Shown: positions 1 through 27,711 of the stretch, piece by piece
Layout of the letters: each line of letters begins with the position of its first letter
Position numbering within the stretch: the first letter of the stretch is position 1
UHGV virus genome: UHGV-0119636
From: a virus
Strand: one strand, 5' to 3'
Length of the DNA stretch: 27,711 nt
Position numbers and translations under genes: made by a program
The notes under the pieces: generated by a model
The model's input: only the letters and a program-made list of their open reading frames with translations
Database searches by the model: none
Told to the model about the DNA's origin: nothing

Positions 1-1854
1 GCTTTTAATCGCTTCAAAATTTACCATTTTATCTTCTCCTTTCGTCGGTAAACCAGAGCTAATCGTTGCGATGGGCAAATCATTACACTTTGTAAGTTTT
101 CTTCGTAATGAGCTTTTACCCGTGAACACTTTCACTTCGATGTGGTCGTCATAAATACGACTCAGTTTTTTCACATCTCCCGTATAAATATAATGAAGAT
201 GAATACCTCCACCACTTTTGCTTAACTCAGCATATGTTGGAGGCCATTTACTAGCTGCTTCAAGATTCTTCTCGAAACATTTATTACCATTCTCGTCCTT
301 AATATCAAAGTCAATAACTACATGATTTTCAGGGACCTTGACGTAATGAAGTTTTGATGTGTCAAGTTCTGATAGGGTAGTTGAAACTTCATCCCATGGC
401 TTCGTCGGAGTTTCTTTTGAAGTAGCATATTGAGCTGGACAATCAGAACATTCTTTATCAAAAATAGACTCCTGTTCTTCAAATATAAGCCAGCTCTCAG
501 TTTTCTCATCTCCAATAGGTTTCTCTGCTTTAACCTTTTTCTTCCCACCAATAGAGTCTTCGAAAATATCAGTCTTAAAACCGTCGTAATAACTCAGCAG
601 CTTACTTCCATCTTCTTTCTCCACCTTCTCATCAAATTCCAAAAAATAGTTTCTCAACTCGTCTTTGAATTTTGTCTTAGAAAATGGATACGGCACTTTT
701 GCTTCCTCACAGTAGTTTTTATACATCTCCCATGCTGCTTTTAGCGTAGTACCATCTTCTTTCTTGAAGACACTGAATGAATCACATACGAAGTTATAAA
801 AGTCATTAGAAGCCATAAGCATGTCCTTCGGAGCGTAAGTATCGTAATACTCTGGATCTTCTTTAAAGACTTGTAAACAATGATATGCGATTGCTCCCAA
901 CTCAAAATCAACCTGTTTGGTCAATCTACGATATTCTCGAATCGGTATCTTGTTTCCAGTAGGACGAACGTCAATCAAACGCCTTAGTAAACCAGACTTA
1001 GCATCAGTGATCTTAACAGGTGTGTTTGTACCCATAAATAAAAAACATTTGAATCTTGTTTCATATTGTCCTTTAAATTTTTCATTCATGGTCATTATCT
1101 CGTGTGAAATCACCGAGTTTAAGCGCGTATTATCTTCGATTTTTGATAAATCACCATCATGTTGTATCGCTACAAGAGGGTTATTCTTAAACGGTTCCAG
1201 AGCGAAAACATTATTCGGATTACCCAAAGCTTTTGCGTCAAAAGAACAACAATATCCTTCAAATAATTTCTCGATAATATTTATGATAGTTGATTTACCA
1301 GTACCACCAGCTCCGTAAAGCACCAGGAACTTTTGAAGTATTTTTGATTCCCCAGATACAACGGAGCCGATAGCCCATTCTATTTTACGTCGTTCTTCTT
1401 CGGAATATAGAGTACCGATGAGTTTATCCCATGCAGAAATATCGCCAGGTTCGAGAGGATACGGGAGTCTCTTGCTTGCGAAATTCTCTCTGCTTAATTC
1501 TGTGTTTGAAAATATAAGTTCATCATCGAGTACAGCAAAGTTATCACGCATCTGTTTCTGACAATATTTATGGAACTTATCGATTGAGCCACTGTCAGCA
1601 TCCCACATATACTTAATTACAGGAGTACCTTCAAGACGTCCTTCATTTTCAGCGACATATCTATCAAGTTCTCTATCTACAAGACGGGTTACATCGTCTT
1701 CATCTGTACTCCACATCTTTCGATCTTCATCCCAGATAGCGTAAAAGTCCCTACCTCGAATCATGAGATCTTTAGATTTCAACATTTTGAACTTAGGAGA
1801 AACATCAACACTGCTTTTATTCGTCTTCGTTGATACTGTCATGAAGTCCAACAT
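1..1854 (-). CDS. Replication protein, P-loop NTPase with primase-polymerase-like motifs (partial, continues beyond window start)
   Basis: Open minus-strand frame runs from ATG at 1854 off the left edge (618 codons). Walker A motif LYGAGGTGKST; later VIDFDIKDE and SGGGIHLHY resemble primase-polymerase catalytic motifs. SD AAGGAGG lies 11 nt upstream of the ATG. Confidence 0.7.
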   Translation of the reverse strand, partial: MLDFMTVSTKTNKSSVDVSPKFKMLKSKDLMIRGRDFYAIWDEDRKMWSTDEDDVTRLVDRELDRYVAENEGRLEGTPVIKYMWDADSGSIDKFHKYCQKQMRDNFAVLDDELIFSNTELSRENFASKRLPYPLEPGDISAWDKLIGTLYSEEERRKIEWAIGSVVSGESKILQKFLVLYGAGGTGKSTIINIIEKLFEGYCCSFDAKALGNPNNVFALEPFKNNPLVAIQHDGDLSKIEDNTRLNSVISHEIMTMNEKFKGQYETRFKCFLFMGTNTPVKITDAKSGLLRRLIDVRPTGNKIPIREYRRLTKQVDFELGAIAYHCLQVFKEDPEYYDTYAPKDMLMASNDFYNFVCDSFSVFKKEDGTTLKAAWEMYKNYCEEAKVPYPFSKTKFKDELRNYFLEFDEKVEKEDGSKLLSYYDGFKTDIFEDSIGGKKKVKAEKPIGDEKTESWLIFEEQESIFDKECSDCPAQYATSKETPTKPWDEVSTTLSELDTSKLHYVKVPENHVVIDFDIKDENGNKCFEKNLEAASKWPPTYAELSKSGGGIHLHYIYTGDVKKLSRIYDDHIEVKVFTGKSSLRRKLTKCNDLPIATISSGLPTKGEDKMVNFEAIKS

Positions 1855-2065
1855 TCATCTTATGGCCTCCTTTCATTTTTTTAATATATGATTCTAATGT
1901 TTCATAGCACCAGTCATAAAAATTATGGTAAGTAAAAACAAAATCCGAGCCGCTTTTTATGCGAACTCGGACACTATCTTTACCGTTGGGGAACCAGTCT
2001 TCTACATGAATTGCAATTTCCGGAAATTGTTTGCTAAATTGTTTATATACATCTTCGTGCTTCAT
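1817..2065 (-). CDS. Hypothetical protein, 82 aa
   Basis: ORF with SD AGAGGT upstream; its 3' end overlaps the start of the NTPase gene in another frame. Confidence 0.5.
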   Translation of the reverse strand: MKHEDVYKQFSKQFPEIAIHVEDWFPNGKDSVRVRIKSGSDFVFTYHNFYDWCYETLESYIKKMKGGHKMNVGLHDSINEDE

Positions 2066-2074
2066 ATCTTACCT

Positions 2075-2629
2075 CTAAACAAAAGTATCTAAATACCATA
2101 ACATTTGAATCCAGATTTCAAATTTACGTAAGTCATGATCGCAATTCTTAACTCTGAATAATCCACCGCGGCCGTCGGGTTCATATTCACGTTTGAGAAA
2201 TGTGTTGATCACTTCTCTAACATACTTTTTATCAAACCTGGAATCATACATACCGCCCAAACCGAGATTTACGATCATCTTCCAGAACCATTGTCCTGTT
2301 CTATCGCCGACACTCGGATCGTCCATAATATCTTCGCAACGAATTGCAAGAGCTATTATCATTTCTAGGATACTACATGGACGAGATAACATATCGACGA
2401 TAACTTCTCGGCTTTCAGGGCTGTATATTTCATAAGCAAACCGACTTCTCAGATTTTCTCCGTCAGTTTCTCTGTTCTCATCTTTTGGGATGCTGTATCT
2501 GAATTCAATCTCATGTAAATATTCCAAAAGCTTTTTATATGAATTTGCTTTGGCATATCTACCACTGCATACCAGATTATACATCCACTCGAAATATTCT
2601 ATCTCAATTTCAGTCCTCGTCACCGCCAA
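2075..2629 (-). CDS. Hypothetical protein, about 184 aa
   Basis: ORF track; the listed start is TTG, a GTG two codons in has better SD spacing. Start uncertain. Confidence 0.5.
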   Translation of the reverse strand: MAVTRTEIEIEYFEWMYNLVCSGRYAKANSYKKLLEYLHEIEFRYSIPKDENRETDGENLRSRFAYEIYSPESREVIVDMLSRPCSILEMIIALAIRCEDIMDDPSVGDRTGQWFWKMIVNLGLGGMYDSRFDKKYVREVINTFLKREYEPDGRGGLFRVKNCDHDLRKFEIWIQMLWYLDTFV

Positions 2630-3203
2630 CTACCTCGCTGTAACTTCCGTAATCTCTAAGGATTTCGTAATATGACTTAAAATTAGGATTTTTGATATAC
2701 ACAGTATCGTCTTCATACTCTCCGAAATGGGAAGCGAAATCCTCTCCTACCATCTCGTCAATATTACCAATTATTCTGTCACGTTCATCCGCGAGCACTC
2801 CATCACCTTCATAATATGTCAGAGTGATCATCGGATAATCCTGCTCCCATGTCTCTTCTGGAGCAATTACTTCAGGTCCGCCCATGTCATCTGCTTCCTC
2901 CTTTTCTTTCTCTTTCATAGCCTGCTCGTTAATATAACCGAGCTCCTGTACTTTATCTCTGATTTCCTGAACAGTAAGTTTATCCGGATTTTCAATACCA
3001 TCTTTTAAACCTTCCGTTAAAGCCTCTCCAACTTTTTTACAAGCTTTGCTCTCAGAATAGCGATCCCTAAGGAATTCATTCTCTTCGGTTTTGTCAGCAA
3101 TGATCTGCTCGTACTTGGTTTTAACTAACTTCCATGTTACTACCGAACCGATTGCACCTCCAGCTAAGAATATCATTCCTTTAATTAATAAATTCTTGTT
3201 CAT
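2610..3203 (-). CDS. Membrane-anchored acidic protein, 197 aa
   Basis: Strong SD GAAAGGAGA before ATG; N-terminal hydrophobic helix IFLAGGAIGSVVTW, then a strongly acidic remainder. Confidence 0.6.
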   Translation of the reverse strand: MNKNLLIKGMIFLAGGAIGSVVTWKLVKTKYEQIIADKTEENEFLRDRYSESKACKKVGEALTEGLKDGIENPDKLTVQEIRDKVQELGYINEQAMKEKEKEEADDMGGPEVIAPEETWEQDYPMITLTYYEGDGVLADERDRIIGNIDEMVGEDFASHFGEYEDDTVYIKNPNFKSYYEILRDYGSYSEVVGGDED

Positions 3204-3215
3204 TTGTTTCTCCTT

Positions 3216-3413
3216 TCACTCAGAGTATATAAGTTCGTACTCACCGCTATCATTTTGTTCCTCGTTTGGATCAGTCTTTACCGATAACACCGTCACTGCT
3301 AGTCCACCGAATAACAGTGAAATACTCATAAGAATCCCTCCTGCGATATGACGTCTTTTCTTTGTATTTAACGAATGGTCTATCATTGATAGAATTCTTC
3401 CGAGCTTCTCCAC
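3216..3413 (-). CDS. Small membrane protein, 65 aa, GTG start
   Basis: SD AAGGGAG upstream of GTG; hydrophobic segment GGILMSISLLFGGLAVTVL. Confidence 0.45.
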   Translation of the reverse strand: MEKLGRILSMIDHSLNTKKRRHIAGGILMSISLLFGGLAVTVLSVKTDPNEEQNDSGEYELIYSE

Positions 3414-3432
3414 TTATATCTCTCCCTTTGTT

Positions 3433-3561
3433 TTATTTAGTTGCTGTTGTAGTTTTTAAAATATGCGAATTCCCCTCAATAGGATGAGTAAGAATCATAA
3501 GTCCACTGACAAAACAAATCCCAGCAATAGTGGCAAACGTAATTGATAACTTTTCTTTCAC
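3433..3561 (-). CDS. Possible small membrane protein, 42 aa, GTG start
   Basis: Found by hand, below the ORF-track size cut-off; weak SD AAAGGA; hydrophobic core FATIAGICFVSGLMIL. Confidence 0.3.
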   Translation of the reverse strand: MKEKLSITFATIAGICFVSGLMILTHPIEGNSHILKTTTATK

Positions 3562-3809
3562 GTTAAGTCAGTCCTTTCATTCTTTTCGAACGGATTTGGT
3601 TGCAACGCTAAAACAAAGTAGTCATCGACGATTTTAGCACCTTTTACTTTGCCGATTTCAATCATTGCTTTAACTGTTGCAGTTCCACAATTCCATCTCA
3701 CAGCTGCTTTTTCTGCTGAGATAAATAACGGCGTAAGATTCTGACTGAATAACTCTTTGTCTTCCAAACCGTTCTCCAAAATATAAATGATTAACTCTCT
3801 ACCGGTCAT
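3558..3809 (-). CDS. Hypothetical protein, 83 aa
   Basis: ORF track; start overlaps the stop of the upstream small ORF (ATGA). Confidence 0.5.
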   Translation of the reverse strand: MTGRELIIYILENGLEDKELFSQNLTPLFISAEKAAVRWNCGTATVKAMIEIGKVKGAKIVDDYFVLALQPNPFEKNERTDLT

Positions 3810-3961
3810 AAATCTCTCTCCATTTTTGATATATACTCTTCAGGAAATATGGAATCGATAGACTTCAAGATGTCATTTAGATCATCTTCATCCATCGGTT
3901 CACTTAGAGTACAGGCTACTGCAATTTTTAAGTTATTGAGTCTTTCTCGTAAATCGGTCAT
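3806..3961 (-). CDS. Possible small acidic protein, 51 aa
   Basis: Found by hand; SD AAGGAG 6 nt upstream of ATG; stop overlaps next start. Confidence 0.35.
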   Translation of the reverse strand: MTDLRERLNNLKIAVACTLSEPMDEDDLNDILKSIDSIFPEEYISKMERDL

Positions 3962-4064
3962 TCAATTCTCCTTATACTTACCCTCAGCCTCATGCACGAA
4001 GCCAAGGGTAGTCAAACATATCTCTGTAGGGATTCCCAGACCCGAGATTATCGAGTCCTGACAT

Positions 4065-5003
4065 TCAAATCATGTTGAGAATATCCCCATCCACATTGAA
4101 ATCAAGAAGAATAGTTCTCTCATAACCGTTCACGAAGTTACGATTTGCCTCGTTGTAAGTGTTATAGATTCCGAAATCTACGAAATTATCACCTACTGGA
4201 TGTTTCTCGTCATAAATCCATCCAACAATCTGACCTGCCTGTGTACGCGGGATTCCGAGCATATCATATACTTCATTCAGGAACAGATGACCTTTCGTTT
4301 TCAACATGTCATTTGCATAACGCTGCTGATCTTTAAGGAACATTAGATTGAATTCAGGATCTTTAGTCCATCCTGTACATCCATCATCGAAGAATTTAGC
4401 ATAATCGCTGTAACTGTCGAGAGTTGCTACATTTGCTGTTTTCTTAACAGTAGTTTCTGTACCATCTTCATTTACAACAGTCTCTTCGATTTCTTTTGCT
4501 TTGATGTTGTACTTCAGTTCTTTATCAAGCTCTTCACCAAATCTCTCAATAACACGACCACGATATTCCTTGAAGCCTTTGTCAATAGTTGCATAAGCGG
4601 CTGCAAGTGCTAAGTTACGTTTACGAAGAATATGATGACCACTAAGAATAGCAGCGATAGAAACTGTTCCAAGGATTACTGCTGGAGCATAAAGTTTTGC
4701 TACCTTTACGGCTGTTTGAGTATACATGATAGTTAAATCTTTCTTACCATCTTCTTCTGTGTACTCTTTACCTTCTGGAACCATATCTGGATTTTCCATA
4801 AATTCATGAATTTTCTCGATTTTTTCTTTTGGCTCAGCGAGCACCTCATCGAGTTTAGTAGTTGCTTTACATGCCATTACAGCAGAGCCAACTACACCAA
4901 CAATACCTGCGCCAACCAAGATTTCAGGGCTATGCTTTTTAAATTTAAAACCTACACGATGGAGGCTTCTAGTTACTGTGTTCATAATTTCTAATTTTGC
5001 CAT
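4065..5003 (-). CDS. Two-helix membrane protein, paralog family member A, 312 aa
   Basis: SD AAAAGGAGAG; N-terminal SPEILVGAGIVGVVGSAVMACKAT, second hydrophobic helix, RNLALAAAYA motif and conserved C-terminal domain shared with the genes at 7078-7905 and 9366-10133. Confidence 0.7.
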   Translation of the reverse strand: MAKLEIMNTVTRSLHRVGFKFKKHSPEILVGAGIVGVVGSAVMACKATTKLDEVLAEPKEKIEKIHEFMENPDMVPEGKEYTEEDGKKDLTIMYTQTAVKVAKLYAPAVILGTVSIAAILSGHHILRKRNLALAAAYATIDKGFKEYRGRVIERFGEELDKELKYNIKAKEIEETVVNEDGTETTVKKTANVATLDSYSDYAKFFDDGCTGWTKDPEFNLMFLKDQQRYANDMLKTKGHLFLNEVYDMLGIPRTQAGQIVGWIYDEKHPVGDNFVDFGIYNTYNEANRNFVNGYERTILLDFNVDGDILNMI

Positions 5004-5005
5004 GA

Positions 5006-5452
5006 TTATTTACTCTCCTTTTCTAATTCTTTACAAAATTCCATTAAACTTTTACCGCGAATAAGAATATCGTTTGGTGTTAAAACAATATCAGGTTCCT
5101 TGCTCTTATTCGGATTCTCAACATATTCAATAAGCCTATTGAGATACCACTGAGCTTTCTTTAAGTCCTCAATGCCGTTTTTCTTTTTCCAGCGACATAA
5201 ATACTTCATTGCATTACCTGTACAAAATGCTTCTAATCCGTTAAGACCATCACAAAAGGCCTCGATAACGTCGATAGTTTCGAGACCTGATTTTGACTGA
5301 TAATGATCCGGATGATTCACCATATCGTTTTTGGCAACCCATTGTGTCGGAATACAAAAAGGATCATCGCTCGTTATACAGTGTTTACAAGCTTCCGATC
5401 CCATTGTACGACCACAATTGTCACAATCATATTTGCTTTTTGTTATACTCAT
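5006..5452 (-). CDS. DUF3310-like protein with N-terminal Cys-rich zinc-ribbon
   Basis: SD GAAAGGAAAA; CDNCGRT..CKHC cluster; HPDHY...GLETIDVIEA...GNAMKYLCRWKKK...DLKKAQWYL pattern recalled as DUF3310 (family assignment from memory). Confidence 0.55.
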   Translation of the reverse strand: MSITKSKYDCDNCGRTMGSEACKHCITSDDPFCIPTQWVAKNDMVNHPDHYQSKSGLETIDVIEAFCDGLNGLEAFCTGNAMKYLCRWKKKNGIEDLKKAQWYLNRLIEYVENPNKSKEPDIVLTPNDILIRGKSLMEFCKELEKESK

Positions 5453-5462
5453 AGTTTTCCTT

Positions 5463-5771
5463 TCAAATATAATCTTTTACCTTCTTGCCAGTGTTATAAA
5501 TCTCTCGTTCGATTCCTAGACCAAAAGGTAATCTAACACTCTCTAATTCAGACAGCATTACATAACCCCATTCCCATTCAAAAAGATGACAATAACCGTA
5601 TAATAACCAGTCACCGTCATCTTGTTTTTCACCTTCTGTAATTAACCAGGTACCTGTTCCAGTTGGATTAAAATACTTAACTACTACATCAGCTTCTTCC
5701 ATCTTTCCTTCCTGAGAACCAATCGGATAATTTTCAAAAGTTTTCTCCAATTCATCGGTCATTAGTAGCAT
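5463..5771 (-). CDS. DUF2958-like protein, 102 aa
   Basis: VKYFNPTGTGTWLITE...DGDWLLYGYCHL..EWGYVMLSELESV pattern recalled as DUF2958 (from memory). Confidence 0.55.
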   Translation of the reverse strand: MLLMTDELEKTFENYPIGSQEGKMEEADVVVKYFNPTGTGTWLITEGEKQDDGDWLLYGYCHLFEWEWGYVMLSELESVRLPFGLGIEREIYNTGKKVKDYI

Positions 5772-5803
5772 CGTAACGACACATCCTTATTGTGTATTTT
5801 TAT

Positions 5804-6412
5804 TTAGTCAATTGGCATAGCTTTTGGCAACTTAAGAACATATCCATCTTTAATTCTCACAGTCTCGGCAGTACGAATGTTTGTCCATCCGTATTTGTTA
5901 CTTGTATACGGTGCTGGAAGAGCAGCCATATCATACATATCAGCTACAGTAACAAAGCCATATGTGTCTATAAGATCTACCATCTGTTCTCTTACAGCCT
6001 CACATTCACCGCGAGAATCAAACACAAGATCATCATAATCAAACCGGCCTTTTGCACGTAGACCACCATCACGTCGATCGTCTTTCTTATCGTCATAATA
6101 ACTTCGGTAAGATATCTTGTTCCCAGTCTTACGCTTATTACTTCCAGAACCGCCGTAAAGAATCATGTCGGCACCATCAGTAACAATATCCAAGATTGCT
6201 TTCTTAATTGCTGGAATCAAAACATCCAAGACAATATATGATTTAACATTAGCTGCATCTTCGGAAATGAACATGCTTGCTAATTTACGTCCTTCGTTTT
6301 TCTTCGTTTTCACTTTACCATTAACAACTTTCTGCACCCTCTTTTCTTTCGTAGGCGCTTCAGTTGCTTTTTCTTCTTTGCTCTTATGAGAATTCGGTTG
6401 ATATTCTCTCAT
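5804..6412 (-). CDS. Hypothetical protein, 202 aa, basic N-terminus
   Basis: ORF track; SD AGAGGTGA upstream of ATG. Confidence 0.6.
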   Translation of the reverse strand: MREYQPNSHKSKEEKATEAPTKEKRVQKVVNGKVKTKKNEGRKLASMFISEDAANVKSYIVLDVLIPAIKKAILDIVTDGADMILYGGSGSNKRKTGNKISYRSYYDDKKDDRRDGGLRAKGRFDYDDLVFDSRGECEAVREQMVDLIDTYGFVTVADMYDMAALPAPYTSNKYGWTNIRTAETVRIKDGYVLKLPKAMPID

Positions 6413-6426
6413 TTTCTTATCACCTC

Positions 6427-6630
6427 TTAATTAACCATTTTGATTTCACCAGGCAATGTTATCCTCACACCTGGCAATAAATTTAATTGTTTCTTAGCCT
6501 GATAAGTTAAGTTACTCCTGGCTTTTTGTTTTGATGAAGCACTTGTTTCACCCTTCCAACGATCGATCATGCATTTATCAAACGACATTACAGGACCTTC
6601 GTATGTGTATTTGTCATACTCTTCGTTCAT
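6427..6630 (-). CDS. Hypothetical protein, 67 aa
   Basis: ORF track; SD AGGAGG upstream. Confidence 0.45.
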   Translation of the reverse strand: MNEEYDKYTYEGPVMSFDKCMIDRWKGETSASSKQKARSNLTYQAKKQLNLLPGVRITLPGEIKMVN

Positions 6631-6702
6631 TGTTACCTCCTAGAAACAAAAAGAGAAGAGTCCCATAATTGAGACCCGTCTCTTTTTCGAATACTTTAAA
6701 TG

Positions 6703-7008
6703 TTATTTCTCGGCTGCTTCCTCGTCGATTTCTTCCTCGATAACGGATTCATCTTCAGGTTCATCAACCTCTTCAACCTCGACCCATTTCAGTCTTTTCT
6801 TGGCTTTCTTCTTTTTAGGCTGCTCGTCTTTCTTTTTGGATTTGATTTTCTTGTAAGCTGCTGCTCCTAATGCAACTGCTCCAGCAATCAATCCTACTGT
6901 CAGACCGATAGCCTTTCCAGATCCACCTTCTTCTACTGAATAGTCTTCCGGCTCCAGGTCAATAACCTCAACCTCGTTATCCATTACTTCGTCTTTGATT
7001 TCGCTCAT
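6703..7008 (-). CDS. Membrane protein with acidic termini, 101 aa
   Basis: ORF-track start at 7050 is the ATG inside the promoter motif; the real start is the ATG at 7008 preceded by SD AAAGGAGG. One helix GLTVGLIAGAVALGAAAY, then a lysine-rich stretch and acidic tail. Confidence 0.55.
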   Translation of the reverse strand: MSEIKDEVMDNEVEVIDLEPEDYSVEEGGSGKAIGLTVGLIAGAVALGAAAYKKIKSKKKDEQPKKKKAKKRLKWVEVEEVDEPEDESVIEEEIDEEAAEK

Positions 7009-7047
7009 AGCAAGATCCTCCTTTAAAATAATTTTAAGTATTTTCTT

Positions 7048-7074
7048 CATAAAGCACTGTGTATTTTTCGCGTA
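7048..7074 (-). promoter_or_regulatory. Conserved promoter/operator-like element, copy p
   Basis: Plus strand cataaagcactgtgtatttttcgcgta; member of the 17-copy family; about 40 nt upstream of the start at 7008. Confidence 0.5.
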
Positions 7075-7077
7075 TGA

Positions 7078-7905
7078 TTAATAGTAGCTATCGAAACCAT
7101 ATTCCGGAGGCATCAGATGATCAATAACAATACACGGTTCATTATCTTCCGTAATTTGAGCACTATATCTCACATCGATTTTGCCTTTATCGATTCTCCA
7201 ACCGATGCTATTACCAACTTCGGTATGCTTAAGACCAATTTCGTCATAGAAATCATTCAGAGAAATATACATCTCGTTACCGTTGATCATTCTCTCATTA
7301 AGAGTAAGAACAGCATTTTTAATCTTGTCGATATCCGATCTGAAATATCTGTCGGAATGACTGTCATAACACAACGTGTTACCTTTACCTGTCATGATAA
7401 TCTGAGTGTCTGCAACCGGATGTTCTTCAACTTGCTTCTTAGCGACTTTATCTCTGATGTTATTTTCCTTCTTCTCTCCGATAGTCTCTACCACTTTCTC
7501 TCTGTAGTCAGACAGTGCTGTTGTAGATAACTGATATGCTGTTGCCAATGCTGCGTTACGTCTTACATGTACGGAATTAGCACCGATAAGACAAGCGACT
7601 GACGCAATGCCAGTGATAGCTGCTGGAATATAAGGTTTCCAAGCTGCTTTTACTGTTTCGACAGGTGTGAGATTTAAAGCGTTTCTTTCGTCTTCTTCTG
7701 TGAAAATACCGCCTTCATGAGCTTCTTTCTCTTTAAACTTCTTCTCTTCCTCGATTAACTCCATAGCTTTTGGTGTTGCTTTTACTGCAAGCACAACAGT
7801 AGATATCATACCTGCGATACCAATGCCAGTAAGAATTTCCGGACTGCGTTTTTTCATTACATATTTTGCAGTGTTTAAAAATTTTGTTACATTTGGTTTG
7901 TTCAT
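7078..7905 (-). CDS. Two-helix membrane protein, paralog family member C, 275 aa
   Basis: SD GAAAGGAGA; SPEILTGIGIAGMISTVVLAVKATPKAMELIEEE N-terminus almost identical to the 9366-10133 gene; conserved C-terminal domain. Confidence 0.7.
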   Translation of the reverse strand: MNKPNVTKFLNTAKYVMKKRSPEILTGIGIAGMISTVVLAVKATPKAMELIEEEKKFKEKEAHEGGIFTEEDERNALNLTPVETVKAAWKPYIPAAITGIASVACLIGANSVHVRRNAALATAYQLSTTALSDYREKVVETIGEKKENNIRDKVAKKQVEEHPVADTQIIMTGKGNTLCYDSHSDRYFRSDIDKIKNAVLTLNERMINGNEMYISLNDFYDEIGLKHTEVGNSIGWRIDKGKIDVRYSAQITEDNEPCIVIDHLMPPEYGFDSYY

Positions 7906-7994
7906 TTTTTATCTCCTTTCATGAACAGTTAAATTGTTTTTACCAAAAATCCCACTCGGGAAAATTTTGATCTTGAAAAAATAGAAATCGAAAA

Positions 7995-8066
7995 GAAACA
8001 GTGTAGGACTCGAACCCACAACCTACAGATATAAGTCTGTTGCTCTACCAATTGAGCTAACTGTTT
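7995..8066 (-). tRNA. tRNA gene, anticodon probably UAU (Ile), with an unusual anticodon arm
   Basis: Hand fold: acceptor AAACAGT/ACTGTTT, D-arm GCTC-AATTGGTA-GAGC, T-arm GTGGG-TTCGAGT-CCTAC, 72 nt, no encoded CCA. The anticodon arm ACAGA-CUUAUA-UCUGU is 16 nt, one short of canonical. Starts 5 nt after the -10-like end of motif q. Confidence 0.65.
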
Positions 8067-8070
8067 CTTC

Positions 8071-8100
8071 TCATAATAGCGCTTGTAAATTTCGCGAATA
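8071..8100 (-). promoter_or_regulatory. Conserved promoter/operator-like element, copy q (drives the tRNA)
   Basis: Plus strand tcataatagcgcttgtaaatttcgcgaata. Confidence 0.55.
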
Positions 8101-8142
8101 TAGATCTTCAGAAACAAAAAAGAAGAACCCCGAAGGATTCTC

Positions 8143-8313
8143 CTAGACTTTCTTCTGAAGCTCAGAAACTGCTTTCTTCAACTCTTCAAACTCCTTTTCT
8201 TTTTTCTGATCTGATAATGCACCTGCTATAGCCATAATACCTGTTACTACAACACCTGCATATTTTCCGACAGACTTCAGAAGCGGATTATTGATAATAC
8301 CTTTGAATTTCAT
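8143..8313 (-). CDS. Small membrane protein, 56 aa
   Basis: Found by hand; SD GAAAGGAGA; hydrophobic YAGVVVTGIMAIAGAL; motif o lies upstream. Confidence 0.45.
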   Translation of the reverse strand: MKFKGIINNPLLKSVGKYAGVVVTGIMAIAGALSDQKKEKEFEELKKAVSELQKKV

Positions 8314-8336
8314 TTTTCTCGTCTCCTTTCTTCATT

Positions 8337-8366
8337 CCATTAAAGGAAATGTTTTTGTCGCGATAC
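8337..8366 (-). promoter_or_regulatory. Conserved promoter/operator-like element, copy o
   Basis: Plus strand ccattaaaggaaatgtttttgtcgcgatac. Confidence 0.5.
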
Positions 8367-8400
8367 CGGTTTCGCTATATCAAAATATCATCGTTTATCG

Positions 8401-8856
8401 TCACCCGTGTATGGGTAAATCCATTTTGATTTTGTCAGGATTCATAATGAGGATACTATCGCAGTCCCAGCCATACAGATCCCAATATAACTGATGATCA
8501 GCTGATAAATTTAACTCGATGGCATCATAGCCAAGTTCAATGCATTTCTCGAAATCTATCAGTGTACTTATTGATTTCCATACCGGGTCAGCAATTGTTG
8601 GAAGTTCCTTTAATTTTTCTACGGAATCTATAACGAATATATTGGCTTCCGGAAGAGTGAATATGAAACTATTTTCTTCAATACATTCACGAAAATTTTC
8701 TCTTTCACACCAGTCTTTCCAACCTAATTTGGCATCTATCGGACTAGCCCAAAGACCTCCTCTAGGTTTAACCCAGCATTGCTCATTTTGAATAGGTTTA
8801 AATAAGTTTGGATTAAAAGTTGCATGTCCGTAATGAATATAAATCTTGTCTTGCAT
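8401..8856 (-). CDS. Hypothetical protein, 151 aa
   Basis: ORF track extends to 8889, but the SD AAAGGA precedes the internal ATG at 8856 (MQDKIY...). Confidence 0.55.
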   Translation of the reverse strand: MQDKIYIHYGHATFNPNLFKPIQNEQCWVKPRGGLWASPIDAKLGWKDWCERENFRECIEENSFIFTLPEANIFVIDSVEKLKELPTIADPVWKSISTLIDFEKCIELGYDAIELNLSADHQLYWDLYGWDCDSILIMNPDKIKMDLPIHG

Positions 8857-8914
8857 ATTACTATCCTTTCGTTCAAAAACATATGTCACTTAGTAACAAA
8901 AAGAAAAGAGGCCC

Positions 8915-9118
8915 CTATTTCAGGACCTCAAATTTCTCTTTTTTATTTTTCTTGATTTTATTCTCAACGGATTCTTTCCATTGATTCGCTTTAGTTGCCA
9001 CTGCCTGTCTGACTTCTGGAATAGCAAGTGCCGAACCGACAACCGTTACTGCCGGCACAACAATCTGTCCAATCCAAAGTCTTACTTCTCTCATAGCATC
9101 AATATTTTTGCGTTTCAT
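8915..9118 (-). CDS. Small membrane protein, 67 aa
   Basis: SD AAAGGAGGA; hydrophobic IGQIVVPAVTVVGSALAI; a hairpin overlaps the stop. Confidence 0.5.
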   Translation of the reverse strand: MKRKNIDAMREVRLWIGQIVVPAVTVVGSALAIPEVRQAVATKANQWKESVENKIKKNKKEKFEVLK

Positions 9119-9150
9119 AGTTTTATCCTCCTTTAAAAATATAATCTTTT

Positions 9151-9177
9151 CATTAAAGGCGTTGTTTATTTAGCGAG
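9151..9177 (-). promoter_or_regulatory. Conserved promoter/operator-like element, copy n
   Basis: Plus strand cattaaaggcgttgtttatttagcgag. Confidence 0.5.
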
Positions 9178-9352
9178 TGTAATGGATATGCTCATTGTTT
9201 AATTCGTCGAGATGTTTAATAAAATCTAAATATCTTTTATTTCGTCTATTCTCCACAAAGTTTATAACTAACCAAGCAATCCCTACGATAGGCAAGCCAA
9301 CGAATACTAATAGAAATAGTAAGCATGTAATCATAGAAACAAGCGTATTCAT
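9170..9352 (-). CDS. Small membrane protein, 60 aa
   Basis: Internal ATG at 9352 has strong SD GAAAGGAGA; hydrophobic ITCLLFLLVFVGLPIVGIAWLVI; coupled to the upstream paralog gene. Confidence 0.5.
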   Translation of the reverse strand: MNTLVSMITCLLFLLVFVGLPIVGIAWLVINFVENRRNKRYLDFIKHLDELNNEHIHYTR

Positions 9353-9365
9353 AAATCTTCTCCTT

Positions 9366-10133
9366 TCAATACTCTTCGTAATCAATGAACGGCTCTGTGA
9401 AATCTACAATATAACATTCAATACCGTCGTCCATTTCTACTTTTGTATGGTGGAAATATAGCCAACCATCCCAGTACATTTCATACATCTGAGCTGCGGA
9501 CCAACCCATAAATTCACCGTAATCCTGTCGATCAATCTCTAGTAAATCGTAATAATCGTTTAAAGATGCACCACCGGATTGAGATAGCATTTTATTAATC
9601 TCATACTCTGCTCTCAATTGAGTTTCTTTCGTCACACGGTAATAACGTTTGGAATATTCATCGTAGAATAGTGTTTTGCCATCCTCGTATTCGTCGTCAT
9701 ATTCTTCTTTGTCTTCTTCCTCGTAATGGTCTTTTGCTACAGCAGCACGAATGAGTTTGTCTCCGTCTTCACCATATAACTTTTTAACTTTGTTTTTGTA
9801 CTCTTTGTGAGTTTGGTCTAGTAAGGCATAAGCAGATGCGATGGCTGCTTGGGAATGTTTGTTTAATAGATTCGCGCCAAATATGCAAGCTAGGGTTCCT
9901 GTTCCAATCAATAAGGAAGGAATATATGTTGGTCCTGCTACTCGAATAGTCTCCCATTTTGTTAATTCATCTCCTTTCTCTTCTTCAGCTAGTTCAATAA
10001 GTTCCATTGCTTTCGGAGTAGCTTTAACCGCCATTACAGCTGTACCTACCACTCCGGCAGCTCCTAATACTGTTAATATAGTAGAGCTGTTTTTCTTTAC
10101 GAATCTTTTCGAAACTGTTAGTAAGTCATTCAT
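9366..10133 (-). CDS. Two-helix membrane protein, paralog family member B, 255 aa
   Basis: ATG at 10133 with SD GGAG 10 nt upstream (ORF-track start at 10142 is GTG); N-terminus SSTILTVLGAAGVVGTAVMAVKATPKAMELIE; conserved C-terminal domain. Confidence 0.7.
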   Translation of the reverse strand: MNDLLTVSKRFVKKNSSTILTVLGAAGVVGTAVMAVKATPKAMELIELAEEEKGDELTKWETIRVAGPTYIPSLLIGTGTLACIFGANLLNKHSQAAIASAYALLDQTHKEYKNKVKKLYGEDGDKLIRAAVAKDHYEEEDKEEYDDEYEDGKTLFYDEYSKRYYRVTKETQLRAEYEINKMLSQSGGASLNDYYDLLEIDRQDYGEFMGWSAAQMYEMYWDGWLYFHHTKVEMDDGIECYIVDFTEPFIDYEEY

Positions 10134-10252
10134 TTCCAGCACGCTCCTTGGCGATAAATTTGGTAAAAATAAAAAGAGAAAGAAAAGAGTCAGCTTGTTG
10201 TGTAAACCAAGTCTAACTCAATTCTTTTTGTCATTATCCGAAATAACAATAT

Positions 10253-10284
10253 CCCATAACAGGTGATGTAATTTTCGCGAATCC
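10253..10284 (-). promoter_or_regulatory. Conserved promoter/operator-like element, copy c
   Basis: Plus strand cccataacaggtgatgtaattttcgcgaatcc. Confidence 0.5.
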
Positions 10285-10506
10285 CTACTGCTCAAAAAAT
10301 AAAACTACATCTACCGGATCTTTGAAGTGCTGCTCCTCCACTACTTCTTTAAATTCTTCAAATGATTCCGGTTCGTATTCTTGTAAATATAAAATCTGTT
10401 CAAGCAATCTTCCGTAAAATCCTTGAGAATTAGATAGCATTTTTACCACACCAATGACTTGTTCAACATCATAACCGTCTGCTTTCTTTTCCATAGCGTT
10501 TGCCAT
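10285..10506 (-). CDS. Small strongly acidic protein, 73 aa
   Basis: ATG at 10506 with SD AAAGGAG (track start 10515 is GTG); many Asp/Glu; no hydrophobic helix. Confidence 0.5.
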   Translation of the reverse strand: MANAMEKKADGYDVEQVIGVVKMLSNSQGFYGRLLEQILYLQEYEPESFEEFKEVVEEQHFKDPVDVVLFFEQ

Positions 10507-10682
10507 TTTGAACACTCCTTTAATTGGTTTTTGATAAAAATAAAAAGAGAATACAATGACTTCAGGGTCGGCCCAACGAAAACCGTTGCCCGGTGGGTAG
10601 CATGTTTTATTACGTTATTACGTGCCGCTACGCCTTCGTGTCTCACCACTGGATTTCCACCAGTATCTATCCATTGCTTTCT
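10507..10682 (-). other. Long GC-rich structured 5' leader between motif a and the acidic-protein gene
   Basis: About 175 nt without a convincing ORF; stem CAACG/CGTTG flanked by GGCC/CCCGG; possible 18-codon leader ORF with tandem Trp codons. Confidence 0.35.
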
Positions 10683-10714
10683 CTCATAATAGGTGATGTA
10701 ATTTTCGCGAATAG
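10683..10714 (-). promoter_or_regulatory. Conserved promoter/operator-like element, copy a
   Basis: Plus strand ctcataataggtgatgtaattttcgcgaatag. Confidence 0.5.
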
Positions 10715-10738
10715 AAAAAGAAAATGCCTAGTTTTTAA

Positions 10739-11002
10739 CTAGACAAATTCTTTAATAATTATTGTTCCACCAACTACATCGATTTTTATTTTATTCATCG
10801 CTTTCAACATACTAGCCACTTTTTGCACTGGTAACTTACTTGTGAAACCATAGAACACCAAGTCGCCCATGGTATATACATGCCCTACTGAATACTTAAC
10901 TTCAATATCGGCTGTATATTTGCCAAGGCAATCCATTGCTCCTAAATTTTTCACAACTTCGTTTTTATTCGCGCATAAAGTAATTTCATATTTAGTAAAC
11001 AT
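10739..11002 (-). CDS. Hypothetical protein, 87 aa
   Basis: SD AAGGAGG; motif b about 33 nt upstream. Confidence 0.55.
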   Translation of the reverse strand: MFTKYEITLCANKNEVVKNLGAMDCLGKYTADIEVKYSVGHVYTMGDLVFYGFTSKLPVQKVASMLKAMNKIKIDVVGGTIIIKEFV

Positions 11003-11034
11003 ATAAATTCCTCCTTATTCGATTTCATTGTTTT

Positions 11035-11067
11035 TCTCATAATAGGTGATGTAATTTTCGCGAAAAC
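11035..11067 (-). promoter_or_regulatory. Conserved promoter/operator-like element, copy b
   Basis: Plus strand tctcataataggtgatgtaattttcgcgaaaac; contains the 12-bp palindrome TTTTCGCGAAAA. Confidence 0.55.
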
Positions 11068-11085
11068 AAAAGAGAAAGGGCCCAT

Positions 11086-11223
11086 GTTACTGAGCCACTT
11101 TCGCTTTCTTATGATTTTTAACTGCTTTCTTAGAAACCTCTACTGCTTTATTCACTGCATCACTTGCCAAACTACCGACTACCAATCCGCCAGCAATCTC
11201 AATAATGTGTCTAACTAAAACAT
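11086..11223 (-). CDS. Small membrane protein, 45 aa
   Basis: Found by hand; SD AGGAGG; hydrophobic IIEIAGGLVVGSLA. Confidence 0.4.
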
Positions 11224-11258
11224 TCATTTTAGATTCCTCCTGTTAAGCAATTTATTAT

Positions 11259-11288
11259 CTTTCCATAATAGGACTTGTAATTTTCGCG
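11259..11288 (-). promoter_or_regulatory. Conserved promoter/operator-like element, copy d
   Basis: Plus strand ccataataggacttgtaattttcgcgaatt. Confidence 0.5.
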
Positions 11289-11320
11289 AATTAAAAGAAA
11301 AGACACCGTGTTTCAGGTGC

Positions 11321-11548
11321 CTAATCCTCTGAATCAACCATTTGTTCAATTTTCAGTAATACTTTCTGATCAATTTCTCCATCCGCATTGATATGAAATC
11401 GTATTTTACCATCCTTCATCTCAGCTTCTATCTCACTAATACGGATGTCTGGTTTGACTCCAATATTTTTGTATATAGCTCTAGATATAAGTTTGGCTAC
11501 CATACCTCTCATAAATCTAGTAGATAATTTAATTTTCATTTCGTCCAT
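11321..11548 (-). CDS. Hypothetical protein, 75 aa
   Basis: SD AGAAGGAGGAGG; motif e upstream. Confidence 0.55.
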   Translation of the reverse strand: MDEMKIKLSTRFMRGMVAKLISRAIYKNIGVKPDIRISEIEAEMKDGKIRFHINADGEIDQKVLLKIEQMVDSED

Positions 11549-11574
11549 AATTACCTCCTCCTTCTAGGTTGTTT

Positions 11575-11606
11575 CCTATAATAGGGGAAGTTTAAGTCGC
11601 GAAAAC
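11575..11606 (-). promoter_or_regulatory. Conserved promoter/operator-like element, copy e
   Basis: Plus strand cctataataggggaagtttaagtcgcgaaaac. Confidence 0.5.
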
Positions 11607-11634
11607 AAAAGAAAGAGCAGTGGGTGACACCGCT

Positions 11635-11742
11635 CTAACTGTTTCTCAAAAATCGAATGAGAATCCATACAAGCCATAATCCTCCGGTTGCAAATACTAA
11701 TACAAAGTCGATAAGCAATCCGAATAATCCACGCTTTTTCAT
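11635..11742 (-). CDS. Possible very small membrane peptide, 35 aa
   Basis: Found by hand; SD AAAGGAGAAG; hydrophobic GLFGLLIDFVLVFATGGLWLVWILI. Confidence 0.3.
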   Translation of the reverse strand: MKKRGLFGLLIDFVLVFATGGLWLVWILIRFLRNS

Positions 11743-11768
11743 GATTATCTTCTCCTTTCATTTTCTTT

Positions 11769-11797
11769 TCACAATAGGAGAAGTTTTTATCGCGTGC
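11769..11797 (-). promoter_or_regulatory. Conserved promoter/operator-like element, copy f
   Basis: Plus strand tcacaataggagaagtttttatcgcgtgc. Confidence 0.45.
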
Positions 11798-11845
11798 ATT
11801 ATCAGTTCCTTCAAATACAAAATAAAAGAGACCAATCGGCCTCTC

Positions 11846-11995
11846 TTACATGTTTCGTTTAGAAAGTTCTTCTGCTACCTTCTTTGCAATCTTTTCATCC
11901 AATAACTTATCTGTACTTTGTTTCCCTGCGAATGTTAATCCCGCACTAACAATAGCTGTTATAAGCTTTGCAATTCTAATTACTTTTGGTGACAT
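11846..11995 (-). CDS. Small protein, 49 aa
   Basis: Found by hand; SD AAAGGAGG; hydrophobic IAKLITAIVSAGLTFAG. Confidence 0.4.
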   Translation of the reverse strand: MSPKVIRIAKLITAIVSAGLTFAGKQSTDKLLDEKIAKKVAEELSKRNM

Positions 11996-12010
11996 AAATA
12001 TACCTCCTTT

Positions 12011-12038
12011 CTATAATAGAAGAGGTTTAAATCGCGCG
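12011..12038 (-). promoter_or_regulatory. Conserved promoter/operator-like element, copy g
   Basis: Plus strand ctataatagaagaggtttaaatcgcgcg. Confidence 0.45.
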
Positions 12039-12386
12039 TCTATCGAAGCAAGTTTCCCATCGTTCTCGCTTAACTGGCTTCATTTTCATAGTCCACATCA
12101 TTTGTCGGACCGTTACGGTGGGATATAAACCGTTCTCAGGTTCTCCCGATCTATCCTCGAAGAACTCCAGGAATCTTTCATGTAAATATAAAGTGTCTGT
12201 CAGCCACGGATCAATCTCGCCCCACCAGGTATTTTTCGTCGCTGGATCATATCGCTGCTGAATAACAGCTAGTCCTTTTCGTCCCATTTTGAATAAAGTA
12301 CATTTACTGTAAACTGGATGATCACATTCATAAGTTTCTCCGTACATCGATACATAAACTTTTGGCTTTTCGTAGTGATAACGCAT
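12027..12386 (-). CDS. Hypothetical protein, 119 aa
   Basis: SD GAAAGGA; a diverged motif-like element lies upstream (about 12411-12445). Confidence 0.6.
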   Translation of the reverse strand: MRYHYEKPKVYVSMYGETYECDHPVYSKCTLFKMGRKGLAVIQQRYDPATKNTWWGEIDPWLTDTLYLHERFLEFFEDRSGEPENGLYPTVTVRQMMWTMKMKPVKRERWETCFDRRAI

Positions 12387-12480
12387 ATTACTATTATCCT
12401 TTCTTTAACTTTAGTTATATAACTTTTGTTTAAACTCTCGCGTTAGGAAATATAAAAGAAGAAAAAAAAAGAAAAGACTA

Positions 12481-12560
12481 TGGGAATAGCGCGGGATTCG
12501 AACCCACGACGTTGAGTTTCCTCTTATTCTTCCATTAGAACTAACCGTCTTAACTATTCC
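12481..12560 (-). tRNA. tRNA-like gene with non-canonical body, possibly a Ser-type or degenerate tRNA
   Basis: Canonical T-arm GTGGG-TTCGAAT-CCCGC and 7-bp acceptor GGAATAG/CTATTCC, about 80 nt; no canonical D-arm or 17-nt anticodon arm found by hand; a GAGGAAACTC hairpin could be a variable arm. Confidence 0.45.
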
Positions 12561-12607
12561 AGAGACTTCTTCCGATATATTGCTATACGGGAATTGTTCT
12601 CTTCTTT

Positions 12608-12638
12608 TCTATAATAGGAAATGTTTATTTAGCGAAAG
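12608..12638 (-). promoter_or_regulatory. Conserved promoter/operator-like element, copy h (upstream of the tRNA-like gene)
   Basis: Plus strand tctataataggaaatgtttatttagcgaaag. Confidence 0.5.
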
Positions 12639-12679
12639 AAAATAGCCCAGGCGTTTAACCCGAGCTAATTCTCTTAAAC

Positions 12680-13048
12680 TTATTCGTTACCATTGAGTTT
12701 CTCAATAGCTTCAACCTTCCTGCTGTCAAACATCGTAGAATTTACAATACTCATCACAGCTTTGTAATATGTTTTCGGCTGATCCTTCTTGAGCAACTCT
12801 ATCGCCTGAACTTTACGACTATCAAACATGCTGCTGTTCATTATCGAAGCTACCGCACTGTCATAATCTGCTGTGCTAAATATATCCGCTAATAAATCAA
12901 CTTCATATGTGTCCTGTTTTCGTTTCTTTTCACGCAATACAACTGCCACAATTGGAATCGCAATACCAATCCCATTTGCTACATATTCTGTGATTTTCCA
13001 TAAACTCTCTTTTGTTTTCTCGCTAGTTAAAACTTCTTTGATTTTCAT
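12680..13048 (-). CDS. Membrane protein with two internal ~30-aa repeats, 122 aa
   Basis: SD AGGAGG; hydrophobic IGIAIPIVAVVL; repeats SIMNSSMFDSRKVQAIELLKKDQ and SIVNSTMFDSRKVEAIEKLNGNE. Confidence 0.6.
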   Translation of the reverse strand: MKIKEVLTSEKTKESLWKITEYVANGIGIAIPIVAVVLREKKRKQDTYEVDLLADIFSTADYDSAVASIMNSSMFDSRKVQAIELLKKDQPKTYYKAVMSIVNSTMFDSRKVEAIEKLNGNE

Positions 13049-13073
13049 ATCAATAACCTCCTATAAGTTTATT

Positions 13074-13106
13074 CTCATAACAGGCGTTGTAATAATAGCG
13101 AAAAAG
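13074..13106 (-). promoter_or_regulatory. Conserved promoter/operator-like element, copy i
   Basis: Plus strand ctcataacaggcgttgtaataatagcgaaaaag. Confidence 0.5.
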
Positions 13107-13148
13107 AAGAGCCTAAGTCATTTCGACTCAAGCCCTTCCATTTTGAAA

Positions 13149-13532
13149 TTACTTTTTTGGGAGTAACTTCTGAATGAATCCTCGACCCATTATTGTTGTG
13201 ATGGTTCCAGTCTCTTCGAATTTGATAGACTTGATTGTGCCCCAGATAGTAACCGCTGTCGGTATAACAATACCCGCTCCTGTTAAGCAATTCTTAACAA
13301 CTCGATCTTTTCGTTCATCTTTAAGCTGCTCTGCTCTTAATTCAGCATCAACATTTTGCTGATCCTTTTTAAGTTCTTGTTCAGCCTTAATTTTCTCAAG
13401 TTCGATTGCTCGATCACATAACTTTGTCAGGCCGTCTACCGTATTTTTGTACTTATCTGTACCTACTTCAAGTTTTCCTAACTCTTCGAATTCGTCCTGA
13501 ATCTCATCTTTTAATAATGTTTCAATACTCAT
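13149..13532 (-). CDS. Coiled-coil protein with C-terminal hydrophobic helix, 127 aa
   Basis: Track start 13562 is the ATG inside motif j; the real start is the ATG at 13532 after SD AAGGAGG. Confidence 0.55.
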   Translation of the reverse strand: MSIETLLKDEIQDEFEELGKLEVGTDKYKNTVDGLTKLCDRAIELEKIKAEQELKKDQQNVDAELRAEQLKDERKDRVVKNCLTGAGIVIPTAVTIWGTIKSIKFEETGTITTIMGRGFIQKLLPKK

Positions 13533-13556
13533 TTTGAACTCCTCCTTATATTCGTA

Positions 13557-13588
13557 TTTCATAATAGGGAATGTTATTTTTGCGACAG
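13557..13588 (-). promoter_or_regulatory. Conserved promoter/operator-like element, copy j
   Basis: Plus strand tttcataatagggaatgttatttttgcgacag. Confidence 0.5.
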
Positions 13589-13783
13589 ATCTACTCTAAG
13601 CATTACGTGTTTATCTTTTCGTAGCTTATATGCCTTACCACTATCTATTTCTAAAAATAAATACGGTGCTGAGTCTGGATCTGAGCTGTCTACTTTCAGT
13701 GTGCCGATTGGCTTTTTTACTAAGAGTGTCGTTGCCACAACTGCACCTATCAGCATACCTACTAATAAAAATAAAAGTTCCAC
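13574..13783 (-). CDS. Small membrane protein, 69 aa, GTG start
   Basis: SD AAAGGAGGAAG before the internal GTG at 13783 (track start 13849 has no SD); hydrophobic LLFLLVGMLIGAVVATTLLV. Confidence 0.45.
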   Translation of the reverse strand: MELLFLLVGMLIGAVVATTLLVKKPIGTLKVDSSDPDSAPYLFLEIDSGKAYKLRKDKHVMLRVDLSQK

Positions 13784-13943
13784 TACGCTACTTCCTCCTT
13801 TCTTCAATAGAATTGTTTTATCGAAAACTCCCTCCCGGGAAATTTTCACTTTAGAATTTTAATATTGTTTCCTGTCACCTATGTACGGAATATCTATTCT
13901 AGATTAGAGTTTGTTTTAATCTAGGTTAAAGAAAAAAGAGAGC

Positions 13944-14180
13944 CTAAGCCCTCTTATCTGTCATAAAACTTGGTAACTGAAGTTCTGGTTTATAAGTCAT
14001 TAACTCTGCTTCATATAGCCTCATGATAATAGCTATCTCATCTTCATGAATACTTTTTATCAACTTAAAGACTTTATCATAATCAACATCTGATTTATTC
14101 TTCATTTGACAAATATAATCCACGAGTCTGGTATACTTATCATCCGCAGTTCCTATCATTGCCGCAAATTTAACTTCCAT
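13944..14180 (-). CDS. Hypothetical protein, 78 aa
   Basis: SD AAGGAGGA; motif k upstream. Confidence 0.55.
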   Translation of the reverse strand: MEVKFAAMIGTADDKYTRLVDYICQMKNKSDVDYDKVFKLIKSIHEDEIAIIMRLYEAELMTYKPELQLPSFMTDKRA

Positions 14181-14213
14181 AATTTATCCTCCTTAAATTT
14201 AAAGTTTTATGTT

Positions 14214-14246
14214 TCTATAAAGTAGTATGTATTTTTGGCGAAAAAG
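14214..14246 (-). promoter_or_regulatory. Conserved promoter/operator-like element, copy k
   Basis: Plus strand tctataaagtagtatgtatttttggcgaaaaag. Confidence 0.45.
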
Positions 14247-14261
14247 AAAAGAAGAGACCGA

Positions 14262-14462
14262 TTAGGCCTCCTCTTTAAATAACTCAGGGTATTTCTCCAT
14301 CAGTTCTTTTCTGTCTCGTTCAATGTCTTTTTCTATATGCTCGATTTCTGCTTCCAATTTACCTGTGCTTTTACCTAAACGGTAACCCAGATAAGATCCT
14401 ACAGCATAAACCAATCCGGCATATAAACCAAAACCTAAACCAGCTTTTAAATTAGCTTTCAT
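14262..14462 (-). CDS. Small membrane protein with glycine-zipper helix, 66 aa
   Basis: SD AGGAG; GLGFGLYAGLVYAVGSYLGY; imperfect terminator hairpin overlaps the stop. Confidence 0.5.
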   Translation of the reverse strand: MKANLKAGLGFGLYAGLVYAVGSYLGYRLGKSTGKLEAEIEHIEKDIERDRKELMEKYPELFKEEA

Positions 14463-14486
14463 GATAGATCACTCCTATAATTTATT

Positions 14487-14516
14487 CTCATAATAGGCGT
14501 TGTTTTAGTCGCGATC
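14487..14516 (-). promoter_or_regulatory. Conserved promoter/operator-like element, copy l
   Basis: Plus strand ctcataataggcgttgttttagtcgcgatc. Confidence 0.5.
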
Positions 14517-14693
14517 ATCAAACGGTACTTCTATGTTTTCAATCTCGTCAGAAATAATCTCCCCGTCACCGATAAGTAGTTCTCTTTTGTTTATTTGATT
14601 AACGCTAGTTCGATATATACCCTCAGCTACTGCTAGTCCGATAAATGTACTTACTCCCCAAAGAATTCCTTTGATTAATTTATTAGTATCCAT
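14505..14693 (-). CDS. Small membrane protein, 62 aa
   Basis: Internal ATG at 14693 after AGAGGAAAA; hydrophobic GILWGVSTFIGLAVAEGI; its stop lies inside motif l. Confidence 0.45.
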   Translation of the reverse strand: MDTNKLIKGILWGVSTFIGLAVAEGIYRTSVNQINKRELLIGDGEIISDEIENIEVPFDDRD

Positions 14694-14773
14694 TTTGAAT
14701 TTTCCTCTCATGATATATTCTCTATTGGAAATCAAAAGGAAGAGTATCTGCATAGATACCCGCCTTTTTGTTT

Positions 14774-14989
14774 TTAATTATTGCTTGTGGTCCAACCCAT
14801 GTTGTTCTGTGTGAATGAGTTGTTAATGCCGTTGATAGTTCTTACTCTATCCTCGTACAATGAATTGTCGCTAATGATGCTAACTCCGAATTTCCATTTG
14901 AAGTCTGGAATTTCGTTAGCTGCTTTCATAGCTTCATCCCATTTCTCAAGGAAGACTTCTATCGCATATCCTCTCTCTACACTATCCAT
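14774..14989 (-). CDS. Hypothetical protein, 71 aa
   Basis: SD AGGAGGG; motif m upstream. Confidence 0.5.
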   Translation of the reverse strand: MDSVERGYAIEVFLEKWDEAMKAANEIPDFKWKFGVSIISDNSLYEDRVRTINGINNSFTQNNMGWTTSNN

Positions 14990-15016
14990 GTCGTTACCCT
15001 CCTTTATAATAATTTT

Positions 15017-15046
15017 CTATAAAGGAGCGTGTAATTTTCGCGAATA
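15017..15046 (-). promoter_or_regulatory. Conserved promoter/operator-like element, copy m
   Basis: Plus strand ctataaaggagcgtgtaattttcgcgaata. Confidence 0.5.
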
Positions 15047-15092
15047 TCTAATCCCGTGCATTAATCAACTTCAGATTCTCACTTCGTTCTAA

Positions 15093-15512
15093 TCAATCCC
15101 TAGCATTCGATAGCAGCCAAAAGAACCTTCTGTACCTGTCGTAATACATGTCTCTACCGCACGGAATATCTAACTTTGACCGCAGGTAAGTATACGATAA
15201 ACCCTCTGTAACCGCTTTTAAAATGTAATCGTACAAATAACGGTCTGCATCCAAAGCTATCCTCTCGATTAGATCGATTTTCTCTTTATAATAAGCTCTC
15301 AAGATTGCTCTCTTACCTGTTGGATCACCAGGCATATTGCTCGTTGGGATTTTCTCGATCATGGATAACGGTACAGAATGATCGTTAAAAGCAGCATAAG
15401 CACTCTTCCATATCGGATACTGTAAACAAAAATGTTTTAGTTCGTAATATCGATGTTTGCTAATCCAGTATTTGTTGTTCTCAGACAGCTCTGGACGTAT
15501 TCTTGTTGCCAT
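15093..15512 (-). CDS. Putative transcriptional regulator, RinA/ArpU-like, 139 aa
   Basis: Third gene of the Cro-like operon; ELKHFCLQYP and the basic C-terminus loosely recall phage RinA/ArpU activators (weak, from memory). Confidence 0.4.
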   Translation of the reverse strand: MATRIRPELSENNKYWISKHRYYELKHFCLQYPIWKSAYAAFNDHSVPLSMIEKIPTSNMPGDPTGKRAILRAYYKEKIDLIERIALDADRYLYDYILKAVTEGLSYTYLRSKLDIPCGRDMYYDRYRRFFWLLSNARD

Positions 15513-15651
15513 TTTGATTTTTCTCCTTCAATTTATTCTTCCTGCATTTATCTGCTTTCTTCATAAATTTAACAGTGGCTTTTTCCAACTTCTCTCTATC
15601 AACTTCTCCATAAACATTAACGATAGCATTCTTATAACGGTATGTTTCCAT
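15481..15651 (-). CDS. Possible small basic protein, 56 aa
   Basis: Found by hand between the Cro-like gene and the 139-aa gene; stop overlaps the next start. Confidence 0.3.
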   Translation of the reverse strand: METYRYKNAIVNVYGEVDREKLEKATVKFMKKADKCRKNKLKEKNQNGNKNTSRAV

Positions 15652-15653
15652 CA

Positions 15654-15863
15654 CTATTTACTCCGTGATAAGAATATGTCCAATGCTTCTAGGTTAGTTA
15701 ATCCAAGAACCTCTTTTAACTTAGCCGCTTCATTTACCGTAAATGCATCAAATCCATTTAGCTTACGATAAAAAGAAGATCTGTTGATGTCGATCAGATC
15801 AGCGGTCTTAGCCACGTTCAATCCCTTTTCGACTATCTTGCCTTTTAATTTATTCGCATTCAT
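15654..15863 (-). CDS. Cro-like small HTH regulator, 69 aa
   Basis: ATG at 15863 with SD GAGAGGTGA; helix-turn-helix-like LNVAKTADLIDINRSSFYRKL; divergent from the plus-strand repressor-like gene. Confidence 0.6.
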   Translation of the reverse strand: MNANKLKGKIVEKGLNVAKTADLIDINRSSFYRKLNGFDAFTVNEAAKLKEVLGLTNLEALDIFLSRSK

Positions 15864-15908
15864 GCACATCACCTCTCGCTGTATTTGTCGCTTATCTGCA
15901 ACAACACG

Positions 15909-15938
15909 AGAATATCACCAGCTTACTTTTTCTGTCAA
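15909..15938 (-). promoter_or_regulatory. Putative sigma-A-type promoter for the Cro-like operon
   Basis: On the minus strand, TTGACA (plus 15933-15938) then 18 nt then TATTCT (plus 15909-15914). Confidence 0.4.
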
Positions 15939-15987
15939 TAACTTTTTCGCATAAAACGAAAACGATTTATTCTAGAATACAATTTAT

Positions 15988-16016
15988 TTGCATATATGCG
16001 ATTTTGTGTGTATCAT
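15988..16016 (+). promoter_or_regulatory. Putative sigma-A-type promoter for the repressor-like gene
   Basis: TTGCAT, 17-nt spacer ending TGTG, then TATCAT; overlaps the palindrome GCATATATGC. Confidence 0.45.
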
Positions 16017-16088
16017 ATGGATTGATAAGAGAAGAATAAGAAAGAGTCCTAAGACTCATCTTCGCGATAGTATAAAGGAGTTAACCGA

Positions 16089-16685
16089 ATGACAATAGGA
16101 CAAAAAATAAAAGAATTACGCAATCAACTTAATATGTCGGTGGATGATCTTGCTGTGAAACTGGGTAAGAACCGTGCGACTATCTACCGCTATGAACGAG
16201 GAGATATCGAGAACCTCCCTCTCGATGTACTAGAACCATTAGCAAATGCTCTTGAGACCACACCTGGTTATTTAATGGGATGGGAAGAAACTACGAAAAA
16301 GAAAGAGCCTTCAATTATCGATGAAGTTACCATGGGTGACGTTTTTAAAGCGTTACGTCTAGGAAGTAATTTATCGATAGAGGAATTTTCGCATGAGATT
16401 GGATTATCTGCCCAAGACATAAGCAATTATGAAGCAGGAAAGACTCCTATACCTGTAAATATAATTAATCTTGTTGCTGATTTCTTTGGCATATCAATAG
16501 CGGAAATAGTTAAGGCACACAAAAACAGCGAAAATAGAACGCCTTCTGGTTTCGAAATGAAAAAGGAACGATTTGAACGTTTTAAAGTTTGGAATAAAGA
16601 GTTTGGACGAATACATTTTACTGATGAAGAAATCAATAAAATAATGGAATATACAAGGTTCTTACTTAGCCAAAGAAGACAGTAA
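16089..16685 (+). CDS. Tandem-HTH XRE-family repressor-like regulator, 198 aa
   Basis: SD AAAGGAG; two XRE-type helix-turn-helix units (residues about 1-65 and 80-140); no peptidase S24-like C-terminus seen. Confidence 0.75.
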   Translation: MTIGQKIKELRNQLNMSVDDLAVKLGKNRATIYRYERGDIENLPLDVLEPLANALETTPGYLMGWEETTKKKEPSIIDEVTMGDVFKALRLGSNLSIEEFSHEIGLSAQDISNYEAGKTPIPVNIINLVADFFGISIAEIVKAHKNSENRTPSGFEMKKERFERFKVWNKEFGRIHFTDEEINKIMEYTRFLLSQRRQ

Positions 16686-16770
16686 GTCTACATAGGTTTA
16701 CTCTATTTAAAGGAGGTGATGCCTGAATTCAGTTCATCGTAGAATTTACATCAAAGGAAAGGTGGAACCA

Positions 16771-18348
16771 ATGACAACGTTTGATATGAACAACGCTGTA
16801 GACAATGCGTTCGGTATGGACGTATATGCTATCTATCTTCGGAAAAGTCGAGCCGATGTAGAAGCAGAAAAACTTGGAGAAGGAGAAACACTAGCAAGGC
16901 ATAGAAAGATACTAACAGAACTTGCTGCTAGAAAAGGATTGTATATCGGTAAGATTTACGAGGAAATTGTATCTGGTGAAACAATCGAAGCTAGACCTGA
17001 AATACAAAAACTGATAGAAGATTGTTATAAAGGGAAATATAGAGGAATCCTAATAGTAGAAGTTACTCGTCTATCTCGTGGTAATCAAGGAGACGCTCAA
17101 AAAATACTCGACTGTCTCAAATATTCGAATAGAAACAATGGTGTATTAGTTATCACTCCTACTAAGACTTATGACGTTGCACACAGCCAAGAAGACGAAG
17201 AATATATGGAGTTTGAATTGTTTATGTCTCGTCGAGAATATAAGATGATTCAAAAGCGTATGGATCGTGGCCGTAAACAAGCAGTCGTAGAAGGAAACTT
17301 CATGGGTAGTTACCGTCCCTATGGATATGACATCTTAAAAACCAAGACCGGACGAACACTTATACCGAATGAAGATGAAGCTCCTATCGTGAAAATGATT
17401 TACGAATGGACAGTTAACGATAATTTATCTCCTTTCAAGATAGCTGAGCGTTTAACTAATATGGGTGTTCCTACTTATTATGGTGAGAAGGATTGGTCTA
17501 AAGAAACAGTTAAAACCATTTTGACGAATCAGACATACATGGGTAAAGTTCGTTGGAATGATCGAATGACTGTTAAGACTATGGTCGACGGAGAACTTAA
17601 AGCTACACGACCTCGTTCAAATCATTCCGATCACTTCATGCTATATGATGGAAAACATATGAAACACGCACTCGTCGACGAAGAAACATTCAAAGCAGCC
17701 TCCTCTCGCTTTCATAACGATAGGACAAGATCAAATCTAAAACTTGTTAATCCTCTTGCAGGACTTCTATTTTGTAAGAAATGTGGTAAATCTATGGGTT
17801 ATCAATCATATAGACATAAGAAAAACGGACCAATGGATCGATACAATCATAGACAGTCTGCTAATGGATGCAAGGTTAAGTCAGCAGTTGCTGAGGATGT
17901 TATAAAAGCTGTTATACATGCTTTGAAACTTTATATAGAAGATTTCGAATTTAAGTTAGACAACACTCCAGATGTTGACGAAAATTCAATCAATACGCAG
18001 CTCGAAGCTTTACAAAAAGAAATACGAAAATCCGAACGAAAACTTGCTAAGCTATTCGATTCTTGGGAAGATGAGAAGATAACAGATAATGAATTTGTTC
18101 AAAGGAAAGCCGTCCATAATCAGAAGATAGAAAATATAAAGAGGCAAATGGAAGAACTCGAATATTCGATACCAGAAAGAGAAGAATATGAGGATAAAAT
18201 AATATTGCTGTCTGAAGCACTTGTCGCTATCACAGACGAATCGCTTGACGCAGATATTAAGAACGAGTATCTTAAAAGAATCATTGATAGAATAGAGTTT
18301 AGTAGAGAGAATAACTCAGAGTTTATACTAGATATAGACTTATGCTAA
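16771..18348 (+). CDS. Large serine recombinase (integrase-type), about 525 aa
   Basis: ATG at 16771 after AAAGGAAAGG (track start 16762 is GTG); N-terminal YAIYLRKSR catalytic-serine region, Cys-rich zinc-ribbon CKKCGK...C, C-terminal coiled coil. Confidence 0.8.
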   Translation: MTTFDMNNAVDNAFGMDVYAIYLRKSRADVEAEKLGEGETLARHRKILTELAARKGLYIGKIYEEIVSGETIEARPEIQKLIEDCYKGKYRGILIVEVTRLSRGNQGDAQKILDCLKYSNRNNGVLVITPTKTYDVAHSQEDEEYMEFELFMSRREYKMIQKRMDRGRKQAVVEGNFMGSYRPYGYDILKTKTGRTLIPNEDEAPIVKMIYEWTVNDNLSPFKIAERLTNMGVPTYYGEKDWSKETVKTILTNQTYMGKVRWNDRMTVKTMVDGELKATRPRSNHSDHFMLYDGKHMKHALVDEETFKAASSRFHNDRTRSNLKLVNPLAGLLFCKKCGKSMGYQSYRHKKNGPMDRYNHRQSANGCKVKSAVAEDVIKAVIHALKLYIEDFEFKLDNTPDVDENSINTQLEALQKEIRKSERKLAKLFDSWEDEKITDNEFVQRKAVHNQKIENIKRQMEELEYSIPEREEYEDKIILLSEALVAITDESLDADIKNEYLKRIIDRIEFSRENNSEFILDIDLC

Positions 18349-18408
18349 ATGGTGGCTTTGCTGCCTGTAAGACCTGCACTAAAATGGTGTAGGTAACTTT
18401 TTCCCCGA

Positions 18409-18458
18409 CATATATATCATGGTTGTGTTTCTTTTATATCGCCACCATGATATATATC
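18409..18458. repeat. Inverted repeat CATATATATCATGG / CCATGATATATATG, 22-bp spacer; candidate attP or operator
   Basis: 13 of 14 bp match; sits just after the recombinase stop and before the small paralog genes; a second inverted pair TGGTGGC/GCCACCA flanks it. Confidence 0.3.
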
Positions 18459-18504
18459 ACAGGGAAACTATTCTAAACGTTGATATATCAAGGAGGAGAT
18501 ATAC

Positions 18505-18756
18505 ATGAGAATAGTATGGAAAGACAGTGCGCCTAAAACAAAACCTTGGTTGACGTTCAAATATAGAGAACATATCGTTAGCCAATATGGAGATGGATGG
18601 ATTACCGATATACCTGGTGATAACAATATCTATTTTCCGAGAGAGTGTGCTTATAATGCAATCGATAAGTCTCTAGGTGGAAAGACACGAAAAGCTAATC
18701 CTCAAAGACATAAATTAGGAATAAAAGTTATTGGTAGAAAGGACGATGTATCATGA
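18505..18756 (+). CDS. Small protein, MRIVWKDS family, copy 1, 83 aa
   Basis: Strong SD AAGGAGGAG; stop overlaps the start of copy 2 (ATGA). Confidence 0.6.
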   Translation: MRIVWKDSAPKTKPWLTFKYREHIVSQYGDGWITDIPGDNNIYFPRECAYNAIDKSLGGKTRKANPQRHKLGIKVIGRKDDVS

Positions 18757-19004
18757 GAATCGTATGGAAAGATAGTCATAAGCCAAAAGAATATGAACCT
18801 ATGAAATATCGAAATATTTACATCTTCGGTACTCCTGAAGGATGGGAAGTAAATATAAAAGGAGATAATAATCTATACAAGACTCATTACTGTGCTATGA
18901 ATGCGATTGATGATTACTTTGGAGATTTTGGAGAACGTGGTACAGAAAAACGTAAACGATATGGAATACAAATAATAGGTAAGAAAAATGATGAGACTGC
19001 ATGA
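18753..19004 (+). CDS. Small protein, MRIVWKDS family, copy 2, 83 aa
   Basis: Shares MRIVWKDS, GW, GDNN-Y, CA-NAID and GI-IG-K-D motifs with copy 1. Confidence 0.6.
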   Translation: MRIVWKDSHKPKEYEPMKYRNIYIFGTPEGWEVNIKGDNNLYKTHYCAMNAIDDYFGDFGERGTEKRKRYGIQIIGKKNDETA

Positions 19005-19012
19005 ATCTCAAA

Positions 19013-19046
19013 AGCCACTTCCTTTTCTGGAGGTGGCATATTTTTA
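19013..19046. terminator. Bidirectional intrinsic terminator between convergent genes
   Basis: Hairpin GCCACTTCC-TTTTCT-GGAGGTGGC followed by ATATTTTTAT; lies between the plus-gene stop at 19004 and the minus-gene stop at 19053. Confidence 0.6.
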
Positions 19047-19052
19047 TCTAGG

Positions 19053-19595
19053 TTAGACATTTCTATTTTCGTATGACGTAAATTTTACATTTGTGTACTC
19101 GTTAACCAAAAAGCTACATGCTTCATTAACTGTTTTAACGACGGATTCCCCTTCTATATAACTCTGATAATTCCTTCTTTGATTTTCAAATTTAAGATCA
19201 GGTTCAACCATGGTATCTACACTTAACCATATTAGTTCCGTAGTATAGTCTTCGGTAAAATATCCTTTTATAAAAACCTCTTTCTTTCCAACCGTTCCGA
19301 TTAGTTTTATAAACGACATATCATGCTTCGTCAGATTAAACGCATATCTTATTCCTTTTACATATTGCCCGCCAAGTTTCCTCGACTTAATTGTTTCATA
19401 GTAATTATCTTTATTGTTGTTCTTTTTATGCCACTCATCCGATATACAAATCCACATTAAAAGTTCGCTTAAAGTTGCAACCATGGATATGCTATTTTGT
19501 TTGTCGCTTGTGCTTAAATATTCATGAAATCTTTTATGAGATTCTCTTAATCCATGGTTTATATACATTAGCCTAAATTCTTCGACACTATTCAT
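19053..19595 (-). CDS. Hypothetical protein, about 180 aa, accessory (moron) candidate
   Basis: ATG at 19595 after SD AGGAGGA; no peptidoglycan-hydrolase motifs recognised; own promoter region with the palindrome GGAAATTTCC upstream. Confidence 0.55.
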   Translation of the reverse strand: MNSVEEFRLMYINHGLRESHKRFHEYLSTSDKQNSISMVATLSELLMWICISDEWHKKNNNKDNYYETIKSRKLGGQYVKGIRYAFNLTKHDMSFIKLIGTVGKKEVFIKGYFTEDYTTELIWLSVDTMVEPDLKFENQRRNYQSYIEGESVVKTVNEACSFLVNEYTNVKFTSYENRNV

Positions 19596-19662
19596 TATCT
19601 GCATTCCTCCTTTTATCGTAATATTCGACCATATAGGAGAAATTTCCTTTTAACCATATGAA

Positions 19663-19700
19663 GAAAAATAAAAGGGGCTGTTTTATTCGCCCCAATTATT
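19663..19700 (-). terminator. Intrinsic terminator after the lysis operon
   Basis: Stem GGGGC/GCCCC with A-tract and T-tract on either side, immediately after the stop at 19701. Confidence 0.55.
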
Positions 19701-20009
19701 TTACATCTTGTGTGAAATCTCCTCGCAATGCTTTTCCAATGATTTGATTCGTTCTTCGTGACCCTGATTTTGAATTTTCAGCTCGTCTATTTCAGATCCA
19801 TGATTCGTAACCCGAGTCTTCAAGTTATTAATCATCTCGGTCAAGAAGTTTATAGTCGCGTTGAGTTTGATTATGTTTTCGTTTAGCTTTTCGATAGGCT
19901 CATTTTTAGAATGTTCTTCCTGAGTAATATCCTTCCTCAGTTTCATATAGAAAGCGAACACTGAGCCTATGACTGTTAAGACAATGATTATAACTTGATT
20001 CTCTGCCAT
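19701..20009 (-). CDS. Membrane-anchored coiled-coil protein, 102 aa, lysis-associated
   Basis: N-terminal helix VIIIVLTVIGSVFAFY, then a coiled-coil-like remainder; start 3 nt after the holin stop. Confidence 0.55.
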   Translation of the reverse strand: MAENQVIIIVLTVIGSVFAFYMKLRKDITQEEHSKNEPIEKLNENIIKLNATINFLTEMINNLKTRVTNHGSEIDELKIQNQGHEERIKSLEKHCEEISHKM

Positions 20010-20011
20010 AG

Positions 20012-20305
20012 TTATTTTTCCTTCGCTGTATTATTATCGTCTTTCTTACCTTCTACAAATCTACTAAATCCCTGATGTAGACCTGTAGATGCCAGACCCA
20101 TAACTGCACCATATACGATGGAATCGACAGAGATGCCGCTTACTGCCGTATTCAATGCTGCGCCGACAACAGCCAGGATGACTGGAATATCGTCGTTAGG
20201 GATACGTTTTAAAAAAGTCGCATGTTTGATGATATATCCAACCACCAGACAAGCGACCATTACTACAAGTACGAAATGTTCAGTTAAAATTTTTGCGAAA
20301 TCCAT
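20012..20305 (-). CDS. Putative holin, 97 aa
   Basis: Three hydrophobic segments (FVLVVMVACLVVGYII, IPVILAVVGAAL, IVYGAVMGLASTGL) and a charged C-terminus; placed after the tail-fibre genes. Confidence 0.5.
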   Translation of the reverse strand: MDFAKILTEHFVLVVMVACLVVGYIIKHATFLKRIPNDDIPVILAVVGAALNTAVSGISVDSIVYGAVMGLASTGLHQGFSRFVEGKKDDNNTAKEK

Positions 20306-20329
20306 TTTGAATTACCTTCCTTTCTTTTA

Positions 20330-20965
20330 CTAATTAACTTTTTCCCATCCAGCAGGATATGCCTCAGGGGAGTACACGTTGTTATCGATAAGTGAAACGT
20401 ACTTCTCGTTATTGAATGTTATCTTATCTCCCTTTTTATATGCCGTCTCAGCGTTGATCGGCTGTTTAAATTCTGGATACTCAACGTTAGGATCTGAGAT
20501 TTCAACATACAAGGACGGAGAAACATCCGGCTTCCATTCTTCAGTAGATGTGAACGGATCTGACGCGACAACCTTATAGAATTTATCCTGATAGATAAAG
20601 CGATCTCCTTTGCTATATGTAACTCCCACAACATATTCCGGATACATATATCTCATAATATAAGCATCTTTGTCAGAAGCTTGTTTAAGTGTAAGATCGA
20701 ACTGCAACTCTTCAAGTTTCTTAGTTCCTTCTTCGATAGCTGCTTCTTTTTCTTTTTCTTTCAGGATATTATTGTAATGCTCTTCGTCATAAACTAGATG
20801 GTATTTCTTATCCTCTTCGTTAAGTTTCAAAGCATAACAATGTAATTTGGAAAGATCCACAACAGTATCATCGAGAATCGCACAAATATAATTATTGCGT
20901 AATTGACGAAGAGAAATGTTAGTTATCTCTCCATTGACGTTTTCCGCTTCAACATAAACATTCAT
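20330..20965 (-). CDS. Hypothetical tail/lysis-associated protein, 211 aa
   Basis: ORF track; C-terminal repeated YSKGDRFIYQDKFYKVV / YKKGDKITFNNEKYVSL units. Confidence 0.55.
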   Translation of the reverse strand: MNVYVEAENVNGEITNISLRQLRNNYICAILDDTVVDLSKLHCYALKLNEEDKKYHLVYDEEHYNNILKEKEKEAAIEEGTKKLEELQFDLTLKQASDKDAYIMRYMYPEYVVGVTYSKGDRFIYQDKFYKVVASDPFTSTEEWKPDVSPSLYVEISDPNVEYPEFKQPINAETAYKKGDKITFNNEKYVSLIDNNVYSPEAYPAGWEKVN

Positions 20966-20981
20966 TGCTCATCACCTCCCC

Positions 20982-21317
20982 TTAAACATCAACAGCCCCC
21001 GTATAGGAAGGCTGAGTTTTTAACCAATCGTATGCATTTTGAATTAGATCGCCTATAAGTAGTTTCTGAGCCTCATCCCATTCAATGCTAAGATAATCCA
21101 TGTTGGTGTATGGAAAAGATGGCTCTCCTATGATTCTACCAGCCATATAATCCTTATCGTATTGACGACCTTCTTTATCAATGTACGATTCTACAATAAT
21201 AGTAGCTCGCTGATTAATTTCTACGTTAATGGCGGCAATATGATGATAGCTTACTACTACACCATTAGCGGTTTTAATGTTTACTTCTATAGCCAAAATA
21301 TCACTCCTAAACTCCAA
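20982..21317 (-). CDS. Small tail-fibre-associated protein, 111 aa, paralog of the 23747-24028 gene
   Basis: Shares YH-I, IN-, SYID and AY-LKT-P--GA-D motifs with the 93-aa protein; follows a fibre gene. Confidence 0.6.
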   Translation of the reverse strand: MEFRSDILAIEVNIKTANGVVVSYHHIAAINVEINQRATIIVESYIDKEGRQYDKDYMAGRIIGEPSFPYTNMDYLSIEWDEAQKLLIGDLIQNAYDWLKTQPSYTGAVDV

Positions 21318-22440
21318 TTACTTGTCTAAGAACAAACCTGTTATTGGTATAAGCAACTCCATTGTTTCCCTGTCCGGTATAGTTATTTTCAACCCCACCG
21401 GTGAGTTTGCCATCAGATATGTTCAATACTTTAACACTCGCATATCCGCAAACTTCAGACATAAGCGTGAAACACCACGGTTTTCCTGAGTATGTAGAAA
21501 CAGCGCTTTTAGGCACGAAGAAGCTATGTAATCTTGTATTAGTAGCAGACCCATTATAATAGTCAGAGAATATCAATACGATTCCATGAGGTTGATTTGA
21601 TACAGGGCTACTAAAAGTTATGGTATGAGTATTACTCGGCCATAAACTTCCGGTCCATAGTGTATTATTTGTAAACCTTTCGGTAACTGAACCTCTTACA
21701 AAGCCATTATCAGCAGTAAACGTCATAGCAGTTCTGATACTGTGAGGGGAATATGAATCTGTTGGGGTCATGAGAAAATAATTTTCGCTACTCCCATCAA
21801 CTTTTCTAGCAAACATTTTTACTGTAGGACTGACTCCTCCTCTATCCCCTTTAACGCTAACATAAGAAGCCACACCATCGTGTGACTCAAAATTTGCTAA
21901 CATATCAGCAATATCTGCTCTTAATACCACGCGATACTCTCCATCATAGCGGCTAGTGTAAATTGTTTCAGTAGTTGAGGCAGCATTAGCTTCGTATGTA
22001 ATGATTGGATCATCATCATCTTCGAAATAAACGAGAACATCGTCTGTAAATGCTTCATCGTTTTCGATGACTAAAGTACCTTTTACAGTAGATATCTTAC
22101 CTCTACCGTTATTCATGGATATTACTGTATTATCTGAATTTTTCCCGAGATCTATTAACGATTCACCAAAAGTAGCCAACTCAGTAATTCCGTTTCTCAT
22201 TTCGATGTCTGTACTACTAATAAGAATATTTCTGCCAAGAGTTGATGTTCTCTTATCAGCAACCATAAGTCCATTAGCATCGAAACCGAGGAAGTTTGTA
22301 GCGGTTTTAGCAGCTTCTACAGCCTGACCATAAGGATCAATCCAGCTACTCCATGTTGAAGTTGAAGTTCCAACACGCCAATATTCTTTTCCAGTACCTT
22401 CGACTTTGGCTGTCTGTCTCGGATATTTTTGTACGGCATA
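21307..22440 (-). CDS. Tail fibre / receptor-binding protein, C-terminal segment; frame open upstream of its first ATG
   Basis: Frame is open from the TGA at 22441-22443 to the stop at 21307; the 58 codons before the first ATG (22266) are protein-like (GTGKEYWRVGTSTSTWSSW) and match the fibre repeat module. Confidence 0.55.
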   Translation of the reverse strand, partial: YAVQKYPRQTAKVEGTGKEYWRVGTSTSTWSSWIDPYGQAVEAAKTATNFLGFDANGLMVADKRTSTLGRNILISSTDIEMRNGITELATFGESLIDLGKNSDNTVISMNNGRGKISTVKGTLVIENDEAFTDDVLVYFEDDDDPIITYEANAASTTETIYTSRYDGEYRVVLRADIADMLANFESHDGVASYVSVKGDRGGVSPTVKMFARKVDGSSENYFLMTPTDSYSPHSIRTAMTFTADNGFVRGSVTERFTNNTLWTGSLWPSNTHTITFSSPVSNQPHGIVLIFSDYYNGSATNTRLHSFFVPKSAVSTYSGKPWCFTLMSEVCGYASVKVLNISDGKLTGGVENNYTGQGNNGVAYTNNRFVLRQVIGV

Positions 22441-23726
22441 TCAGTTCGTAAATGACAGTAAGTCCCTACTCCAGACAATCCTATAGTAGAACAATACTTG
22501 AATTCGGCAACTGATGTACTAGGATAATTATTTATGTAATATAGCGGCGGGTAATTCGAATTTTTGGTATCTTTTACGTCAAGTCCGTCGCCTTTTGGTC
22601 CTTGTGGTCCAGTAGGTCCTTGTGGTCCTGTTGCGCCTGTACTACCAGTTTCTCCTCGTGGTCCAGTAGGTCCTTGTGGTCCAGTGGCTCCTGTGGCTCC
22701 GGTGTTACCAGTAATACATACACCATTAGATGATGGAGTATATGATGTAGTGTTGTCTGTGTACGTTACCAGTGTTCTTCTCCAAATATACTTTCCATCA
22801 GCCCACGTAGGTTGACTCGTACTCCATGATCCACCTGTTAATGTTGTCGGGGAATTGGATGAATAGAACTGTTCTTGTGTACTTTTTATGGTAGAACCCA
22901 GTGTTACGCTCAATCCATTAGCAGTCTGTTCTAGAGTAGAGACCTCGCCTTCCAAATCTGTTACTTTCGAACTTAAACCACTGGCAGTCTGTTCTACCGT
23001 ACTAACCCTGTTTCCAAGAGAAGTAGTTTCCTGTACATTTGCTTCTATTCTGTCAGCATTTTGATCGATACTGGATTTAGCGTTTGTTAGATCTGTAGTG
23101 AGCTTCGATACATCCGAAGTTAAGCCATCAGCAGTCTGTTCAAGCGTGCTTGTCCTGACACCTAATTCATTTGTGGCGTTCACATTTGCTGTAATACGTT
23201 CTCTTTCTATGTTCAGATCAGCTTCGTACTCCGTTCTGAGGTCATTCACGGCTTCCCATGAACTATCACAAACTGGGCTTGTGTATGCATTTGACGTTGG
23301 GTTCTTATACGTAATGAGATATCTCGTCCATAAATACATACCAGTAGACCAGGTAGGCATGGAAGTTACCCATGACCCGCCTGTCTGTGTTGTTTTGGAA
23401 GTGCTTAAATAATATTGCTGAGTGATGCTATCAATGCCAGTACCAGTAGGACCCTGAGATCCTGTTGCCCCGTCGGTTCCATTCTTAGGTATGTAAGATA
23501 CTGAATATGTTGTAGATGTATCACCCTCTGTATATGTAATGACGGTTCTGCTCCACAAATACTGTCCAGGTGATACAGAGGGGATTGTCGTACTCCATGT
23601 ACCGTTTGGAGGATTTGTGCCTGACGTACCAGCCTGATAAGTTATGACTGTGGATGTAATTCCCTTGCCGTCTATTCCGTCTATAATGTCCGAGATAGTA
23701 ACCTCGGCTTTAGCTATCACAGCCAA
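22317..23726 (-). CDS. Tail fibre protein with collagen-like Gly-X-Y repeats, 469 aa in this frame
   Basis: TTG start after SD AAAGGA; GATGATGPQGPTGPRGETGSTGATGPQGPTGPQGPKGDG; repeated LEQTA-GL and GGSW-TS-PTW modules. Confidence 0.7.
   Translation of the reverse strand: MAVIAKAEVTISDIIDGIDGKGITSTVITYQAGTSGTNPPNGTWSTTIPSVSPGQYLWSRTVITYTEGDTSTTYSVSYIPKNGTDGATGSQGPTGTGIDSITQQYYLSTSKTTQTGGSWVTSMPTWSTGMYLWTRYLITYKNPTSNAYTSPVCDSSWEAVNDLRTEYEADLNIERERITANVNATNELGVRTSTLEQTADGLTSDVSKLTTDLTNAKSSIDQNADRIEANVQETTSLGNRVSTVEQTASGLSSKVTDLEGEVSTLEQTANGLSVTLGSTIKSTQEQFYSSNSPTTLTGGSWSTSQPTWADGKYIWRRTLVTYTDNTTSYTPSSNGVCITGNTGATGATGPQGPTGPRGETGSTGATGPQGPTGPQGPKGDGLDVKDTKNSNYPPLYYINNYPSTSVAEFKYCSTIGLSGVGTYCHLRTDMPYKNIRDRQPKSKVLEKNIGVLELQLQHGVAGLILMVRL
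22585..22712 (-). repeat. Collagen-like nucleotide repeats inside the fibre gene
   Basis: ggtccttgtggtccagtaggtcc occurs twice with related units between. Confidence 0.5.
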
Positions 23727-23746
23727 ATAACATCACTGTCCTTTCT

Positions 23747-24028
23747 CTAAATATCTGTAGCTCCCTCGAATTCAGGAAGTGTTTTAAGATACTCATATGC
23801 AAGTTCAATTGTCATATTAGGACTATAATCTGTCTCATAAGTCTTGCTCTTTTTATAAGCAACAGAATCGAATGTGTCTTTTTCGTCATTCCTTGCATGT
23901 TCATCAATGTATGAGAGAACCGCTATGGAATTCTGCCGATTGATTGTCGACTGAATAAATAAGATTCTATGATAGTTTGTAGTAACGCCGTCCAGTTGTT
24001 TAATAGCTTTACATAATGCCATAATCAT
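23747..24028 (-). CDS. Small tail-fibre-associated protein, 93 aa
   Basis: Paralog of the 20982-21317 gene; follows the 594-aa gene. Confidence 0.6.
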   Translation of the reverse strand: MIMALCKAIKQLDGVTTNYHRILFIQSTINRQNSIAVLSYIDEHARNDEKDTFDSVAYKKSKTYETDYSPNMTIELAYEYLKTLPEFEGATDI

Positions 24029-24036
24029 CAGTCTCC

Positions 24037-25821
24037 TTAACTAAAAGTAATCTTTCCGTCCCAATATATACCAATAGCATCATTGTTTGTTACATTTGTT
24101 GTGTTAGTAAAAACTACTTTAATATAAACACCAACTCCATATGTAGCGTACGTATCATATGAATCGGGTTTCACATAAACAGAAGCAGCCGATCCGTGTG
24201 TATACTTAGTGTTCTGCCTTAATACAAAACCGTCCAAACTGGTAGCCGTTGCAGTTGGTGATCCTATTATTGGTTTTGACATAGGAACCCAGAATGAAAT
24301 ATCTCTGCCGGAATTAGTCACATAACCAGCAGTTCGTAATGTTATCGAAATGGTATCTCCACGCGAATAATATGGTTTGTATGTACCTGGACTAGCCAAG
24401 TCACTAATACCAAATGTTATGTTATGACCATAAATATTCGTGTTGCCCGTTCTAGCATCCCAGTTTCCATACCCGACAATAGTATTACCATATTGGTTCT
24501 GAGCCTGGAATGCTTCGTGATAAGTCCCATCGGTAGCATTTTTAGCTATAATGGAATTCGGAGAATCCAGAACCACATCTTGCCTAAAATAAGCTTTATA
24601 ATTAACATCAAAAGCGTCATTTAACTCAGCTGGTTTACCAATTGATACACCTTTTCCTCCAGCTTTAAAGTCGATAGGAAATCTAGCACCACCAAGAGTT
24701 TTCTTAACCGATGTAGTACCATTCTTACTATCAGTTACTTTAATTGTGAATTCATAAGATTTATCAACGTTTAACGCATTATCTCCTACTACTACAGAAG
24801 CGCTTCCACTATTACCAGATGCAGAGATGGTTTTCGTGTTGGTCAACCATGACACAGTTACTGATGTTACCGGGTTTGATCCGGTTAACTGACTACAAGA
24901 CCAATTAAATGTAATCTTACAATAAGTTCCGGTTTCCTGTGTCGTACCGCTTGAATTACAACGAGTAACTTTCACGCTTGATATAGTTGGAGGCTTATAC
25001 GCAAGTTCCCATACAGCGTAAAGAGTAATAGCAGCATTTGAAGTATAGTTAGCTCCTGCCGCATAAGCTACAGCACCTGTCGCAGACTTAGCCCAACCTT
25101 TAAAGTTATAGTTCGTCCTGGTAGGTTTAGTAGTTGATAATTTAAGAGTTACACCGTACGTTTTCGTTTGCTGTGCAGGTGCTCCACTTCCTCCGTTAGC
25201 ATTATAAGTAACTTTGTAAGTGATAGCCTGCCATACCGCATAAAGAGTAACACTCGCATTTGCTGTATAACTTGCCCCAGCAGCATAAGCCACACCCCCA
25301 GTAGAAGATGTGGCCCAACCTTTAAATGTATATCCTGTTCTCGTAGGTTTTGTAGACGATAATGTAATGTTTGTTCCATGCCATTTTGTCTGTTGAGATG
25401 GAGCACCTGAACCTCCGTTTGCGTTATAACTAATCTTATAGGAAGTTTTAGCCGCAACCGAGATCGATCCACTGGCAGTCTTAGTTCCAGCGTAGGTTCC
25501 GCTCCATGTGAAATTCATTTCAAAGGAGAACCACAAAGCGATAGATCTTGCTGATGTTCCCTTTGTAATAGTTACGGTTCCACTTGTAATTGTCTGAGAA
25601 CTTTTACCACCTATGGAGAATGTTCCAGATTTAACAACTTTACCATCTATTTTGACACTGTAATTTTTCGCAACGCTAGAGTTAACAGTATATCCATGAG
25701 TTACCCATTTGAGTGTCCAAGAAAGTGTGGCAGTGGTTGCAGTACTACTTGACTGAGTTACTACAAGTTGAACCTGCGGACAGGATGAACTACCAAATTG
25801 TGCCGTTGTTAAAGTTGCCAT
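24037..25821 (-). CDS. Tail protein with two Listeria-Bacteroides-type repeat domains, 594 aa
   Basis: Two about 70-aa repeats (YKISYNANGGSGAP...KPTRTGYTFKGWA...LYAVWQ and YKVTYNANGGSGAP...KPTRTNYNFKGWA...LYAVWE); start overlaps the upstream stop. Confidence 0.7.
   Translation of the reverse strand: MATLTTAQFGSSSCPQVQLVVTQSSSTATTATLSWTLKWVTHGYTVNSSVAKNYSVKIDGKVVKSGTFSIGGKSSQTITSGTVTITKGTSARSIALWFSFEMNFTWSGTYAGTKTASGSISVAAKTSYKISYNANGGSGAPSQQTKWHGTNITLSSTKPTRTGYTFKGWATSSTGGVAYAAGASYTANASVTLYAVWQAITYKVTYNANGGSGAPAQQTKTYGVTLKLSTTKPTRTNYNFKGWAKSATGAVAYAAGANYTSNAAITLYAVWELAYKPPTISSVKVTRCNSSGTTQETGTYCKITFNWSCSQLTGSNPVTSVTVSWLTNTKTISASGNSGSASVVVGDNALNVDKSYEFTIKVTDSKNGTTSVKKTLGGARFPIDFKAGGKGVSIGKPAELNDAFDVNYKAYFRQDVVLDSPNSIIAKNATDGTYHEAFQAQNQYGNTIVGYGNWDARTGNTNIYGHNITFGISDLASPGTYKPYYSRGDTISITLRTAGYVTNSGRDISFWVPMSKPIIGSPTATATSLDGFVLRQNTKYTHGSAASVYVKPDSYDTYATYGVGVYIKVVFTNTTNVTNNDAIGIYWDGKITFS
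25009..25440 (-). repeat. Tandem ~210-bp direct repeat encoding the two repeat domains
   Basis: Copies at about 25009-25218 and 25228-25440 are highly similar at nucleotide level. Confidence 0.6.
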
Positions 25822-27194
25822 TATGAATCACTTCCTTTCCAAATGAGACCCATGTTACCGTTACTGCGCTCTGCAAATGCAAATCCGCCAAATGCTAATT
25901 CATCCTCAACTTCTGCTTTTCCGATTTTTAACGATTGGTTAGTTACATATGCCGGGACGGTTGTACCATCCATGAATTTTATAGCTGTATTGGTGATTAG
26001 AACTTTAAACGAACTCTCATTTCCAAGCTCAATGCACGGTTCGTCTCCATCAGTTGTGATTCGAATATAATTCGTTAACTCTTCCAAACCTGTCACAGCA
26101 TTTTCCAATGCAGTGATATCTCCACCTTGAGCGTCAATATCATTCTCCAAAGACTTTATTCCATCAATAGCATTCTGTAATTGAGTTAAAGTCTCACCCA
26201 TAGAAAATATCCATCCACTTGATGTTTGCTCTATTAACGAAGCTCCGCTACCGTCAACAACCATGGTAGATATTGAATCAGCTATCTGTGAAATCCTAGA
26301 TTCTGCTTGTTCGATACGTTCAGTCAATCTATCGGCTGCATCTTGAGCAGCATTTTCCGCTGCTTCTAAGCCATTAGATGACGCTAAATCTTCCGGAGCC
26401 GGTGTCCAGTCGGTTGCTTTGTTTCCGAGTTCGAATTTAACATTTCGAATTTTGCAACCTACCTGTGTTGGACAATATATCTCTATTTTGTTACTACTAA
26501 TCAAGTCAGTTCCTTCTTCTCCTTTATCAGCAACGGTAATGTCCAATTCTTGATGTACCCAAGTAGTTCCAACAGCCTGGATTGAATTGTTTATAGTCAT
26601 TACATATCTGGGTGTTCCGTTCGTATTATATACATTGCAAGTTGTACTTCCGTTTGGACTAACGATATCAAAACTCATTTTGACTTTTTCCCCAACGAAG
26701 TTACTCATAGGAACTGTCAGATTATAAAATTGTGAAAAAGAACCTGTATCTTGATATGTTGCTAAGACATATTCATTATTTTCATCAAATGGTAAACCAC
26801 TACGACCATCACCATCATAATCAACGTCTCTTGTTCCGAAATAGTTTCTTCCTCCTATTTCAAGTCCGTCAATCTTATTATTAGTGCTATTCGCAGTGTT
26901 CTGTGCATTAACCGCTTTGTTGTATGCCTGCTTCGCCGCTTCATACGAGCTCGATTTCGAAACTGACGAATATCTAAAATTCCCATTTGTAAATACAGTA
27001 CAATCCACGAAATATAAAGTATTAGTAGATCCAGCACTGTATGAAGGTTCCGTCAATGACCAATTACCGCCTGGCGGATTACTTGTGGGTTTGGCCGGGA
27101 TGTTGGTAGTAGACGATTGTAACAGATAATATCGAGTTACAGATTCTATATCAACGATATGGGATATTGTTATCTCGGCCTTCCCCCTAATCAT
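25821..27194 (-). CDS. Tail fibre / baseplate-associated protein, 457 aa
   Basis: SD AAGGAG; N-terminus MIRGKAEITISHIVD matches the N-terminus AKAEVTISDIIDG of the 469-aa fibre; C-terminal coiled-coil-like region. Confidence 0.65.
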   Translation of the reverse strand: MIRGKAEITISHIVDIESVTRYYLLQSSTTNIPAKPTSNPPGGNWSLTEPSYSAGSTNTLYFVDCTVFTNGNFRYSSVSKSSSYEAAKQAYNKAVNAQNTANSTNNKIDGLEIGGRNYFGTRDVDYDGDGRSGLPFDENNEYVLATYQDTGSFSQFYNLTVPMSNFVGEKVKMSFDIVSPNGSTTCNVYNTNGTPRYVMTINNSIQAVGTTWVHQELDITVADKGEEGTDLISSNKIEIYCPTQVGCKIRNVKFELGNKATDWTPAPEDLASSNGLEAAENAAQDAADRLTERIEQAESRISQIADSISTMVVDGSGASLIEQTSSGWIFSMGETLTQLQNAIDGIKSLENDIDAQGGDITALENAVTGLEELTNYIRITTDGDEPCIELGNESSFKVLITNTAIKFMDGTTVPAYVTNQSLKIGKAEVEDELAFGGFAFAERSNGNMGLIWKGSDS

Positions 27195-27204
27195 ATTAAG
27201 CTCC

Positions 27205-27711
27205 TTACTGCTCTAACTGAGCGGTATAAACTACAGAATTAGTAACCTCAGCCGCTGATACGCTCAATGTCTTACTGGTTTTAATTGCTGTAGTTGATCC
27301 CTGTTTATACCATTTAATACTTCCAAGAGATCCGCATACTCCGGCGTCCGTGATTGACTGTTCAATAGCGCCTTTAAATACATGAGCTGTTAATACAGTA
27401 GAGCCGGAATTGTTCTTAAATATAGTTCCGTTTGAGGAAGTAATGGTAATTGTAATAGCATCAGCTCCAGCATTACCCTGAGCACCTGTTGCTCCATGAG
27501 TTCCGATGATTGCTGGAGTAGAAGAAGCTGTCTGACCATTTGTATATGTAGTCTTCTGATATGACCAAATATATTTGTTTGTTGTTGTAGTTGCTGTCGG
27601 TGTAGTTGACCATCCACTTGTAGATGTAGTCACTCCACTTGATGCGGATGTTGTAAGGTAGAAAGTTTCAACCTTCGATATGCCATTACCTGTAGCACCT
27701 GTCTGACCTGT
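27205..27711 (-). CDS. Tail fibre-like protein, C-terminal part (gene continues beyond window end)
   Basis: Frame is open to the window edge; Gly-X-Y stretch TGQTGATGNG and module TSTSGWSTTPT...KYIWSYQKTTY. Confidence 0.6.
   Translation of the reverse strand, partial: TGQTGATGNGISKVETFYLTTSASSGVTTSTSGWSTTPTATTTTNKYIWSYQKTTYTNGQTASSTPAIIGTHGATGAQGNAGADAITITITSSNGTIFKNNSGSTVLTAHVFKGAIEQSITDAGVCGSLGSIKWYKQGSTTAIKTSKTLSVSAAEVTNSVVYTAQLEQ

Follow-up and report, generated by a model that had tools for sequence, protein, structure and literature searches.

The window analysed here, a 27,711-nucleotide stretch of the virus genome UHGV-0119636, carries three similar genes for putative membrane proteins, and the question it raises is what one phage does with three of them. 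An earlier note had read them as a family of three paralogs, each with two hydrophobic helices towards the N terminus and a conserved domain at the C terminus, had not recognised the family, and had taken the triplication inside one phage as a hint of specificity variants. The three ORFs were found at the coordinates it had claimed, all on the minus strand (Table 1), and an HMM scan of all window ORFs returned exactly three family members. We refer to them as S1 and S2 (short forms) and Lg (long form, in which both the inter-helix loop and the C-terminal domain are longer).

Table 1. Features of the locus, with positions in the window
Feature	Position	Strand	Remarks
DUF6353 paralog S1	9366..10133	-	255 aa, short form; PF19880 E 1.3e-58, PHROG 2152
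DUF6353 paralog S2	7078..7905	-	275 aa, short form; PF19880 E 4.3e-89
DUF6353 paralog Lg	4065..5003	-	312 aa, long form
PHROG 4079 protein	5804..6412	-	202 aa; PHROG 4079 E 1e-59
PHROG 4695 protein	2610..3203	-	197 aa; profile match, hydropathy, charge
PHROG 4678 protein	2075..2629	-	184 aa, soluble; upstream, adjoining primase gene region
DUF5906 primase-helicase gene, 5' part	1..1854	-	continues beyond the left window edge
Promoter-like motif TTCGCGAAATTTACA	8084..8098	-	upstream of S2
Terminator-like hairpin	8121-8144		precedes promoter-like motif TTCGCGAAATTTACA of S2
Promoter-like motif TTCGCGAAAATTACA	10267..10281	-	upstream of S1

Pairwise BLASTP with composition adjustment gave E values of 2e-32, 2e-20 and 3e-37, and the alignments extended through the C-terminal domain. 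The likeness of S1, S2 and Lg is well above chance and more than shared hydrophobic or low-complexity composition; together with the PF19880 matches below, it bears out the proposed paralog family. The motifs SPEIL.G.GI.G and RN.ALA.AY, attributed to all three copies by the earlier note, were present in Lg (copy 1) and S2 (copy 2); S1 (copy 3) has SSTILTVLGAAG instead of the former and SQAAIASAY at the equivalent of the latter. VKATPKAMELIE is exact in S2 and S1, and the expected C-terminal motifs (SLNDFY/YYD and GW) occurred in 3/3 copies as (S/F)LN(D/E)xYD and GW. No copy diverges more or is more acidic than S1 (net charge -20). Its start is likely ATG 10133, since AAGGAG lies 10 nt upstream, a rival GTG at 10142 is too close to AAGGAG, and the independent gene call in contig L001 (same phage) also gave 255 aa.

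All three paralogs scored above the curated gathering cutoff of Pfam PF19880 (DUF6353; 25 bits, model length 253 positions), with 292.1, 298.8 and 198.9 bits (E from 1e-58 to 4e-89) over model positions 2-252, 1-252 and 1-246. The PHROG 2152 profile matched with E values of 4e-93, 1.7e-91 and 1.5e-66 over about positions 2-271 of 273, and NCBI names close homologs 'DUF6353 family protein'. The family is thus a catalogued one, and judged by profile the three proteins are members of Pfam DUF6353 / PHROG 2152 with nothing setting them apart. A literature search found no paper mentioning it, and fold comparison found no relative among solved structures. DUF6353 numbers about 12,000 clusters at 50% identity (>8,000 at 90%), all from phages or prophages whose hosts are Gram-positive and range from Actinobacteria to Clostridia and Lactococcus; prophages of human-gut Clostridia carry it abundantly, and hundreds of cultured actinophages have it too. 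This places it among the larger phage-only families without an assigned function.

In about 150 related loci the triad had the same gene order and fell into three clean ortholog clades, gene position corresponding to clade at 60/60/60 in the 60 triad loci. S1 belonged to clade pos1 in 60/60 of these, and S2 to clade pos2, in which the first actinophage copy also grouped. Identity was 23-32% between ortholog groups versus 46-61% within them. The deepest split separated Lg from the short forms and had actinophage copies on both sides; the short/long pair is already found in Actinobacteria phages, and the Clostridia branch has an additional short paralog, which makes a triad of the pair. Virtually every relative examined, phage or prophage, kept this order. 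DUF6353 genes were core, with a fixed arrangement, in 80/80 and about 75/80 related loci and occurred in strictly lytic phages too; HMM matches numbered 3-5 per locus, the inspected extras being stand-alone C-domains or ORF fragments. The triplication is old, and the paralogy is ancient and retained. Instead of the specificity variants proposed for one phage we found three deeply diverged, lineage-wide syntenic ortholog groups, and the evidence speaks for subunits of one machine that are not redundant, rather than for variants that could replace one another. Nor are lineage-wide syntenic core genes, lytic phages included, the usual sign of exclusion or anti-defence accessory genes.

In each paralog a basic N-tail leads into two uncharged helices, after which come a conserved juxtamembrane helix and an acidic C-terminal domain. 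The two hydrophobic segments per protein reached Kyte-Doolittle values of 1.5-2.05 over 19 residues (in S2 at residues about 23-41 and 91-111, with the C-terminal domain at about 175-275), and 15-residue cores without charge were present in 96% and 91% of 153 family members (150 representatives and the three window paralogs). Net charge was +3 to +6 in the N-tail, -3 to -5 in the loop and +1 to +2 after TM2, and K+R near the membrane boundaries showed a modest bias (5.7 vs 4.9). Stand-alone C-domains of 94-145 aa without a leader occur in relatives, which suggests that the C-domain is cytoplasmic. The three proteins are predicted membrane hairpins, putatively with both termini in the cytoplasm. 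If they were not membrane proteins, the Gly/Ala/Ser-rich helices would be packed away in the interior of a soluble helical oligomer. This would agree with the unfavourable Hessa-scale insertion energies in a fixed window (about +2.5 kcal/mol for TM1 and about +7 kcal/mol for TM2, which is only marginally hydrophobic) and with the long continuous helices, of only moderate confidence, in the poor full-length AF2 model of S2 (pLDDT 66, pTM 0.39). We regard it as highly improbable in view of the two charge-free stretches of at least 15 residues in >90% of the 153 members, their hydropathy, the basic residues beside them and the curated actinophage annotations, which independently call DUF6353 homologs 'membrane protein'.

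Conservation was highest in TM1, TM2 and the juxtamembrane helix (0.5-0.9 bits), followed by the C-domain (1.2-1.3 bits) and the inter-helix loop (2.4 bits, with indels). Small residues were conserved or near-invariant in the family alignments (G29, G32, A40, A43, T44, G99, S102, G108). Because these helices are conserved most and their small residues are kept, they appear to be functional rather than a mere anchor. No Asp, Glu, His or Cys was conserved at the 85% level among the 153 members, which argues against an enzyme. AF2 modelled the C-domain of S2 (window 7081-7413) with pLDDT 86.5 and pTM 0.78, and its fold was unmatched among solved structures.

The very high conservation of the transmembrane helices fits a channel, or binding of another membrane protein, equally well. 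The complex might accordingly take over the host at the envelope, by binding or mimicking the divisome, lipid II/cell-wall synthesis or Sec/YidC, or by forming an ion pore, with growth arrest or membrane re-tuning as the outcome. The intramembrane and juxtamembrane helices are the best-conserved parts and abound in small residues of the kind typical of tight helix-helix packing or pores, and early expression among many small membrane proteins would suit such a role; given the wide host span, any host target would be a widely conserved machine. However, we found no likeness of DUF6353 proteins in sequence or fold to division or cell-wall inhibitors, channels or holins, two or three paralogs are not accounted for, and phage partners that are strictly inherited with them, like their place in the primase operon, suggest a phage-internal role, so that we think host takeover doubtful. 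Class II holins also have two transmembrane helices with both termini inside; they are 65-95 aa long and are late genes beside the endolysin. S1, S2 and Lg have helices rich in small residues, as holins do, and would resemble them further if the predicted hairpin with cytoplasmic termini holds. Taking a holin to be under about 150 aa, late and beside an endolysin, we rejected this identity: the paralogs have 255-312 aa, a folded C-domain, three copies and early/replication neighbours, and lie in the early region, at a distance of 9-15 kb from the tail/lysis end of the window.

The C-domains are acidic (net -7 to -12; -14 in S1 of the window). Tethered to the membrane, they could sequester or inhibit host immune proteins, with paralogs for different targets; early expression and the slight variation in paralog number (3-5 HMM hits per locus) would be in keeping with such anti-defence. 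But the best-conserved part is intramembrane and not the soluble domain, the ortholog groups are core, syntenic and slowly diversifying whereas anti-defence loci typically turn over fast, and known anti-defence families were unmatched in Pfam, PHROG and PADLOC. This makes an anti-defence function improbable.

The promoter-like motif TTCGCGAAA(A/T)TTACA had eight matches versus 0.35 expected and was found upstream of both S2 and S1. Lg starts 2 nt past the stop of the DUF3310 gene, abutting it, within a terminator-free stretch that leads to the primase gene. The earlier placement of two copies in a promoter-motif array and one in the replication module was thus correct. Many further small membrane-protein genes surround the three, and the repressor and integrase genes of this temperate phage lie on the opposite strand.

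In superinfection exclusion, the function named first in the earlier note, or in control of DNA entry, early hairpins would block or occupy the channel of incoming DNA and the outer loop would give specificity. T4 Imm, an early lytic gene, is a precedent; T4 Imm and HK97 gp15 act at the cytoplasmic membrane in superinfection exclusion and, as predicted for S1, S2 and Lg, are phage-made small-helix membrane proteins. The two-helix architecture, early expression as judged by the promoter-like motifs, and the variability of the predicted extracytoplasmic loop in sequence and length agree with this, and conserved transmembrane helices would be expected if they touched a conserved membrane-inserted partner such as the phage's own tape-measure or ejection channel. 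The surrounding small membrane-protein genes resemble the unexplained arrays that PMC5513430 describes in AM/AU/Pepy6 phages. Yet a plain channel plug would not account for a conserved cytoplasmic domain of 100 aa that probably recurs in the PHROG 4079 protein and also exists as soluble stand-alone copies. Proteins of the T4 Imm/HK97 gp15 type are also far smaller, lack a large conserved cytoplasmic domain and are single-copy accessory genes, neither lineage-core nor paralogous; no homology of this type to the paralogs was detected in Pfam, PHROG or PADLOC, and PADLOC models gave no match at E <= 0.1 to the paralogs or four neighbours. Where Sie, Imm or gp15 genes are typically sporadic accessories, usually prophage-expressed or lone early genes, S1, S2 and Lg are core, in fixed order and in a lytic early operon, with two or three ancient, syntenic ortholog groups across two phyla. 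They also lie outside the lysogeny-expressed module, opposite the repressor and integrase and downstream of early promoters. We consider exclusion an unlikely function, though one to keep in mind.

What, then, accompanies the paralogs? The PHROG 4079 protein was present in 80/80 IMG/VR loci, in strict co-inheritance with DUF6353, and its distribution among phages is the same; homologs are Hydrus gp59, Qui gp100/gp85 and P092 gp38. Its Lys-rich basic N-tail is followed by one amphipathic/hydrophobic helix and then by a C-terminal domain. It was the best non-family match of the DUF6353 HMMs in the window, and hhalign aligned the two families on the motif LN.hYD.lG...GW (P 1.5e-4), suggesting that its C-terminal domain is probably homologous to that of DUF6353. 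The PHROG 4695 protein has a hydrophobic helix at its N terminus, is otherwise very acidic (net -26), and is a homolog of Hydrus gp61 ('membrane protein', E 1e-30); the PHROG 4678 protein is a homolog of Hydrus gp62 (E 1.5e-40), which directly precedes the primase/polymerase gp63. Each occurred in 71/80 loci, and both accompany DUF6353 ahead of the primase/polymerase in Clostridia phages and in Gordonia phage Hydrus. In the window, the open frame 1-1854 on the minus strand is the beginning of the primase gene: in the identical phage contig L001, a 1408-aa PF19263 product starts at the equivalent of position 1854.

We propose, with a probability of roughly 0.3, that S1, S2 and Lg are non-redundant subunits of an early, cytoplasm-facing membrane assembly tied to the replication module. 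Each subunit would insert as a helical hairpin whose N- and C-termini are both cytoplasmic, with the basic N-tail on the inner side of the membrane and the variable acidic loop on the outer one. Helices rich in small residues would pack with each other and with the conserved one that follows TM2, and the acidic alpha/beta 'GW' C-domains would hang beneath the membrane, where they may associate with the related PHROG 4079 domain and, in some relatives, also with free-standing copies. Such a platform would organise an intracellular early process, most likely replication driven by the primase-helicase encoded immediately downstream. Its genes would be part of the core early/replication-proximal set of one Gram-positive siphophage lineage (Oengus/P092/actinophage AM-AU-BI-DJ-CC type). 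Beyond the observed paralogy, family membership, conservation, synteny, co-inheritance, domain architecture and region-wise conservation pattern, we infer that the subunits insert into the membrane with this topology and hetero-oligomerise; the link to replication is suggested by gene neighbourhood only. Against replication, S1 and S2 each have a promoter of their own within the array of small genes and are transcribed separately from the replication operon.

The functional model behind this platform is phi29 p16.7, which with p1 is a membrane-anchored organiser of phage DNA replication and which combines a single transmembrane helix with a C-domain that binds DNA. The likeness lies in an early membrane anchor of a Gram-positive phage, with a cytoplasmic C-domain, near replication genes, all of which is predicted for S1, S2 and Lg. 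They differ in having two helices, themselves the best-conserved part, and acidic C-domains, which make direct DNA binding unlikely, unlike in p16.7. A p16.7-like replication organiser in the strict sense was rejected, as there was no sequence or fold similarity and the C-domains are acidic, not basic, and unlikely to bind DNA directly.

The same layout, small early genes (many for membrane proteins) followed by a replication module, is seen in actinophages AM/AU/AW/BI/DJ/CC, Faecalibacterium FP_oengus and the Lactococcus P092 group; the actinophage clusters and Firmicutes relatives share with the window DUF6353 short and long forms, PHROG 4079, 4695 and 4678, and the primase. An inter-phylum phage lineage and unexplained membrane-protein arrays are described in 10.1101/842583 and PMC5513430; keyword searches of papers on these phages found no mention of the DUF6353 pair or its partners. 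New here is that DUF6353 always comes as two or three ancient paralogs and always with PHROG 4079, joined by PHROG 4695 and 4678 in the phages named above, as a fixed block ahead of the primase/polymerase, so that a vague 'membrane protein' label becomes a defined, testable module. More speculatively, short and long DUF6353, PHROG 4079 and perhaps PHROG 4695 might be an essential, hitherto unrecognised phage-built membrane machine of a trans-phylum lineage that organises replication or another indispensable early step, a hetero-oligomer with its TM hairpins in a specific intramembrane assembly and its fold-novel 'GW' domains as a cytoplasmic platform; were this true, it would account for the long-noted, unexplained membrane-protein arrays of these phages. 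An essential module would suggest that siphophages of Gram-positive hosts organise early infection in connection with the membrane, and an exclusion system would be an unusual, core-encoded one.

Mirror-tree partial correlations were highest for the non-adjacent pair S1-Lg (0.44), with 0.36 for S2 and the PHROG 4695 protein (Y4695); as evidence for subunit pairing they are weak, being confounded by shared recombination blocks. Tractable relatives exist among the Gordonia, Arthrobacter and Streptomyces phages of the SEA-PHAGES collections. Foldseek matched the PHROG 4079 protein to a 208-aa protein of Arthrobacter phage Qui, which by its size we take to be Qui gp85.

We compared the three genes that the earlier note had described as a paralogous family of two-helix membrane proteins, here called S1, S2 and Lg for the two short forms and the long form. 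Composition-adjusted BLASTP gave E-values of 2e-32, 2e-20 and 3e-37 for the pairs, with alignments extending through the C-terminal domain. The similarity is therefore not an artefact of hydrophobic composition or confined to low-complexity hydrophobic sequence, a doubt that the note itself had raised. A three-way alignment contained 46 invariant columns along its full length, with 29–32% identity to the first sequence, and all the motifs quoted in the note were found in it. All three proteins matched Pfam PF19880 (DUF6353) end to end (199–299 bits; cutoff 25 bits) and also PHROG 2152, a group annotated 'unknown function'. When all open frames were scanned with HMMs, the window proved to contain exactly three DUF6353 members. 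These results bear out the three-paralog claim. The likely start codon of S1 is ATG 10133, with AAGGAG 10 nt upstream.

Two single-sequence searches yielded at least 8,000 candidates each, and PF19880 was present on every protein among the matches listed. Searching 1.84 billion representatives with the DUF6353 profile gave 12,241 clusters at E ≤ 1e-3 and 4,453 at E ≤ 1e-30; the 150 proteins among the matches listed were all 249–336 aa long and aligned over almost their full length. An additional profile-based homolog search mostly recovered proteins already found and added little diversity. By tblastn, plasmids had no match to the family, indicating its absence there. Megablast of this region against phage genomes returned one short 80% match only, and thus no close cultured relative. 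No papers on DUF6353 or PF19880 were found in the literature, and NCBIfam and PADLOC gave no meaningful match for these proteins. We conclude that the triad adds three new members to a family that is known, catalogued and very large, but uncharacterised and functionally blank.

The DNA of the window belongs to a temperate siphophage, or prophage, of gut Clostridia. Close homologs were named from Fusicatenibacter, and the hosts of related loci are Lachnospiraceae, Ruminococcus, Blautia, Hungatella, Enterocloster and Clostridium leptum. In a contig identical to the window phage, the last gene of the early operon encodes a 1408-aa DUF5906 primase-helicase. The coding strand carries eight copies of a promoter-like motif, TTCGCGAAA(A/T)TTACA, six of them exact and two near-matches, where 0.35 would be expected; they form a minus-strand array spanning 7060-15044, with one motif upstream of each of S1 and S2. 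Terminator-like hairpins (20 found, 6.6 expected) are enriched in the intergenic stretches of the small early gene array. Together, the motif array and the hairpins indicate that many early genes form their own mini transcription unit. Lg starts 2 nt past the stop of the DUF3310 gene, and no terminator-like hairpin was found on the coding strand between ~6650 and 2000; Lg thus appears to share a transcript with the genes that precede the primase gene.

Features of the window and examples of stand-alone C-domain genes in related loci (handles beginning with L; positions within each locus)
Feature	Position	Strand	Remarks
DUF5906 primase-helicase gene, 5' part	1-1854		from the identical contig
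PHROG 4678	2075-2629		corresponds to gp62 of Gordonia phage Hydrus
PHROG 4695	2610-3203		corresponds to Hydrus gp61
DUF6353 copy 1 (Lg)	4065-5003	minus	ORF, 312 aa
DUF3310 (148 aa) and DUF2958 (102 aa)	5006-5771	minus	between PHROG 4079 gene and Lg
PHROG 4079 protein	5804-6412		202 aa
DUF6353 copy 2 (S2)	7078-7905	minus	ORF, 275 aa
tRNA gene	7994-8067	minus	Rfam tRNA, 62 bits
DUF6353 copy 3 (S1)	9366-10133	minus	ORF, 255 aa
Small early genes with one TM-like hydrophobic segment	2610-3203, 6703-7050, 8143-8313, 8915-9118, 9170-9385, 12680-13048, 13574-13849	minus	
PHROGs 17256, 15866, 11237 genes	12027-12386, 13149-13562, 15093-15512	minus	
Early genes	leftwards from ~15.9 kb		~30, mostly small
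HTH repressor and serine integrase	16.1-18.3 kb	plus	
Tail and tail-fibre genes	19-27.7 kb	minus	
Stand-alone C-domain, L007	13590-13946		gp93 of Arthrobacter phage Qui
Stand-alone C-domain, L120	388-732		
Stand-alone C-domain, L081	5399-5740		
Stand-alone C-domain, L086	5168-5488		

Exactly three DUF6353 genes on one strand were present in 61 of 87 loci (80 of the 87 from IMG/VR), and most of the remaining loci are cut by contig ends. When 185 proteins were clustered, gene position mapped perfectly to clade (60/60/60), with a mean identity of 46–61% within a position and 23–32% between positions. On the strength of this clade structure, a recent duplication within the phage was rejected. The deepest split separates Lg from S1 and S2, and of the two copies in Gordonia and Arthrobacter phages, one groups with the long form and the other with the short forms. 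Because the actinophage copies straddle the split, the short/long duplication appears to predate the divergence of the Actinobacteria- and Firmicutes-infecting branches; the common ancestry of these branches is documented in a previous study (10.1101/842583). Across 80 bacterial-genome loci, the gene order a139-a137-a119-S1-S2-(s67)-PHROG4079-(DUF3310)-Lg-PHROG4695-PHROG4678 was near-invariant. This order and the position-specific clades are at odds with a recent triplication giving rise to specificity variants. Anti-defence, a role named in the earlier note, seems to us improbable.

The PHROG 4079 protein was found in 80 of 80 IMG/VR loci; its homologs include gp59 of Hydrus (E 5e-56), gp100 and gp85 of Qui, and gp38 of Lactococcus phage P092. 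Phage-database records number 216 for PHROG 4079 and 246 for DUF6353; their distribution by genus matches, with equal counts in Arthrobacter, Gordonia, Curtobacterium, Rhodococcus, Microbacterium and Faecalibacterium. The Hydrus order gp59-gp60(Lg)-gp61-gp62-gp63 (primase/polymerase) is that of the window. The PHROG 4678 protein had no PDB match. In 47–58 of 80 loci, PHROGs 17256, 15866 and 11237, which lack a significant Pfam match and an assigned function, stand in fixed order upstream of the triad and are part of the same conserved early backbone. None of the ten conserved neighbours had a Pfam match at E ≤ 0.001, and the sole match below 0.01 was a weak, sub-threshold one to HPF1 (gene 13152-13562). 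Roughly half of the relatives carry DUF3310, labelled 'nucleotide kinase' in PHROGs, and only 2 of 80 carry DUF2958, a patchy presence that marks both as optional inserts in the conserved block. In a mirror-tree analysis of 94 loci, the top partial correlation joined the non-adjacent S1 and Lg (0.44); the best partner of S2 was PHROG 4695 (0.36), and the adjacent pair S1–S2 showed none (0.03). This signal is only suggestive, since recombination blocks confound such measures.

Each paralog starts with a basic N-tail (charge +3 to +6) and a first charge-free helix (TM1; Kyte-Doolittle about 1.9). Next come the conserved motif KAT(P/T)K and an acidic, largely helical loop of about 30, 50 or 60–70 aa by copy, lengths that vary with the helix boundary setting. 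After the loop comes a second charge-free helix (TM2), which opens with Y.P. The helix behind it has the conserved pattern R(N).A.A.AY...Y(R)..V.E..GE and is joined by a charged linker to an acidic C-terminal domain of 100–120 aa. The net charges favour a predicted topology in which both termini lie inside, on moderate evidence: by the Hessa scale TM2 is a marginal case, and the K/R counts at the flanks are close. That the proteins are not membrane-inserted at all is very improbable in our judgement. In their early regions, many relatives encode the C-domain as a leaderless, stand-alone protein (94–145 aa). This points to a domain that acts in the cytoplasm, and the C-domains of the triad are probably cytoplasmic. 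The window contains no clear stand-alone copy; its 71-aa gene 14774-14989 matched the PHROG 4079 C-domain profile weakly (E 0.023).

Within ortholog groups, both hydrophobic helices and the post-TM2 helix were most conserved (0.5–0.9 bits in S2 and Lg), the C-domain was intermediate (1.2–1.3 bits) and variability peaked in the inter-helix loop (2.4 bits in S2, where it has indels). The small helix residues G29, G32, A40, A43 and T44 are conserved family-wide at the 85% level, and G99, S102 and G108 are nearly invariant among close homologs. Across the family, conservation at the 85% level did not extend to any acidic, His or Cys residue, which makes an enzyme unlikely. Superinfection exclusion or control of entry would be compatible with the conserved helices and the variable loop; it does not fit the core status of the genes or their conserved cytoplasmic domain, and we consider such a role unlikely. 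It is also doubtful that the proteins serve envelope-directed host takeover or pore formation. A holin was rejected on size, timing and location.

The AF2 model of the full-length protein was weak (pLDDT 66, pTM 0.39), with long helices followed by a compact C-domain. Modelled alone, the C-domain was confident (pLDDT 86.5, pTM 0.78), in the order strand-strand-helix-strand-helix and then three strands. A sequence-profile search of the PDB gave only matches at E ≥ 1. Against BFVD viral models, Foldseek matched nothing but uncharacterised members of the family and proteins resembling PHROG 4079. Among its matches was a 208-aa protein of phage Qui (E about 3e-3, probability 1.0), the size of gp85. 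By hhalign, PHROG 4079 and DUF6353 aligned at an (L)N.hYD.lG...GW core (P = 1.5e-4), and at this motif PHROG 4079 was also the best non-family window match of both DUF6353 HMMs. The agreement of these three comparisons of sequences and models suggests that PHROG 4079 probably carries the DUF6353 C-domain behind a different N-terminus (a Lys-rich tail and one amphipathic helix).

As the best fit to these observations, we tentatively propose that S1, S2 and Lg could be non-redundant subunits of one early membrane assembly that faces the cytoplasm and would serve a phage-internal process, possibly replication (probability roughly 0.3). The proposal draws on core status, ancient retained paralogs and fixed synteny with the replication operon across two phyla, and on a strictly co-inherited partner that probably has a domain in common with the triad. 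It also draws on hydrophobic helices that are more constrained than the soluble domain, on a variable outer loop, and on C-domains that are acidic, non-catalytic and probably cytoplasmic. Replication is the leading candidate because of the gene neighbourhood, a link by association only. The p16.7/p1 proteins of phi29 offer a functional analogy for a replication-linked membrane assembly. Unlike in that system, the DUF6353 C-domains are acidic, which argues against direct DNA binding, and a direct DNA-binding anchor was rejected on this ground. Rather than a surprising new type of system, the triad offers a solid and testable entry point into a highly abundant family of phage 'dark matter'. Added here are the conserved short/long subunit structure (S1/S2/Lg in Clostridia phages), the partner set, the linkage to the replication operon and the domain sharing.

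The small early genes with one TM-like segment are mostly poorly conserved accessory genes, present in at most 12 of 80 loci. They resemble the membrane-protein arrays of actinophage clusters AM/AU and of Rhodococcus phages Pepy6 and Poco6. Two sources on actinophage relatives describe such arrays and state their functions to be unknown (PMC5513430; 10.1101/2020.01.10.891226).

The tRNA gene of the window sits between a promoter motif and S2. Its anticodon loop has 6 nt (CUUAUA), and therefore no anticodon was assignable by ARAGORN. tRNA genes were found in 77 of 167 early-region loci, many of them abnormal (L001, the contig identical to the window phage, and L008, L093, L107, L109 and others); 13 are ochre-suppressor-like tRNA(UUA), ~34 have 6-nt loops and ~7 have 8-nt loops. 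Recurrent in this lineage, the abnormal tRNAs might act in suppression or frameshifting, or might serve as anticodon-nuclease decoys.

Follow-up and report, generated by a model that had tools for sequence, protein, structure and literature searches.

The seventeen near-identical elements that are spread along one strand of the window (the whole 27.7-kb stretch of DNA analysed here, from a phage of gut bacteria) are best interpreted, with a probability that we put at roughly one half, as copies of a single phage-specific promoter, every copy driving a separate small gene, a tRNA or a small RNA. The apparent start site of this promoter, here called class A, is unlike that of an ordinary bacterial promoter, which suggests that a phage transcription factor or polymerase, so far uncharacterised, is involved.

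Elements in the window

Scanned over both strands of the 27.7-kb window, a weight matrix derived from the copies picks out 17 sites and no more; they run from 7043 to 15044, all in minus orientation, with scores of 26-42 bits (Table 1), while the runner-up match, on either strand of the whole window, reaches 8.5 bits. The 15-mer TTCGCGAAAATTACA, with three mismatches or fewer allowed, gives 12 matches compared to 1.5 ± 1.2 in shuffled sequences, and a repeat search of the window recovered the same family. The seventeen repeated elements of about 30 nt described in an earlier note on this DNA are thus real, but the variable spacer of four to five nucleotides given there is wrong, since CGCGA and T(A/T)TTAT are separated by a rigid 13 nt in all 17 copies, with zero indels, and the three copies with an apparent spacing of +1 are in register at TTAT. 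The upstream siting of the elements also holds, with its distance corrected from 20-40 nt before the ribosome-binding site to 17-40 nt 5' of the start codon, or to a position directly before an RNA gene.

Three further sites had been taken for diverged copies. Two of them form a different repeat, class B, whose members are 81% identical to one another; copy 1 resembles an element located 320-495 nt downstream of a YonO-like polymerase gene in relatives. The third, at about 12411-12445, keeps CGCGA and TTAT in the class A register, though it has lost ACA and CT and scores below 8 bits.

Table 1. Elements and associated genes in the window (PWM, weight-matrix score in bits)
Feature	Position	Strand	Predicted start	PWM	Gene or RNA served; remarks	Terminator
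Class A copy 1 (-26 to +6)	15013..15044	-	15018	34.9	71-aa gene 14774-14989
Class A copy 2	14484..14515	-	14489	35.9	66-aa membrane-type gene 14262-14462
Class A copy 3	14211..14242	-	14216	26.2	78-aa gene 13944-14180	14276-14248, abuts
Class A copy 4	13555..13586	-	13560	33.1	127-aa gene 13149-13532 (phrog_15866)
Class A copy 5	13071..13102	-	13076	33.5	122-aa gene 12680-13048	13139-13105, abuts
Class A copy 6	12605..12636	-	12610	35.4	~130-nt predicted non-coding RNA, ~12610-12480, tRNA-like 3' end	12667-12643, upstream
Class A copy 7	12007..12038	-	12012	28.9	49-aa gene 11846-11995
Class A copy 8	11765..11796	-	11770	32.6	35-aa membrane peptide gene starting 11742	11849-11822, upstream
Class A copy 9	11572..11603	-	11577	36.0	75-aa gene 11321-11548	11636-11614, abuts
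Class A copy 10	11259..11290	-	11264	41.2	46-aa gene 11087-11227	11322-11301, abuts
Class A copy 11	11033..11064	-	11038	42.3	87-aa gene 10739-11002	11096-11079, abuts
Class A copy 12	10680..10711	-	10685	39.9	~150-nt untranslated leader or sRNA, then gene 10285-10515	10745-10725, abuts
Class A copy 13	10250..10281	-	10255	39.6	~80-nt RNA with T-rich tract end, then DUF6353 gene 9366-10142
Class A copy 14	9146..9177	-	9151	34.3	67-aa gene 8915-9118
Class A copy 15	8333..8364	-	8338	32.7	56-aa gene 8143-8313
Class A copy 16	8067..8098	-	8072	37.4	tRNA 7994-8067, 5-nt leader	8144-8121, upstream
Class A copy 17	7043..7074	-	7048	26.2	~101-aa gene 6703-7008
Class B copy 1	7932..7967	-			AAAATTTTCCCGAGTGGGATTTTTGGTAAAAACAATT; ~45 nt upstream of DUF6353 gene 7078-7905
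Class B copy 2	13811..13846	-			upstream of small membrane-protein gene starting GTG 13783
Sigma-A-type early promoter	15909..15938	-			TTGACA-18-TG-n-TATTCT; best sigma-70-like minus-strand match in region
139-aa protein	15093..15512	-			phrog_11237; candidate class A specificity factor
Cro-like HTH gene	15654..15872	-			72 aa; first of early operon; weak HTH matches and phrog_3
Tandem-HTH CI-like repressor	16089..16685	+			lysogeny switch; HTH_3 x2

The elements are built into cassettes, in which the intrinsic terminator of the previous unit is followed by the promoter, a leader of 0-40 nt, and then the small gene, tRNA or sRNA. Terminator-like hairpins number 19, compared to 4.5 ± 2.5 expected; all but one (18) have the minus orientation, and class A copies are directly adjoined by eight. 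Copy 1 lies 49 nt downstream of the stop codon of the 139-aa gene, with an SD and an ATG 29 nt past its TTAT, and at copy 7 (TATTAT-AGAA-AGGAGG-N7-ATG) the SD begins only 4 nt past TTAT. Neither an SD nor an ORF follows copy 6, for which an Rfam search gave no match at E<=1; copy 12 is without an SD within 70 nt; and the tRNA behind copy 16 is detected by both ARAGORN and Rfam (62 bits). A relative, L001, carries an extra promoter-gene-terminator unit, at the site of which the window retains the remnant TCGCGAAG.

Conservation and the probable position of the start

The search of related phages that the earlier note had called for recovered about 1000 unique copies, which have their invariant bases in common, and the element is a marker of a large lineage of temperate Clostridia phages. 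In the prophage loci (1.29 Mb), 584 matches have the orientation of the genes and 1 has the reverse; a further 80 viral loci contain no reversed match. A hairpin with a T tract stands just upstream of 34-62% of the family's sites, compared to 4% of random positions. Within the window's own lineage, class A sites run on for 40-50 kb of incomplete sequence.

The family consensus is tt-CGC-r-aaA-www-ACA-nnby-CT-w-TTAT-G-RRA, which, numbered from the predicted start, reads tt C-24 G-23 C-22 r a a A-18 w w w A-14 C-13 A-12 n n b y C-7 T-6 w T-4 T-3 A-2 T-1 G+1 R R A. The conserved blocks at -23, -13 and -7 to +1 are one helical turn apart on the same face of the DNA, and there is no pairing within the element that is conserved across the family. 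A palindromic core had suggested a dimeric regulator; family-wide, CGC alone is invariant, and G and A are about equally frequent at the position after it, so that TTCGCGAA is peculiar to this phage.

The start itself may be located from the signals that follow the element. In one set of 333 unique sites, 69 have an SD core that begins 3-5 nt past TTAT, and in a larger set of 755 the core begins no more than 5 nt past it at 202; one third of the sites with an SD this near sit directly behind a terminator. The 5' ends of tRNAs lie 0-5 nt past TTAT in 48 of 50 unique junctions. Because two independent kinds of signal, ribosome-binding sites and tRNA ends, come this close, transcription would start at the conserved G directly after TTAT and not about 7 nt downstream. 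The -10 hexamer of sigma-70-family promoters occupies -12 to -7, and with a start at this G, TATTAT would not be a sigma-A -10 hexamer. The earlier note had considered TATTAT to be correctly placed as a -10 box, with starts about 7 nt beyond it; the ribosome-binding sites 3-5 nt past TTAT and the tRNA ends argue against this, and by the standard that the note itself had set a start at the G would refute it. Its broader proposals, namely that small genes and RNAs form a regulon with these elements as promoters, that there is a link to a phage-encoded function, and that the promoters are not of the ordinary host type, are supported, the last by the lack of enrichment of sigma-70-like matches in the region (34, compared to 33 ± 6 in shuffles).

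The 139-aa protein and a proposed cascade

One neighbour is conserved with the elements in 160 related loci, the gene for the 139-aa protein, which strengthens the earlier nomination of this protein as a regulator. The gene precedes the first element copy in every locus with enough sequence, and it is present within the stretch fetched in 52 of the 119 loci found by the motif only, always on the motif strand, while the genes that flank it vary between loci. The protein is best conserved in its C-terminal helices and in an N-terminal segment which is near-invariant (YWIxKHRYYELKHFCLQYPxWK). It has no match in Pfam or NCBIfam, and hhalign against RinA of 80alpha gives a probability of 0.3%, so that all that remains of the former label "RinA/ArpU-like" is a weak similarity of fold, both with sigma region 4 and with small phage regulators of that type. 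By association, this protein is the best candidate for the specificity factor, and on the same grounds we infer that it reads the element and that the enzyme involved is host polymerase.

The two other regulators that had been proposed, the Cro-like protein and the tandem-HTH repressor, do not accompany the element: FP_oengus has the element and a 139-aa homologue with neither of those genes adjoining, and the Cro-like gene is not conserved across the element family. A tie between the repressor and the element was accordingly rejected. The early promoter, whose sequence is conserved in L001, serves the operon of the Cro-like, 57-aa and 139-aa genes and is divergent from the repressor gene.

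A cascade from host-type early promoter to 139-aa factor to class A middle promoters can be proposed at about even odds. The class A promoters would be silent until the lysogeny switch opens; the early promoter beside the repressor gene would then transcribe the Cro-like and 139-aa genes; and the 139-aa protein, which is predicted to be helical with a C-terminal helix-turn-helix like that of sigma region 4, would direct host RNA polymerase to class A. As middle promoters these would be used for the array of small accessory genes, for the tRNAs and sRNAs of the phage and for its replication genes; many relatives would also use one for the operon of a YonO-like polymerase, which may then take over late transcription. 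In the complete genome of FP_oengus there are 14 class A sites, the last of which heads an endonuclease-exonuclease-polymerase operon, and the late region is without any. In about 60 further loci the arrangement is the same, with a class A site some 930 nt ahead of the polymerase gene and none in the 3 kb that follow the gene, and in relatives another conserved element is found downstream of this gene.

Alternative explanations

The assignment of class A to host polymerase must contend with the geometry of the element. A start that directly follows an invariant TTAT, when further blocks are conserved at -24 and at -13, is not a geometry of the sigma-70 family, and we know of no precedent for it with a bacterial polymerase; it is instead typical of phage-encoded polymerases. 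It is therefore possible, though less likely than the host-polymerase reading, that class A sites are promoters of a phage-encoded YonO-like two-barrel single-subunit RNA polymerase, which would either rely by itself on the helix-turn-helix modules at its N and C termini or take the 139-aa protein as specificity subunit; the gene of the window's phage would then lie outside the window. T7-type promoters have TATA-G. The likely start at the 3' G of TTATG, with the conserved stretch from -24 to +4 on one DNA face, resembles the late promoters of the phiKZ non-virion polymerase (nvRNAP), which have TATG with the G as +1 (PMC4666361). The two-barrel polymerases of P23-45 likewise read strongly conserved motifs that are repeated ahead of many early genes. 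In FP_oengus, gp55 is YonO/RdRP-like, 924 aa long, and has the sequence GADFDGD as well as a C-terminal HTH like sigma region 4, and a YonO-like gene is found in at least 14 of the 119 motif-only loci and in 4 contigs from the 139-aa list. The SPbeta interval that holds the mapped YonO start contains GTCGGATAATAGTCATTTATGAGGG, with a second copy 155 nt upstream; this sequence has the CG-N9-CA spacing of class A and ends in TTTATG-purines, yet it is 6 nt short of the class A register, and SPbeta has YonO with no detectable 139-aa homologue. Against this reading, a class A promoter precedes the polymerase gene, which comes 6-30 kb and many terminators after the early operon; nothing obvious would thus make the first enzyme after induction. 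Class A also stops after the polymerase gene, where the different element comes next, and in the window's lineage 40-50 kb past the 139-aa gene, in two incomplete sequences, contain no polymerase gene while class A sites continue.

Two further readings place the element closer to familiar systems. One, essentially the model of the earlier note, is a promoter of the T4 middle type, in which an activator box near -30 is combined with a true sigma-A -10 sequence T(A/T)TTAT at -12 to -7, a start about 7 nt downstream, and sigma appropriation like that of MotA/AsiA. The centres of CGC and TTAT are about 20.5 bp apart, just as those of the MotA box and the -10 hexamer are in T4 middle promoters, TATTAT is similar to TATAAT with GRRA as a possible discriminator, and class A is without a -35 element. 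This model is nevertheless improbable, because transcripts beginning 6-8 nt past TTAT would lose the ribosome-binding site at 20-27% of sites and would leave 48 of 50 tRNAs without their first 2-5 nt, and because the base equivalent to A-11 is A in only about 45% of copies, while the G after TTAT is kept in 95-97%, followed by purines at +2 to +4. The other reading, which we consider very unlikely, is that the element acts as RNA, either as a nuclease processing site after UUAU or as a "stoperator" where a repressor blocks elongation. Cleavage after UUAU would account equally well for the closeness of ribosome-binding sites and tRNA ends, and the strict orientation recalls the stoperators of cluster A mycobacteriophages, which are asymmetric. 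Many copies, however, stand directly behind terminator hairpins with T tracts and so would not be transcribed from upstream; the element shows no conserved pairing, and its invariant bases are spaced by one DNA turn; and the repressor is not conserved with the element.

Comparison with known systems

The promoter-factor arrangement favoured here would be similar to the T4 middle promoters (MotA/AsiA), SPO1 gp28 and T4 gp55, in that an early phage protein is proposed to redirect host polymerase to many promoter copies without a -35 element, with an upstream box some 20 bp from a T/A-rich box, at the middle step of a cascade. It differs in that the class A start appears to lie right after the T/A-rich box instead of 7 nt beyond it, and the 139-aa protein has no similarity in sequence to MotA, AsiA, gp28 or gp55. 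The late activators RinA, ArpU and LtrC, which switch on phage promoters, are comparable in being small (about 140 aa) and helical with a C-terminal HTH, and the BFVD matches of the 139-aa protein, weak at the fold level, are to DUF1492 and sigma-70 region 4 proteins; it resembles RinA, ArpU and LtrC neither in sequence nor in profile, and those activators act late at one promoter upstream of terS, whereas the 139-aa protein would be made first and is tied to many promoters.

With the phiKZ nvRNAP, P23-45 gp96/gp64 and T7-type systems, class A shares conserved sequence that reaches and includes the presumed start site, TTATG with G as the probable +1 matching the phiKZ late motif, and many near-identical copies before small early or middle genes. 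The upstream blocks CGC and ACA are without counterpart in those promoters, neither the window nor 40-50 kb of sequence from its closest relatives encodes such a polymerase, and the YonO-like gene, where present, is itself behind the element. YonO of SPbeta is a single-chain two-barrel polymerase, for which we know of no promoter sequence; as in SPbeta, the YonO-like gene of the relatives is just ahead of the late or structural module, and the SPbeta start interval holds an element with a similar end, but SPbeta uses one late promoter compared to 7-21 class A copies.

In layout, the array resembles morons and the PeSL (promoter-early stem-loop) cassettes of T4-type phages, in which small accessory genes are framed by a conserved promoter and a terminator, with the difference that the class A promoter is not host-type. 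As in those systems, cassette content varies between close relatives, and a single comparison, of L001 with the window, suggests that cassettes may be shuffled via the repeats.

Class A copies and cassette organization in the window

A search of the window for TTCGCGAAAATTACA with at most 3 mismatches gives 12 matches, compared to 1.5 ± 1.2 in shuffled sequences, and 10 of the 12 lie on the minus strand within 7060-15044; a repeat search of the window recovers the same family. The members of this family, here called class A elements, are repeats of about 30 nt which are proposed to be phage-specific promoters and are numbered from a G taken as +1. When the sites were aligned by eye and with a loose regular expression and converted into a weight matrix, the register was perfect, with scores of 26-42 bits for the sites and 8.5 bits for the best other position on either strand of the whole window. 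The count of seventeen made in the earlier note is therefore exact, and all 17 copies are on the minus strand, with none in the remaining 19.7 kb. The variable N4-5 spacing of the same note gives way to a fixed frame, and at the place of TATTAT three copies have CTTTAT; a scan of viral contigs for the exact pattern with N4 spacing returned no match because the variable stretch is in fact N3. One of the three “diverged copies” which had been listed is a decayed class A copy with CGCGA and TTAT still in register, and the other two belong to a separate repeat, class B.

Coordinates of features in the window and in related loci
Feature	Location	Strand	Remark
Structural and tail genes	27.6 to 19 kb	-	First in minus-strand order
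Lysogeny module (tandem-HTH repressor, serine integrase)	Follows structural and tail genes in minus-strand order	+	Domain/family searches
sigma-A-type promoter	15938-15909	-	TTGACA-18-TATTCT with TG; sigma-70-like scan
Cro-like gene, then 57-aa ORF, then 139-aa gene	139-aa gene at 15512-15093	-	
Class A copies	7043-15044	-	
Decayed class A copy	~12411-12445		
Class-B-like copies	7932-7967; 13811-13846	-	
tRNA	7994-8067	-	Driven by class A
Stretches behind class A with no ORF or SD	12480-12610; 10520-10685; 10170-10255	-	
DUF6353 (phrog_2152) paralogues	4065-5003; 7078-7905; 9366-10142	-	
Gene of 469-aa tail-fibre-region protein	22317-23726	-	
Gly-X-Y repeats in that gene	22590-22712; ~23440-23480		
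Extra cassette of L001	L001 8960-9480		
Window equivalent of that cassette	~16040-16075		TCGCGAAG
Reverse transcriptase locus	L284 28237-32421		
Class B in relatives	L175 31721; L412-L490		In L412-L490, 320-495 nt past polymerase stop

The first class A copy starts 49 nt past the stop codon of the 139-aa gene, and each copy is followed either by a Shine-Dalgarno (SD) sequence and a start codon 17-40 nt past TTAT or by an RNA. The proteins encoded in these units have 35-127 residues, and several are of membrane type; the RNAs are a tRNA with its 5' end 5 nt past TTAT, an RNA of about 130 nt with a tRNA-like 3' end, and two further untranslated stretches. Terminator-like hairpins number 19, against 4.5 ± 2.5 expected, 18 of them on the minus strand, and 8 directly adjoin the next class A copy. 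Since terminators abut several copies and a product follows each of them, the region is a string of self-contained units, each composed of a terminator, an element, a leader and a product.

Several further features of these units were observed. Three class A-driven stretches contain neither an ORF nor an SD sequence and may be phage sRNAs or degenerate tRNAs; Rfam gave no match to the non-coding stretches driven by class A in the window apart from the tRNA, and in one stretch a T-arm and an acceptor 3' end resemble those of a tRNA, which neither ARAGORN nor Rfam calls there. The tRNAs driven by class A, in the window and in L036, L047, L048, L054, L108 and others, are themselves unusual: many relatives have a UUA anticodon, which ARAGORN classifies as an ochre suppressor, and others, including that of the window, have a 6-nt or 8-nt anticodon loop and an 8-bp acceptor stem, which suggests stop-codon suppression or another non-standard decoding role. 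In the 99%-related locus L001 the repressor gene and the early promoter are separated by an additional cassette, consisting of a class A promoter, a 136-aa gene and a terminator, where the window has a remnant and a terminator; the difference suggests that cassettes may be gained or lost by recombination at the repeated promoter.

Elsewhere in the window, each of the three DUF6353 paralogues has an N-terminal membrane segment (FP_oengus, a Faecalibacterium phage with class A sites, likewise has three DUF6353 proteins), and the 469-aa protein of the tail-fibre region contains collagen-like Gly-X-Y repeats encoded by 9-nt periodic GGTCCT-type sequence. In L284 (scaffold MT835485, 70%-related), a reverse transcriptase which is absent from the window adjoins an 885-aa tail-fibre-like protein, and this locus is probably a diversity-generating retroelement.

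The class A family in related phages

The search of related phages proposed in the earlier note yielded about 1000 unique class A copies, from which the family logo was built. All 80 of the viral contigs fetched through the 139-aa protein (55-99% identity) contain class A, with 2-20 matches each, every one on the gene strand and none on the opposite strand, and most begin right after the 139-aa gene. In 80 genome loci the corresponding counts are 584 and 1, and the 119 loci found by the motif alone never have matches on both strands. Prophages with class A occur in Hungatella hathewayi DSM 13479, Clostridium leptum DSM 753, and Roseburia, Blautia, Lachnospira and Christensenellaceae genomes. 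The carriers form a lineage of temperate phages that is very large and uncharacterised and infects human-gut Clostridia, with hosts in Lachnospiraceae, Oscillospiraceae (including Faecalibacterium) and Christensenellaceae.

In the family logo, CGC, C-13, T-4, A-2 and T-1 are 96-100% conserved, G+1 is 95% conserved, A-14, A-12, C-7, T-6 and T-3 are 73-95% conserved, and purines fill positions +2 to +4. The centres of the conserved blocks, at -23, -13 and -2, are one helical turn apart. The base following CGC is G or A with about equal frequency, and for this reason the palindromic core TTCGCGAA which had been taken to indicate a dimeric regulator is not a feature of the family.

Position of the transcription start

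A -10 hexamer occupies -12 to -7 and transcription begins 6-9 nt beyond it; TATTAT in this role would put the start 6-8 nt downstream. The distance from TTAT to the SD core in class A units is bimodal, with a sharp peak at 3-4 nt (e.g. TTAT-GAA-AGGAGG-N7-ATG): the SD lies 3-5 nt past TTAT in 69 of 333 unique sites, and at most 5 nt past it in 202 of 755 sites of a larger set. One third of the close-SD sites come immediately after a terminator hairpin and its T tract, and therefore cannot depend on upstream transcription. At the 50 unique junctions between an element and a tRNA, the tRNA 5' end lies 0-6 nt past TTAT, most commonly 2-3 nt, and at most 5 nt in 48 cases. A start 7 nt past TTAT would remove part of the tRNA acceptor stem, which contradicts the assignment of TATTAT as a -10 box, as do the SD positions. 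Both kinds of anatomical evidence, which are independent of each other, put the start 0-3 nt past TTAT, and when they are combined with the near-invariant G and the purine run that follows it, the G after TTAT is inferred to be the start. The probability that the class A element is a promoter which starts at this G is estimated at roughly 0.9.

The 139-aa protein

The 139-aa gene, whose product is a candidate specificity factor, is the only gene constantly associated with the class A element. It lies inside the stretch in 52 of the 119 loci found by the motif, always on the motif strand; in the other 67 loci the sequence is too short or comes from far along the genome. The candidates for the regulator put forward earlier are thereby narrowed: constant association favours the 139-aa protein, and in FP_oengus neither the Cro-like gene nor the repressor is found next to the element. 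A conserved small partner encoded upstream of the 139-aa gene was also considered and is ruled out, since at least two unrelated families occupy that position.

The protein belongs to phrog_11237, which has no function assigned in PHROG and 7912 unnamed homologues. Pfam, NCBIfam and PDB-sequence searches gave no match, and a Foldseek search against the PDB found nothing. The label “RinA/ArpU-like” could not be upheld, because RinA/ArpU models (Pfam DUF1492 / TIGR01637-type) match none of 35 family members at E<=10 and an hhalign comparison with the RinA of 80alpha gives a probability of 0.3%. RinA/ArpU activators serve a single late promoter upstream of terS, whereas the 139-aa gene is in an early operon and is followed by 7-21 class A copies. 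Comparison of the residues of 104 unique 139-aa proteins with motif variants revealed only diffuse covariation, in which associations mark clades; motif variation within a phage is continuous, and the covariation holds no specificity signal.

Which polymerase reads class A

FP_oengus has a complete genome of 58.4 kb, a 139-aa homologue with 40% identity, and a 924-aa YonO/RdRP-like two-barrel polymerase (gp55) with GADFDGD and a C-terminal HTH like that of sigma region 4. Its 14 class A sites are at 2.3-8.2 kb, 22.5 kb and 27.7 kb; the last heads an endonuclease-exonuclease-polymerase operon, and the late region at 31-58 kb has none. About 60 other polymerase loci have a class A site some 930 nt ahead of the polymerase gene, and with two exceptions none occurs within 3 kb downstream of that gene. 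Four contigs from the 139-aa list have the polymerase gene about 29 kb downstream, and at least 14 of the 119 motif-found loci carry it. In the oengus-like locus L328 (IMGVR_UViG_3300029378_000340) the 139-aa homologue is 1.2 kb upstream of the polymerase gene, separated from it only by a class A promoter and the genes for the endonuclease and the exonuclease; this locus may represent a deletion variant, or a satellite-like arrangement which keeps just those parts.

No YonO-like polymerase gene was found in the window, nor in two relatives of its own lineage, IMGVR_UViG_3300045988_061906 (49 to 89 kb, i.e. 40 kb downstream of the 139-aa gene) and the incomplete 70.6-kb scaffold MT835485, both of which lack the head-gene region where the polymerase gene lies in relatives. 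Further class A sites follow along both sequences; MT835485 has 21.

A cascade in which the host polymerase, together with the 139-aa protein, reads class A is given about even odds. It accords with the order of the genes, in that the factor gene comes first, under a host-type promoter beside the lysogeny switch, and the polymerase gene itself is reached only past many terminators and is preceded by a class A promoter; class A ends at the polymerase gene, after which a different conserved element follows, and the units terminate in canonical intrinsic terminators. That class A is read instead by the phage polymerase is a possible but less likely reading. It draws on the start geometry, which is foreign to sigma-70 holoenzymes and matches that of the late promoters of the phiKZ nvRNAP, TATG with G as +1 (PMC4666361), and on the general habit of phage polymerases, such as that of P23-45, of using many near-identical promoters. 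The promoter of YonO itself is still unknown (PMC5467207). The published YonO start (168 coordinate 2225998) could be bounded on SPBc2, by means of the published primers, to an interval of about 200 nt, and this interval contains GTCGGATAATAGTCATTTATGAGGG, which is duplicated 155 nt upstream; the match to class A is suggestive but out of register.

There is a substantial chance, a little short of even for the two versions taken jointly, that class A is either the first defined promoter of a YonO-like polymerase (the RdRP-related, two-barrel, single-chain enzymes of Firmicute phages), with the 139-aa protein as its initiation factor, or the target of a new sigma substitute, namely the 139-aa protein, with which the bacterial polymerase would start directly past a TTAT box and make contacts at -24/-13.

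The element that follows the polymerase gene, class B, has the consensus AAAATTTCCCCGGrGGGnATTTTT. Its copies in relatives are often near-perfect palindromes with ATCGCGGCGGTCTT in front. Of 51 unique loci, at least 21 have class B downstream of the gene for the YonO-like polymerase, where the late region begins; it may be a promoter used by that polymerase itself or a site bound by a protein. The two class-B-like copies of the window are 81% identical to each other and lie about 45 nt upstream of genes.

Significance

Literature searches for the class A motif, DUF6353 and the 139-aa family found nothing. As a kind, arrays of phage-specific promoters are already known; class A is set apart by its large uncharacterised lineage, by a start geometry, as deduced, unlike that of sigma-70, and by the unannotated 139-aa family. 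If either the YonO promoter or the sigma substitute proves true, these enzymes would use a promoter architecture not described for them before, and it would occur in thousands of prophages of gut Clostridia. Class A offers a testable handle on how these prophages switch on, and bears on what YonO-like polymerases recognise, for which the literature searched gives no promoter. The motif is also an accurate marker of transcription units in these phages, extending to tRNAs, sRNAs and those very small membrane peptides which escape gene callers, and could be used as an orthogonal expression part for Clostridia.

Comparison with known promoter classes

The earlier view that these are not ordinary host promoters is borne out, since the family logo shows no conservation upstream of -26, and hence no -35 hexamer 16-18 bp ahead of a -10, and sigma-70-like matches in the class A region are at chance level (34 versus 33 ± 6). 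A sigma-A promoter is rejected on this ground and because the start would lie directly past TTAT rather than 6-9 nt beyond the hexamer. The lack of conservation upstream of -26 also disposes of a hidden upstream promoter with TATTAT as a pause element; TTACA is not a -35-like box, as no -10 lies 17 bp downstream of it, and a leaderless ATG is precluded by the 5 of 17 copies with ATA. Sigma-54 promoters have GG at -24 and GC at -12 (TGGCAC-N5-TTGCW); the class A blocks at -24..-22 and -14..-12 consist of CGC and ACA, with a separation of 10 bp instead of 12. An array of stoperators or operators is incompatible with the absence of the repressor beside the element in FP_oengus and with the fixed relation of the element to SDs and tRNA 5' ends. 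The upstream box of T4 middle promoters, at -30, is 11-13 bp from the -10, a spacing which the 13 bp between CGCGA and TATTAT in class A copies fits; however, those promoters use a functional -10, a role for TATTAT that the inferred start contradicts, and neither the 139-aa nor the 57-aa protein matches MotA-like or AsiA-like families in Pfam, PHROG functions or NCBIfam. On the features tested, class A is outside the sigma-A, sigma-54 and stoperator classes and probably outside the T4-middle class, and the 139-aa protein is outside RinA/ArpU.

In T7-type promoters TATA-G extends up to +1. Class A, in which TTAT-G is about 88-99% conserved per position, shares with promoters of the phiKZ nvRNAP or T7 type a conserved sequence that overlaps the start. 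As a system, class A works like the middle-promoter regulons of T4 or SPO1, or else like the sets of promoters that polymerases encoded by phages use.

Follow-up and report, generated by a model that had tools for sequence, protein, structure and literature searches.

tRNA-like ends of the mascRNA/MALAT1 type are folds derived from tRNAs and have no working anticodon. Plant mitochondrial t-elements, which adjoin mRNAs, are tRNA-derived folds without a working anticodon as well (PMC1920247, PMC11658184); RNase P and RNase Z cleave them, and they receive a CCA tail and base modifications but no amino acid (PMC11658184). tRNA-like modules are also found in tmRNA and in the Y-RNA-like YrlA RNAs of bacteria and phages (PMC4201824), and phage tRNAs with substitutions in the anticodon loop evade host anticodon nucleases (PMC10264068). 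Here we describe a tRNA-shaped gene in a phage genome that, judging from comparative sequence evidence, very probably encodes a non-decoding tRNA-like RNA. The family to which it belongs is probably a kind of non-decoding tRNA-like RNA carried by gut Lachnospiraceae phages. These anticodon-less tRNA mimics matched no described family in the searches that we ran; a catalogue of about 10,000 candidate structured RNAs of phages, which gives no function to any such tRNA-like element, may already include them (PMC10690425). A literature search on 6-nt anticodon loops returned nothing usable.

The RNA shares with phage elongator tRNAs, such as a tRNA-Ile(UAU) found in one of the collected loci (L255), the cloverleaf, conserved tertiary bases, a variable loop of 5 nt, a T loop of canonical form and an Rfam tRNA score well beyond the threshold. 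It differs from them in that the loop at the anticodon position ranges from 1 to 38 nt in the family (6 nt here) with no conserved anticodon, in that C73 pairs with G-1, and in that the gene stands behind a dedicated promoter and not in a tRNA array. The extra G-1 paired with C73, which makes an 8-bp acceptor helix, recalls the acceptor end of tRNA-His; however, there is no GUG anticodon here, and derived members have covaried to U:A at -1:73. Like the modules of tmRNA and YrlA, the phage RNA mimics acceptor, T arm and elbow and has no decoding anticodon loop, but it forms a complete four-arm cloverleaf and carries neither an mRNA-like nor a Ro-binding module. The nuclease-evading phage tRNAs reportedly remain decoding, with a 7-nt loop. 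They resemble the present RNA in having an anticodon loop that departs from that of the host, and possibly in a tie to tRNA conflicts, whereas in the tRNA-like family the size of the loop is itself unconstrained. By analogy, the phage RNA would work most like the plant mitochondrial t-elements and the mascRNA type, since it is a tRNA-like fold without a functional anticodon, placed between a promoter and the coding sequence of a DUF6353 gene. Those RNAs occur in organellar or nuclear transcripts, whereas ours occurs in a bacteriophage and at the extreme 5' end, behind a promoter; moreover, the phage RNA is stand-alone in some relatives (L001, L223 and L245) and its core is more strictly conserved.

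The window, by which we mean the whole stretch of 27,711 nucleotides that was analysed (UHGV-0119636), belongs to a temperate tailed phage with holin and tail-fibre genes. Gene content places a repressor-like gene at 16089-16685 and a large serine recombinase/integrase gene at 16762-18348, both on the plus strand. GC and AT skew change sign exactly over this plus-strand lysogeny module (16000-19000), consistent with a switch in gene orientation. The nearest GenBank record is MT835485.1, an unannotated phage from human faeces that is about 70-73% identical at the DNA level over limited parts of the query. Two Lachnospiraceae genomes from the mouse gut contain prophages with the same promoter and tRNA-like gene, an indication that the host belongs to the Lachnospiraceae (Firmicutes).

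The tRNA-like gene lies on the minus strand, from 8066 to 7995, and matches the Rfam tRNA model RF00005 with 62 bits (E 2e-11) against a gathering threshold of 29; when the window was searched at gathering thresholds, tRNA was the only Rfam family found. It encodes an RNA of 72 nt without a CCA, on which Rfam, ARAGORN, the fold, covariation and a covariance model of the family (96.3 bits) all converge. The canonical acceptor, D and T arms noticed in the sequence-only reading are borne out by this score and by the minimum-energy fold, which is the cloverleaf. It consists of an acceptor stem AAACAGU/ACUGUUU (8066-8060 / 8002-7996), a D arm GCUC-AAUUGGUA-GAGC (8057-8042), a 16-nt anticodon-arm hairpin ACAGA-CUUAUA-UCUGU (8040-8025), a 5-nt variable loop AGGUU (8024-8020) and a T arm GUGGG-UUCGAGU-CCUAC (8019-8003) with a canonical T loop. 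The discriminator C73 (7995) pairs with G-1 (8067), the last base of a purine-rich leader AGAA + G-1 (8067..8071), so that the acceptor helix extends to 8 bp. C73 is followed directly by a U-rich trailer UUUUCGAUUUCUAUUUUUU (7976..7994); every family member examined has such a pyrimidine-rich, mostly U tract right after C73, without CCA. The T arm and the U-rich tail were also recognised by the terminator scan as a weak intrinsic terminator (site 8020-8002).

The unusual part of the cloverleaf is the anticodon arm. The 16-nt arm with a 5-bp stem (8040-8036 / 8029-8025) and a 6-nt loop CUUAUA (8035-8030), folded by hand in the sequence-only reading, is the one on which fold, Rfam and ARAGORN agree: the Rfam alignment deletes a single position of the anticodon loop, and ARAGORN reports a 'tRNA-???' at 7994-8067 with a 2-nt anticodon 'ta'. 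The alternative then offered, a 4-bp stem with an 8-nt loop, is disfavoured because the closing pair 31:39 covaries across homologues, and a quadruplet anticodon is rejected for the same reason. An 8-nt loop was seen elsewhere, in a tRNA with a 4-base anticodon (acaa) predicted by ARAGORN in a viral contig that was a chance match (L012, 11229-11303).

Homologous loci were fetched mostly through the neighbouring DUF6353 protein and scanned with ARAGORN, so that the association with DUF6353 in this sample is biased. A covariance model built from 13 sequences was then used against all collected loci, and 41 distinct hits were pooled, about 36 of which are motif-associated family members from temperate Lachnospiraceae phages and prophages. 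In a MAFFT alignment of 13 homologues with a hand-drawn, hand-checked cloverleaf, 96% of the cells are paired and 15 of the 22 pairs show changes on both sides; all five pairs of the anticodon stem covary. None of 500 shuffles reached any of the observed pairing measures, and controls in which the partner column was slid were only 28-51% paired. The pooled alignment of 41 sequences, which was fitted to the model and leans towards it, has both-sided changes in 21/22 pairs. Over the two alignments 93-96% of the cells are paired, and covariation is found in all four helices (acceptor, D, anticodon and T). Among the 13 sequences there is little or no variation at U8, A14, G18/G19, A21, G53-U54-U55-C56, A58 and C61, and the 15:48 pair, in alignment rows read by eye, alternates between A:U and G:C. 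The -1:73 pair is G:C in 31 of the 41 pooled sequences and U:A in derived members. As comparative evidence, the alignments show selection on the four helices and on the elbow and core bases, and not on the anticodon loop.

Loop lengths in the family are 1, 2, 3, 4, 5, 6, 7, 9 and 10 nt, in addition to inserts of 21-38 nt, with modes at 6 nt (13 sequences) and 4 nt (10 sequences). Loop sequences are equally diverse: CUUAAG, CUUAGG, UAUU, UUUC, UAU, GAAA, GUGUAG, UGAAAU, CAUUUAAAAA and others were found besides the large inserts, and ARAGORN gave further odd anticodons on the loci fetched through DUF6353, namely (at), (aa), (tt), (gt), (ttaa) and (gaaa). Since the loop varies in both length and sequence, the family has no conserved anticodon; an L-shape and an anticodon stem that are kept around a free loop fit neither a decoder nor a decaying pseudogene. 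Among the closer relatives, L023, whose neighbouring protein is 62% identical, has the same anticodon arm and differs in the variable loop and T stem, while the arm reads ACAGA-CUUAAG-UCUGU in L030/L031 and CUAGA-CUUAGG-UUUAG in L236. A Lachnospiraceae prophage (L153) with the arm CCACA-UAUU-UGUGG still scores 44.9 bits with the Rfam tRNA model. The comparison thus shows a widespread, selected family of tRNA-shaped RNAs in phages of the human and mouse gut, in which everything is kept except the anticodon.

Some order is nevertheless seen among the loops. In the sub-lineage of the window, three variants keep a 6-nt CUUA-NN loop (CUUAUA, CUUAAG and CUUAGG), and GAAA, GUGUAG, UGAAAU and UUCG-type loops recur on different stems. 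Several sub-families carry one loop on different, covarying stems (GUGUAG, UGAAAU and GAAA: L233, L160 and L161; L251 and L250; L210 and L223). Shared loops within sub-families suggest that some local loop constraint may exist. A single family member, L024, has a 7-nt loop with U33 and a purine at 37 (UUUGUAA, with A37, reading Thr-UGU), carried by a mismatched, non-standard stem of 6 bp; decoding could thus persist in some members, or have been lost only recently. Among the covariance-model hits, a clean loop of this kind on a standard 5-bp stem was seen only in genuine tRNAs (Asn-GUU and Ile-UAU) of L255. These are members of an unrelated tRNA array, without the motif and with A or G as base 73, and so act as a positive control. 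The phage with this array (IMGVR_UViG_3300031998_001170) also has a 93-nt gene at 3515-3607, called tRNA-Pyl with anticodon CUA by ARAGORN and possibly a suppressor of amber codons; at 5527-5682, L255 further contains a piece of the tRNA-like element that is split or duplicated. An IMG/VR search with the anticodon arm alone gave mostly chance matches, of which only the L008/L023 orthologue was informative, and among the matches listed from a metagenome scan with a 17-base D-arm pattern almost all were due to chance and none was a new variant.

The gene is preceded by a promoter motif TCGCGAAATTTACAAGCGCTATTATG (8072..8097, minus strand), called motif q in the sequence-only reading. This motif occurs 15 times in the window for 0.4 copies expected, always on the minus strand and between 7048 and 15042; its form across the 15 copies is (T)CGCGAnnnTnACAnnnnnTATTATG. 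Every copy has a terminator or a T run before it and a gene after it, and terminator-like sites on the minus strand number 18 for 4.6 expected. The minus-strand block 7048-15042 is an array of single-gene units, a long succession of small genes in which every gene has a motif promoter and a terminator to itself. At the present locus, the intrinsic terminator of the upstream 56-aa gene (GGAGAATCCTTCGGGGTTCTTCT followed by a T run, 8121..8144, minus strand, from the terminator scan) insulates the cassette, and the tRNA-like RNA must therefore use its own promoter. The motif lies directly upstream of nearly all family members, including 16 of the 17 found with a DNA pattern that was blind to both the motif and DUF6353.

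The distance between motif and gene is short. The 5' end of the tRNA had been placed about 5 nt past the motif, and the interval is exactly 5 nt (AGAAG): the motif ends at 8072, the G of TATTATG, and tRNA position 1 is 8066. Across 31 homologous loci, the TATTAT-like hexamer is separated from the first paired base, G-1, by 2 nt (13 loci), 3 nt (9), 4 nt (3), 5 nt (3, including the window) or 6 nt (3). In every one of these loci the two strands of the acceptor stem are complementary, and in L223 and L026 the helix reaches almost to the motif. With acceptor pairing beginning 2-6 nt past the motif, the start of transcription must lie at about the first G after TATTAT, as deduced from spacing alone. 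The earlier expectation that the transcript would need little 5' processing agrees with this position of the gene directly behind the motif. TATTAT is unlikely to be a normal sigma-70 -10 box because only 2-6 nt separate it from the first paired base and because sigma-70-type sites were not in excess in a generic promoter scan; we take the promoter type to be more like that of a phage polymerase. A phage-specific polymerase or sigma factor is suspected, and none was found within the window. The purine-rich GAGAA that follows the motif is also present at protein-coding genes and overlaps the 5' acceptor strand at the tRNA-like gene. The locus thus offers a handle on an uncharacterised type of phage promoter, with transcription apparently starting right at the end of a conserved motif.

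Comparison of the loci shows, at the level of genome sequence, that promoter, tRNA-like RNA and U tract form one movable cassette. In L238-L240, whose DUF6353 proteins are 71-73% identical, promoter and tRNA-like RNA are absent as a single indel of roughly 150 nt (a size estimated by reading the sequences), and the remaining downstream leader is kept. In MT835485.1 (L001) the cassette precedes a different small gene. A second promoter motif is found 3' of the tRNA-like RNA in L001, L223 and L245, which makes the cassette a stand-alone unit there. In the window, the next gene encodes a DUF6353 protein (7078..7905, minus strand; Pfam PF19880, E 4e-89), predicted to be a two-helix membrane protein, and the stretch from the tRNA-like RNA to its start codon contains no promoter motif. 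In the sample fetched mostly through DUF6353 itself, most homologous loci have a DUF6353 gene downstream of the tRNA-like RNA, usually 22-46 nt away; in the DNA-pattern scan that is independent of DUF6353, this holds for only 9 of 17 loci. An obligatory link with DUF6353 is weakened by this lower fraction and by the stand-alone units.

DUF6353 itself is a very large family, with at least 8000 clusters in the protein database, and the window holds three paralogues (DUF6353 / phrog_2152), at 7078-7905, 9366-10142 and 4065-5003, all on the minus strand. An AlphaFold model with mean pLDDT 68 had no significant match among PDB folds, and literature searches on DUF6353 found nothing. Between the tRNA-like RNA and the start of the DUF6353 gene, we noticed a small conserved element UUUUCCCGAGUGGGAUUUUUGGUAAAAAC (7941-7965, minus strand), which is kept with stem-preserving changes in L238-L240, where the tRNA-like cassette is absent. 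It might be either a host-type promoter of the extended -10 kind or a weak hairpin that runs into a stretch of U. The leader of the paralogue 9366-10142 (10143-10256, minus strand) has a very stable fold (z = -4.2); between promoter motif and start codon it presents a terminator-like hairpin and then a long U tract, and it may be an attenuator.

What, then, is the RNA for? The sequence-only reading had proposed UAU as the likely anticodon, and a functional tRNA-Ile(UAU), or another decoder, whose 6-nt loop reads AUA and supplements a rare host tRNA would account for the high tRNA score of the locus. The loop CUUAUA is indeed the CUUAUAA of the L255 phage tRNA-Ile(UAU) minus one A, and AUA is common, making up 29% of the Ile codons in the ORFs of the window, as the earlier reading supposed; codon usage, however, cannot rescue a loop that is not conserved. 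The nearest variants alter the would-be anticodon (UAU, UAA, UAG), the wider family sets loops of 1-10 nt, tetraloops or inserts on the same conserved body, and the sole 7-nt loop with U33 and a purine at 37 sits on the irregular stem of L024. Furthermore, tRNA-Ile identity involves an A73 discriminator as well as an anticodon read by IleRS; A73 is present in the L255 tRNA-Ile(UAU), whereas C73 at 7995 is paired with G-1. We consider decoding of this kind very improbable, and it is the comparative data that speak against it: ARAGORN and Rfam gave neither a canonical 7-nt loop in another register nor a pseudogene call. A frameshift-suppressor or other altered-loop decoder tRNA was rejected as well, the loop size not being fixed across orthologues. 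Just as improbable is a decaying tRNA pseudogene, or an assembly error of one base, even though ARAGORN assigns no amino acid and the loop is one base short of canonical. Compensatory changes affect every helix across over 30 lineages, the gene having a dedicated promoter in each, and the degraded copy at 12483-12560 illustrates what decay or divergence looks like. The 6-nt loop is no sequencing error, as the identical sequence recurs in the separately assembled L234 and L235, L023 has the identical anticodon arm, and relatives carry other 6-nt variants. Nor is the gene a phage attP tRNA fragment, which would be a partial 3' piece of a tRNA beside the integrase or at the prophage end: it has a full-length fold and its own promoter, and lies about 8.7 kb from the serine integrase gene.

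Two further readings take the conserved body of the RNA as their starting point. G-1:C73 is the main identity element of bacterial HisRS and works on minihelices. With G-1 in 32/41 and C73 in 34/41 pooled sequences, the RNA might be an acceptor mimic of the tRNA-His type, charged by HisRS without an anticodon and used outside the ribosome or for titration of HisRS. Against such a mimic, derived members have U-1:A73 and several others A-1/C73, so that pairing, or the start sequence of the promoter, may be what is selected and not His identity; the GAGAA shared with protein-coding genes argues in the same direction, and we regard a His-type role as improbable. Somewhat better placed, though still rather unlikely in our view, is a role mainly in cis, as a tRNA-shaped 5' leader that would determine the 5' end of the DUF6353 mRNA, its stability or its read-through by the proposed RNase P/RNase Z cleavage or by a terminal helix, in the manner of t-elements. 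The uninterrupted path from the RNA to DUF6353 in the window, the start codon within 22-46 nt in most loci, which leaves no room for a separate promoter, the resemblance of T arm plus U tract to a weak terminator, and the structured leader with a terminator-like hairpin at the DUF6353 paralogue 9366-10142 are all in its favour. It is harder to reconcile with units that have a fresh promoter behind them, with the unbiased sample, where DUF6353 is downstream of barely half the copies, and with conservation of the D arm and core tertiary bases beyond what RNase P and RNase Z are known to need. We favour a free RNA over a purely cis role because of these stand-alone units and because close relatives retain the conserved leader of the DUF6353 orthologue without the cassette.

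The explanation that we find likely as a whole is that of a non-decoding tRNA-like RNA family of Lachnospiraceae phages, released by host tRNA processing as a free mimic. Transcription would begin at about the first G after TATTAT, and the 5' end would almost at once be locked in the 8-bp acceptor helix, the transcript folding as a tRNA L-shape. Every step after folding we infer from sequence. A CCA-less 3' end followed by a U-rich trailer is the configuration of Firmicutes RNase Z substrates. Because C73 is CCA-less and precedes just such a trailer, host RNase Z may cut there, after which the CCA-adding enzyme would act; RNase P would trim the few leader bases if needed. The product would be a stable RNA of about 75 nt with the acceptor end and elbow of a tRNA and no capacity to read codons, and the same cleavage would set the 5' end of the DUF6353 mRNA wherever the two are co-transcribed.

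The selected product would be the free mimic, which could be a decoy, competitor or dedicated carrier and would act through factors that read the acceptor end or elbow and not the anticodon. Since conservation falls on the acceptor end and elbow, candidate partners are those that recognise tRNAs at these sites. That such a mimic acts in trans is a serious possibility, if one we would stop short of calling probable. A more specific version seems to us rather doubtful: the dedicated phage promoter would yield an abundant anticodon-less mimic with a His-type (G-1:C73) 8-bp acceptor, acting in trans as a decoy or sponge, or as a carrier. A decoy would soak up those host factors or immune effectors to which the acceptor end or elbow marks a tRNA, for example enzymes that modify or cleave 3' ends, while a carrier would be dedicated to an amino acid and invisible to the ribosome. 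Much of the conflict between phages and bacterial immunity is now recognised to be fought over tRNAs. An RNA that looks like a tRNA to processing, and possibly defence, enzymes and is useless to the ribosome is an obvious candidate for a decoy or regulator; either the decoy or the carrier, if real, would represent a new class of phage counter-measure RNA. For annotation, the labels that gene callers would give to this locus, 'tRNA-Ile/undetermined' or 'pseudo-tRNA', are both misleading.

A second, more derived tRNA-like element is found in the window at 12483..12560 (minus strand), with a covariance-model match at 12478-12551 (32.9 bits, E 7e-6). Its fold has an intact T arm, an 8-bp acceptor and an extra helix, and a GAAA-type loop replaces the anticodon loop. 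The motif copy at 12610-12634 precedes it by 50-60 nt, and ORF 12027-12386 (phrog_17256) follows it. Another altered copy was noticed in Lachnospiraceae genome MGBC000092 (CAJTDN010000002.1; L152, 608-689), where the copy of promoter plus tRNA-like gene is apparently broken by an insertion within or after the anticodon arm; the next gene presumably encodes an IS3-type transposase.

Follow-up and report, generated by a model that had tools for sequence, protein, structure and literature searches.

The tRNA genes of phages are usually explained by codon supply and, more recently, by the replacement of host tRNAs that defence nucleases have cut. The CI RNA of phage P4 and the C4 antisense RNAs of phages P1 and P7 (the C4 family of Rfam) are cut from early transcripts by RNase P owing to their resemblance to tRNA and act in trans; they work by loop complementarity to sites within the same operon. 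Other phage RNAs act against defences by mimicry, such as RNA anti-CRISPRs and pseudo-ToxI, and a pseudo-tRNA is exemplified by the tRNA-Other of Bacillus cereus. YrlA and other bacterial Y RNAs, which also occur in phages, are non-decoding mimics of the D-arm, T-arm and acceptor of tRNA, and some of them are RNase P substrates to which CCA is added (PMC4201824). The Y RNA Yrn1 has a 6-nt 'anticodon' loop, while YrlA is encoded next to the Ro60 (TROVE) gene, contains a Ro-binding helix and has a permuted arm order (PMC4201824). The tRNA-like domain of tmRNA combines an acceptor stem and a T-arm without an anticodon, within a molecule of ~350 nt that carries a tag reading frame and the pair G3.U70 for alanine charging (PMC3929946).

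The DNA analysed here (the window) is a stretch of 27,711 nucleotides from the UHGV virus genome UHGV-0119636, in which an initial annotation, made from the sequence alone, had noted a tRNA-like element with a canonical T-arm and an irregular body. The element is real and conserved, it is located in the early region of a prophage of gut Clostridia, and no orf of at least 40 amino acids overlaps it. The reading favoured here, held at somewhat better than even probability, is that it is a stand-alone gene for a tRNA-derived small RNA, a divergent member of a non-decoding family, expressed early as a mimic that acts in trans. The features of the locus are listed in Table 1.

Table 1. Coordinates of the tRNA-like element, its parts and its flanking signals in the window, in order of transcription.
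Feature	Sequence or composition	Coordinates	Strand	Basis or remark
Terminator-like hairpin and T-run	10-pair stem with 5 G-C pairs, then TTTTCTTT	12643..12667	minus	
Early-promoter motif ('motif h')	TTCGCT-N14-TATTAT	12611..12636	minus	repeated phage motif
Leader hairpin	UUCC-C-GUAUA-GCAA-UAUAU-C-GGAA	12570..12593	minus	predicted fold; between promoter and tRNA-like body
tRNA-like element		12560..12481	minus	non-coding; sequence confirmed at exactly these coordinates
Acceptor stem, 5' strand (position -1 plus 1-7)	GGAAUAGU	12553..12560	minus	fold and comparison of homologues
9-nt insertion	AAGACGGUU	12543..12551	minus	between U8 and A9; an insertion in both model alignments
D-arm	GUUC-UAAUGGAA-GAAU	12526..12541	minus	aligns to the D-arm of siblings
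Anticodon-arm remnant	A-GAG-GAAA-CUC-A	12513..12524	minus	3-bp stem, 4-nt loop, no anticodon; aligns to the anticodon arm
Variable loop	ACGUC	12508..12512	minus	5 nt, as in type I tRNA; aligns to AGGUU of siblings
T-arm	GUGGG-UUCGAAU-CCCGC	12491..12507	minus	5 bp, including a U.G wobble
Acceptor stem, 3' strand (66-72 plus C73)	GCUAUUCC	12483..12490	minus	sequence and homologues
Pyrimidine-rich tail	UCUUUUCUUUUUUUUUCUUCUUUU	12454..12476	minus	sequence; predicted to form an outer helix with the purine-rich 5' start of the RNA
Variant promoter-like motif	ACGCGAGAG...TATATAA	12415..12443	minus	ahead of gene 12386..12027 (phrog_17256)

ARAGORN called neither a tRNA nor a tmRNA for the element in the window or for any of its homologues, and no Rfam family matched the element at its gathering score or, across the whole window, at E ≤ 1. 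When Rfam was searched locally, the best match was to tRNA-Sec with 19.2 bits and an E value of 0.3 (gathering score 47), and the tRNA family itself (RF00005, gathering score 29) stayed below 19.2 bits, outscored by the overlapping tRNA-Sec match. The weak local matches (tRNA-Sec, Vault and plastid leaders) were rejected, as they derive from the T-arm and acceptor stem only. A covariance model, R2, was made from 30 siblings, tRNA-like elements found in related phages, with this element left out; it shows compensatory changes at 17 of its 20 pairs and matches the element end to end (model positions 1-72) with 38.1 bits and an E value of 2.3e-8, which upholds the tRNA origin that had been proposed. 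The homologues of the element score 30-45 bits with R2, against 57-88 bits for typical family members, and the same arm-by-arm mapping was obtained from R2 and from the reverse test with model R1. The initial annotation would have given up its reading if there were neither a tRNA or Rfam hit nor a discrete small RNA; ARAGORN and Rfam gave no hit, yet the element stands, and the demand for such a hit was too strict because homologues with compensatory changes exist and the family model matches.

The folding energy of an 84-nt stretch is -24.2 kcal/mol (z = -2.95), a stability that was matched by none of 200 shuffled sequences. The acceptor stem GAAUAG(U)/(G)CUAUUC has the 7 bp first described, or 8 bp with the flanking G:C pair, and CCA is not encoded at the 3' end. 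The T-arm is canonical, as had been reported; the T-loop core GGTTCRANTCC occurs twice in the window, against 0.06 expected, the other copy being in a tRNA-like element at 7994-8067. A canonical D-arm, which the initial annotation could not fit, is present in the positions given in Table 1 and was overlooked because the 9-nt insertion after U8 (base 12552 is the equivalent of U8) displaces it: the link from acceptor to D-stem is 11 nt, whereas that of a canonical tRNA (positions 8 and 9) is 2 nt. The D-loop UAAUGGAA, of 8 nt, carries G18, G19 and A21; the GGA that had been offered as a possible anticodon sits within it and supplies G18 and G19. The 17-nt anticodon arm is indeed absent, the element offers no place for a 7-nt loop (U33, anticodon, purine 37) on a 5-bp anticodon stem, and the element is regarded as non-decoding because its anticodon arm is only a stub. 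A helix is predicted between GACG of the insertion and CGUC of the variable loop (pair probability 0.64-0.96). The insertion is invariant in all five copies known, so covariation is no test of this helix; GACG/CGUC, the D stem and the 3-bp stub are all invariant or nearly so, and their pairing is a thermodynamic prediction.

With R2, 55 matches were obtained in 52 of 82 IMG/VR loci, each of them on the gene strand and in a promoter-proximal position of a Lachnospiraceae or Oscillospiraceae prophage; the hosts of the family are temperate phages of gut Lachnospiraceae and Oscillospiraceae, in whose early regions it resides. Members are found also in prophages of the cultured Clostridia [Ruminococcus] torques ATCC 27756, Hungatella hathewayi WAL-18680, Enterocloster lavalensis and Cuneatibacter caecimuris. 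The acceptor, D and T stems of the siblings covary, while their anticodon loops are of 4-6 nt, tetraloop-capped or with insertions; in some, long stems capped by GAAA or GAUA, or insertions, replace the anticodon loop. Twelve of 21 ARAGORN calls are 'tRNA-???' with 'anticodons' of two or four bases, and rare siblings are canonical tRNA-Thr genes with anticodon CGU (L041) or UGU (L024). Judged from these sequences, it is the body of the tRNA that the family has preserved, and not its decoding part. The siblings here termed AAACAG-type, which include the element at 7994-8067 of the window, share with the element the promoter motif, the strand and the early region, the layout of T-arm, D-arm and variable loop, an anticodon arm that does not decode, and a U-rich tail; in contrast, they lack the 9-nt insertion and retain an anticodon stem of 4-5 bp, where the element has the insertion and a 3-bp stub.

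Five distinct copies of the element itself were found, representing about four lineages: that of the window and those in loci L003, L084, L086 and L087. A megablast search of INPHARED with the locus had no match, a sensitive blastn search of INPHARED with a 300-nt region gave just two short matches at chance level, and neither an exact 33-mer in IMG/VR nor the exact body pattern in 185,579 reference genomes had any match. The two nearest phages that carry the neighbouring gene, MT835485 and FP_oengus, lack the element at the homologous spot.

The upstream edge of the transcription unit is the intrinsic-terminator-like hairpin that closes the gene 13048..12680. The early-promoter motif in the form TTCGC-N15-TATTAT has 10 copies in the window where 1.06 would be expected, each on the minus strand and between 8073 and 14515, and it is found upstream of sibling tRNA-like RNAs in related phages and in four of the five copies of the element. 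It ends at 12611, in agreement with the distance of about 50 nt originally given, and from its position the transcription start may be placed near 12604. The tRNA-like body begins 50 nt past the -10 box, after a leader of ~45 nt that contains a hairpin, whereas the siblings begin 3-7 nt past the -10 box. The leader hairpin is retained in L003 and L087 and, with the outer pair changed from U-A to C-G (CUCC...GGAG), in L084; it is missing in L086, where another T-arm RNA precedes the element by 5 nt as in a tRNA operon. A U-rich tail follows the element in all copies and follows nearly all siblings; in the window, the pyrimidine-rich tail is probably the 3' end region of the RNA, at which termination or processing presumably occurs. 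The gene past the tail is phrog_17256 in the window and L003; the variant motif ahead of the gene in the window is tentatively considered promoter-like, its spacing being unlike that of the main motif; ACGCGAGA is also upstream of the homologous gene in MT835485. No RNA-related or tRNA-related enzyme was recognized among the proteins of the window, those next to the element included, by Pfam, PHROGs, NCBIfam and PDB sequence searches, the neighbouring proteins matching DUFs only (DUF6353, DUF3310, DUF2958, phrog_17256). With its own promoter motif, an upstream terminator and flanking genes that differ among copies, the unit is, as far as its sequence can tell, autonomous.

The same arrangement admits a second reading, appreciably less probable than the first, in which the element is a cis-acting module: a folded, promoter-proximal leader that would tune the downstream gene by termination or attenuation, by protection of RNA ends, or through cuts by RNase P or RNase Z. 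The U-rich tract directly behind the closing helix, in every copy and nearly every sibling, fits this reading, as does the purine-rich 5' start that could pair with the pyrimidine tail. Many canonical siblings lie directly ahead of a gene with no new consensus promoter between, often with an additional terminator-like hairpin, so that for these members at least a role in cis is plausible; in the window, the place next to a promoter is also taken by structured stretches that are not tRNA-like. Against it, the downstream partner of the element varies: in L086 a different gene follows, with a consensus promoter intervening; in L087 a consensus promoter comes after the element, and the contig ends close behind; and in L084 the element lies between an endolysin gene and a convergent integrase gene, with no co-directional gene after it. 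An A/U-rich acceptor helix closing a multi-branch fold would be a poor intrinsic terminator, and the terminator scan did not pick it out. Moreover, a terminator needs neither a canonical T-loop and GG D-loop nor D and T stems that covary.

A decaying tRNA pseudogene, a functionless relic that has lost its anticodon arm and gained an insertion, is considered unlikely. Rejection by the standard tRNA finders, truncation of the anticodon arm and rarity (five copies found) would all be expected of such a relic, and the insertion AAGACGGUU resembles a duplicated 5' strand of the acceptor (compare GAAACAGUU in the family). But decay should affect every arm, and across the five copies 98.4% of pair cells hold standard pairs, a share that falls to 35-54% once the partners are shifted out of register by 1-3 columns. 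Pairing in the acceptor and T stems has survived three compensatory double changes, two of which make up the T stem AUAGG/CCUAU of L084 (L086 carries CCCAC), within a body whose sequence is nearly invariant. The window and L003 differ at three positions, two of them in loops and the third changing the inner acceptor pair U.G to U-A; in L086, one U-A pair of the D stem has become U.G. The loop of the anticodon stub varies from 4 to 6 nt (GAAA, AAAA, GUAAAA, GUAAUA), and its stem is kept. The flanks of the window cannot be aligned with those of L084 or L086, so the body is better conserved than its surroundings, although part of this conservation could come from recent horizontal spread. Retention of the promoter motif in all copies but one also speaks against a relic, and selective loss of the anticodon loop recurs in dozens of siblings that covary strongly.

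Three further readings are weaker still. The G-1:C73 pair serves bacterial HisRS as its main identity element, and does so even in minihelices. An RNA that accepts an amino acid outside decoding, for example a histidine-accepting mimic that titrates the synthetase or donates its amino acid non-ribosomally, would suit the 8-bp acceptor helix with G-1:C73 in the window, L003 and L084 and the G:C pair at -1:73 in 26 of 30 siblings; this is improbable, as the pair is A-U in L086 and G.A in L087, CCA is not encoded, and the extra pairs may merely lengthen the closing helix. A type II tRNA (Ser, Leu or Sec type) that is functional but missed by the finders is highly improbable; the initial annotation had raised a type II tRNA as one option, in which the hairpin GAGGAAACUC ahead of the T-arm could be a long variable arm of Ser type: the 8-bp acceptor and 5-bp T stem do yield the weak match to tRNA-Sec, but its score comes from those two arms only and is far under the gathering score, a complete anticodon arm (5-bp stem, 7-nt loop) cannot be placed, ARAGORN made no call in any of the five copies, and the type II fold is rejected because GAGGAAACUC occupies the position of the anticodon arm and the variable region is of 5 nt. 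The observation made in the initial annotation was confirmed, and of its interpretations the broad one, a degenerate tRNA or tRNA-like element, was supported, while the type II tRNA was not. Equally improbable is a tRNA-gene fragment marking the phage attachment site attP, for although the L084 element lies ~80 nt past the 3' end of a convergent serine integrase gene, a frequent spot for attP, the element has all its arms and both acceptor strands rather than a 3' piece of a tRNA, the integrase gene of the window (16762-18348) is about 4 kb from the element, which has its own promoter within an array of early genes, and the integrases here are serine recombinases, which typically do not target tRNA genes.

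Two smaller candidates within the element were also set aside. The mini-orf AUG-GAA-GAA-UAA in the D-loop was rejected, since its AUG is ACG in L003 and L087, and the idea that the Shine-Dalgarno-like AAGAGGAAA is a decoy for ribosome binding is weakened by AAGAGAAAA in L003.

On the favoured reading of the element as a stand-alone, trans-acting tRNA mimic, its RNA would be made early, upon infection or induction, and would fold into an L-shape like that of tRNA. The 12-13-bp coaxial stack of acceptor and T stems, the single-stranded 5' leader, the U-rich trailer and the lack of an encoded CCA are structural prerequisites for a substrate of tRNA enzymes, and the tRNA-processing enzymes of the host may trim the RNA: RNase P would remove the leader of ~45 nt, the 3' end would come from RNase Z cleavage or from termination in the U-rich tail, and CCA addition might come next. 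The putative working part is the upper half of the tRNA; the anticodon arm is reduced, and the D-loop GG that the tRNA elbow needs, the acceptor and the T-arm are kept. Through this half and the strictly conserved body the RNA could act in trans without reading codons. The leading guess is that the RNA, as a mimic or decoy, keeps a tRNA-binding factor of the host or phage occupied; the target might be, for example, a defence enzyme directed at tRNAs or a protein that processes or senses them. As a wider and distinctly more speculative proposal, early non-decoding tRNA mimics of these temperate phages may be a class of RNA factors for counter-defence or host takeover that bind tRNA-targeting immune enzymes or tRNA-sensing machinery by the elbow and acceptor end, of which the element, with its stub and its extra core helix, would be an extreme form.

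A search of the full-text literature found no published description of such a non-decoding tRNA-like family in phages. A catalogue of viral structured RNAs mentions tRNA-like candidates in gut phages (PMC10690425), which are known here by that mention alone, and the family is apparently undescribed. A tRNA body under structural selection without an anticodon loop is covered neither by codon supply nor by tRNA replacement, and the element is the most extreme case. Should the RNAs prove to be expressed and to bind a factor of the host, the conflict between phages and abundant bacteria of the human gut would include RNA mimics of a new kind; the sibling prophages in cultured strains make the question directly testable. 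Because the elements are either missed or called as 'tRNA-???' or as tRNAs with odd anticodons, tRNA counts and arguments from codon usage are unreliable for these phages.

Compared with the known systems, the element shares with canonical phage tRNAs (RF00005) the acceptor stem, the D-arm with GG, the 5-nt variable loop, the T-loop UUCGAAU and a location on the gene strand of a phage, but it lacks the anticodon loop, has nine additional bases behind U8 and cannot supply a codon. Unlike YrlA, it has no Ro-binding helix that could be found; no TROVE domain was present in the 20 proteins of the window that were scanned against Pfam, and no Y RNA of Rfam was matched. It differs from tmRNA in that its 3:70 pair is A-U, ARAGORN makes no tmRNA call and there is no conserved tag frame. 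The CI and C4 RNAs may differ from it as well: the element has no Rfam match, and its complementarity to the window is at chance level, with two 11-mers outside the locus in the 27.7 kb of phage sequence searched, against ~1.5 expected by our own estimate. With RNA anti-CRISPRs, pseudo-ToxI and tRNA-Other it may have in common only a logic, by analogy, in which the features recognized by a protein are kept and the normal function is lost.

The element (minus strand, 12560 to 12481; 5′ to 3′, GGAAUAGUUAAGACGGUUAGUUCUAAUGGAAGAAUAAGAGGAAACUCAACGUCGUGGGUUCGAAUCCCGCGCUAUUCCCA) contains the two features first recognized in it by the initial annotation, a T-arm (GUGGG-UUCGAAU-CCCGC) and an acceptor helix of 7-8 bp. 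The window has two copies of the T-loop core GGTTCRANTCC versus 0.06 expected, the other being in another tRNA-like element (7994-8067). No orf of at least 40 aa overlaps the element. Its predicted fold (-24.2 kcal/mol; z = -2.95, equalled by none of 200 shuffled sequences) consists of the acceptor helix and T-arm plus two small hairpins with a 4-bp helix, GACG/CGUC, around them. When the proposed checks were made, ARAGORN did not call the element, and no Rfam match to it was found in the whole window at the gathering score or at E ≤ 1; the best local match, to tRNA-Sec (19.2 bits versus a gathering score of 47), covers the acceptor and T arms alone.

The irregular body becomes intelligible by comparison with related loci, which are rich in tRNA-like elements directly after the same promoter motif, TTCGC-N15-TATTAT. 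Thirty distinct elements of this kind from related Clostridia prophages (the siblings) were aligned, and their RNAalifold consensus is a cloverleaf with compensatory double changes in 17 of 20 pairs. A covariance model of these 30, from which the element was excluded (R2), matches the element over its full length at a score of 38.1 bits (E 2.3e-8, covariance-model E-values being from a shortened calibration) and its homologues at 30-45 bits; in the reverse test, a model of five copies of the element (R1) aligned siblings at 31-36 bits with an identical mapping. In both alignments, the acceptor 5′ strand and U8 are followed by a 9-nt insertion (AAGACGGUU) and A9, and a normal D-arm (GUUC-UAAUGGAA-GAAU) that has G18 and G19. 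Next come A26, a shortened anticodon arm (A-GAG-GAAA-CUC-A) and a variable loop of 5 nt, ACGUC, before the T-arm and the 3′ strand of the acceptor stem. Therefore, the D-arm that could not initially be fitted is present, the hairpin proposed as a long variable arm is what remains of the anticodon arm, and the supposed anticodon GGA lies in the D-loop. Sequence similarity hints that the insertion arose through local duplication: six of its nine bases are identical to the family acceptor 5′ strand plus U8 (GAAACAGUU), onto which R2 aligned the insertion of one copy (L086). A predicted helix joins GACG of the insertion to the variable loop and would lie beside the contact that nucleotides 8-9 make with 44-48 in a genuine tRNA.

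The window belongs to a temperate phage that infects gut Clostridia. The neighbouring gene, phrog_17256, has relatives in Faecalibacterium phage FP_oengus as well as in Lachnospiraceae and Oscillospiraceae prophages, with hosts including [Ruminococcus] torques ATCC 27756, Hungatella hathewayi WAL-18680, Enterocloster lavalensis and Cuneatibacter caecimuris. The ten copies of TTCGC-N15-TATTAT (1.06 expected), all on the minus strand at 8073-14515 ahead of small genes, are best read as a likely phage early promoter, possibly including an operator. The upstream half is often a palindrome (TTTCGCGAAA), and TTCGCG and TATTAT are 14 nt apart, less than a standard -35/-10 pair requires. One copy ends 50 nt upstream of the element, as originally noted. 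The pyrimidine-rich tail of the transcript is predicted to pair with its purine-rich 5′ end, but both are of low complexity and the pairing deserves little weight.

Features of the window and related loci
Feature	Position	Strand	Remarks
Three paralogous DUF6353 / phrog_2152 genes	4065-5003, 7078-7905, 9366-10142	minus	one early region
First tRNA-like element	7994-8067	minus	Rfam tRNA, 62 bits
Two-hairpin non-coding stretch	10252..10163	minus	z = -5.9; just before DUF6353 gene 10142..9366
Non-coding stretch, ~137 nt	10546-10682	minus	5′ and 3′ ends paired, U-run after; z = -0.7, not unusual
phrog_17256	12386..12027	minus	neighbour gene
Variant promoter-like motif, then next gene	downstream of pyrimidine-rich tail	minus
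Pyrimidine-rich tail	12476..12454	minus
tRNA-like body	12560..12482	minus
Leader, ~45 nt	hairpin at 12593..12570	minus
Promoter motif of element unit	12636..12611	minus
Terminator-like hairpin	12667..12643	minus	closes previous gene
528-aa serine integrase and HTH repressor	16089-18348	plus
Tail-fibre genes	beyond 19 kb
Long array of small early genes		minus
Siblings with 8-bp GAAA/GAUA-capped stem or 20-30-nt insertion	L061 3860-3938; L029 2061-2138, 3389-3478; L077 3863-3955; L098 5195-5287
T-arm-bearing RNA, ~115 nt	L086 820-945	minus	promoter-proximal
T-arm-bearing RNA, ~115 nt	L076 about 2060-2175	plus	promoter-proximal

Among 82 IMG/VR loci, searched up to 3 kb from the phrog_17256 gene, R2 identified 55 family members in 52, all on the gene strand, and R1 located members in prophages of cultured strains as well. 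The acceptor, D and T arms of the family are conserved and covary; the anticodon arm is unlike a true one. ARAGORN labelled 12 of its 21 calls in related loci 'tRNA-???' with 'anticodons' of two or four bases; many anticodon loops have 4-6 nt, in two siblings the loop is replaced by an 8-bp stem with a GAAA or GAUA cap, and others have structured insertions of 20-30 nt in it. Only a few resemble an apparently working tRNA-Thr (CGU in L041, UGU in L024). Siblings start 3-7 nt past the -10 box and end in an extended closing helix (GAG.../...CUC) and a U-run. The first tRNA-like element of the window, a few bases past a promoter motif (8098..8073) and upstream of a DUF6353 gene (7905..7078), is another 'tRNA-???' with a two-base anticodon and a 6-nt loop (CUUAUA), and is probably also non-decoding. 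The cultured, published phage FP_oengus has an unannotated member between two hypothetical genes (L002 1748-1819, MG711463 2935-3006; 'tRNA-???', anticodon 'ga', 80 bits with R2). The element is at the far end of this spectrum, with the same top half, a still smaller anticodon arm, a leader and an insertion.

Pattern scans located four more distinct copies of the element, in an 89-kb gut phage contig (L003 = L083 = L085), IMG/VR UViG_3300045988_088338 (L084), JAEIGA010577998 (L086) and OYWQ01016168 (L087); a search of 185,579 reference genomes for the body pattern found none. The L087 record ends (positions 1-20) in Nextera adapter sequence (CTGTCTCTTATACACATCT), left in the public entry as an artefact of assembly. 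In the window and L003, the gene after the element is phrog_17256. L086 has a consensus promoter between the element and a different gene, and L087 also has one after the element, shortly before the contig ends. In L084 (853-3722), the element is flanked by an endolysin gene and, on the other side, by the 3′ end of a serine integrase gene in convergent orientation, an interval typical of accessory ('moron') modules expressed from prophages. With such different contexts, the element is an autonomous module and does not serve as the leader of any single gene. A second T-arm-bearing RNA lies 5 nt upstream of it in L086, an arrangement resembling tRNA-operon neighbours. That RNA, also present in L076, has the T-arm GGUGG-UUCGAGU-CCACC, an irregular body and the words GAGGAAACUC and GGAAGAAU in common with the element, and ARAGORN finds it to be neither tRNA nor tmRNA.

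A cis-acting terminator, attenuator or end-protecting module is unlikely but a serious alternative: U-runs follow nearly all family members, many siblings are directly ahead of a gene with no second promoter, and structured non-tRNA stretches, such as the two-hairpin stretch of the window, occupy equivalent promoter-proximal places. However, the downstream partner of the element is not conserved, its helix is A/U-rich, and a T-loop and a GG-bearing D-loop would be superfluous in a terminator. Neither 10163-10252 nor 10546-10682, which is likewise promoter-proximal, has an Rfam match. A promoter and a structured RNA precede two of the three DUF6353 / phrog_2152 genes, and in related phages, judging by N-terminal sequences only, a tRNA-like RNA is often directly upstream of genes resembling this family.

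That the element is a dead pseudogene is improbable, being a poor fit with the repeated, selective loss of the anticodon loop only and with the compensatory changes. Standard pairs occupy 98.4% of pair cells in the five-sequence alignment versus 35-54% when partners are slid by 1-3 columns. Three double compensatory changes were found among the five copies, two in the T stem of L084 (GUGGG/CCCGC to AUAGG/CCUAU) and one in the outer acceptor pair of L086 (G-C to A-U), and several other stem changes are one-sided yet compatible with pairing. Three positions distinguish the window from L003: two are loop bases, and at the third an acceptor U.G pair becomes U-A in L003; the leader hairpin of L084 has a compensated change (UUCC/GGAA to CUCC/GGAG). 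The body AAGACGGUUAGUUCUAAYGGAAGA is invariant across the five copies, so its helices are beyond a covariation test and are supported by thermodynamic prediction alone (pair probability 0.64-0.96 for GACG/CGUC). Charging, for example with histidine, is highly improbable and is a lead rather than a result: G-1:C73, found in the element and in 26 of 30 siblings (alignment A4, columns 1 and 79), matches the 8-bp acceptor helix of bacterial tRNA-His. A type II tRNA or an attP fragment may be dismissed almost entirely, as the element lacks the defining features of either.

The element is a tRNA-shaped, non-coding module that is conserved, comes with a promoter motif and is unable to decode, and it is very probably a derived family member under selection. 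Its RNA would be transcribed early, fold into an L-shape through contact of the D-loop GG with the T-loop, and be matured by host tRNA enzymes. RNase P would have to cut at the acceptor 5′ end because of the leader in the window and the tandem arrangement in L086; RNase Z cleavage, or termination within the U-rich tail, would define the 3′ end, and as the gene encodes no CCA, one may be added. The RNA would act in trans through its conserved upper half and invariant body, most likely as a mimic occupying a protein that recognizes tRNA shape, perhaps a defence enzyme that targets tRNA or a factor that processes or senses it; target searches covered the 27.7 kb of phage. This reading as a whole, an early-made, tRNA-shaped, processed, trans-acting mimic, is modestly favoured, the decoy role taken alone being much less certain.

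RNA mimicry is an established phage tactic, as in RNA anti-CRISPRs and pseudo-ToxI. The element lacks the tested defining feature of each of tRNA, tRNA-Sec, tmRNA and Y RNA, and probably falls outside the C4/CI families. YrlA is a non-decoding tRNA mimic with tRNA-like processing (PMC4201824). No published description of the phage tRNA-like family was found in open-access full text; a catalogue of viral structured RNAs refers to tRNA-like candidates in gut phages in general terms only (PMC10690425). The element is an atypical member of the phage tRNA-like family defined here, and may work like a tRNA mimic.

Follow-up and report, generated by a model that had tools for sequence, protein, structure and literature searches.

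The stretch of DNA analysed here, hereafter the window, spans 27,711 nucleotides of the virus genome UHGV-0119636 and is part of a temperate phage. Its early genes run leftward from a cro-like gene (15654–15872, minus strand), an XRE-type repressor is encoded on the plus strand (16089–16685), and an intergenic region of 156 nt (18349–18504) separates the gene of a large serine recombinase, the integrase, from two paralogous genes encoding proteins of 83 residues (Table 1). Beyond these small paralogs lie the late genes, which are convergent, on the minus strand, and include a holin gene (20012–20305). A megablast search of positions 16000–20000 against the INPHARED phages returned no match and no close relative. 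Several relatives are carried on contigs of 89–102 kb, and a complete genome in this group may measure about 95 kb, a large size among temperate phages of Clostridia. One homologue of the small proteins is labelled 'Herelleviridae sp.' in its source.

Table 1. Features between the integrase gene and the end of the small paralog genes, in window coordinates
Feature	Position	Strand	Basis or remark
Large serine recombinase (integrase)	16762–18348	+	Pfam domains, PHROG 95 integrase, solved-structure match
Terminator-like hairpin ACCTGCAC-TAAAATG-GTGTAGGT and T-tract	18372–18404	+	Terminator scan (hairpin 18372–18394)
Full inverted repeat, maximal extent of the proposed attP	18400–18467		24-nt arms, 88% complementary
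Predicted functional attP, ~52 bp, −26 to +26 around the crossover	18408–18459		Inference
Integrase-proximal arm CATATATATCATGG, outer part of one proposed attP half-site	18409–18422		Pairing across 29 sites
Putative crossover dinucleotide, TT on the plus strand (AA in the sense of xth)	18433–18434		Inferred
Inner half-site TATATCGCCACC	18435–18446	−	Compared with the L104 attB and the L025 and L028 junctions
Integrase-distal arm CCATGATATATATC	18445–18458		Kept unchanged beside host xth DNA in L112
12-bp palindrome TTGATATATCAA	18480–18491		Just before the ribosome-binding site
Two 83-aa paralog genes	18505–18756, 18753–19004	+	43% identical to each other

Gene callers place the integrase start at the ATG at 16771, which yields 525 residues, and the GTG start yields a product of 528 residues, in which the Pfam Resolvase, Recombinase and Zn_ribbon_recom domains are all present. 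The nearest solved structure is that of the SPbeta integrase SprA/YokA (9dxh, E 1.7e-47, residues 14–479), and the only solved relatives with E below 1e-5 in a PDB sequence search were SPbeta SprA (YokA) itself and a SprA–SprB fusion. An exact look-up of the 528-residue GTG-start product gave no match; the identical 525-residue integrase is encoded on seven metagenome contigs, all of them in phage form, and at least two of these contigs derive from human-gut metagenomes. Relatives of the integrase were collected from 55 IMG/VR loci and 22 genome loci. Genome contigs gave matches to an alignment-based query and no match to a single integrase sequence. More than 30 relatives, with integrases 57–97% identical to that of the window, have kept the site described below.

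The terminator-like hairpin at the end of the integrase gene flanks the proposed attP and lies outside it. It is kept in relatives with compensatory changes, and the integrase stop codon there usually falls in its loop. In the window, the integrase stop codon is separated from the hairpin by a 34-nt piece (18349–18382), at the end of which the integrase 3' end is found a second time (gacttatgcTAA ... gacctgcacTAA). This piece is present in the closest relatives (L111, L114–L117) and missing from L001–L011, in which the integrase reads through to a second TAA within the hairpin loop; the piece has the look of a short insertion or duplication by which the integrase stop codon was shifted.

The two small proteins belong to a family of about 80 residues with the pattern MRIVWKDS...GW.TD.PGD.NIY...NAID (L001–L021, L045, L075, L087, L106–L119), a member of which is found across the attP from the integrase in every relative examined. 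They fall into no Pfam or PHROG family and have no PDB sequence match, and an AlphaFold2 model (pLDDT 74) has no fold match in the PDB or BFVD. The 48-nt gap between the second paralog gene and a convergent gene of 183 codons contains another terminator-like hairpin (19014–19037, GCCACTTCC...GGAGGTGGC and a T-run), which probably ends both transcription units.

The inverted repeat starts 52 nt past the integrase stop codon, with arms at 18400–18423 and 18444–18467 and its geometric centre at 18433.5. A sequence-only reading of this DNA had described a 14-bp inverted repeat with a 22-bp gap; the repeat is present and is stronger than described, except that the second arm ends in C and not in G, so that 13 of the 14 positions pair. 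The perfect core of the repeat is 13 bp long (ATATATATCATGG/CCATGATATATAT) and the 22-nt spacer (18423–18444) reads TTGTGTTTCTTTTATATCGCCA. Complementarity is concentrated between 11 and 24 nt from the centre (13/14 positions, against 4/10 at the inner positions), and the outermost seven pairs (18400–18406 with 18461–18467) are lineage-specific and overlap the T-tract of the terminator-like hairpin. In the 27.7-kb window, a single site reaches 13 or more complementary positions out of 14 at 11–24 nt from a centre; 300 dinucleotide-preserving shuffles contained on average 0.01 repeats of the same geometry, and three shuffles had any.

The repeat had further been proposed to be nested in a TGGTGGC/GCCACCA pair, which does not hold. 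GCCACCA (18441–18447) lies inside the repeat, across the boundary between the spacer and the second arm, and its supposed partner TGGTGGC (18350–18356) reads TGCTAGC in the closest relatives, L111 and L114–L117, with integrases 97.5% identical to that of the window, and belongs to the 34-nt piece that is missing from L001. The third partial copy of the arm reported before the ribosome-binding site is real and forms a perfect 12-bp palindrome, with a 10/11 match to the arm motif (ATATATCAAGG at 18483–18493), and it is not part of the attP: it is missing from L001, L003–L006 and L015, and in L002 it varies independently of the arms. Sequences that differ from the palindrome at no more than two positions are not enriched in the window. 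In a close relative (L113:3570–3990), an insertion of about 440 bp between the second attP arm and the ribosome-binding site of the small gene replaces the palindrome and contains an ORF of 100 residues on the opposite strand.

The order of elements is constant among phage forms, running from the integrase gene through the hairpin with its T-tract, the inverted repeat and the ribosome-binding site to the small gene starting with MRIVWKD. We aligned 29 distinct phage-form sites without gaps, each centred on its best dyad. The central AA is invariant in 29/29 sites, and the arms are 86% complementary, compared with 73% in column shuffles; sliding the partner by one to three columns left only 14–51% of the arm cells paired. 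Changes on both sides were observed in 10 of the 14 arm pairs across these sites, indicating that the two arms co-vary. The 22-bp spacer is asymmetric yet conserved, with the consensus GGnGAYnTn AA AnnAnCAC....

To reach contexts of the window's own lineage, we followed homologues of the small proteins and then the loci of identical proteins. One such protein (P0121), 95% identical to a window small protein, is encoded on L111, L112 and L114–L116. Four of these loci (L111, L114–L116) have an integrase 97.5% identical to that of the window and an attP that equals window positions 18407–18464. The remaining locus, L112, comes from the 96.5-kb contig ERZ27317063 k141_24985 and is 88% identical to the window DNA over the 1.9 kb that they share. 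It is identical to the phage form from window position 18433 rightwards (TTTATATCGCCACCATGATATATATCACAGGG onwards), comprising the second arm, the third palindrome and the small gene. To the left of the junction it reads ...GAAGTGTGTGCTACA, the reverse complement of NVAHTSYDLKNSKSNRGNSGF...GSDHCPISLEIDL with its stop, and the flank ...CGTATGAAGTGTGTGCTACA is the reverse complement of NVAHTSYDLKNSKSNRGNSGFTDEERQ...GSDHCPISLEIDL with its stop, a complete C-terminal part of the host exodeoxyribonuclease III (Xth) with a Pfam Exo_endo_phos match. The phage form and L112 diverge between window bases 18432 and 18433. By its sequence, L112 is the attR of the window lineage in an integrated relative.

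The other products of such an integration were sought by pattern scans. A scan of IMG/VR for both half-sites of the window lineage recovered the L001 contig only, and a scan for the integrase-side half-site recovered L001 and one chance match (L120), so that the attL of this lineage was not retrieved. Our searches did not recover the empty site of the L112 host, and an integrated copy of this very phage did not turn up among the contigs with an identical integrase. A prophage of the window lineage is predicted to end with the integrase gene, the first arm, TTGTGTTTCT and TT, followed by the reverse-complemented 5' part of xth.

More distant relatives provide both kinds of junction. Six loci contain the integrase-side junction (L025, L023, L024, L028, L030, L041). 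In L025, a Lawsonibacter metagenome-assembled genome with an integrase 65% identical to that of the window and no replacement cassette (see below), the integrase gene is followed by the terminator, one arm and TGGCGATATA AA CGTGGCTCAC / CGTGGCTCACGAGGAG. Past the AA the sequence reads GGDINVAHEEID, which is the 3' part of the exodeoxyribonuclease III gene (GGDINVAHEEIDLKNPK...), and then come an MTHFR-type gene and other host genes, in agreement with L105, where xth lies beside the MTHFR gene. The reverse complement of the window spacer, CATGGTGGCGATATA AA AGAAACACAACCATG, equals L025 up to the centre and differs just after it. The other five loci (L023, L024, L028, L030, L041), among them L024 from an isolate of Hominisplanchenecus faecis, have a full-length xth convergent with the integrase gene; there the 5' part of host xth ends in ...GGAGATCTG AA and the phage half-site AGAATCACAGCCATCATC, a homologue of the integrase-proximal half-site of the window, follows.

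Junctions on the small-gene side within xth were found, besides L112, in L045, L048 and L110, all of which retain homologues of the integrase-distal arm. L045 and L048 were retrieved with a degenerate attR pattern consisting of the reverse complement of the Asn-Val-Ala codons, TT, TATAnCGCC and the arm. Both contigs begin at the junction (...GATCTCCTCGTGCGCGACG TT TATAGCGCCACCATGATATATAC) and continue with the ribosome-binding site and a small gene starting with MRIIWKD. L110, a 168-kb NCBI contig, has a junction of this kind too, and host genes lie on its far side. Two further matches to the pattern (L047, L049) were rejected as chance matches, and L046 proved to be another attP.

Both junctions are present on a single contig in L030, where they delimit an element of about 6.6 kb (L030:540–7100). 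The order is the 3' part of xth, attR, two small genes, a Mu-F-like head protein gene, the integrase gene, a phage-borne part of xth, attL and the 5' part of host xth; it has a few ORFs besides these and is probably a decayed prophage. Rejoining its host halves gives TGCGGAGACCTG AA TGTGGCCCATAAG, an attB that reads in frame as CGDLNVAHKPID, and rejoining its phage halves gives GGTATGTATGATGGTGGTGATATA AA TACAACACACCCATCATACATACC, essentially the free attP of L075 and L087. Comparison of L030 with these two phage forms confines the exchange to AA(T).

An empty attB is found in L104, which together with L105 was the useful outcome of a search for homologues of the Xth C-terminal part, most of whose matches were partial gene calls. 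It reads TGCGGCGACCTG AA CGTGGCCCATGAGGAGATCGACC (AA CGTGGCC), with homology to the L025 junction in its right half. The L104 attB matches attP only in GGCGAY-T-AA, the flanks being different, and a weak dyad, GATCT...AGATC, can be seen by eye. The inner half-site of the window is related to this target, as its reverse complement, GGTGGCGATATA (G-G-D-I), resembles host xth just 5' of the crossover.

The AA dinucleotide, which is non-palindromic, is thus common to the 29 attP sites, the empty attB of L104 and the attB rebuilt from L030. We infer from these sequences that strands are exchanged at this AA, the first two bases of the Asn codon in the CGD(L/I)N motif of Xth, which corresponds to the TT at the centre of the window repeat. 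All of the evidence is comparative and is drawn from metagenome assemblies, in which chimeras can occur; against this, at least ten independent contigs, obtained in different projects, have the same junction. The exchange point is resolved by sequence to 2–3 nt.

Our data also reveal that part of the family rebuilds the reading frame of the gene it enters. In the phage form of a sister group (L075, L087, L026, L027, L079, L081), a 3' part of xth lies between attP and the integrase gene. This cassette comprises about 115 codons and a short linker, is convergent with the integrase gene and overlaps its stop codon. In integrated members of the group (L023, L024, L028, L030, L041) the Xth reading frame is rebuilt to full length, with 21–22 residues inserted at the CGD(L/F)N motif, where KPVI-CGD is also present twice; the activity of the rebuilt enzyme is only putative. 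We attribute this duplication and insertion to the xth 3' part that the free phages carry between attP and the integrase. The L024 Xth aligns with Bacillus subtilis ExoA (5cfe) in two blocks, residues 1–145 with 1–146 and residues 156–270 with 136–251, and KKPVILCGDL is therefore duplicated around the junction. Phage 21 and e14, which integrate in icd, are prophages that bring a replacement 3' end of their target gene, and the sister group resembles them in this respect, whereas the window phage has no cassette. In the literature that we searched, coverage of which was incomplete, we found nothing relevant on serine integrases or prophages integrating into exodeoxyribonuclease III.

The sequence-only reading had proposed a candidate attP in this region and had set the position of prophage junctions as its test. 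Such junctions were found, and they lie at the centre of the repeat and not elsewhere. Since the junctions map to the repeat centre, we conclude that window positions 18400–18467, with a core at about 18408–18459, are the attP of the integrase encoded at 16762–18348, a reading to which we assign a probability of about 0.93.

Arm symmetry alone would fit an operator or a hairpin too, and it is the spacer and the junctions that decide between these possibilities and an attP. The operator had been named as the alternative, and a repeat serving only as a dyad site for a regulator of the two small paralog genes would agree with its position 40–100 bp upstream of the small-gene start codon, with the related palindrome adjoining the ribosome-binding site and with the co-variation of the arms, as expected for a dimeric DNA-binding protein; the arm motif occurs five times in the window against 1.0 expected, and three of the five copies are in the attP region. 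Such a site does not predict, however, that integrated relatives break at the exact centre of the repeat, or that the spacer is asymmetric, conserved and similar to the host target. Moreover, the palindrome is missing in many relatives and varies independently of the arms in L002, and a promoter scan detected no sigma-70-like promoter in 18395–18504. We consider an operator-only function very improbable; an operator is not needed to explain the repeat, and a second, regulatory role of the attP is possible.

Folding of the repeat into an RNA or DNA hairpin, which might end or attenuate transcription between the integrase gene and the small genes or form a structured 5' leader, would account for the stability of the 171-nt region (−53.8 kcal/mol, z = −4.7 versus shuffles) and for the compensatory changes that maintain arm pairing. 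A DNA site bound by a dimer predicts the same arm symmetry, however, and a hairpin leaves the junctions unexplained. Its arms would be AT-rich, its loop would be 22 nt of conserved sequence and no T-run follows 18467, in disagreement with an intrinsic terminator, whose G+C-rich stem encloses a short loop and runs straight into a T-run; the terminator scan chose the separate hairpin at 18372–18394, and Rfam returned only sub-threshold matches to generic microRNA hairpins. A hairpin function in place of an attP is accordingly highly unlikely. A chance repeat, with the true attP elsewhere, for instance in the 48-bp gap at 19005–19052, might be suspected from the low-complexity, (TA)n-like arms and from the AT-richness of phage intergenic DNA, and we regard it as the least credible possibility, scarcely worth entertaining: only 0.01 such repeats are expected per shuffled window, position and geometry are conserved in more than 30 relatives, the junctions map to the repeat, and the gap holds the terminator-like hairpin described above and stays contiguous in the integrated L112 and L106.

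Identification of the repeat as an attP agrees with what is known of related sites. Classic attachment sites of large serine recombinases are about 40–60 bp long, form an imperfect dyad with a non-palindromic central dinucleotide that sets the polarity, and lie beside the integrase gene, with an attB that is little like attP outside the centre. In these systems attB is also the shorter site, its zinc-ribbon motif lying about 5 bp nearer the centre, and for LI integrase the spacing of the half-site motifs tells attP and attB apart. Length, dyad, central dinucleotide and position, and perhaps the limited resemblance of attB, are shared between the window and the attP sites of the Listeria phage A118 (LI integrase), Bxb1 and phiC31, the integrases of which have other target genes and fell short of an E of 1e-5 when PDB sequences were searched with the integrase of the window. 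The closest parallel is SPbeta SprA (YokA), with its attB in spsM of Bacillus subtilis. Its minimal attP of 52 bp consists of 16-bp inverted arms and a 16-bp core, strands are exchanged at a central AA, and the prophage splits a protein-coding gene, within which its target is located (PMC5499854). The window attP has this layout in common with SprA, including the exchange at AA and the coding-gene target, and it differs in several respects: the target of its lineage is xth and not spsM, its spacer is 22 bp long and partly symmetric, whereas attP and attB of SprA have an identical core of 16 bp, none of the neighbouring genes could be recognised as a SprB counterpart, and nothing ties excision to sporulation. 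We predict a functional extent of about 52 bp for the window attP because of the conserved columns in the alignment of 29 sites and the 52-bp minimal attP of SprA (PMC5499854).

By homology with SPbeta SprA and other large serine recombinases, which recombine attP with attB unaided in vitro, integration would proceed as follows. Two integrase subunits would bind the two attP half-sites, in each of which the outer arm, together with an inner 10 bp of partial symmetry, would provide the two DNA-binding motifs. This complex would pair with an integrase dimer on attB inside the host exodeoxyribonuclease III gene (xth/exoA) to form a synaptic tetramer; the four strands would be cut at the central dinucleotide with a 2-nt 3' stagger, and the half-sites would be swapped by subunit rotation and religated. 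The resulting prophage would split xth within CGD(L/I)N, at bases one and two of the Asn codon, leaving the integrase gene at one prophage end, convergent on the 5' part of xth, and the small paralogs at the other, by the 3' part. Since the window phage has no replacement cassette, its integration is predicted to truncate Xth to ...GGDIKETQP followed by a stop. Excision would probably involve a separate directionality factor, as in these other systems.

After integration, the small genes lie at the opposite prophage end from the integrase, and the crossover is about 70 bp upstream of the small-gene start codon. This position raises the question of whether the 83-residue family could be a directionality factor or another sensor of the integration state, with small-gene expression rewired by integration, an idea that we consider doubtful. 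A specific role as a SprB-like factor was set aside, as the small proteins resemble no PDB entry in sequence and no PDB or BFVD model in fold, and it is their position that suggests the idea. The scan detected no promoter between the crossover and the small gene, and possible −35/−10 pairs across the crossover, inspected by hand, were unconvincing. If the idea were true, expression of the small genes would be linked to the integrase gene in the circle and would occur beside antisense host xth in the prophage.

The collected loci also contain several variants of the site. In two relatives (L010:11600–11665 and L025:11060–11130), and only in these, the 22-bp core is flipped relative to the integrase and small genes, opposite to all the others, with arms and flanks unflipped; the integrase-side junction of L025 accordingly bears the 3' part of xth and not the 5' part. 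This suggests that the core has been inverted between the arms in the course of evolution, and the arms might mediate such an inversion and thereby flip the orientation of the prophage. In L105 (620–750), two tandem units of 59 bp break up the xth gene at the same AA. Within each unit, 10 nt separate one phage half-site from the other, which makes the order attL, 10 nt, attP, 10 nt, attR, with no phage between; the units would be an artefact of assembly at the inverted arms or else a miniature remnant. A further relative, with an integrase 69% identical to that of the window and an identical small protein in its attP and integrated forms (L106/L109 versus L107/L108), has an MFS-transporter gene as its target instead of xth. 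The centre of its site is again AA, and it exemplifies a switch of target in this integrase family.

The attP described here is an ordinary kind of element and leaves the known working of such sites unchanged. It provides a closely mapped attP/attB pair, with the crossover assigned at the level of a dinucleotide, for a SprA-related integrase of an uncultivated human-gut phage, and such pairs are raw material for serine-integrase genome engineering and for the recognition of prophage boundaries in gut Clostridia genomes. The codons for the conserved CGD(L/I)N motif of Xth, a nuclease of base-excision repair, are a recurrent target of the integrase family; some of its members inactivate xth, others bring a replacement 3' half, and one has moved to an MFS transporter while keeping the AA. 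Together they form a small natural series for how serine integrases change their targets.

Follow-up and report, generated by a model that had tools for sequence, protein, structure and literature searches.

In SPbeta, the integrase gene sprA and the gene of its recombination directionality factor (RDF), sprB, lie on either side of attP and come to stand at opposite ends of the prophage (PMC8270828; PMC6957869). Compact units of an integrase, attP and a small gene have been named site-specific recombination units. Among the RDFs of large serine integrases there is no shared sequence or fold, and such a factor can be a recruited phage protein (PMC12286644; PMC11795197). These factors bind the junction between DBD2 and the coiled-coil of the integrase (PMC12286644; PMC11795197; PMC11722253). 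Int30 has two functional paralogous RDFs in one phage, and an adjacent pair of RDFs is predicted for Int33 in a table of the same study (PMC12286644).

The window, by which we mean the whole 27,711-nucleotide stretch of the virus genome UHGV-0119636 analysed here, has a tandem pair of small genes, ORF A and ORF B, across attP from a large serine integrase. As in SPbeta, small gene and integrase flank attP, and the 3' end of the integrase gene faces the site. On the other hand, SprB is 58 aa long and acidic, whereas ORF A and ORF B encode basic proteins of 83 aa; transcription of sprB runs towards attP, so that it keeps its own promoters in the prophage, whereas ORF A and ORF B are transcribed away from the site; and in the window the small genes form a tandem pair of paralogs. 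The window integrase and the SPbeta-type SprA are distant homologs with 32% identity, and the comparison of SprB with the family of the small proteins gave an hhalign probability of 0.5% over 14 columns and no fold match. The pair resembles the Int30-type RDFs (Shin et al. 2025, PMC12286644) in that these are small phage proteins with no shared fold, of which one phage can have two similar ones. Those RDFs are, however, backed by virtual pulldown complex prediction and some by assays, whereas the pair here is a candidate put forward from sequence and context, and none of the predicted RDFs in the 98-integrase table of that study starts with or resembles MRIVWKDS, the N terminus of the family.

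Organization of the locus

The pair and the genes around it have the following coordinates.

16089..16685, plus strand: cI-like repressor of 198 aa with two tandem HTH_3 domains (Pfam HTH_3, E 4e-24, two stretches); first gene of the plus-strand lysogeny block
16762..18348, plus strand: large serine integrase (Pfam Resolvase, Recombinase and Zn_ribbon_recom)
18349-18504: spacer of 156 bp between the integrase and ORF A, holding a terminator hairpin and attP
18505..18756, plus strand: ORF A, 83 aa, pI 9.8 (basic), 'KTRKANP' subtype; first in every tandem pair
18753..19004, plus strand: ORF B, 83 aa, pI 8.6, 'HYCA..GTEKRKRYGIQ' subtype; second in every tandem pair
19014..19037, plus strand by scan: terminator hairpin with a 9-bp stem and six GC pairs, followed by ATATTTTTAT; between ORF B and the convergent 183-aa ORF
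19053-19604, minus strand: orphan 183-aa ORF between the terminator of the pair and the holin block; convergent on the pair

The sequence-only reading had described the pair as translationally coupled 83-aa paralogs with a conserved motif skeleton, and the coordinates and the alignment bear this out. The two proteins share 42% identity from end to end (E 7e-21) and have the motif skeleton in common. In the sequence ATGA, the TGA stop of ORF A shares bases with the ATG of ORF B, whose translation is predicted to be coupled to that of ORF A. Both starts are preceded by Shine-Dalgarno sequences, AAGGAGG at 8 nt before the ATG of ORF A and AGGA at 9 nt before that of ORF B. The dN/dS among relatives is 0.03-0.16, alike in the A and B groups and with synonymous sites near saturation, which indicates strong purifying selection on both paralogs; these values and the 135 homologs described below argue that ORF A and ORF B are genuine genes. 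The integrase, the spacer and ORF A lie in one shared frame, and read-through crosses four stop codons.

Tandem pairs are found in several integrase sub-lineages, with the A-type gene before the B-type gene and the two overlapping, both without exception. Other phages have a single gene of A-type or B-type, and such single-copy relatives are common. A type II toxin-antitoxin or other two-component addiction module could be suspected from the small size of the two genes, their translational coupling and their place at a prophage end. We rejected this candidate because A and B are paralogs of each other and many relatives have a single copy of either subtype; Pfam, NCBIfam and PADLOC gave no match to a toxin or antitoxin family, and we consider such a module highly improbable.

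The pair was also thought to be the only plus-strand genes besides the lysogeny module. This is plausible from the GC and AT skews, which change sign at ~16000 and ~19000, and from the other plus-strand ORFs tested, which have no PHROG support while the overlapping minus-strand ORFs have it, the check being a loose one. Placing the pair between the recombinase and a convergent terminator was correct as to the terminator at 19014-19037, whose A-run upstream of the hairpin suggests that it acts in both directions, and overlooked both attP and the integrase terminator in the spacer. The GC content of the pair is 0.34, the same as in the neighbour genes.

Two further genes of the region are recorded here. 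A divergent 72-aa repressor-like gene (phrog_3) lies at 15654-15872. The 183-aa ORF has the lowest GC of the region, 0.32-0.33, a weak match to phrog_30856 only, no Pfam or PADLOC match and no homologs in the 62 family loci described below; in its slot, relatives have an unrelated ORF of 137-140 aa.

attP and the integrated state

Three features were located within the spacer.

18372..18394, plus strand: intrinsic-terminator-like hairpin from a terminator scan, predicted to end the cI-int transcript just before attP
18400..18467, no strand: attP, a 68-bp imperfect inverted repeat with arms at 18400-18423 and 18444-18467
18480..18491, no strand: perfect 12-bp palindrome TTGATATATCAA, between attP and the ribosome-binding site of ORF A

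The assignment of attP comes from relatives whose small proteins, P0082 and P0070, are each found on two kinds of contig. In one kind, the small gene lies behind an HTH repressor (cI) and a large serine integrase (L003, L004, L007); in the other, it lies directly against unrelated bacterial genes, with no integrase (L002, L005, L008, L010). Aligning the two kinds shows that identity sets in at the AT-rich centre of the homologous inverted repeat. Forms integrated in an Exo_endo_phos (xth-like) gene, the scaffolds MT835485 and MT835495, and a tandem-pair phage (L015 versus L017) break at this point too. As free and integrated relatives part precisely at the homologous repeats, we identify the repeat at 18400-18467 as attP, and since this repeat is intact, the window has the free (attP) configuration. 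Its arms of 24 nt are 88% complementary, and the centre of symmetry, 18433/18434, lies inside TTTCTTTTATAT. Because attP lies between the integrase stop and ORF A, integration puts the pair and the integrase at opposite prophage ends: in the integrated state, the pair would be found at one end, reading inwards to the lysis genes, and cI and the integrase at the other.

The relatives show two further patterns of integration. Identical copies of P0070 with an identical P' arm are joined to two host flanks, a Pyr_redox_2 gene and a DnaJ-like gene (L008:7700-8060 versus L010:3203-3563), representing either two attB sites or two hosts. In one sub-lineage (L021, L024, L025, L030, L033, L035, L052, L147, L160), ~330 bp from the end of an Exo_endo_phos (xth-like) gene lie between the integrase and attP on the opposite strand, and the integrated forms (L006, L011, L012, L013, L027) are in a host Exo_endo_phos gene; it seems that the phage supplies a substitute for the end that its integration displaces.

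In relatives, 88-181 bp separate the integrase stop from the start of the small gene, or ~400-480 bp where the target xth gene fragment lies between the integrase and attP, and the distance from the attP arm to the ATG is only ~25 nt in the closest relatives. The RNA fold of 18340-18410 has a predicted energy of -20 kcal/mol, and a hairpin and T-run equivalent to 18372-18394 are present in relatives. The stretch from the integrase terminator to ORF A showed no sigma-70-like promoter, we found no operator common to the cI/cro region and the region upstream of ORF A, and Rfam gave for the spacer only sub-threshold miRNA-like matches, to the attP hairpin. As the genes read away from attP, the DNA upstream of them in the prophage consists of the hybrid site and the displaced host gene fragment on the other strand. 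The palindrome TTGATATATCAA has no second exact copy in the window. It is similar to the motif of the outer attP arm, TGATATAT, and related palindromes are found in L016, L048, L056 and L037-L041. A further RNA fold places the start codon of ORF A within a stem.

Genes that are essentially promoterless and lie right after attP could be expressed when transcription of cI-int reads through, or else from a promoter that attP divides. The pair might then be a lysogeny-module regulator made only from the circular (attP) genome, expressed after infection or excision and silent in the prophage, and not a classical excision factor. Such small basic proteins might bind DNA, perhaps by a weakly AP2-like sheet and helix, or bind the integrase, and they might tune integration, prevent re-integration or control neighbour genes. 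The conserved terminator before attP weakens this explanation, which we regard as unlikely.

An undescribed protein family

The sequence-only reading had not recognized the family, and remote homology searches and structure prediction gave the same outcome. Profiles of Pfam, PHROGs, NCBIfam and PADLOC gave nothing consistent for A, B and 38 relatives, the PDB and solved structures including integrase-RDF complexes contained no match and no fold neighbour, and a literature search for the motif string found no paper. The family is undescribed in the sense of having no family model, no named homolog and no paper with its motif. A collection of 5.8 billion proteins held 135 homologs, all unnamed and without Pfam domains, and an exhaustive profile search of 1.84 billion cluster representatives recovered only 94 clusters, almost all of 60-120 aa. 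The relatives come from human faecal samples, one host bin being Oscillospiraceae, and the family spans one clade of gut Clostridia phages.

For ORF A, AlphaFold2 (pLDDT 73) predicted 16 disordered N-terminal residues followed by four strands, two helices and one strand, and the model of ORF B (pLDDT 79) has the same topology. By inspection, neither protein has a transmembrane segment or a signal peptide. Compared with the integrase itself, the family profile aligned only IVWKD with VRWND, which was not significant.

The family profile also matched repeated stretches in SHIRT and Flg_new (Listeria-Bacteroides repeat) domains (E 4e-10 to 4.5e-4), located in large surface proteins (P0192, P0198, P0208, P0209, P0212). 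The matches are weak and multi-stretch, and probably reflect a local GW..D..G..Y beta-hairpin resemblance and not homology.

Linkage to one integrase clade

Two sets of loci were gathered, 62 via the small protein and 56 viral contigs via the integrase at an identity of at least 57%. In the first set, a homolog of the window integrase lies directly upstream on the same strand in 40 of 62 loci, and the rest are integrated forms, recombined junctions or loci with too short an upstream sequence; integrase relatives with 52-92% identity are found directly upstream of every free-form family member seen. In the second set, a family gene follows attP in 42 of 56 loci, and the rest comprise four with a mini-ORF, nine ended by the end of the contig and one unclear case. 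The loci with an integrase of at most 37% identity, 24 in total, contain no family gene, and we found no analogous small gene across attP in the distant integrase relatives of cultured phages (THSA-485A, C. tetani phages). Of the neighbouring genes, the repressor has counterparts at 27 of the 62 family loci and the holin at 24, whereas no locus has one of the convergent 183-aa ORF.

These counts show that the family is inherited together with a single clade of large serine integrases, whereas the genes on its flanks are exchanged. In a mirror-tree style comparison, the distances of the integrase correlated with those of the small protein at 0.38-0.45 and with those of the repressor at 0.43; as the former is not above the latter, the co-inheritance could be mere adjacency. 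Four ORFs (P0195, P0202, P0205, P0183) are chimeric, with an N- or C-terminal piece of the integrase in frame with the C-terminal half of the small protein, and are either deletions spanning attP or assembly artefacts.

The pair had been proposed to occupy a typical site of lysogenic-conversion or defence cargo. The site itself is as described: when integrated, the pair would lie at the extreme prophage end by the lysis cassette, on the opposite strand and with its own terminator, which is the classic position of a moron. In Listeria prophages with serine integrases, anti-CRISPR genes lie between the att site and the lysis genes. The small size of the proteins, the unannotated family, the common duplication and the loss of the full-length gene in two lineages would also fit accessory cargo with no mechanistic link to the integrase, serving the lysogen or the infecting phage by lysogenic conversion, by defence such as superinfection exclusion or abortive infection, or by anti-defence of, for example, an anti-CRISPR-like kind. 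On the other hand, cargo is expected to be patchy, whereas the family is near-constant with the integrase (42 of 56 loci, besides the four with a mini-ORF), and it is the next gene, in the slot of the 183-aa ORF, that looks like the variable cargo position at these loci. The pair thus shares position, orientation in the prophage and own terminator with prophage-end morons, lysogenic-conversion and anti-defence loci, but differs from them in being tied to one integrase clade, in having the GC of its neighbours with no compositional anomaly, and in having no recognizable promoter; no PADLOC defence-system model matches it, and by inspection its proteins have neither membrane nor signal sequences. 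A cargo role also leaves without explanation the tie of the N-terminal motif to the attP context and the retention of the motif in the mini-ORFs. We do not favour cargo, which seems a doubtful explanation of the pair; judging from distribution and context, ORF A and ORF B more likely encode an integrase helper, that is, an excision factor, than cargo or defence proteins.

The N-terminal motif

The MRIVWKDS N terminus is the most conserved part of the proteins, though predicted to be disordered in the monomer. M1, W5, K6 and S8 are invariant in an alignment of 38 sequences, and the octapeptide follows the pattern [IM]R[IV]xWKD[ST]. Its codons vary synonymously, with six Arg codons, GAT/GAC and AGT/AGC in use among others, which indicates that the peptide, and not the DNA next to attP, is under constraint.

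The octapeptide was seen only in attP-linked members. Distant members that keep a variant of it (P0140, P0169, P0199, P0203) lie after an attP-like repeat and a serine integrase or face a convergent lysin or lysis cassette; the integrase of L149 is 55% identical to that of the window. The four motif-less members (P0197, P0201, P0204, P0206; E 6e-9 to 7e-5) start at the first core strand. They belong to long arrays of small genes that all lie on one strand, and the surrounding 4 kb contain no integrase. Two lineages with an intact integrase and attP have just a mini-ORF after attP.

L083:4672-4767, L107:4684-4779 and L088/L089:4675-4737, attP form: mini-ORFs starting with MR[IV]VW[KQ]D[ST]

The mini-ORFs encode the lysine-rich peptides MRVVWKDSAQLANKQVKKEVKKVDKKNSKTA (31 aa) and MRIVWQDTNPKVKKPKNKTA (20 aa), which keep the motif and have a strong ribosome-binding site, and convergent holin or lysis genes come directly after them. 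It is the motif and not the globular core that appears to go with the integrase/attP setting, a pattern that is suggestive only, the sample being small and phylogenetically structured. As the phages with mini-ORFs have intact integrases, the globular core is dispensable at least in those lineages.

The core domain without the motif in the early-gene-like arrays of other phages parallels the moonlighting or scavenged RDFs, such as the TG1 gp25-type SSB and the exonuclease-like Bxb1 gp47, in which an ordinary phage domain is co-opted as an integrase cofactor (PMC11795197). Those proteins, however, are large and have known primary functions, whereas co-option here is inferred from distribution alone.

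A far-reaching version of this idea is that the octapeptide is a portable integrase-docking tag, carried by a scavenged small phage domain or by a lysine-rich peptide of 20-31 aa and enough to steer the integrase, and that the recombination state of the att site switches its expression, since the genes begin only 25-45 nt beyond attP and seem to lack a promoter. Tag and switch together would make a self-contained, recombination-coupled directionality switch; we give this combination little credence.

Proposed role and implications

Our preferred, and still tentative, reading is that the family of A and B consists of new integrase cofactors, most likely RDFs. It draws on the mapping of attP, the linkage to the integrase, the distribution of the motif and the precedents among known RDFs. 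The same mobile element encodes the pair and the integrase, and in the window, as in every relative in free form, they are neighbours on either side of attP. The integrase, attP and the small gene or genes would form one site-specific recombination unit that moves between mosaic phages. In the role of RDFs, the small proteins would bind the large serine integrase, switch it to excision (attL x attR) and block integration. The N-terminal strand may dock on the integrase, one possible place being the DBD2/coiled-coil junction that known RDFs bind, the beta/alpha core may be a scaffold taken from an ordinary small phage protein, and A and B may act jointly or redundantly.

Several observations count against an RDF role. 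The proteins have no likeness to SprB, published RDFs or solved structures; the mini-ORF phages lack the core, and co-inheritance with the integrase may reflect adjacency. Induction of an RDF in the lysogen is also hard to account for, given that the genes read away from attP, that no promoter was found and that in close relatives only ~25 nt lie between the attP arm and the ATG.

If the pair were cargo, the finding would add one more unannotated prophage-end gene family. The likely role of the family is that of a known class, the RDFs, among which diversity is to be expected. Genome engineering makes wide use of large serine integrases, each needing its own directionality factor for reversibility, and the lack of any shared sequence or fold makes these factors difficult to identify. 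A family serving a whole clade of gut-phage integrases as their cofactor would be a rare case, syntenic with the integrase and recognizable by a short motif. Together with the attP and the several attB sites that we mapped from metagenomes, it would offer a ready set of integrase, attP, attB and cofactor combinations.

Follow-up and report, generated by a model that had tools for sequence, protein, structure and literature searches.

The window analyzed here is one complete contig, NODE_485, of 27,711 bp, which represents a piece of a larger phage genome. Part of an 81,861-bp contig (ERZ19693800 k109_3767; hereafter the 82-kb contig) is 99.8–99.9% identical to the window, and the phage from which NODE_485 derives measures about 82 kb or more. 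The stretch under study, positions 19053–20305, carries on its minus strand genes for a predicted Hol44-type holin and a 102-aa protein, a terminator, and a gene for a 180-aa protein; the three ORFs named in the first-pass annotation of this DNA are all present on that strand and at the positions it gave. The gene order of the window was found on at least 14 independent contigs, and from this recurrence and low dN/dS values it follows that the three genes are real. In INPHARED, searched at the DNA and protein levels for close phage relatives, only MT835495 was matched, and over the holin only. The nearest hosts are Gram-positive Lachnospiraceae, and the phage is a temperate one that infects a Gram-positive gut Firmicute, probably a member of this family.

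A predicted holin and its proposed coiled-coil partner

The penultimate gene of the late gene string, which comprises tail fibre and lysis genes, lies at 20012..20305 (minus strand) and encodes a protein of 97 aa that is predicted from its sequence to be a Hol44-type holin (Phage_holin_5_2 family). It passes the family threshold of PF16079 (E 1.2e-11, 45.1 bits against a curated cut-off of 29.2) and matches phrog_1129, annotated "holin", with an E-value of 1.3e-21. Small size is combined with two clear hydrophobic segments in the hydropathy profile (about residues 10–26 and 40–58) and a charged C-terminus, EGKKDDNNTAKEK, as expected of a holin; by score, length, and hydrophobic segments, the protein is an ordinary member of its family. 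It shares 66–78% identity with the holins of related phages, and its gene is under purifying selection (dN/dS 0.085–0.17).

The 102-aa gene (19701..20009, minus strand) begins with an ATG located 2 nt past the holin stop codon and is translationally coupled to the holin gene. Its product had been described from the sequence as a membrane-anchored coiled-coil protein, a description that is borne out by a sole hydrophobic segment at residues 6–22, followed by KLRKD, and by an AlphaFold2 model consisting of a single helix from residue 2 to residue 101 (pLDDT 93). The protein, labeled TMCC, thus has one N-terminal membrane helix and then a long coiled-coil helix, and the positive charges that follow the membrane segment suggest that the coiled coil would be cytoplasmic. 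Its best PHROG match is to phrog_1009, which has no assigned function (E 1.7e-8), and a further match is to phrog_1193, "hemolysin" (E 0.003). In Pfam, the coiled-coil matches (SlyX, XhlA, and others) all fall below threshold. For example, the score against XhlA (PF10779) is 20.3 bits with a cut-off of 34.7 (E 6.5e-4), and this match covers only coiled-coil residues 58–98. Among the features that define XhlA and SPP1 gp24.1, the protein therefore lacks a profile score above threshold and a C-terminal membrane helix, and it shares with them a gene adjoining that of a canonical holin. Matches to defense proteins in PADLOC (LmuB, DruC, and others) were dismissed as coiled-coil noise. Likewise, a spanin (Rz-like) assignment, suggested by weak PHROG matches only (E 0.005–0.009), was rejected on account of the Gram-positive host and the lack of a gene for a lipoprotein partner. 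As a query against IMG/VR, the 102-aa protein returned no result.

The genomic context of related holins is more informative. In 67 of the 80 related-holin loci from IMG/VR, the following ORF lies within 60 nt and encodes a protein of 71–160 aa with an N-terminal hydrophobic helix followed by a charged or coiled-coil region. The 102-aa protein is homologous to the 88-aa type found in the related loci L100 and L041, and in L041 an unrelated holin of 64 aa is likewise trailed by an anchored coiled-coil protein. The gene itself is conserved under selection (dN/dS 0.10). About 35 ORFs shortly downstream of related holins carry lysin domains (Amidase_2, Amidase_3, CHAP, Hydrolase_2, GH25, ELLD, and Glucosaminidase). 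By analogy with XhlA or SPP1 gp24.1, we infer that the 102-aa protein is most plausibly the second component of a two-part holin.

An intrinsic-terminator-like hairpin (19664..19702, minus strand), recognized by RNA folding, closes the late operon after the 102-aa gene. It consists of GGGGC, a 10-nt loop, and GCCCC, followed by TTTTATTTTT; its folding energy is -16.9 kcal/mol (z -4.1 against shuffled sequences), and it is identical in the related loci L005, L007, L009, and L012. A consensus terminator scan missed this hairpin because its loop exceeds 8 nt. The same type of scan located a second hairpin at 19014..19037, between the 180-aa gene and the convergent second gene of a pair encoding 83-aa proteins. 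With a 9-bp stem containing six GC pairs, a T-run on the plus strand, and TTTTGAG directly after the stem on the minus strand, this element is likely a two-way terminator. A sigma-70 scan detected no promoter for the 180-aa gene.

A probable endolysin slot amid the tail genes

A Pfam scan of all 58 window ORFs of 45 aa or longer, two of which are cut off by the contig ends, revealed no peptidoglycan-hydrolase domain. In addition, a tblastn search with ten different lysins of related phages against the six frames of the window gave nothing better than an E-value of 0.49. These searches confirm the initial observation of a holin-like gene without a recognisable endolysin in the window.

The relatives of this phage indicate where such an enzyme may be encoded. 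On 13 of 13 readable related contigs on which a holin and a small anchored coiled-coil protein are followed by an integrase, a typical endolysin gene is found among the tail genes, 14–20 kb from the holin. This slot follows a second chaperone-like gene and lies directly upstream of a conserved 125-aa gene and the tape measure gene. It exchanges at least four catalytic types: the encoded lysins combine Amidase_2 with SH3_3 in MT835495, L034, and L044, GH25 with CW_7 and LysM in L022, GH25 with LysM in L041, and ELLD with PG_binding_1 in L047; those of L128 and L129 carry GH25, and those of L252 and L253 are 52–53% identical to Amidase_2 lysins checked with Pfam. The occupancy of the two positions is complementary. 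On the 13 contigs, the slot is filled and no lysin follows the holin; on two others (L027/L103 and L046/L102), the slot is empty, and two genes after the holin lies the gene for a 543-aa protein whose C-terminus is PG_binding_1-like.

In the phage under study, the slot is expected approximately 13.8 kb past the end of the window. On the 82-kb contig, the gene of the 2,515-aa tape measure starts near position 765 and the end of the window corresponds to about 14,174, and this contig appears to begin within the expected lysin gene or shortly after it. Upstream of a 374-aa gene, the window lineage shows about 68–70% DNA identity to GH25-bearing relatives. At this level of identity, L022-type phages cannot be near-identical to the window along their whole length, and the type of lysin in this phage, and even its presence, are therefore extrapolated. 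Judging from the relatives, the endolysin of this phage is most likely encoded in the tail-gene slot beyond the contig end; the gene would be remote from the holin, between the second chaperone-like gene and the 125-aa gene. The first-pass annotation had offered three options, namely an endolysin outside the window, a novel lytic enzyme in the 180-aa protein, and accessory genes next to the recombinase region. With an incomplete genome and the slot of the 13 relatives, the first of these is the best supported, by inference.

It is improbable that the phage has no endolysin at all, whether as a decaying prophage or as a phage whose lysis depends on host autolysins and on damage done to the membrane by the holin pair. 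Such a reading would fit the finding of no lysin in the 43 kb of the window lineage that were covered (positions 6064–49288 of the 82-kb contig) and the report that two holins produced together, without other factors, kill Bacillus subtilis, with lysis following (PMC6316719). However, the 43-kb scan leaves about 39 kb of the 82-kb contig outside, the slot lies outside the stretch covered, and every one of the 13 relatives with the same layout has a slot lysin. Furthermore, the phage recurs nearly unchanged in many samples and the holin pair is under strong purifying selection, which argues for an active phage.

The 180-aa gene at the integrase end

The longest ORF at the distal end of the locus spans 19053–19604 and would encode 183 aa. 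Translation probably begins at the second ATG, which gives a protein of 180 aa (19053..19595, minus strand): this codon is preceded by GGAGG 10 nt upstream, and the same start was chosen by gene callers on 14 related contigs. The 183-aa ORF is absent from exact-sequence records because gene callers use the 180-aa start. The protein has no match in Pfam, PADLOC, NCBIfam, or the sequences of the PDB, and its only PHROG match, phrog_30856 (E 4.7e-5), has no assigned function and is not a lysin family. Its own family, for which Pfam has no model, comprises 113 clusters at 50% identity and carries no lysin annotation; no recognisable lysin catalytic domain occurs in the 82 family members searched, and the family profile returned nothing, or chance matches only, from PDB sequences. 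IMG/VR gave no result for the protein, including an exact 40-mer, and GTDB gave none for the family. The dN/dS of the gene is 0.04–0.075. A roughly 180-aa protein free of lysin motifs and wall-binding repeats, as originally noted, is consistent with all of the Pfam, NCBIfam, and PDB comparisons and with the absence of any wall-binding module, membrane segment, or signal sequence.

Structure prediction had been proposed as a check on both small proteins; as against the single helix of the 102-aa protein, AlphaFold2 modeled the 180-aa protein as a helical bundle with a beta-hairpin (pLDDT 83, pTM 0.81). Only generic four-helix-bundle folds match this model, which has no similarity to any wall-hydrolase fold. 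According to the model, the protein is a soluble helical bundle.

The surroundings of the gene are those of a phage integration module. A large serine recombinase, the integrase, is encoded at 16762..18348 on the plus strand (Pfam Resolvase, Recombinase, and Zn_ribbon_recom; phrog_95, E 1e-91), and the attP site is probably located in 18349–18504. Downstream follow the two tandem 83-aa genes (18505..19004, plus strand), paralogs that are 42% identical to each other and conserved across the phage group, with homologs in L047, L100, L041, and MT835495; searches of Pfam, PHROG, and profiles of the PADLOC and NCBIfam type gave no family match for them. In MT835495, the junction of prophage and bacterial DNA lies directly beside a 78-aa homolog of these genes. 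In five of five lineages, the 180-aa gene occupies the integrase-proximal end of the late-gene string. In L001, L004, and L006, its homolog and the integrase gene are directly convergent neighbors, and in the window type just the two 83-aa genes intervene. On the other side, the genes between the homolog and the lysis genes vary: L001 has an RNA-ligase-like gene there, and L004 and L006 have other ORFs. The 180-aa gene is most likely a separate, exchangeable cargo in a variable spot beside the integrase and attachment site, and its product is not a lysin and has no role in wall degradation. The proposal of accessory genes beside the recombinase accordingly holds for this gene and not for the 102-aa gene, which is a regular companion of the holin.

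The conservation pattern of the family (His91 invariant, Asn87 94%, and Arg83 72%) permits a more specific, speculative, and rather unlikely proposal, i.e., an undescribed family of His-dependent, HEPN-like cargo proteins exchanged at the att end of temperate Firmicute phages, which the prophage would express and which would serve as either an RNA-targeting toxin or a superinfection-exclusion factor. Matches of the 180-aa model to HEPN toxins (PDB 5yep_B and 7ae2_A) score no higher than those to unrelated four-helix bundles; Foldseek returned nothing significant with this model, and HEPN Pfam models matched none of the 82 family members. The conserved Arg precedes the His by eight residues (Rx7H), outside the Rx4-6H rule of HEPN proteins. 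Individual family members read RNHILH (P0202) and RARLVH (P0250). If the HEPN-like proposal is true, the RNA-ligase-like gene directly upstream in L001 would belong to the same theme of RNA damage and repair.

Alternatively, the 180-aa protein could be a lysis regulator, either an antiholin or a lysis-timing factor, that works with the holin pair. Its gene is on the same strand as the lysis genes, near them, and is kept with the holin pair in the window lineage. This role is nonetheless quite improbable for a protein without a membrane segment whose gene stands behind a terminator, is absent from 160 holin-anchored loci (IMG/VR and GTDB), and keeps its conserved position at the integrase end, not at the holin side, with varying genes in between.

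Two further possibilities would place a lysin within the window itself. The last gene of the tail-fibre region before the holin (20330..20965, minus strand) encodes a 211-aa protein with CBM_5_12 modules (Pfam E 3.2e-9) and no catalytic domain detectable with Pfam; its homologs in relatives measure 227–275 aa. Immediate proximity to the holin and carbohydrate-binding modules give it a superficial likeness to a modular endolysin, with a small unrecognised catalytic N-terminus and the modules as wall anchors. Such a function is very unlikely, however, as the N-terminal part comprises about 90 residues, is largely predicted coiled coil, and matches no family; a homolog is present in L100, the contig of which (L022) also encodes a full GH25 endolysin, and two copies occur in L005. 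Moreover, the gene comes after those for tail fibres, and tail-fibre matches were obtained for the adjoining 319-aa protein. Finally, the suggestion that the 180-aa gene encodes a novel lytic enzyme, an endolysin of a new kind in place of the canonical one after the holin, found no support and is extremely unlikely: the gene lies roughly where Gram-positive phages usually keep their endolysin and the window holds no known lysin, but a 66%-identical homolog in L001 coexists with a holin-adjacent Amidase_3 endolysin, with another gene between them, the close relative L100 lacks the gene yet retains the holin and its partner and has a GH25 lysin elsewhere, the conserved terminator sets the gene apart from the lysis genes, and the confident bundle model, the lack of wall-binding module and signal sequence, and the 113 clusters free of lysin annotation all argue against it.

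A probable split lysis system and its parallels

Taken as a whole, the region is probably (at a rough probability of 0.72) the distal end of a split lysis system, composed of a holin pair and a remote endolysin among the tail genes, with the 180-aa gene as separate cargo. The lysis system is ordinary and the gene layout is unusual; current understanding of phage lysis is not overturned by any of these results.

Two-part holins have been described in PBSX (XhlA-XhlB, with XlyA) and SPP1 (gp24.1-gp26); neither protein is harmful alone, and the pair kills and lyses (PMC6316719; PMC5589764). As in these systems, a small one-helix coiled-coil protein is encoded here beside a two-helix holin. In contrast, the membrane helix is C-terminal in XhlA and gp24.1 (PMC6316719) and N-terminal in the 102-aa protein, the holin gene comes first and its partner second, and the endolysin gene is not adjacent. 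By comparison with XhlA-XhlB and gp24.1-gp26, the holin and the 102-aa protein would act jointly, and the pair would set the time of the membrane breach through which a cytoplasmic endolysin without a signal peptide would be released.

A further parallel comes from mycobacteriophages of cluster F1, in which the LysF1a/LysF1b pair joins a two-helix holin-like protein to one with a single N-terminal membrane helix predicted to be N-out and C-in, both being needed for efficient lysis (PMC13056207). A preprint on phage D29 describes lysis genes in separate genome regions, one of them by the tape measure gene (bioRxiv 10.64898/2026.08.27.747656). The present pair resembles LysF1a and LysF1b in uniting a two-helix holin-like protein with an N-terminally anchored partner. 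However, there is no sequence relationship to the proteins of these phages, whose hosts are mycolic-acid-bearing actinobacteria, and the D29 gene by the tape measure encodes the one-helix protein and not the endolysin. Holin and endolysin genes many kilobases apart are also known from T4 (t and e) and T7 (17.5 and 3.5). Those are virulent phages of Gram-negative hosts, whereas the present case concerns a temperate Firmicute phage group with a fixed tail-gene slot, relatives of which often have a classic adjacent holin-endolysin cassette.

These findings bear on the annotation of gut phages. A holin without an adjoining endolysin in phages of gut Firmicutes is not to be read as evidence of a missing or novel lysin, and slot lysins next to the tape measure gene may be labeled as tail proteins or overlooked by automated pipelines. 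The slot is also a convenient source of endolysins that act on Lachnospiraceae. Coiled-coil proteins with an N-terminal anchor, encoded after holins from two unrelated families, constitute a large uncharacterised class of probable lysis proteins. The 180-aa family, in turn, represents a small, well-folded orphan located at a site in which prophages usually carry genes advantageous to the lysogen.

Holin and Membrane-Anchored Companion

The window is a temperate phage fragment with a GC content of about 37%. Its minus strand carries tail and tail-fibre genes from 27711 down to 20330, the three genes under study from 20305 down to 19053, and early and replication genes below 15512, while a double-HTH repressor (16089-16685), a large serine recombinase acting as integrase (16762-18348) and two tandem 83-aa paralogs with 42% mutual identity (18505-19004) lie on the plus strand. 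Temperate phages of Firmicutes are usually ordered from structural to lysis, lysogeny and early genes, as the window is; thus, the first-pass annotation was justified in expecting an endolysin past the holin. The same three-gene order recurs on at least 14 independent human-gut contigs, and all three genes are under purifying selection (dN/dS 0.04 to 0.17). The early region additionally encodes three DUF6353 paralogs on the minus strand (4065-5003, 7078-7905 and 9366-10142; E 1e-58 to 4e-89), a triplet also present in the related loci L001, L004, L006 and L016. At 1-1854 (minus), the contig start cuts the gene for a 1,408-aa DUF5906 primase/helicase-like protein, leaving its N-terminal 618 aa; in L016, the DUF5906 gene is followed by an Nlig-Ia gene and a gene for an ssDNA-binding protein.

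The 97-aa product of 20012-20305 (minus) is a genuine Hol44-type holin, in keeping with the holin-like gene of the earlier annotation: it matches Pfam Phage_holin_5_2 at 45.1 bits (cut-off 29.2) and phrog_1129 at E 1.3e-21, and it possesses two strong hydrophobic segments. The next gene (19701-20009, minus) starts 2 nt past the holin stop and encodes the 102-aa protein previously described as a membrane-anchored coiled coil. Its one hydrophobic segment spans residues 6-22, with KLRKD after it, and its predicted structure consists of one unbroken helix (pLDDT 93); coiled-coil matches were all sub-threshold. Downstream of the gene lies a T-run hairpin (-16.9 kcal/mol, z -4.1) with the same sequence in four relatives, and the third gene follows after a 96-nt spacer containing GGAGG.

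In 67 of 80 IMG/VR loci with related holins, the next ORF, at most 60 nt away, encodes a protein of 71-160 aa whose hydrophobic N-terminal helix is followed by charged or coiled-coil sequence, an architecture common to several sequence types. Approximately 35 ORFs just downstream of related holins carry endolysin domains (Amidase_2, 16; Amidase_3, 6; CHAP, 6; Hydrolase_2, 4; GH25, 2; ELLD, 1; Glucosaminidase, 1); in the other loci, the integrase or other genes follow directly. The 102-aa protein aligns with an 88-aa type found in L100 and L041 (BLASTP E 5e-5), with P38, L42, I46, L49-N50, I53, R66, H70-G71, I74-D75 and L77 in common, and has no detectable similarity to the 100-aa type of the prophage MT835495. 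In L041, the holin preceding the 88-aa type belongs to an unrelated family. On account of this arrangement and the frequent pairing with related holins, the 102-aa type is regarded as a regular holin companion, whether or not an endolysin is adjacent, and the proposal that its gene is an accessory beside the recombinase was not borne out.

Among studied proteins, the nearest analogues are XhlA (PBSX) and gp24.1 (SPP1), each of which has one helix and acts together with a holin of two helices, either component being harmless when produced alone and the two being lethal together (PMC6316719; PMC5589764); a comparable arrangement in enterococcal cassettes has been cited alongside them (PMC10630273). 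A further analogue is LysF1b of cluster F1 mycobacteriophages, whose N-terminal helix is predicted to be N-out, C-in and which is needed for efficient lysis (PMC13056207). Membership of the XhlA family itself was rejected, as the score fell below threshold and the helix lies at the opposite end. By analogy, the best reading, to which we assign a probability of roughly 0.7, is that the 102-aa protein works like XhlA and gp24.1, probably as the second component of the holin.

Endolysin Slot Beside the Tape Measure

The earlier observation of a holin without a recognisable endolysin was confirmed, as a peptidoglycan-hydrolase domain was found in none of the window's 58 ORFs of 45 aa or more and a search of the six-frame translation with ten diverse lysins from relatives returned nothing (best E 0.49). 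An exact-protein look-up identified the window as the entire contig ENA ERZ1755778 NODE_485 (27,711 bp, coverage about 3). With the corresponding stretch of ERZ19693800 k109_3767 (81,861 bp), it shares 99.8-99.9% identity, so more than half of the phage genome lies outside the window. No called gene with a lysin domain occurs at positions 6064-49288 of this 82-kb contig. There, one ORF of 810 aa makes up the tail-fibre gene, and in the window (21307-23726, minus), two small indels totalling 13 nt split it into ORFs of 469 and 319 aa; given the coverage, the split may be an assembly error and not a true frameshift.

MT835495, the sole INPHARED relative, is a prophage with a bacterial flank. At its end, the tail-fibre gene is followed by a 92-aa gene, a holin gene (66% identity), the gene for a coiled-coil protein of 100 aa with an N-terminal anchor and, in reverse orientation, a 78-aa homolog of the 83-aa genes of the window; bacterial DNA comes next, and this stretch contains no lysin. 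Screening every ORF of this prophage revealed one Amidase_2 + SH3_3 protein (321 aa) 20 kb upstream, between a tail-chaperone-like gene and the 125-aa gene preceding the tape measure. This domain combination is a typical Gram-positive endolysin architecture.

A survey of this slot, the position immediately before the conserved 125-aa gene, was anchored on the large tail protein after the tape measure and covered 26 IMG/VR, 40 metagenome and 6 further IMG/VR loci. The slot was found to contain GH25 + CW_7 + LysM (L022, L128, L129), GH25 + LysM (L038-L042), ELLD + PG_binding_1 (L047), Amidase_2 + SH3_3 (L024, L025, L034, L044, L045, with L252 and L253 of this type at 52-53% identity to Pfam-checked lysins) or Amidase_2-like enzymes (L132, L138, L162). 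The N-termini read contain no signal peptide or membrane anchor; therefore, these enzymes would need a holin, which would fit an endolysin more than a virion protein. Between slot and tape measure, a 125-aa protein (MISFRxKGDFSK...; L022:1919-2296) with no Pfam or NCBIfam match is strictly conserved, with homologs in L025, L041, L047, L252 and others. A 71-73 aa holin-like protein (MKMxxKVYDVLK...GTLYFALA...) occurs in two relatives (L043:2655-2870 and L031:18250-18471), in L043 in or near the slot, suggesting that entire lysis cassettes can relocate to it. The 2,515-aa tape measure of the 82-kb contig (L248:1-2249) contains a PG_binding_1 domain besides TMP_3.

Both the slot and the post-holin region were visible, in one locus or in overlapping loci, on 15 contigs. 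In thirteen, a lysin fills the slot and the post-holin region lacks one (MT835495, L022+L100, L252+L048, L025+L082, L045+L078, L044, L034, L047, L038-L041 and, as far as the locus extends, L253); here, the holin is followed only by the small anchored protein and then by 78-84-aa genes and the integrase, or by bacterial DNA. In the other two (L027+L103 and L046+L102), the slot is empty and a 543-aa protein with a PG_binding_1-like C-terminus is encoded two genes past the holin. No contig has both a slot lysin and a post-holin candidate, and none has neither. Since the window shows the layout with nothing after the holin, a slot lysin is expected in this phage. On the 82-kb contig, the tape measure begins at about 765 and the window end maps to about 14,174, which places the predicted slot about 13.8 kb past the window end, at the very start of that contig. 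The lysin type cannot be carried over from L022/L100: their 374-aa and 457-aa tail-fibre proteins are 94-98% identical to those of the window, but DNA identity falls to 68-70% further upstream. Thus, of the explanations offered earlier, an endolysin outside the window fares best, given the incomplete contig and the 13 filled slots; that it is encoded in the tail-module slot is most probable, the position in this phage being predicted from relatives.

Orphan Cargo at the Prophage End

The third gene has a longest ORF of 183 aa (19053-19604, minus); an ATG properly spaced from the ribosome-binding site gives 180 aa (19053-19595), the start chosen by gene callers on all related contigs. Only 12 close homologs were found among 5.8 billion clustered proteins, and a profile search of 1.84 billion cluster representatives (50% identity, ~15 billion proteins) extended the family to 113 clusters, nearly all single-domain proteins of 150-180 aa. 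None of 82 members has a meaningful Pfam match, in agreement with the earlier remark that the protein lacks a recognised lytic motif.

In every lineage with context, the gene occupies the end of the late-gene string nearest the integrase, which fits the earlier alternative of an accessory gene next to the recombinase. In L001, L004 and L006, the homolog is directly convergent with a serine recombinase, and in the window type only the two 83-aa genes intervene. The other neighbour is the 102-aa gene in the window type, an RNA-ligase-like gene and an Amidase_3 endolysin in L001, and other small ORFs in L004 and L006. The L001 ligase gene (RNA_ligase, PF09414; L001:9248-9883) lies directly upstream of the 186-aa homolog, between it and the endolysin. 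The gene is absent from the close relative L100 and from all 160 holin-anchored loci (IMG/VR + GTDB). A confident AlphaFold2 model shows a helical bundle with one beta-hairpin (pLDDT 83, pTM 0.81), for which Foldseek searches of PDB and BFVD gave nothing significant except one unnamed 177-aa viral protein (TM 0.6). His91 is invariant, and Asn87, Trp48, Tyr66, Gly81, Trp123 and Tyr143 are nearly so; the motif GLRxAxNxxKH, with RNxxxH in a few members, is a weak hint of a HEPN-like active site, nothing beyond. The suggestion of a novel lytic enzyme is not supported, given the helical-bundle model without a hydrolase match, the homolog coexisting with an Amidase_3 endolysin in L001 and the lack of the gene in L100. 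We firmly conclude that the 180-aa protein is neither a wall hydrolase nor a core lysis gene product and that its gene is exchangeable cargo in a variable spot at the prophage end.

This spot is placed at the prophage end because bacterial DNA in MT835495 starts right beside the 78-aa gene. The same junction indicates that attP probably lies between the integrase and the 83-aa genes (18349-18504), so that the latter would probably end up at the prophage end opposite the integrase. The 83-aa paralogs are conserved in all relatives and match no family. The nearest GTDB holin (75% identity) belongs to an uncultured Lachnospiraceae bacterium (L168), with holin and partner at a prophage end; in Eubacterium ramulus (L171), an Amidase_3-like gene comes first, followed by holin and partner, and the named sources of MT835495 lysin homologs are Lachnospiraceae and Tyzzerella. 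From these neighbours and names, the host is likely a member of the Gram-positive Clostridia. In L168:10897-20276, on a Lachnospiraceae MAG contig, GC jumps from ~36-42% to 57-58% past the prophage end, which could reflect a true host flank or a chimeric contig.

This region encodes an ordinary holin and what is probably its second component; the orphan cargo gene behind them is unrelated. Mildly new are the endolysin slot of this gut-phage group, fixed in place next to the tape measure and swapping enzyme types, the breadth of the N-terminally anchored holin-partner class and the uncharacterised 180-aa family.

Follow-up and report, generated by a model that had tools for sequence, protein, structure and literature searches.

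Organisation of the host-attachment locus

The 27,711-nt window analysed here (the whole stretch of viral DNA) carries two tail-fibre modules in tandem, each ending in a small gene, and raises the question of whether these are duplicated receptor-binding modules, whether they provide two receptor specificities, or whether they form a cassette for alternating the host range, all of which were suggested by a first-pass annotation. From the evidence described below, they are probably parts of one adhesion device with two different fibres, which share a docking end and spacers and have tip-specific small partners.

Genes for host attachment in a temperate phage of gut Clostridia are clustered at this locus. 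As part of this two-fibre explanation, the element would be a temperate, siphophage-like one of human-gut Clostridia, with the region as the distal end of its late (tail) operon. In the near-identical 81.8-kb contig L001, a gene for a tape-measure protein (2515 aa) precedes those for several tail proteins and the fibres, after which come genes for a holin, a large serine recombinase and an HTH repressor. All genes of the fibre locus are on the minus strand, with both modules in one orientation, and they form a single operon in which genes are closely spaced and each is preceded by a ribosome-binding site (RBS); a search for internal promoters or terminators between the modules gave nothing beyond chance. 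Contigs of different samples are collinear across the locus, and megablast of the locus against 50,697 GenBank phage records returned no match. The features are as follows:

27205..27711, minus strand: 3' part (168 codons) of the gene for a 374-aa fibre protein (g374), which continues past the window edge
25821..27194, minus strand: g457 (457 aa), proximal part of fibre 1
24037..25821, minus strand: g594 (594 aa), distal part of fibre 1
23747..24022, minus strand: g91, putative small partner of the g594-type tip, RBS AAGGAG
22317..23726, minus strand: 469-aa ORF, 5' fragment of the 810-aa fibre-2 gene (g810)
about 22426..22430, minus strand: junction of a 13-bp deletion, located by comparison with other contigs
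21307..22266, minus strand: 319-aa ORF, 3' fragment of the 810-aa fibre-2 gene
20982..21296, minus strand: g104, putative small partner of the g810-type tip, TTG start, RBS TAGGAG
20330..20965, minus strand: 211-aa protein carrying two CBM5/12-like repeats, located before the holin and after the fibre locus, which may be part of either the adhesion device or the lysis module

Shared N-terminal peptide and spacer units

An N-terminal peptide of ~17 residues, followed by spacer units of ~60 aa, is common to both fibres and to the preceding 374-aa protein. The shared N-terminus claimed for the 457-aa and 469-aa proteins is confirmed by BLASTP (E=6e-6, 32% identity over 113 columns) and by a local score with z=9.8 against 2000 composition-preserving shuffles, none of which reaches the real score. 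The peptide reads MIRGKAEITISHIVD at the N-terminus of g457 (about 27144-27194), lies at 23676-23726 in the 469-aa ORF, and corresponds to the start of the full 374-aa protein in L001, MAIRSADQITIIDVTD. It is found only at the start of stand-alone fibres and precedes none of 105 internal unit copies; those internal copies that were inspected in homologues are preceded by short G-X-Y runs. The shared peptide would dock the fibres onto the baseplate or onto one another.

The repeat module reported for three genes is also real, and consists of six copies of a unit of 55-70 aa over three adjacent genes when the full 374-aa protein is counted. Three copies are located in the 469-aa ORF (about 23481-23684, 23259-23450 and 22713-22904), a degenerate one in g457 (about 26943-27158) and two in the full 374-aa protein, the in-window part of which comprises one complete unit (about 27502-27711) and then an Ig-like C-terminal domain. 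The consensus is G-I-x-x-V..Y-Y..S..G-x-W-x-T..P....G-x-Y-L-W-x-R....Y, and aromatic residues, Gly and Pro occupy its conserved positions, which excludes the possibility, raised in the first-pass annotation, that the shared segments are only low-complexity Ser/Thr-rich sequence. The score between g810 and g374 likewise stands out from shuffles (z=12.2). A profile of the unit found nothing among PDB sequences at E<=1. Judging from its sequence, the GGSW...YLW.R...Y repeat looks like a structural spacer and not like a receptor-binding module.

Two fibres with different tips

Fibre 1 would be built from two polypeptides, with g457 as the proximal shaft and g594 as the distal part, which bears two Listeria-Bacteroides repeats and a beta-rich tip. 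The start of g594 overlaps the stop of g457 (ATGA), and in 5 relatives a g457-type C-terminal domain (aa 280-457 of g457) closes the ORF that immediately precedes a fibre gene with a g594-type tip. The middle domain of g457 matches phage 'host range and adsorption' PHROGs, and a coiled coil is also present; searching PDB sequences with g457 gave no match. The architecture of g594 includes an N-terminal domain, two Flg_new repeats (PF09479, the Listeria-Bacteroides repeat; 113.5 bits against a gathering cutoff of 27; DNA repeats at 25009-25218 and 25231-25440), a middle domain and the C-terminal tip (aa 396-594, nt 24040-24636), and its sole match in the PDB is the InlB B-repeat (E=4e-7).

Fibre 2, for its part, would be one 810-aa polypeptide formed by spacer units, coiled coil, collagen-like stretch, conserved middle domain, stem and a different tip. 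In the window, the 469-aa ORF contributes the peptide and spacer units already located, a coiled coil and, at 22590-22712, G-X-Y repeats of collagen-like type, and ends with the start of the conserved middle domain, where the frame is lost, while the 319-aa fragment comprises the stem plus the tip domain at the C-terminus (tip about 21310-21939). Hallmarks of trimeric fibres are present in g810: its coiled coil resembles the P22 gp26 needle (E=7e-7) and Collagen (PF01391) scores above cutoff. Matches of g810 in the PDB are confined to the coiled coil and the collagen, and a profile of the conserved middle domain retrieved nothing from PDB sequences at E<=1.

No match between the distal ends of the two modules was obtained by BLASTP, and profile-profile comparison of tip against tip with hhalign gave a probability of 0.4%, so that remote homology of the tips, being undetectable, was rejected. 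At the DNA level, neither module is a copy of the other. Pfam gave no match to the peptidase S74 intramolecular chaperone at the C-termini of g594 or the 319-aa fragment. The description of the modules as duplicated receptor-binding modules is thereby divided: as far as sequence comparison can tell, duplication extends to the docking peptide, the spacer units and the small genes that follow the fibres, and the distal tips appear unrelated. Comparison across related phages, proposed in the first-pass annotation as a way of detecting module swapping, shows tips on several shaft types, namely on g524-type, g457-type and other N-terminal architectures, and also as stand-alone proteins of ~196 aa. 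Each module is an independently mobile cassette of a tip domain and its cognate small protein, which makes two different binding specificities, and with them dual receptor specificity, plausible.

A deletion in the gene of fibre 2

The 469-aa ORF had been taken for a complete protein, but together with the 319-aa ORF it constitutes one 810-aa gene, split in the window contig by a 13-bp deletion. Homologues align straight across the junction, contigs L001 and L002 encode the unbroken 810-aa protein, and the deletion site is uninterrupted in L001, L002, L114 and L115, all from other samples. The deleted 13 bp (GATACTAGCGGAG) are located between GATA direct repeats, and their loss takes out a conserved D-x-S-G-G motif and shifts the frame. 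The ATG listed for the 319-aa ORF, at 22266, has no ribosome-binding site, and this ORF is therefore no independent gene. A programmed -1 frameshift and a homopolymer error at the junction were both rejected, since 13 nt with the conserved motif are missing relative to homologues and sister contigs. In L004, a separate 7-bp deletion breaks the same 810-aa gene. Each of the two deletions lies between 4-bp direct repeats, and they are among the very few differences over ~13 kb of 99.9%-identical DNA; both deletion-bearing contigs are metagenome assemblies of ~3x coverage, in which an error or a minor variant is possible. As it stands in the window contig, fibre 2 is truncated upstream of its tip, and if the deletion is real, the second specificity is lost in the window genome. 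In many samples the contigs break off within the 810-aa gene, a hint of heterogeneity in the population.

These deletions count in favour of the view that the second module is a decaying remnant, recently acquired or duplicated, with fibre 1 working alone while fibre 2 and g104 are non-functional and being lost. Two independent deletions in one gene, on a nearly invariant background and bounded by direct repeats that fit real slippage events, are what would be expected from such decay. In addition, exactly one small gene is present in each of 104 related loci (24 genome and 80 viral, mostly Blautia, Ruminococcus and other Clostridia prophages or viral contigs), and the two-cassette layout occurs in the window phage only, so that one module suffices elsewhere. 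However, the site is intact in the four contigs from other samples, g810 and g104 retain ribosome-binding sites and full-length conserved domains, and the low coverage of both deleted contigs leaves room for assembly error or a minor variant. A decaying module is considered unlikely, and an adhesion device with two fibres is retained as the preferred explanation.

The small proteins and their relation to the tips

The two small proteins are paralogous (33% identity, E=1e-13; z=18.5 against shuffles), and the tandem architecture of two modules, each of fibre plus small paralogous protein, is real. Their lengths had been given as 93 and 111 aa; the starts supported by Shine-Dalgarno sequences likely give 91 and 104 aa. 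The g91 gene starts 14 nt after the stop of g594 and g104 starts 10 nt after the stop of fibre 2. They belong to a family of 1,423 clusters at 50% identity. A Pfam scan at E<=0.1 gave 0 families for either protein, and with them no Caudo_TAP/Tfa-type or gp38-type chaperone, NCBIfam gave 0 matches, tblastn of g91 against the 50,697 GenBank phage records gave no match, and no similar solved structure was found, chaperone and XkdW folds included. An XkdW-like or Tfa-like identity was rejected on the lack of both Pfam and fold matches. This uncharacterised family is the one new element of a locus that is otherwise a standard mosaic adhesion module.

From the perspective of gene order, the small gene follows the end of a large same-strand ORF by 3-26 nt, or overlaps it by up to 36 nt, in all 26 cases measured. 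Among non-redundant loci, its subtype agrees with the type of tip in 49/50 and 14/14 (Fisher p=3e-13), and the similarity of the small proteins follows that of the last 180 aa of the upstream ORF (Mantel r=0.81, p=3e-4) much more closely than that of the first 180 aa (r=0.26), these co-variation tests being blind to phylogeny and adjacent-gene linkage possibly accounting for part of the signal. In lying directly after a fibre gene and in tracking its C-terminal domain, the small gene shows the pattern known from the chaperone class. We infer that the small protein is a tip-specific assembly or attachment partner, which may act as an assembly or trimerisation helper or may stay bound to the tip.

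It is improbable that the small proteins are instead unrelated to the fibres, as lysis, regulatory or anti-defence genes at the tail-lysis boundary, with the shared fibre segments being compositional. Such a role would fit their lack of an annotated family and the several loci in which only the holin separates the small gene from what follows, the small gene directly preceding it, but in the window phage g91 sits between two fibre genes, away from the lysis boundary, the subtype tracks the tip type, small-protein similarity goes with that of the tip instead of the fibre N-terminus, and the shuffle tests rule out composition.

Finally, a switchable host-range cassette, with modules alternated by DNA inversion, recombination or targeted hypermutation (as in Mu G, P1 C, shufflons or diversity-generating retroelements), was suggested by two modules with a common 5' end, by a serine recombinase gene ~2.7 kb beyond the locus and by the heterogeneity hinted at by the contig breaks inside the 810-aa gene, but is very improbable, as the modules lack the opposite orientation, flanking inverted repeats and small invertase of invertible segments (the best inverted repeat in 8.7 kb, 23 nt at 83%, flanks no module), contigs of different samples are collinear, a direct-repeat search of 19000-27711 found no template/variable repeat pair near the fibre 3' ends, and the only recombinase seen, of 525-528 aa with Resolvase, Recombinase and Zn-ribbon domains, is of the large serine integrase type and lies beside the HTH repressor in the usual prophage integrase layout, in contrast to an invertase of ~190 aa.

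Comparison with known systems

Cassettes of a fibre gene and a downstream assembly or chaperone gene are represented by Tfa of Mu, P2 and lambda, gp37-gp38 of T4 and the fibre-chaperone pair of cyanophage Pam3 (PMC9608196). The two-fibre device resembles them in that the small gene comes right after the fibre gene, is specific to the type of C-terminal tip, and moves between phages together with the tip. Unlike these chaperones, to which they have no sequence or fold relationship, the small proteins are found in phages of Gram-positive Clostridia and Bacilli, and their chaperone activity is putative. A distant member of the family is gp078 (101 aa) of Bacillus phage BCD7, with a profile match of 45 bits and a fold match of TM 0.77-0.79. 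As in the window phage, gp078 follows a putative tail fibre (gp079), at 2 nt, and lies upstream of endolysin and holin. BCD7 differs in being a Bacillus cereus phage of 94 kb that has a single cassette, with a fibre tip unrelated to either window tip. By eye, the C-terminal sequence of the BCD7 fibre resembles an intramolecular chaperone domain, and a family member still follows it; a pure folding-chaperone role therefore fits less well.

Phages with two sets of fibres include T5 (L-shaped fibres and pb5), lambda (Stf and J), the staphylococcal Twort-like phages with two receptor-binding proteins, and K1-5 and SP6 with dual tailspikes. Like these, the window phage encodes two structurally different, in its case putative, distal binding proteins side by side in one late operon, although in the window phage both fibres share an N-terminal peptide and spacer units and each has a paralogous small partner.

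The shafts have their counterpart in the adhesion devices of Streptococcus thermophilus and Lactococcus siphophages, in which collagen-like linkers, '3-beta domains' of ~60 aa (three antiparallel beta-strands, similar to the junction module of Tuc2009 BppA) and CBMs have been described (PMC9437275), with modules of '3-beta domain plus collagen-like linker' in the Tal extensions of S. thermophilus phages (Goulet et al. 2022, PMC9437275). The units of ~60 aa, the short G-X-Y linkers that flank them, the alternation with other domains and the mosaic organisation are all found here. By tblastn, g810 matched 111 S. thermophilus phage records and 38 of Lactococcus, plus Enterococcus, in tail or host-range proteins and via the spacer units; Lactococcus phage BK5-T was matched at 11 places, and the 'host range and adsorption protein' of CHPC640 with 29.6% identity (E=1e-12), in a stretch that may correspond to the published 3-beta domain. 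In contrast to the Tal extensions, the modules are spread over separate genes and not fused to Tal, and the window phage has tips and small partner proteins that lie outside that description, the likeness being drawn from sequence.

Implications for the phages of gut Clostridia

Taken together, the observations allow a broader but tentative reading, for which we would not claim even odds. The 91/104-aa family, with its ~1,400 clusters at 50% identity, would consist of tip-specific fibre partners with a fold unlike solved structures, distributed from gut Clostridia prophages to Bacillus phage BCD7. The tip and its small partner would be the true exchangeable host-range unit and the small gene a reliable marker of the tip, and the window phage would be a rare natural case in possessing two, with microhomology deletions repeatedly inactivating one of them in natural populations.

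Abundant as they are, phages of gut Lachnospiraceae and other Clostridia are almost uncharacterised, and their receptor-binding proteins are not yet recognisable by sequence. If the small gene encodes the cognate partner of the tip, it shows where the receptor-binding protein ends in about a hundred loci and defines the unit to be swapped together in host-range engineering. A phage with two cassettes, of which intact and naturally truncated alleles exist across samples, would further constitute a natural test of whether host range broadens with a second fibre.

Organisation of the fibre locus

The tail-fibre locus is genuine, an adhesion locus of an ordinary mosaic kind. The window corresponds to ENA metagenome contig ERZ1755778 NODE_485, taken from a human-gut data set (27,711 bp, coverage 2.99), and every gene listed below is on the minus strand. 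In transcription order, with g-names giving protein length in aa, these are:

27205-27711, minus strand: 3' end of g374, whose full length (374 aa) extends beyond the window
25821-27194, minus strand: g457
24037-25821, minus strand: g594
23747-24022, minus strand: small gene g91
22317-23726, minus strand: 469-aa ORF
21307-22266, minus strand: 319-aa ORF
20982-21296, minus strand: small gene g104
20330-20965, minus strand: 211-aa protein with two CBM5/12-like repeats, between g104 and the holin
20012-20305, minus strand: holin
19701-20009, minus strand: XhlA-like 102-aa protein

The genes of the fibre locus are closely packed, with a ribosome-binding site for each, and form one late operon in which no internal terminators were found. 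In L001, a near-identical 81.8-kb contig from a different sample, the genes upstream of the fibres encode a 2515-aa tape-measure protein and, after it, three tail proteins (859, 352 and 524 aa), and those downstream encode an HTH repressor and a recombinase of the large serine type. On this gene content, the phage or prophage is temperate and long-tailed, and the region forms the distal part of its tail operon.

Several neighbouring features were also recorded. The CBM5/12-like protein, a putative tail or lysis accessory, is kept in all copies of the phage. The lysogeny module, on the plus strand at 16089-18348, faces the fibre and lysis genes and consists of a repressor-like HTH_3 gene (198 aa) and a large serine recombinase of 525-528 aa. 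Between the recombinase and the lysis genes lies a tandem pair of paralogous 83-aa genes (18505-18756 and 18753-19004, plus strand), both beginning MRIVWKDS, with no Pfam matches for either and no PHROGs match for the one scanned. No recognisable endolysin was found adjoining the holin and the XhlA-like gene, and the gene following the latter (19053-19604, minus strand; 180/183 aa) matched no Pfam or PHROG family.

A single 810-aa gene for fibre 2

The 469-aa protein, initially taken for a complete gene product, proved to be the first part of a single 810-aa gene (g810) that also comprises the 319-aa ORF and is broken in this contig. Three-frame translation shows a conserved domain continuing in another frame at the junction, which about 28 database homologues cross uninterrupted. 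Compared with these homologues, four codons and a further base are missing from the window, with the loss of an invariant S-G-G motif, and no ribosome-binding site precedes the ATG of the 319-aa ORF. In L001 and L002, contigs from other samples with 99.8-99.9% identity to the window, the gene is intact and its product has 810 aa; the sole indel is 13 bp (GATACTAGCGGAG) between GATA direct repeats. L004, from a different sample, has a separate frameshifting deletion of 7 bp (CATGGGT), lying between repeats of GGGT, at about position 6700 (about 23370 in the window), within the second spacer unit. Coverage of both deletion-bearing contigs is about 3x, at which the deletions may be real alleles or errors; deletions at 4-bp microhomology are atypical of the output expected from a de Bruijn assembler. 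As candidate alleles they may be signs that the second module is decaying, a less likely reading, but four other contigs (L001, L002 and the partial L114 and L115) are uninterrupted at the 13-bp site. Assemblies from many samples break within the 810-aa gene (window equivalent 21307-23726), where five contigs end and five start (L002, L004-L007, L114-L118), which suggests internal repeats or strain-level microdiversity.

Elements shared by the two fibres

The first-pass annotation described duplicated receptor-binding modules, and the duplication holds for three elements, namely an N-terminal peptide, ~60-aa units and the small downstream genes, but not for the tips that would bind. The N-terminus common to g457 and the 469-aa ORF is supported by BLASTP (E=6e-6) and scores 9.8 SD over 2000 composition-preserving shuffles. 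The duplicated peptide itself has ~17 residues (MAVIAKAEVTISDIIDG / MIRGKAEITISHIVD / MAIRSADQITIIDVTD). In the homologue set it is confined to the extreme N-terminus of fibre proteins that stand alone, and it precedes none of 105 internal unit copies; those internal copies inspected are preceded by short collagen-like G-X-Y linkers. The repeat motif is indeed found in three genes: the 469-aa ORF has three copies, g374 has two, of which one lies within the window, and g457 has a degenerate copy. Since g810 and g374 score z=12.2 in a shuffle test and the unit of ~55-60 aa has conserved Gly, Trp, Pro, Tyr-x-Trp and Tyr positions, the similarity is not just low-complexity Ser/Thr-rich sequence. 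Units match tail and host-range proteins of Streptococcus thermophilus, Lactococcus, Enterococcus and other phages, at 11 places in the Lactococcus BK5-T record. In size and context they resemble the '3-beta domain plus collagen-like linker' spacers of S. thermophilus Tal extensions (PMC9437275), and they are likely spacers of this type instead of binding modules.

Tips and small proteins as exchangeable units

The distal ends of the two fibres are unrelated: BLASTP gave no match between g594 and the 319-aa fragment, profile-profile comparison of the tip-domain alignments returned a probability of 0.4%, and no DNA-level repeat links the modules. The small proteins are paralogues, as first noted (33% identity, E=1e-13), although ribosome-binding-site-supported starts give 91 and 104 aa in place of 93 and 111. 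A profile of both retrieved 968 close relatives in a word-indexed search, with no Pfam domain or source name among the matches listed, and an exhaustive search of 1.84 billion representatives gave 1,423 clusters at 50% identity, nearly all of them proteins of 85-125 aa that stand alone. Neither g91 nor g104 has a match in Pfam or NCBIfam, and PHROGs gave weak matches only, to two families of unknown function.

Comparison drew on 80 loci from IMG/VR viral contigs and 24 from genomes that represent species. Among the latter are Blautia faecis, B. glucerasea, B. fusiformis, one Ruminococcus MAG and numerous MAGs of Clostridia; the few MAGs labelled as other phyla may reflect binning errors. Exactly one small gene was present in 104/104 loci, within the fetched 8-10 kb flanks; two occur only in the present phage and copies nearly identical to it. 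In each of the 26 cases checked, from the genome loci and L001, a large ORF on the same strand ends 3-26 nt before the small gene or overlaps it by up to 36 nt. Among the 78 viral loci with an ORF upstream of the small gene, its tip is g594-type in 55, g810-type in 15 and another domain in 8; in the genome loci, 12 are g594-type and one (L008) g810-type. Similarity among the small proteins correlates far better with the C-terminal 180 aa of the ORF upstream (Mantel r=0.81, p=3e-4) than with its N-terminal 180 aa (r=0.26), g91-like proteins following g594-type tips in 49/50 and g104-like proteins g810-type tips in 14/14 non-redundant loci (Fisher p=3e-13, without phylogenetic correction). N-terminal architectures of the upstream ORFs are varied (g524-like, g457-like and long multi-unit), and ~196-aa stand-alone tip proteins are also common. 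From this co-variation and the varied N-termini, it follows that module swapping does occur across related phages, the exchangeable unit being a tip domain with its own small protein. The g594-type tip is often a separate protein of ~196-201 aa, with a Flg_new-repeat protein on one side and the small gene on the other (e.g. L018, 7844-10273), so it is autonomous and can attach non-covalently.

Fibre 1 is probably a two-protein fibre of g457 and g594, whose genes overlap (ATGA). In five relatives, the ORF immediately before a g594-type fibre gene ends in the g457 C-terminal domain; among them are four of the nine that also retain N-terminal, Flg_new or middle domains of g594. The commonest relatives, which are also the simplest, have one fibre with a g594-type tip directly after the Tal-like 352-aa protein (30 non-redundant loci).

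A model for two fibres

On balance, a two-fibre arrangement is favoured, in which both fibres would be produced from the single late operon, mounted through the shared N-terminal peptide, extended by trimeric spacers, coiled coil and a collagen-like stretch, and ended by two different tips, each requiring its own small partner for assembly or carrying it. A role specifically as assembly helper is a tentative proposal, somewhat short of even odds; the small protein may also be a tip-bound accessory, a possibility raised by Bacillus phage BCD7, whose fibre ends in a chaperone-like sequence by eye. In that phage (L112, NC_019515, 45504-50191), the family member gp078 (101 aa) directly follows the putative tail-fibre gene gp079, whose C-terminal sequence resembles, by eye, an S74-type intramolecular chaperone domain. 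A DNA-inversion or diversity-generating switch between the modules, one form that the alternative-host-range cassette suggested earlier could take, is not supported; no inverted repeat flanks them. The most useful by-product of the analysis is a family of small proteins, large and uncharacterised, that serves as a marker of fibre tips in phages of Clostridia and Bacillus.
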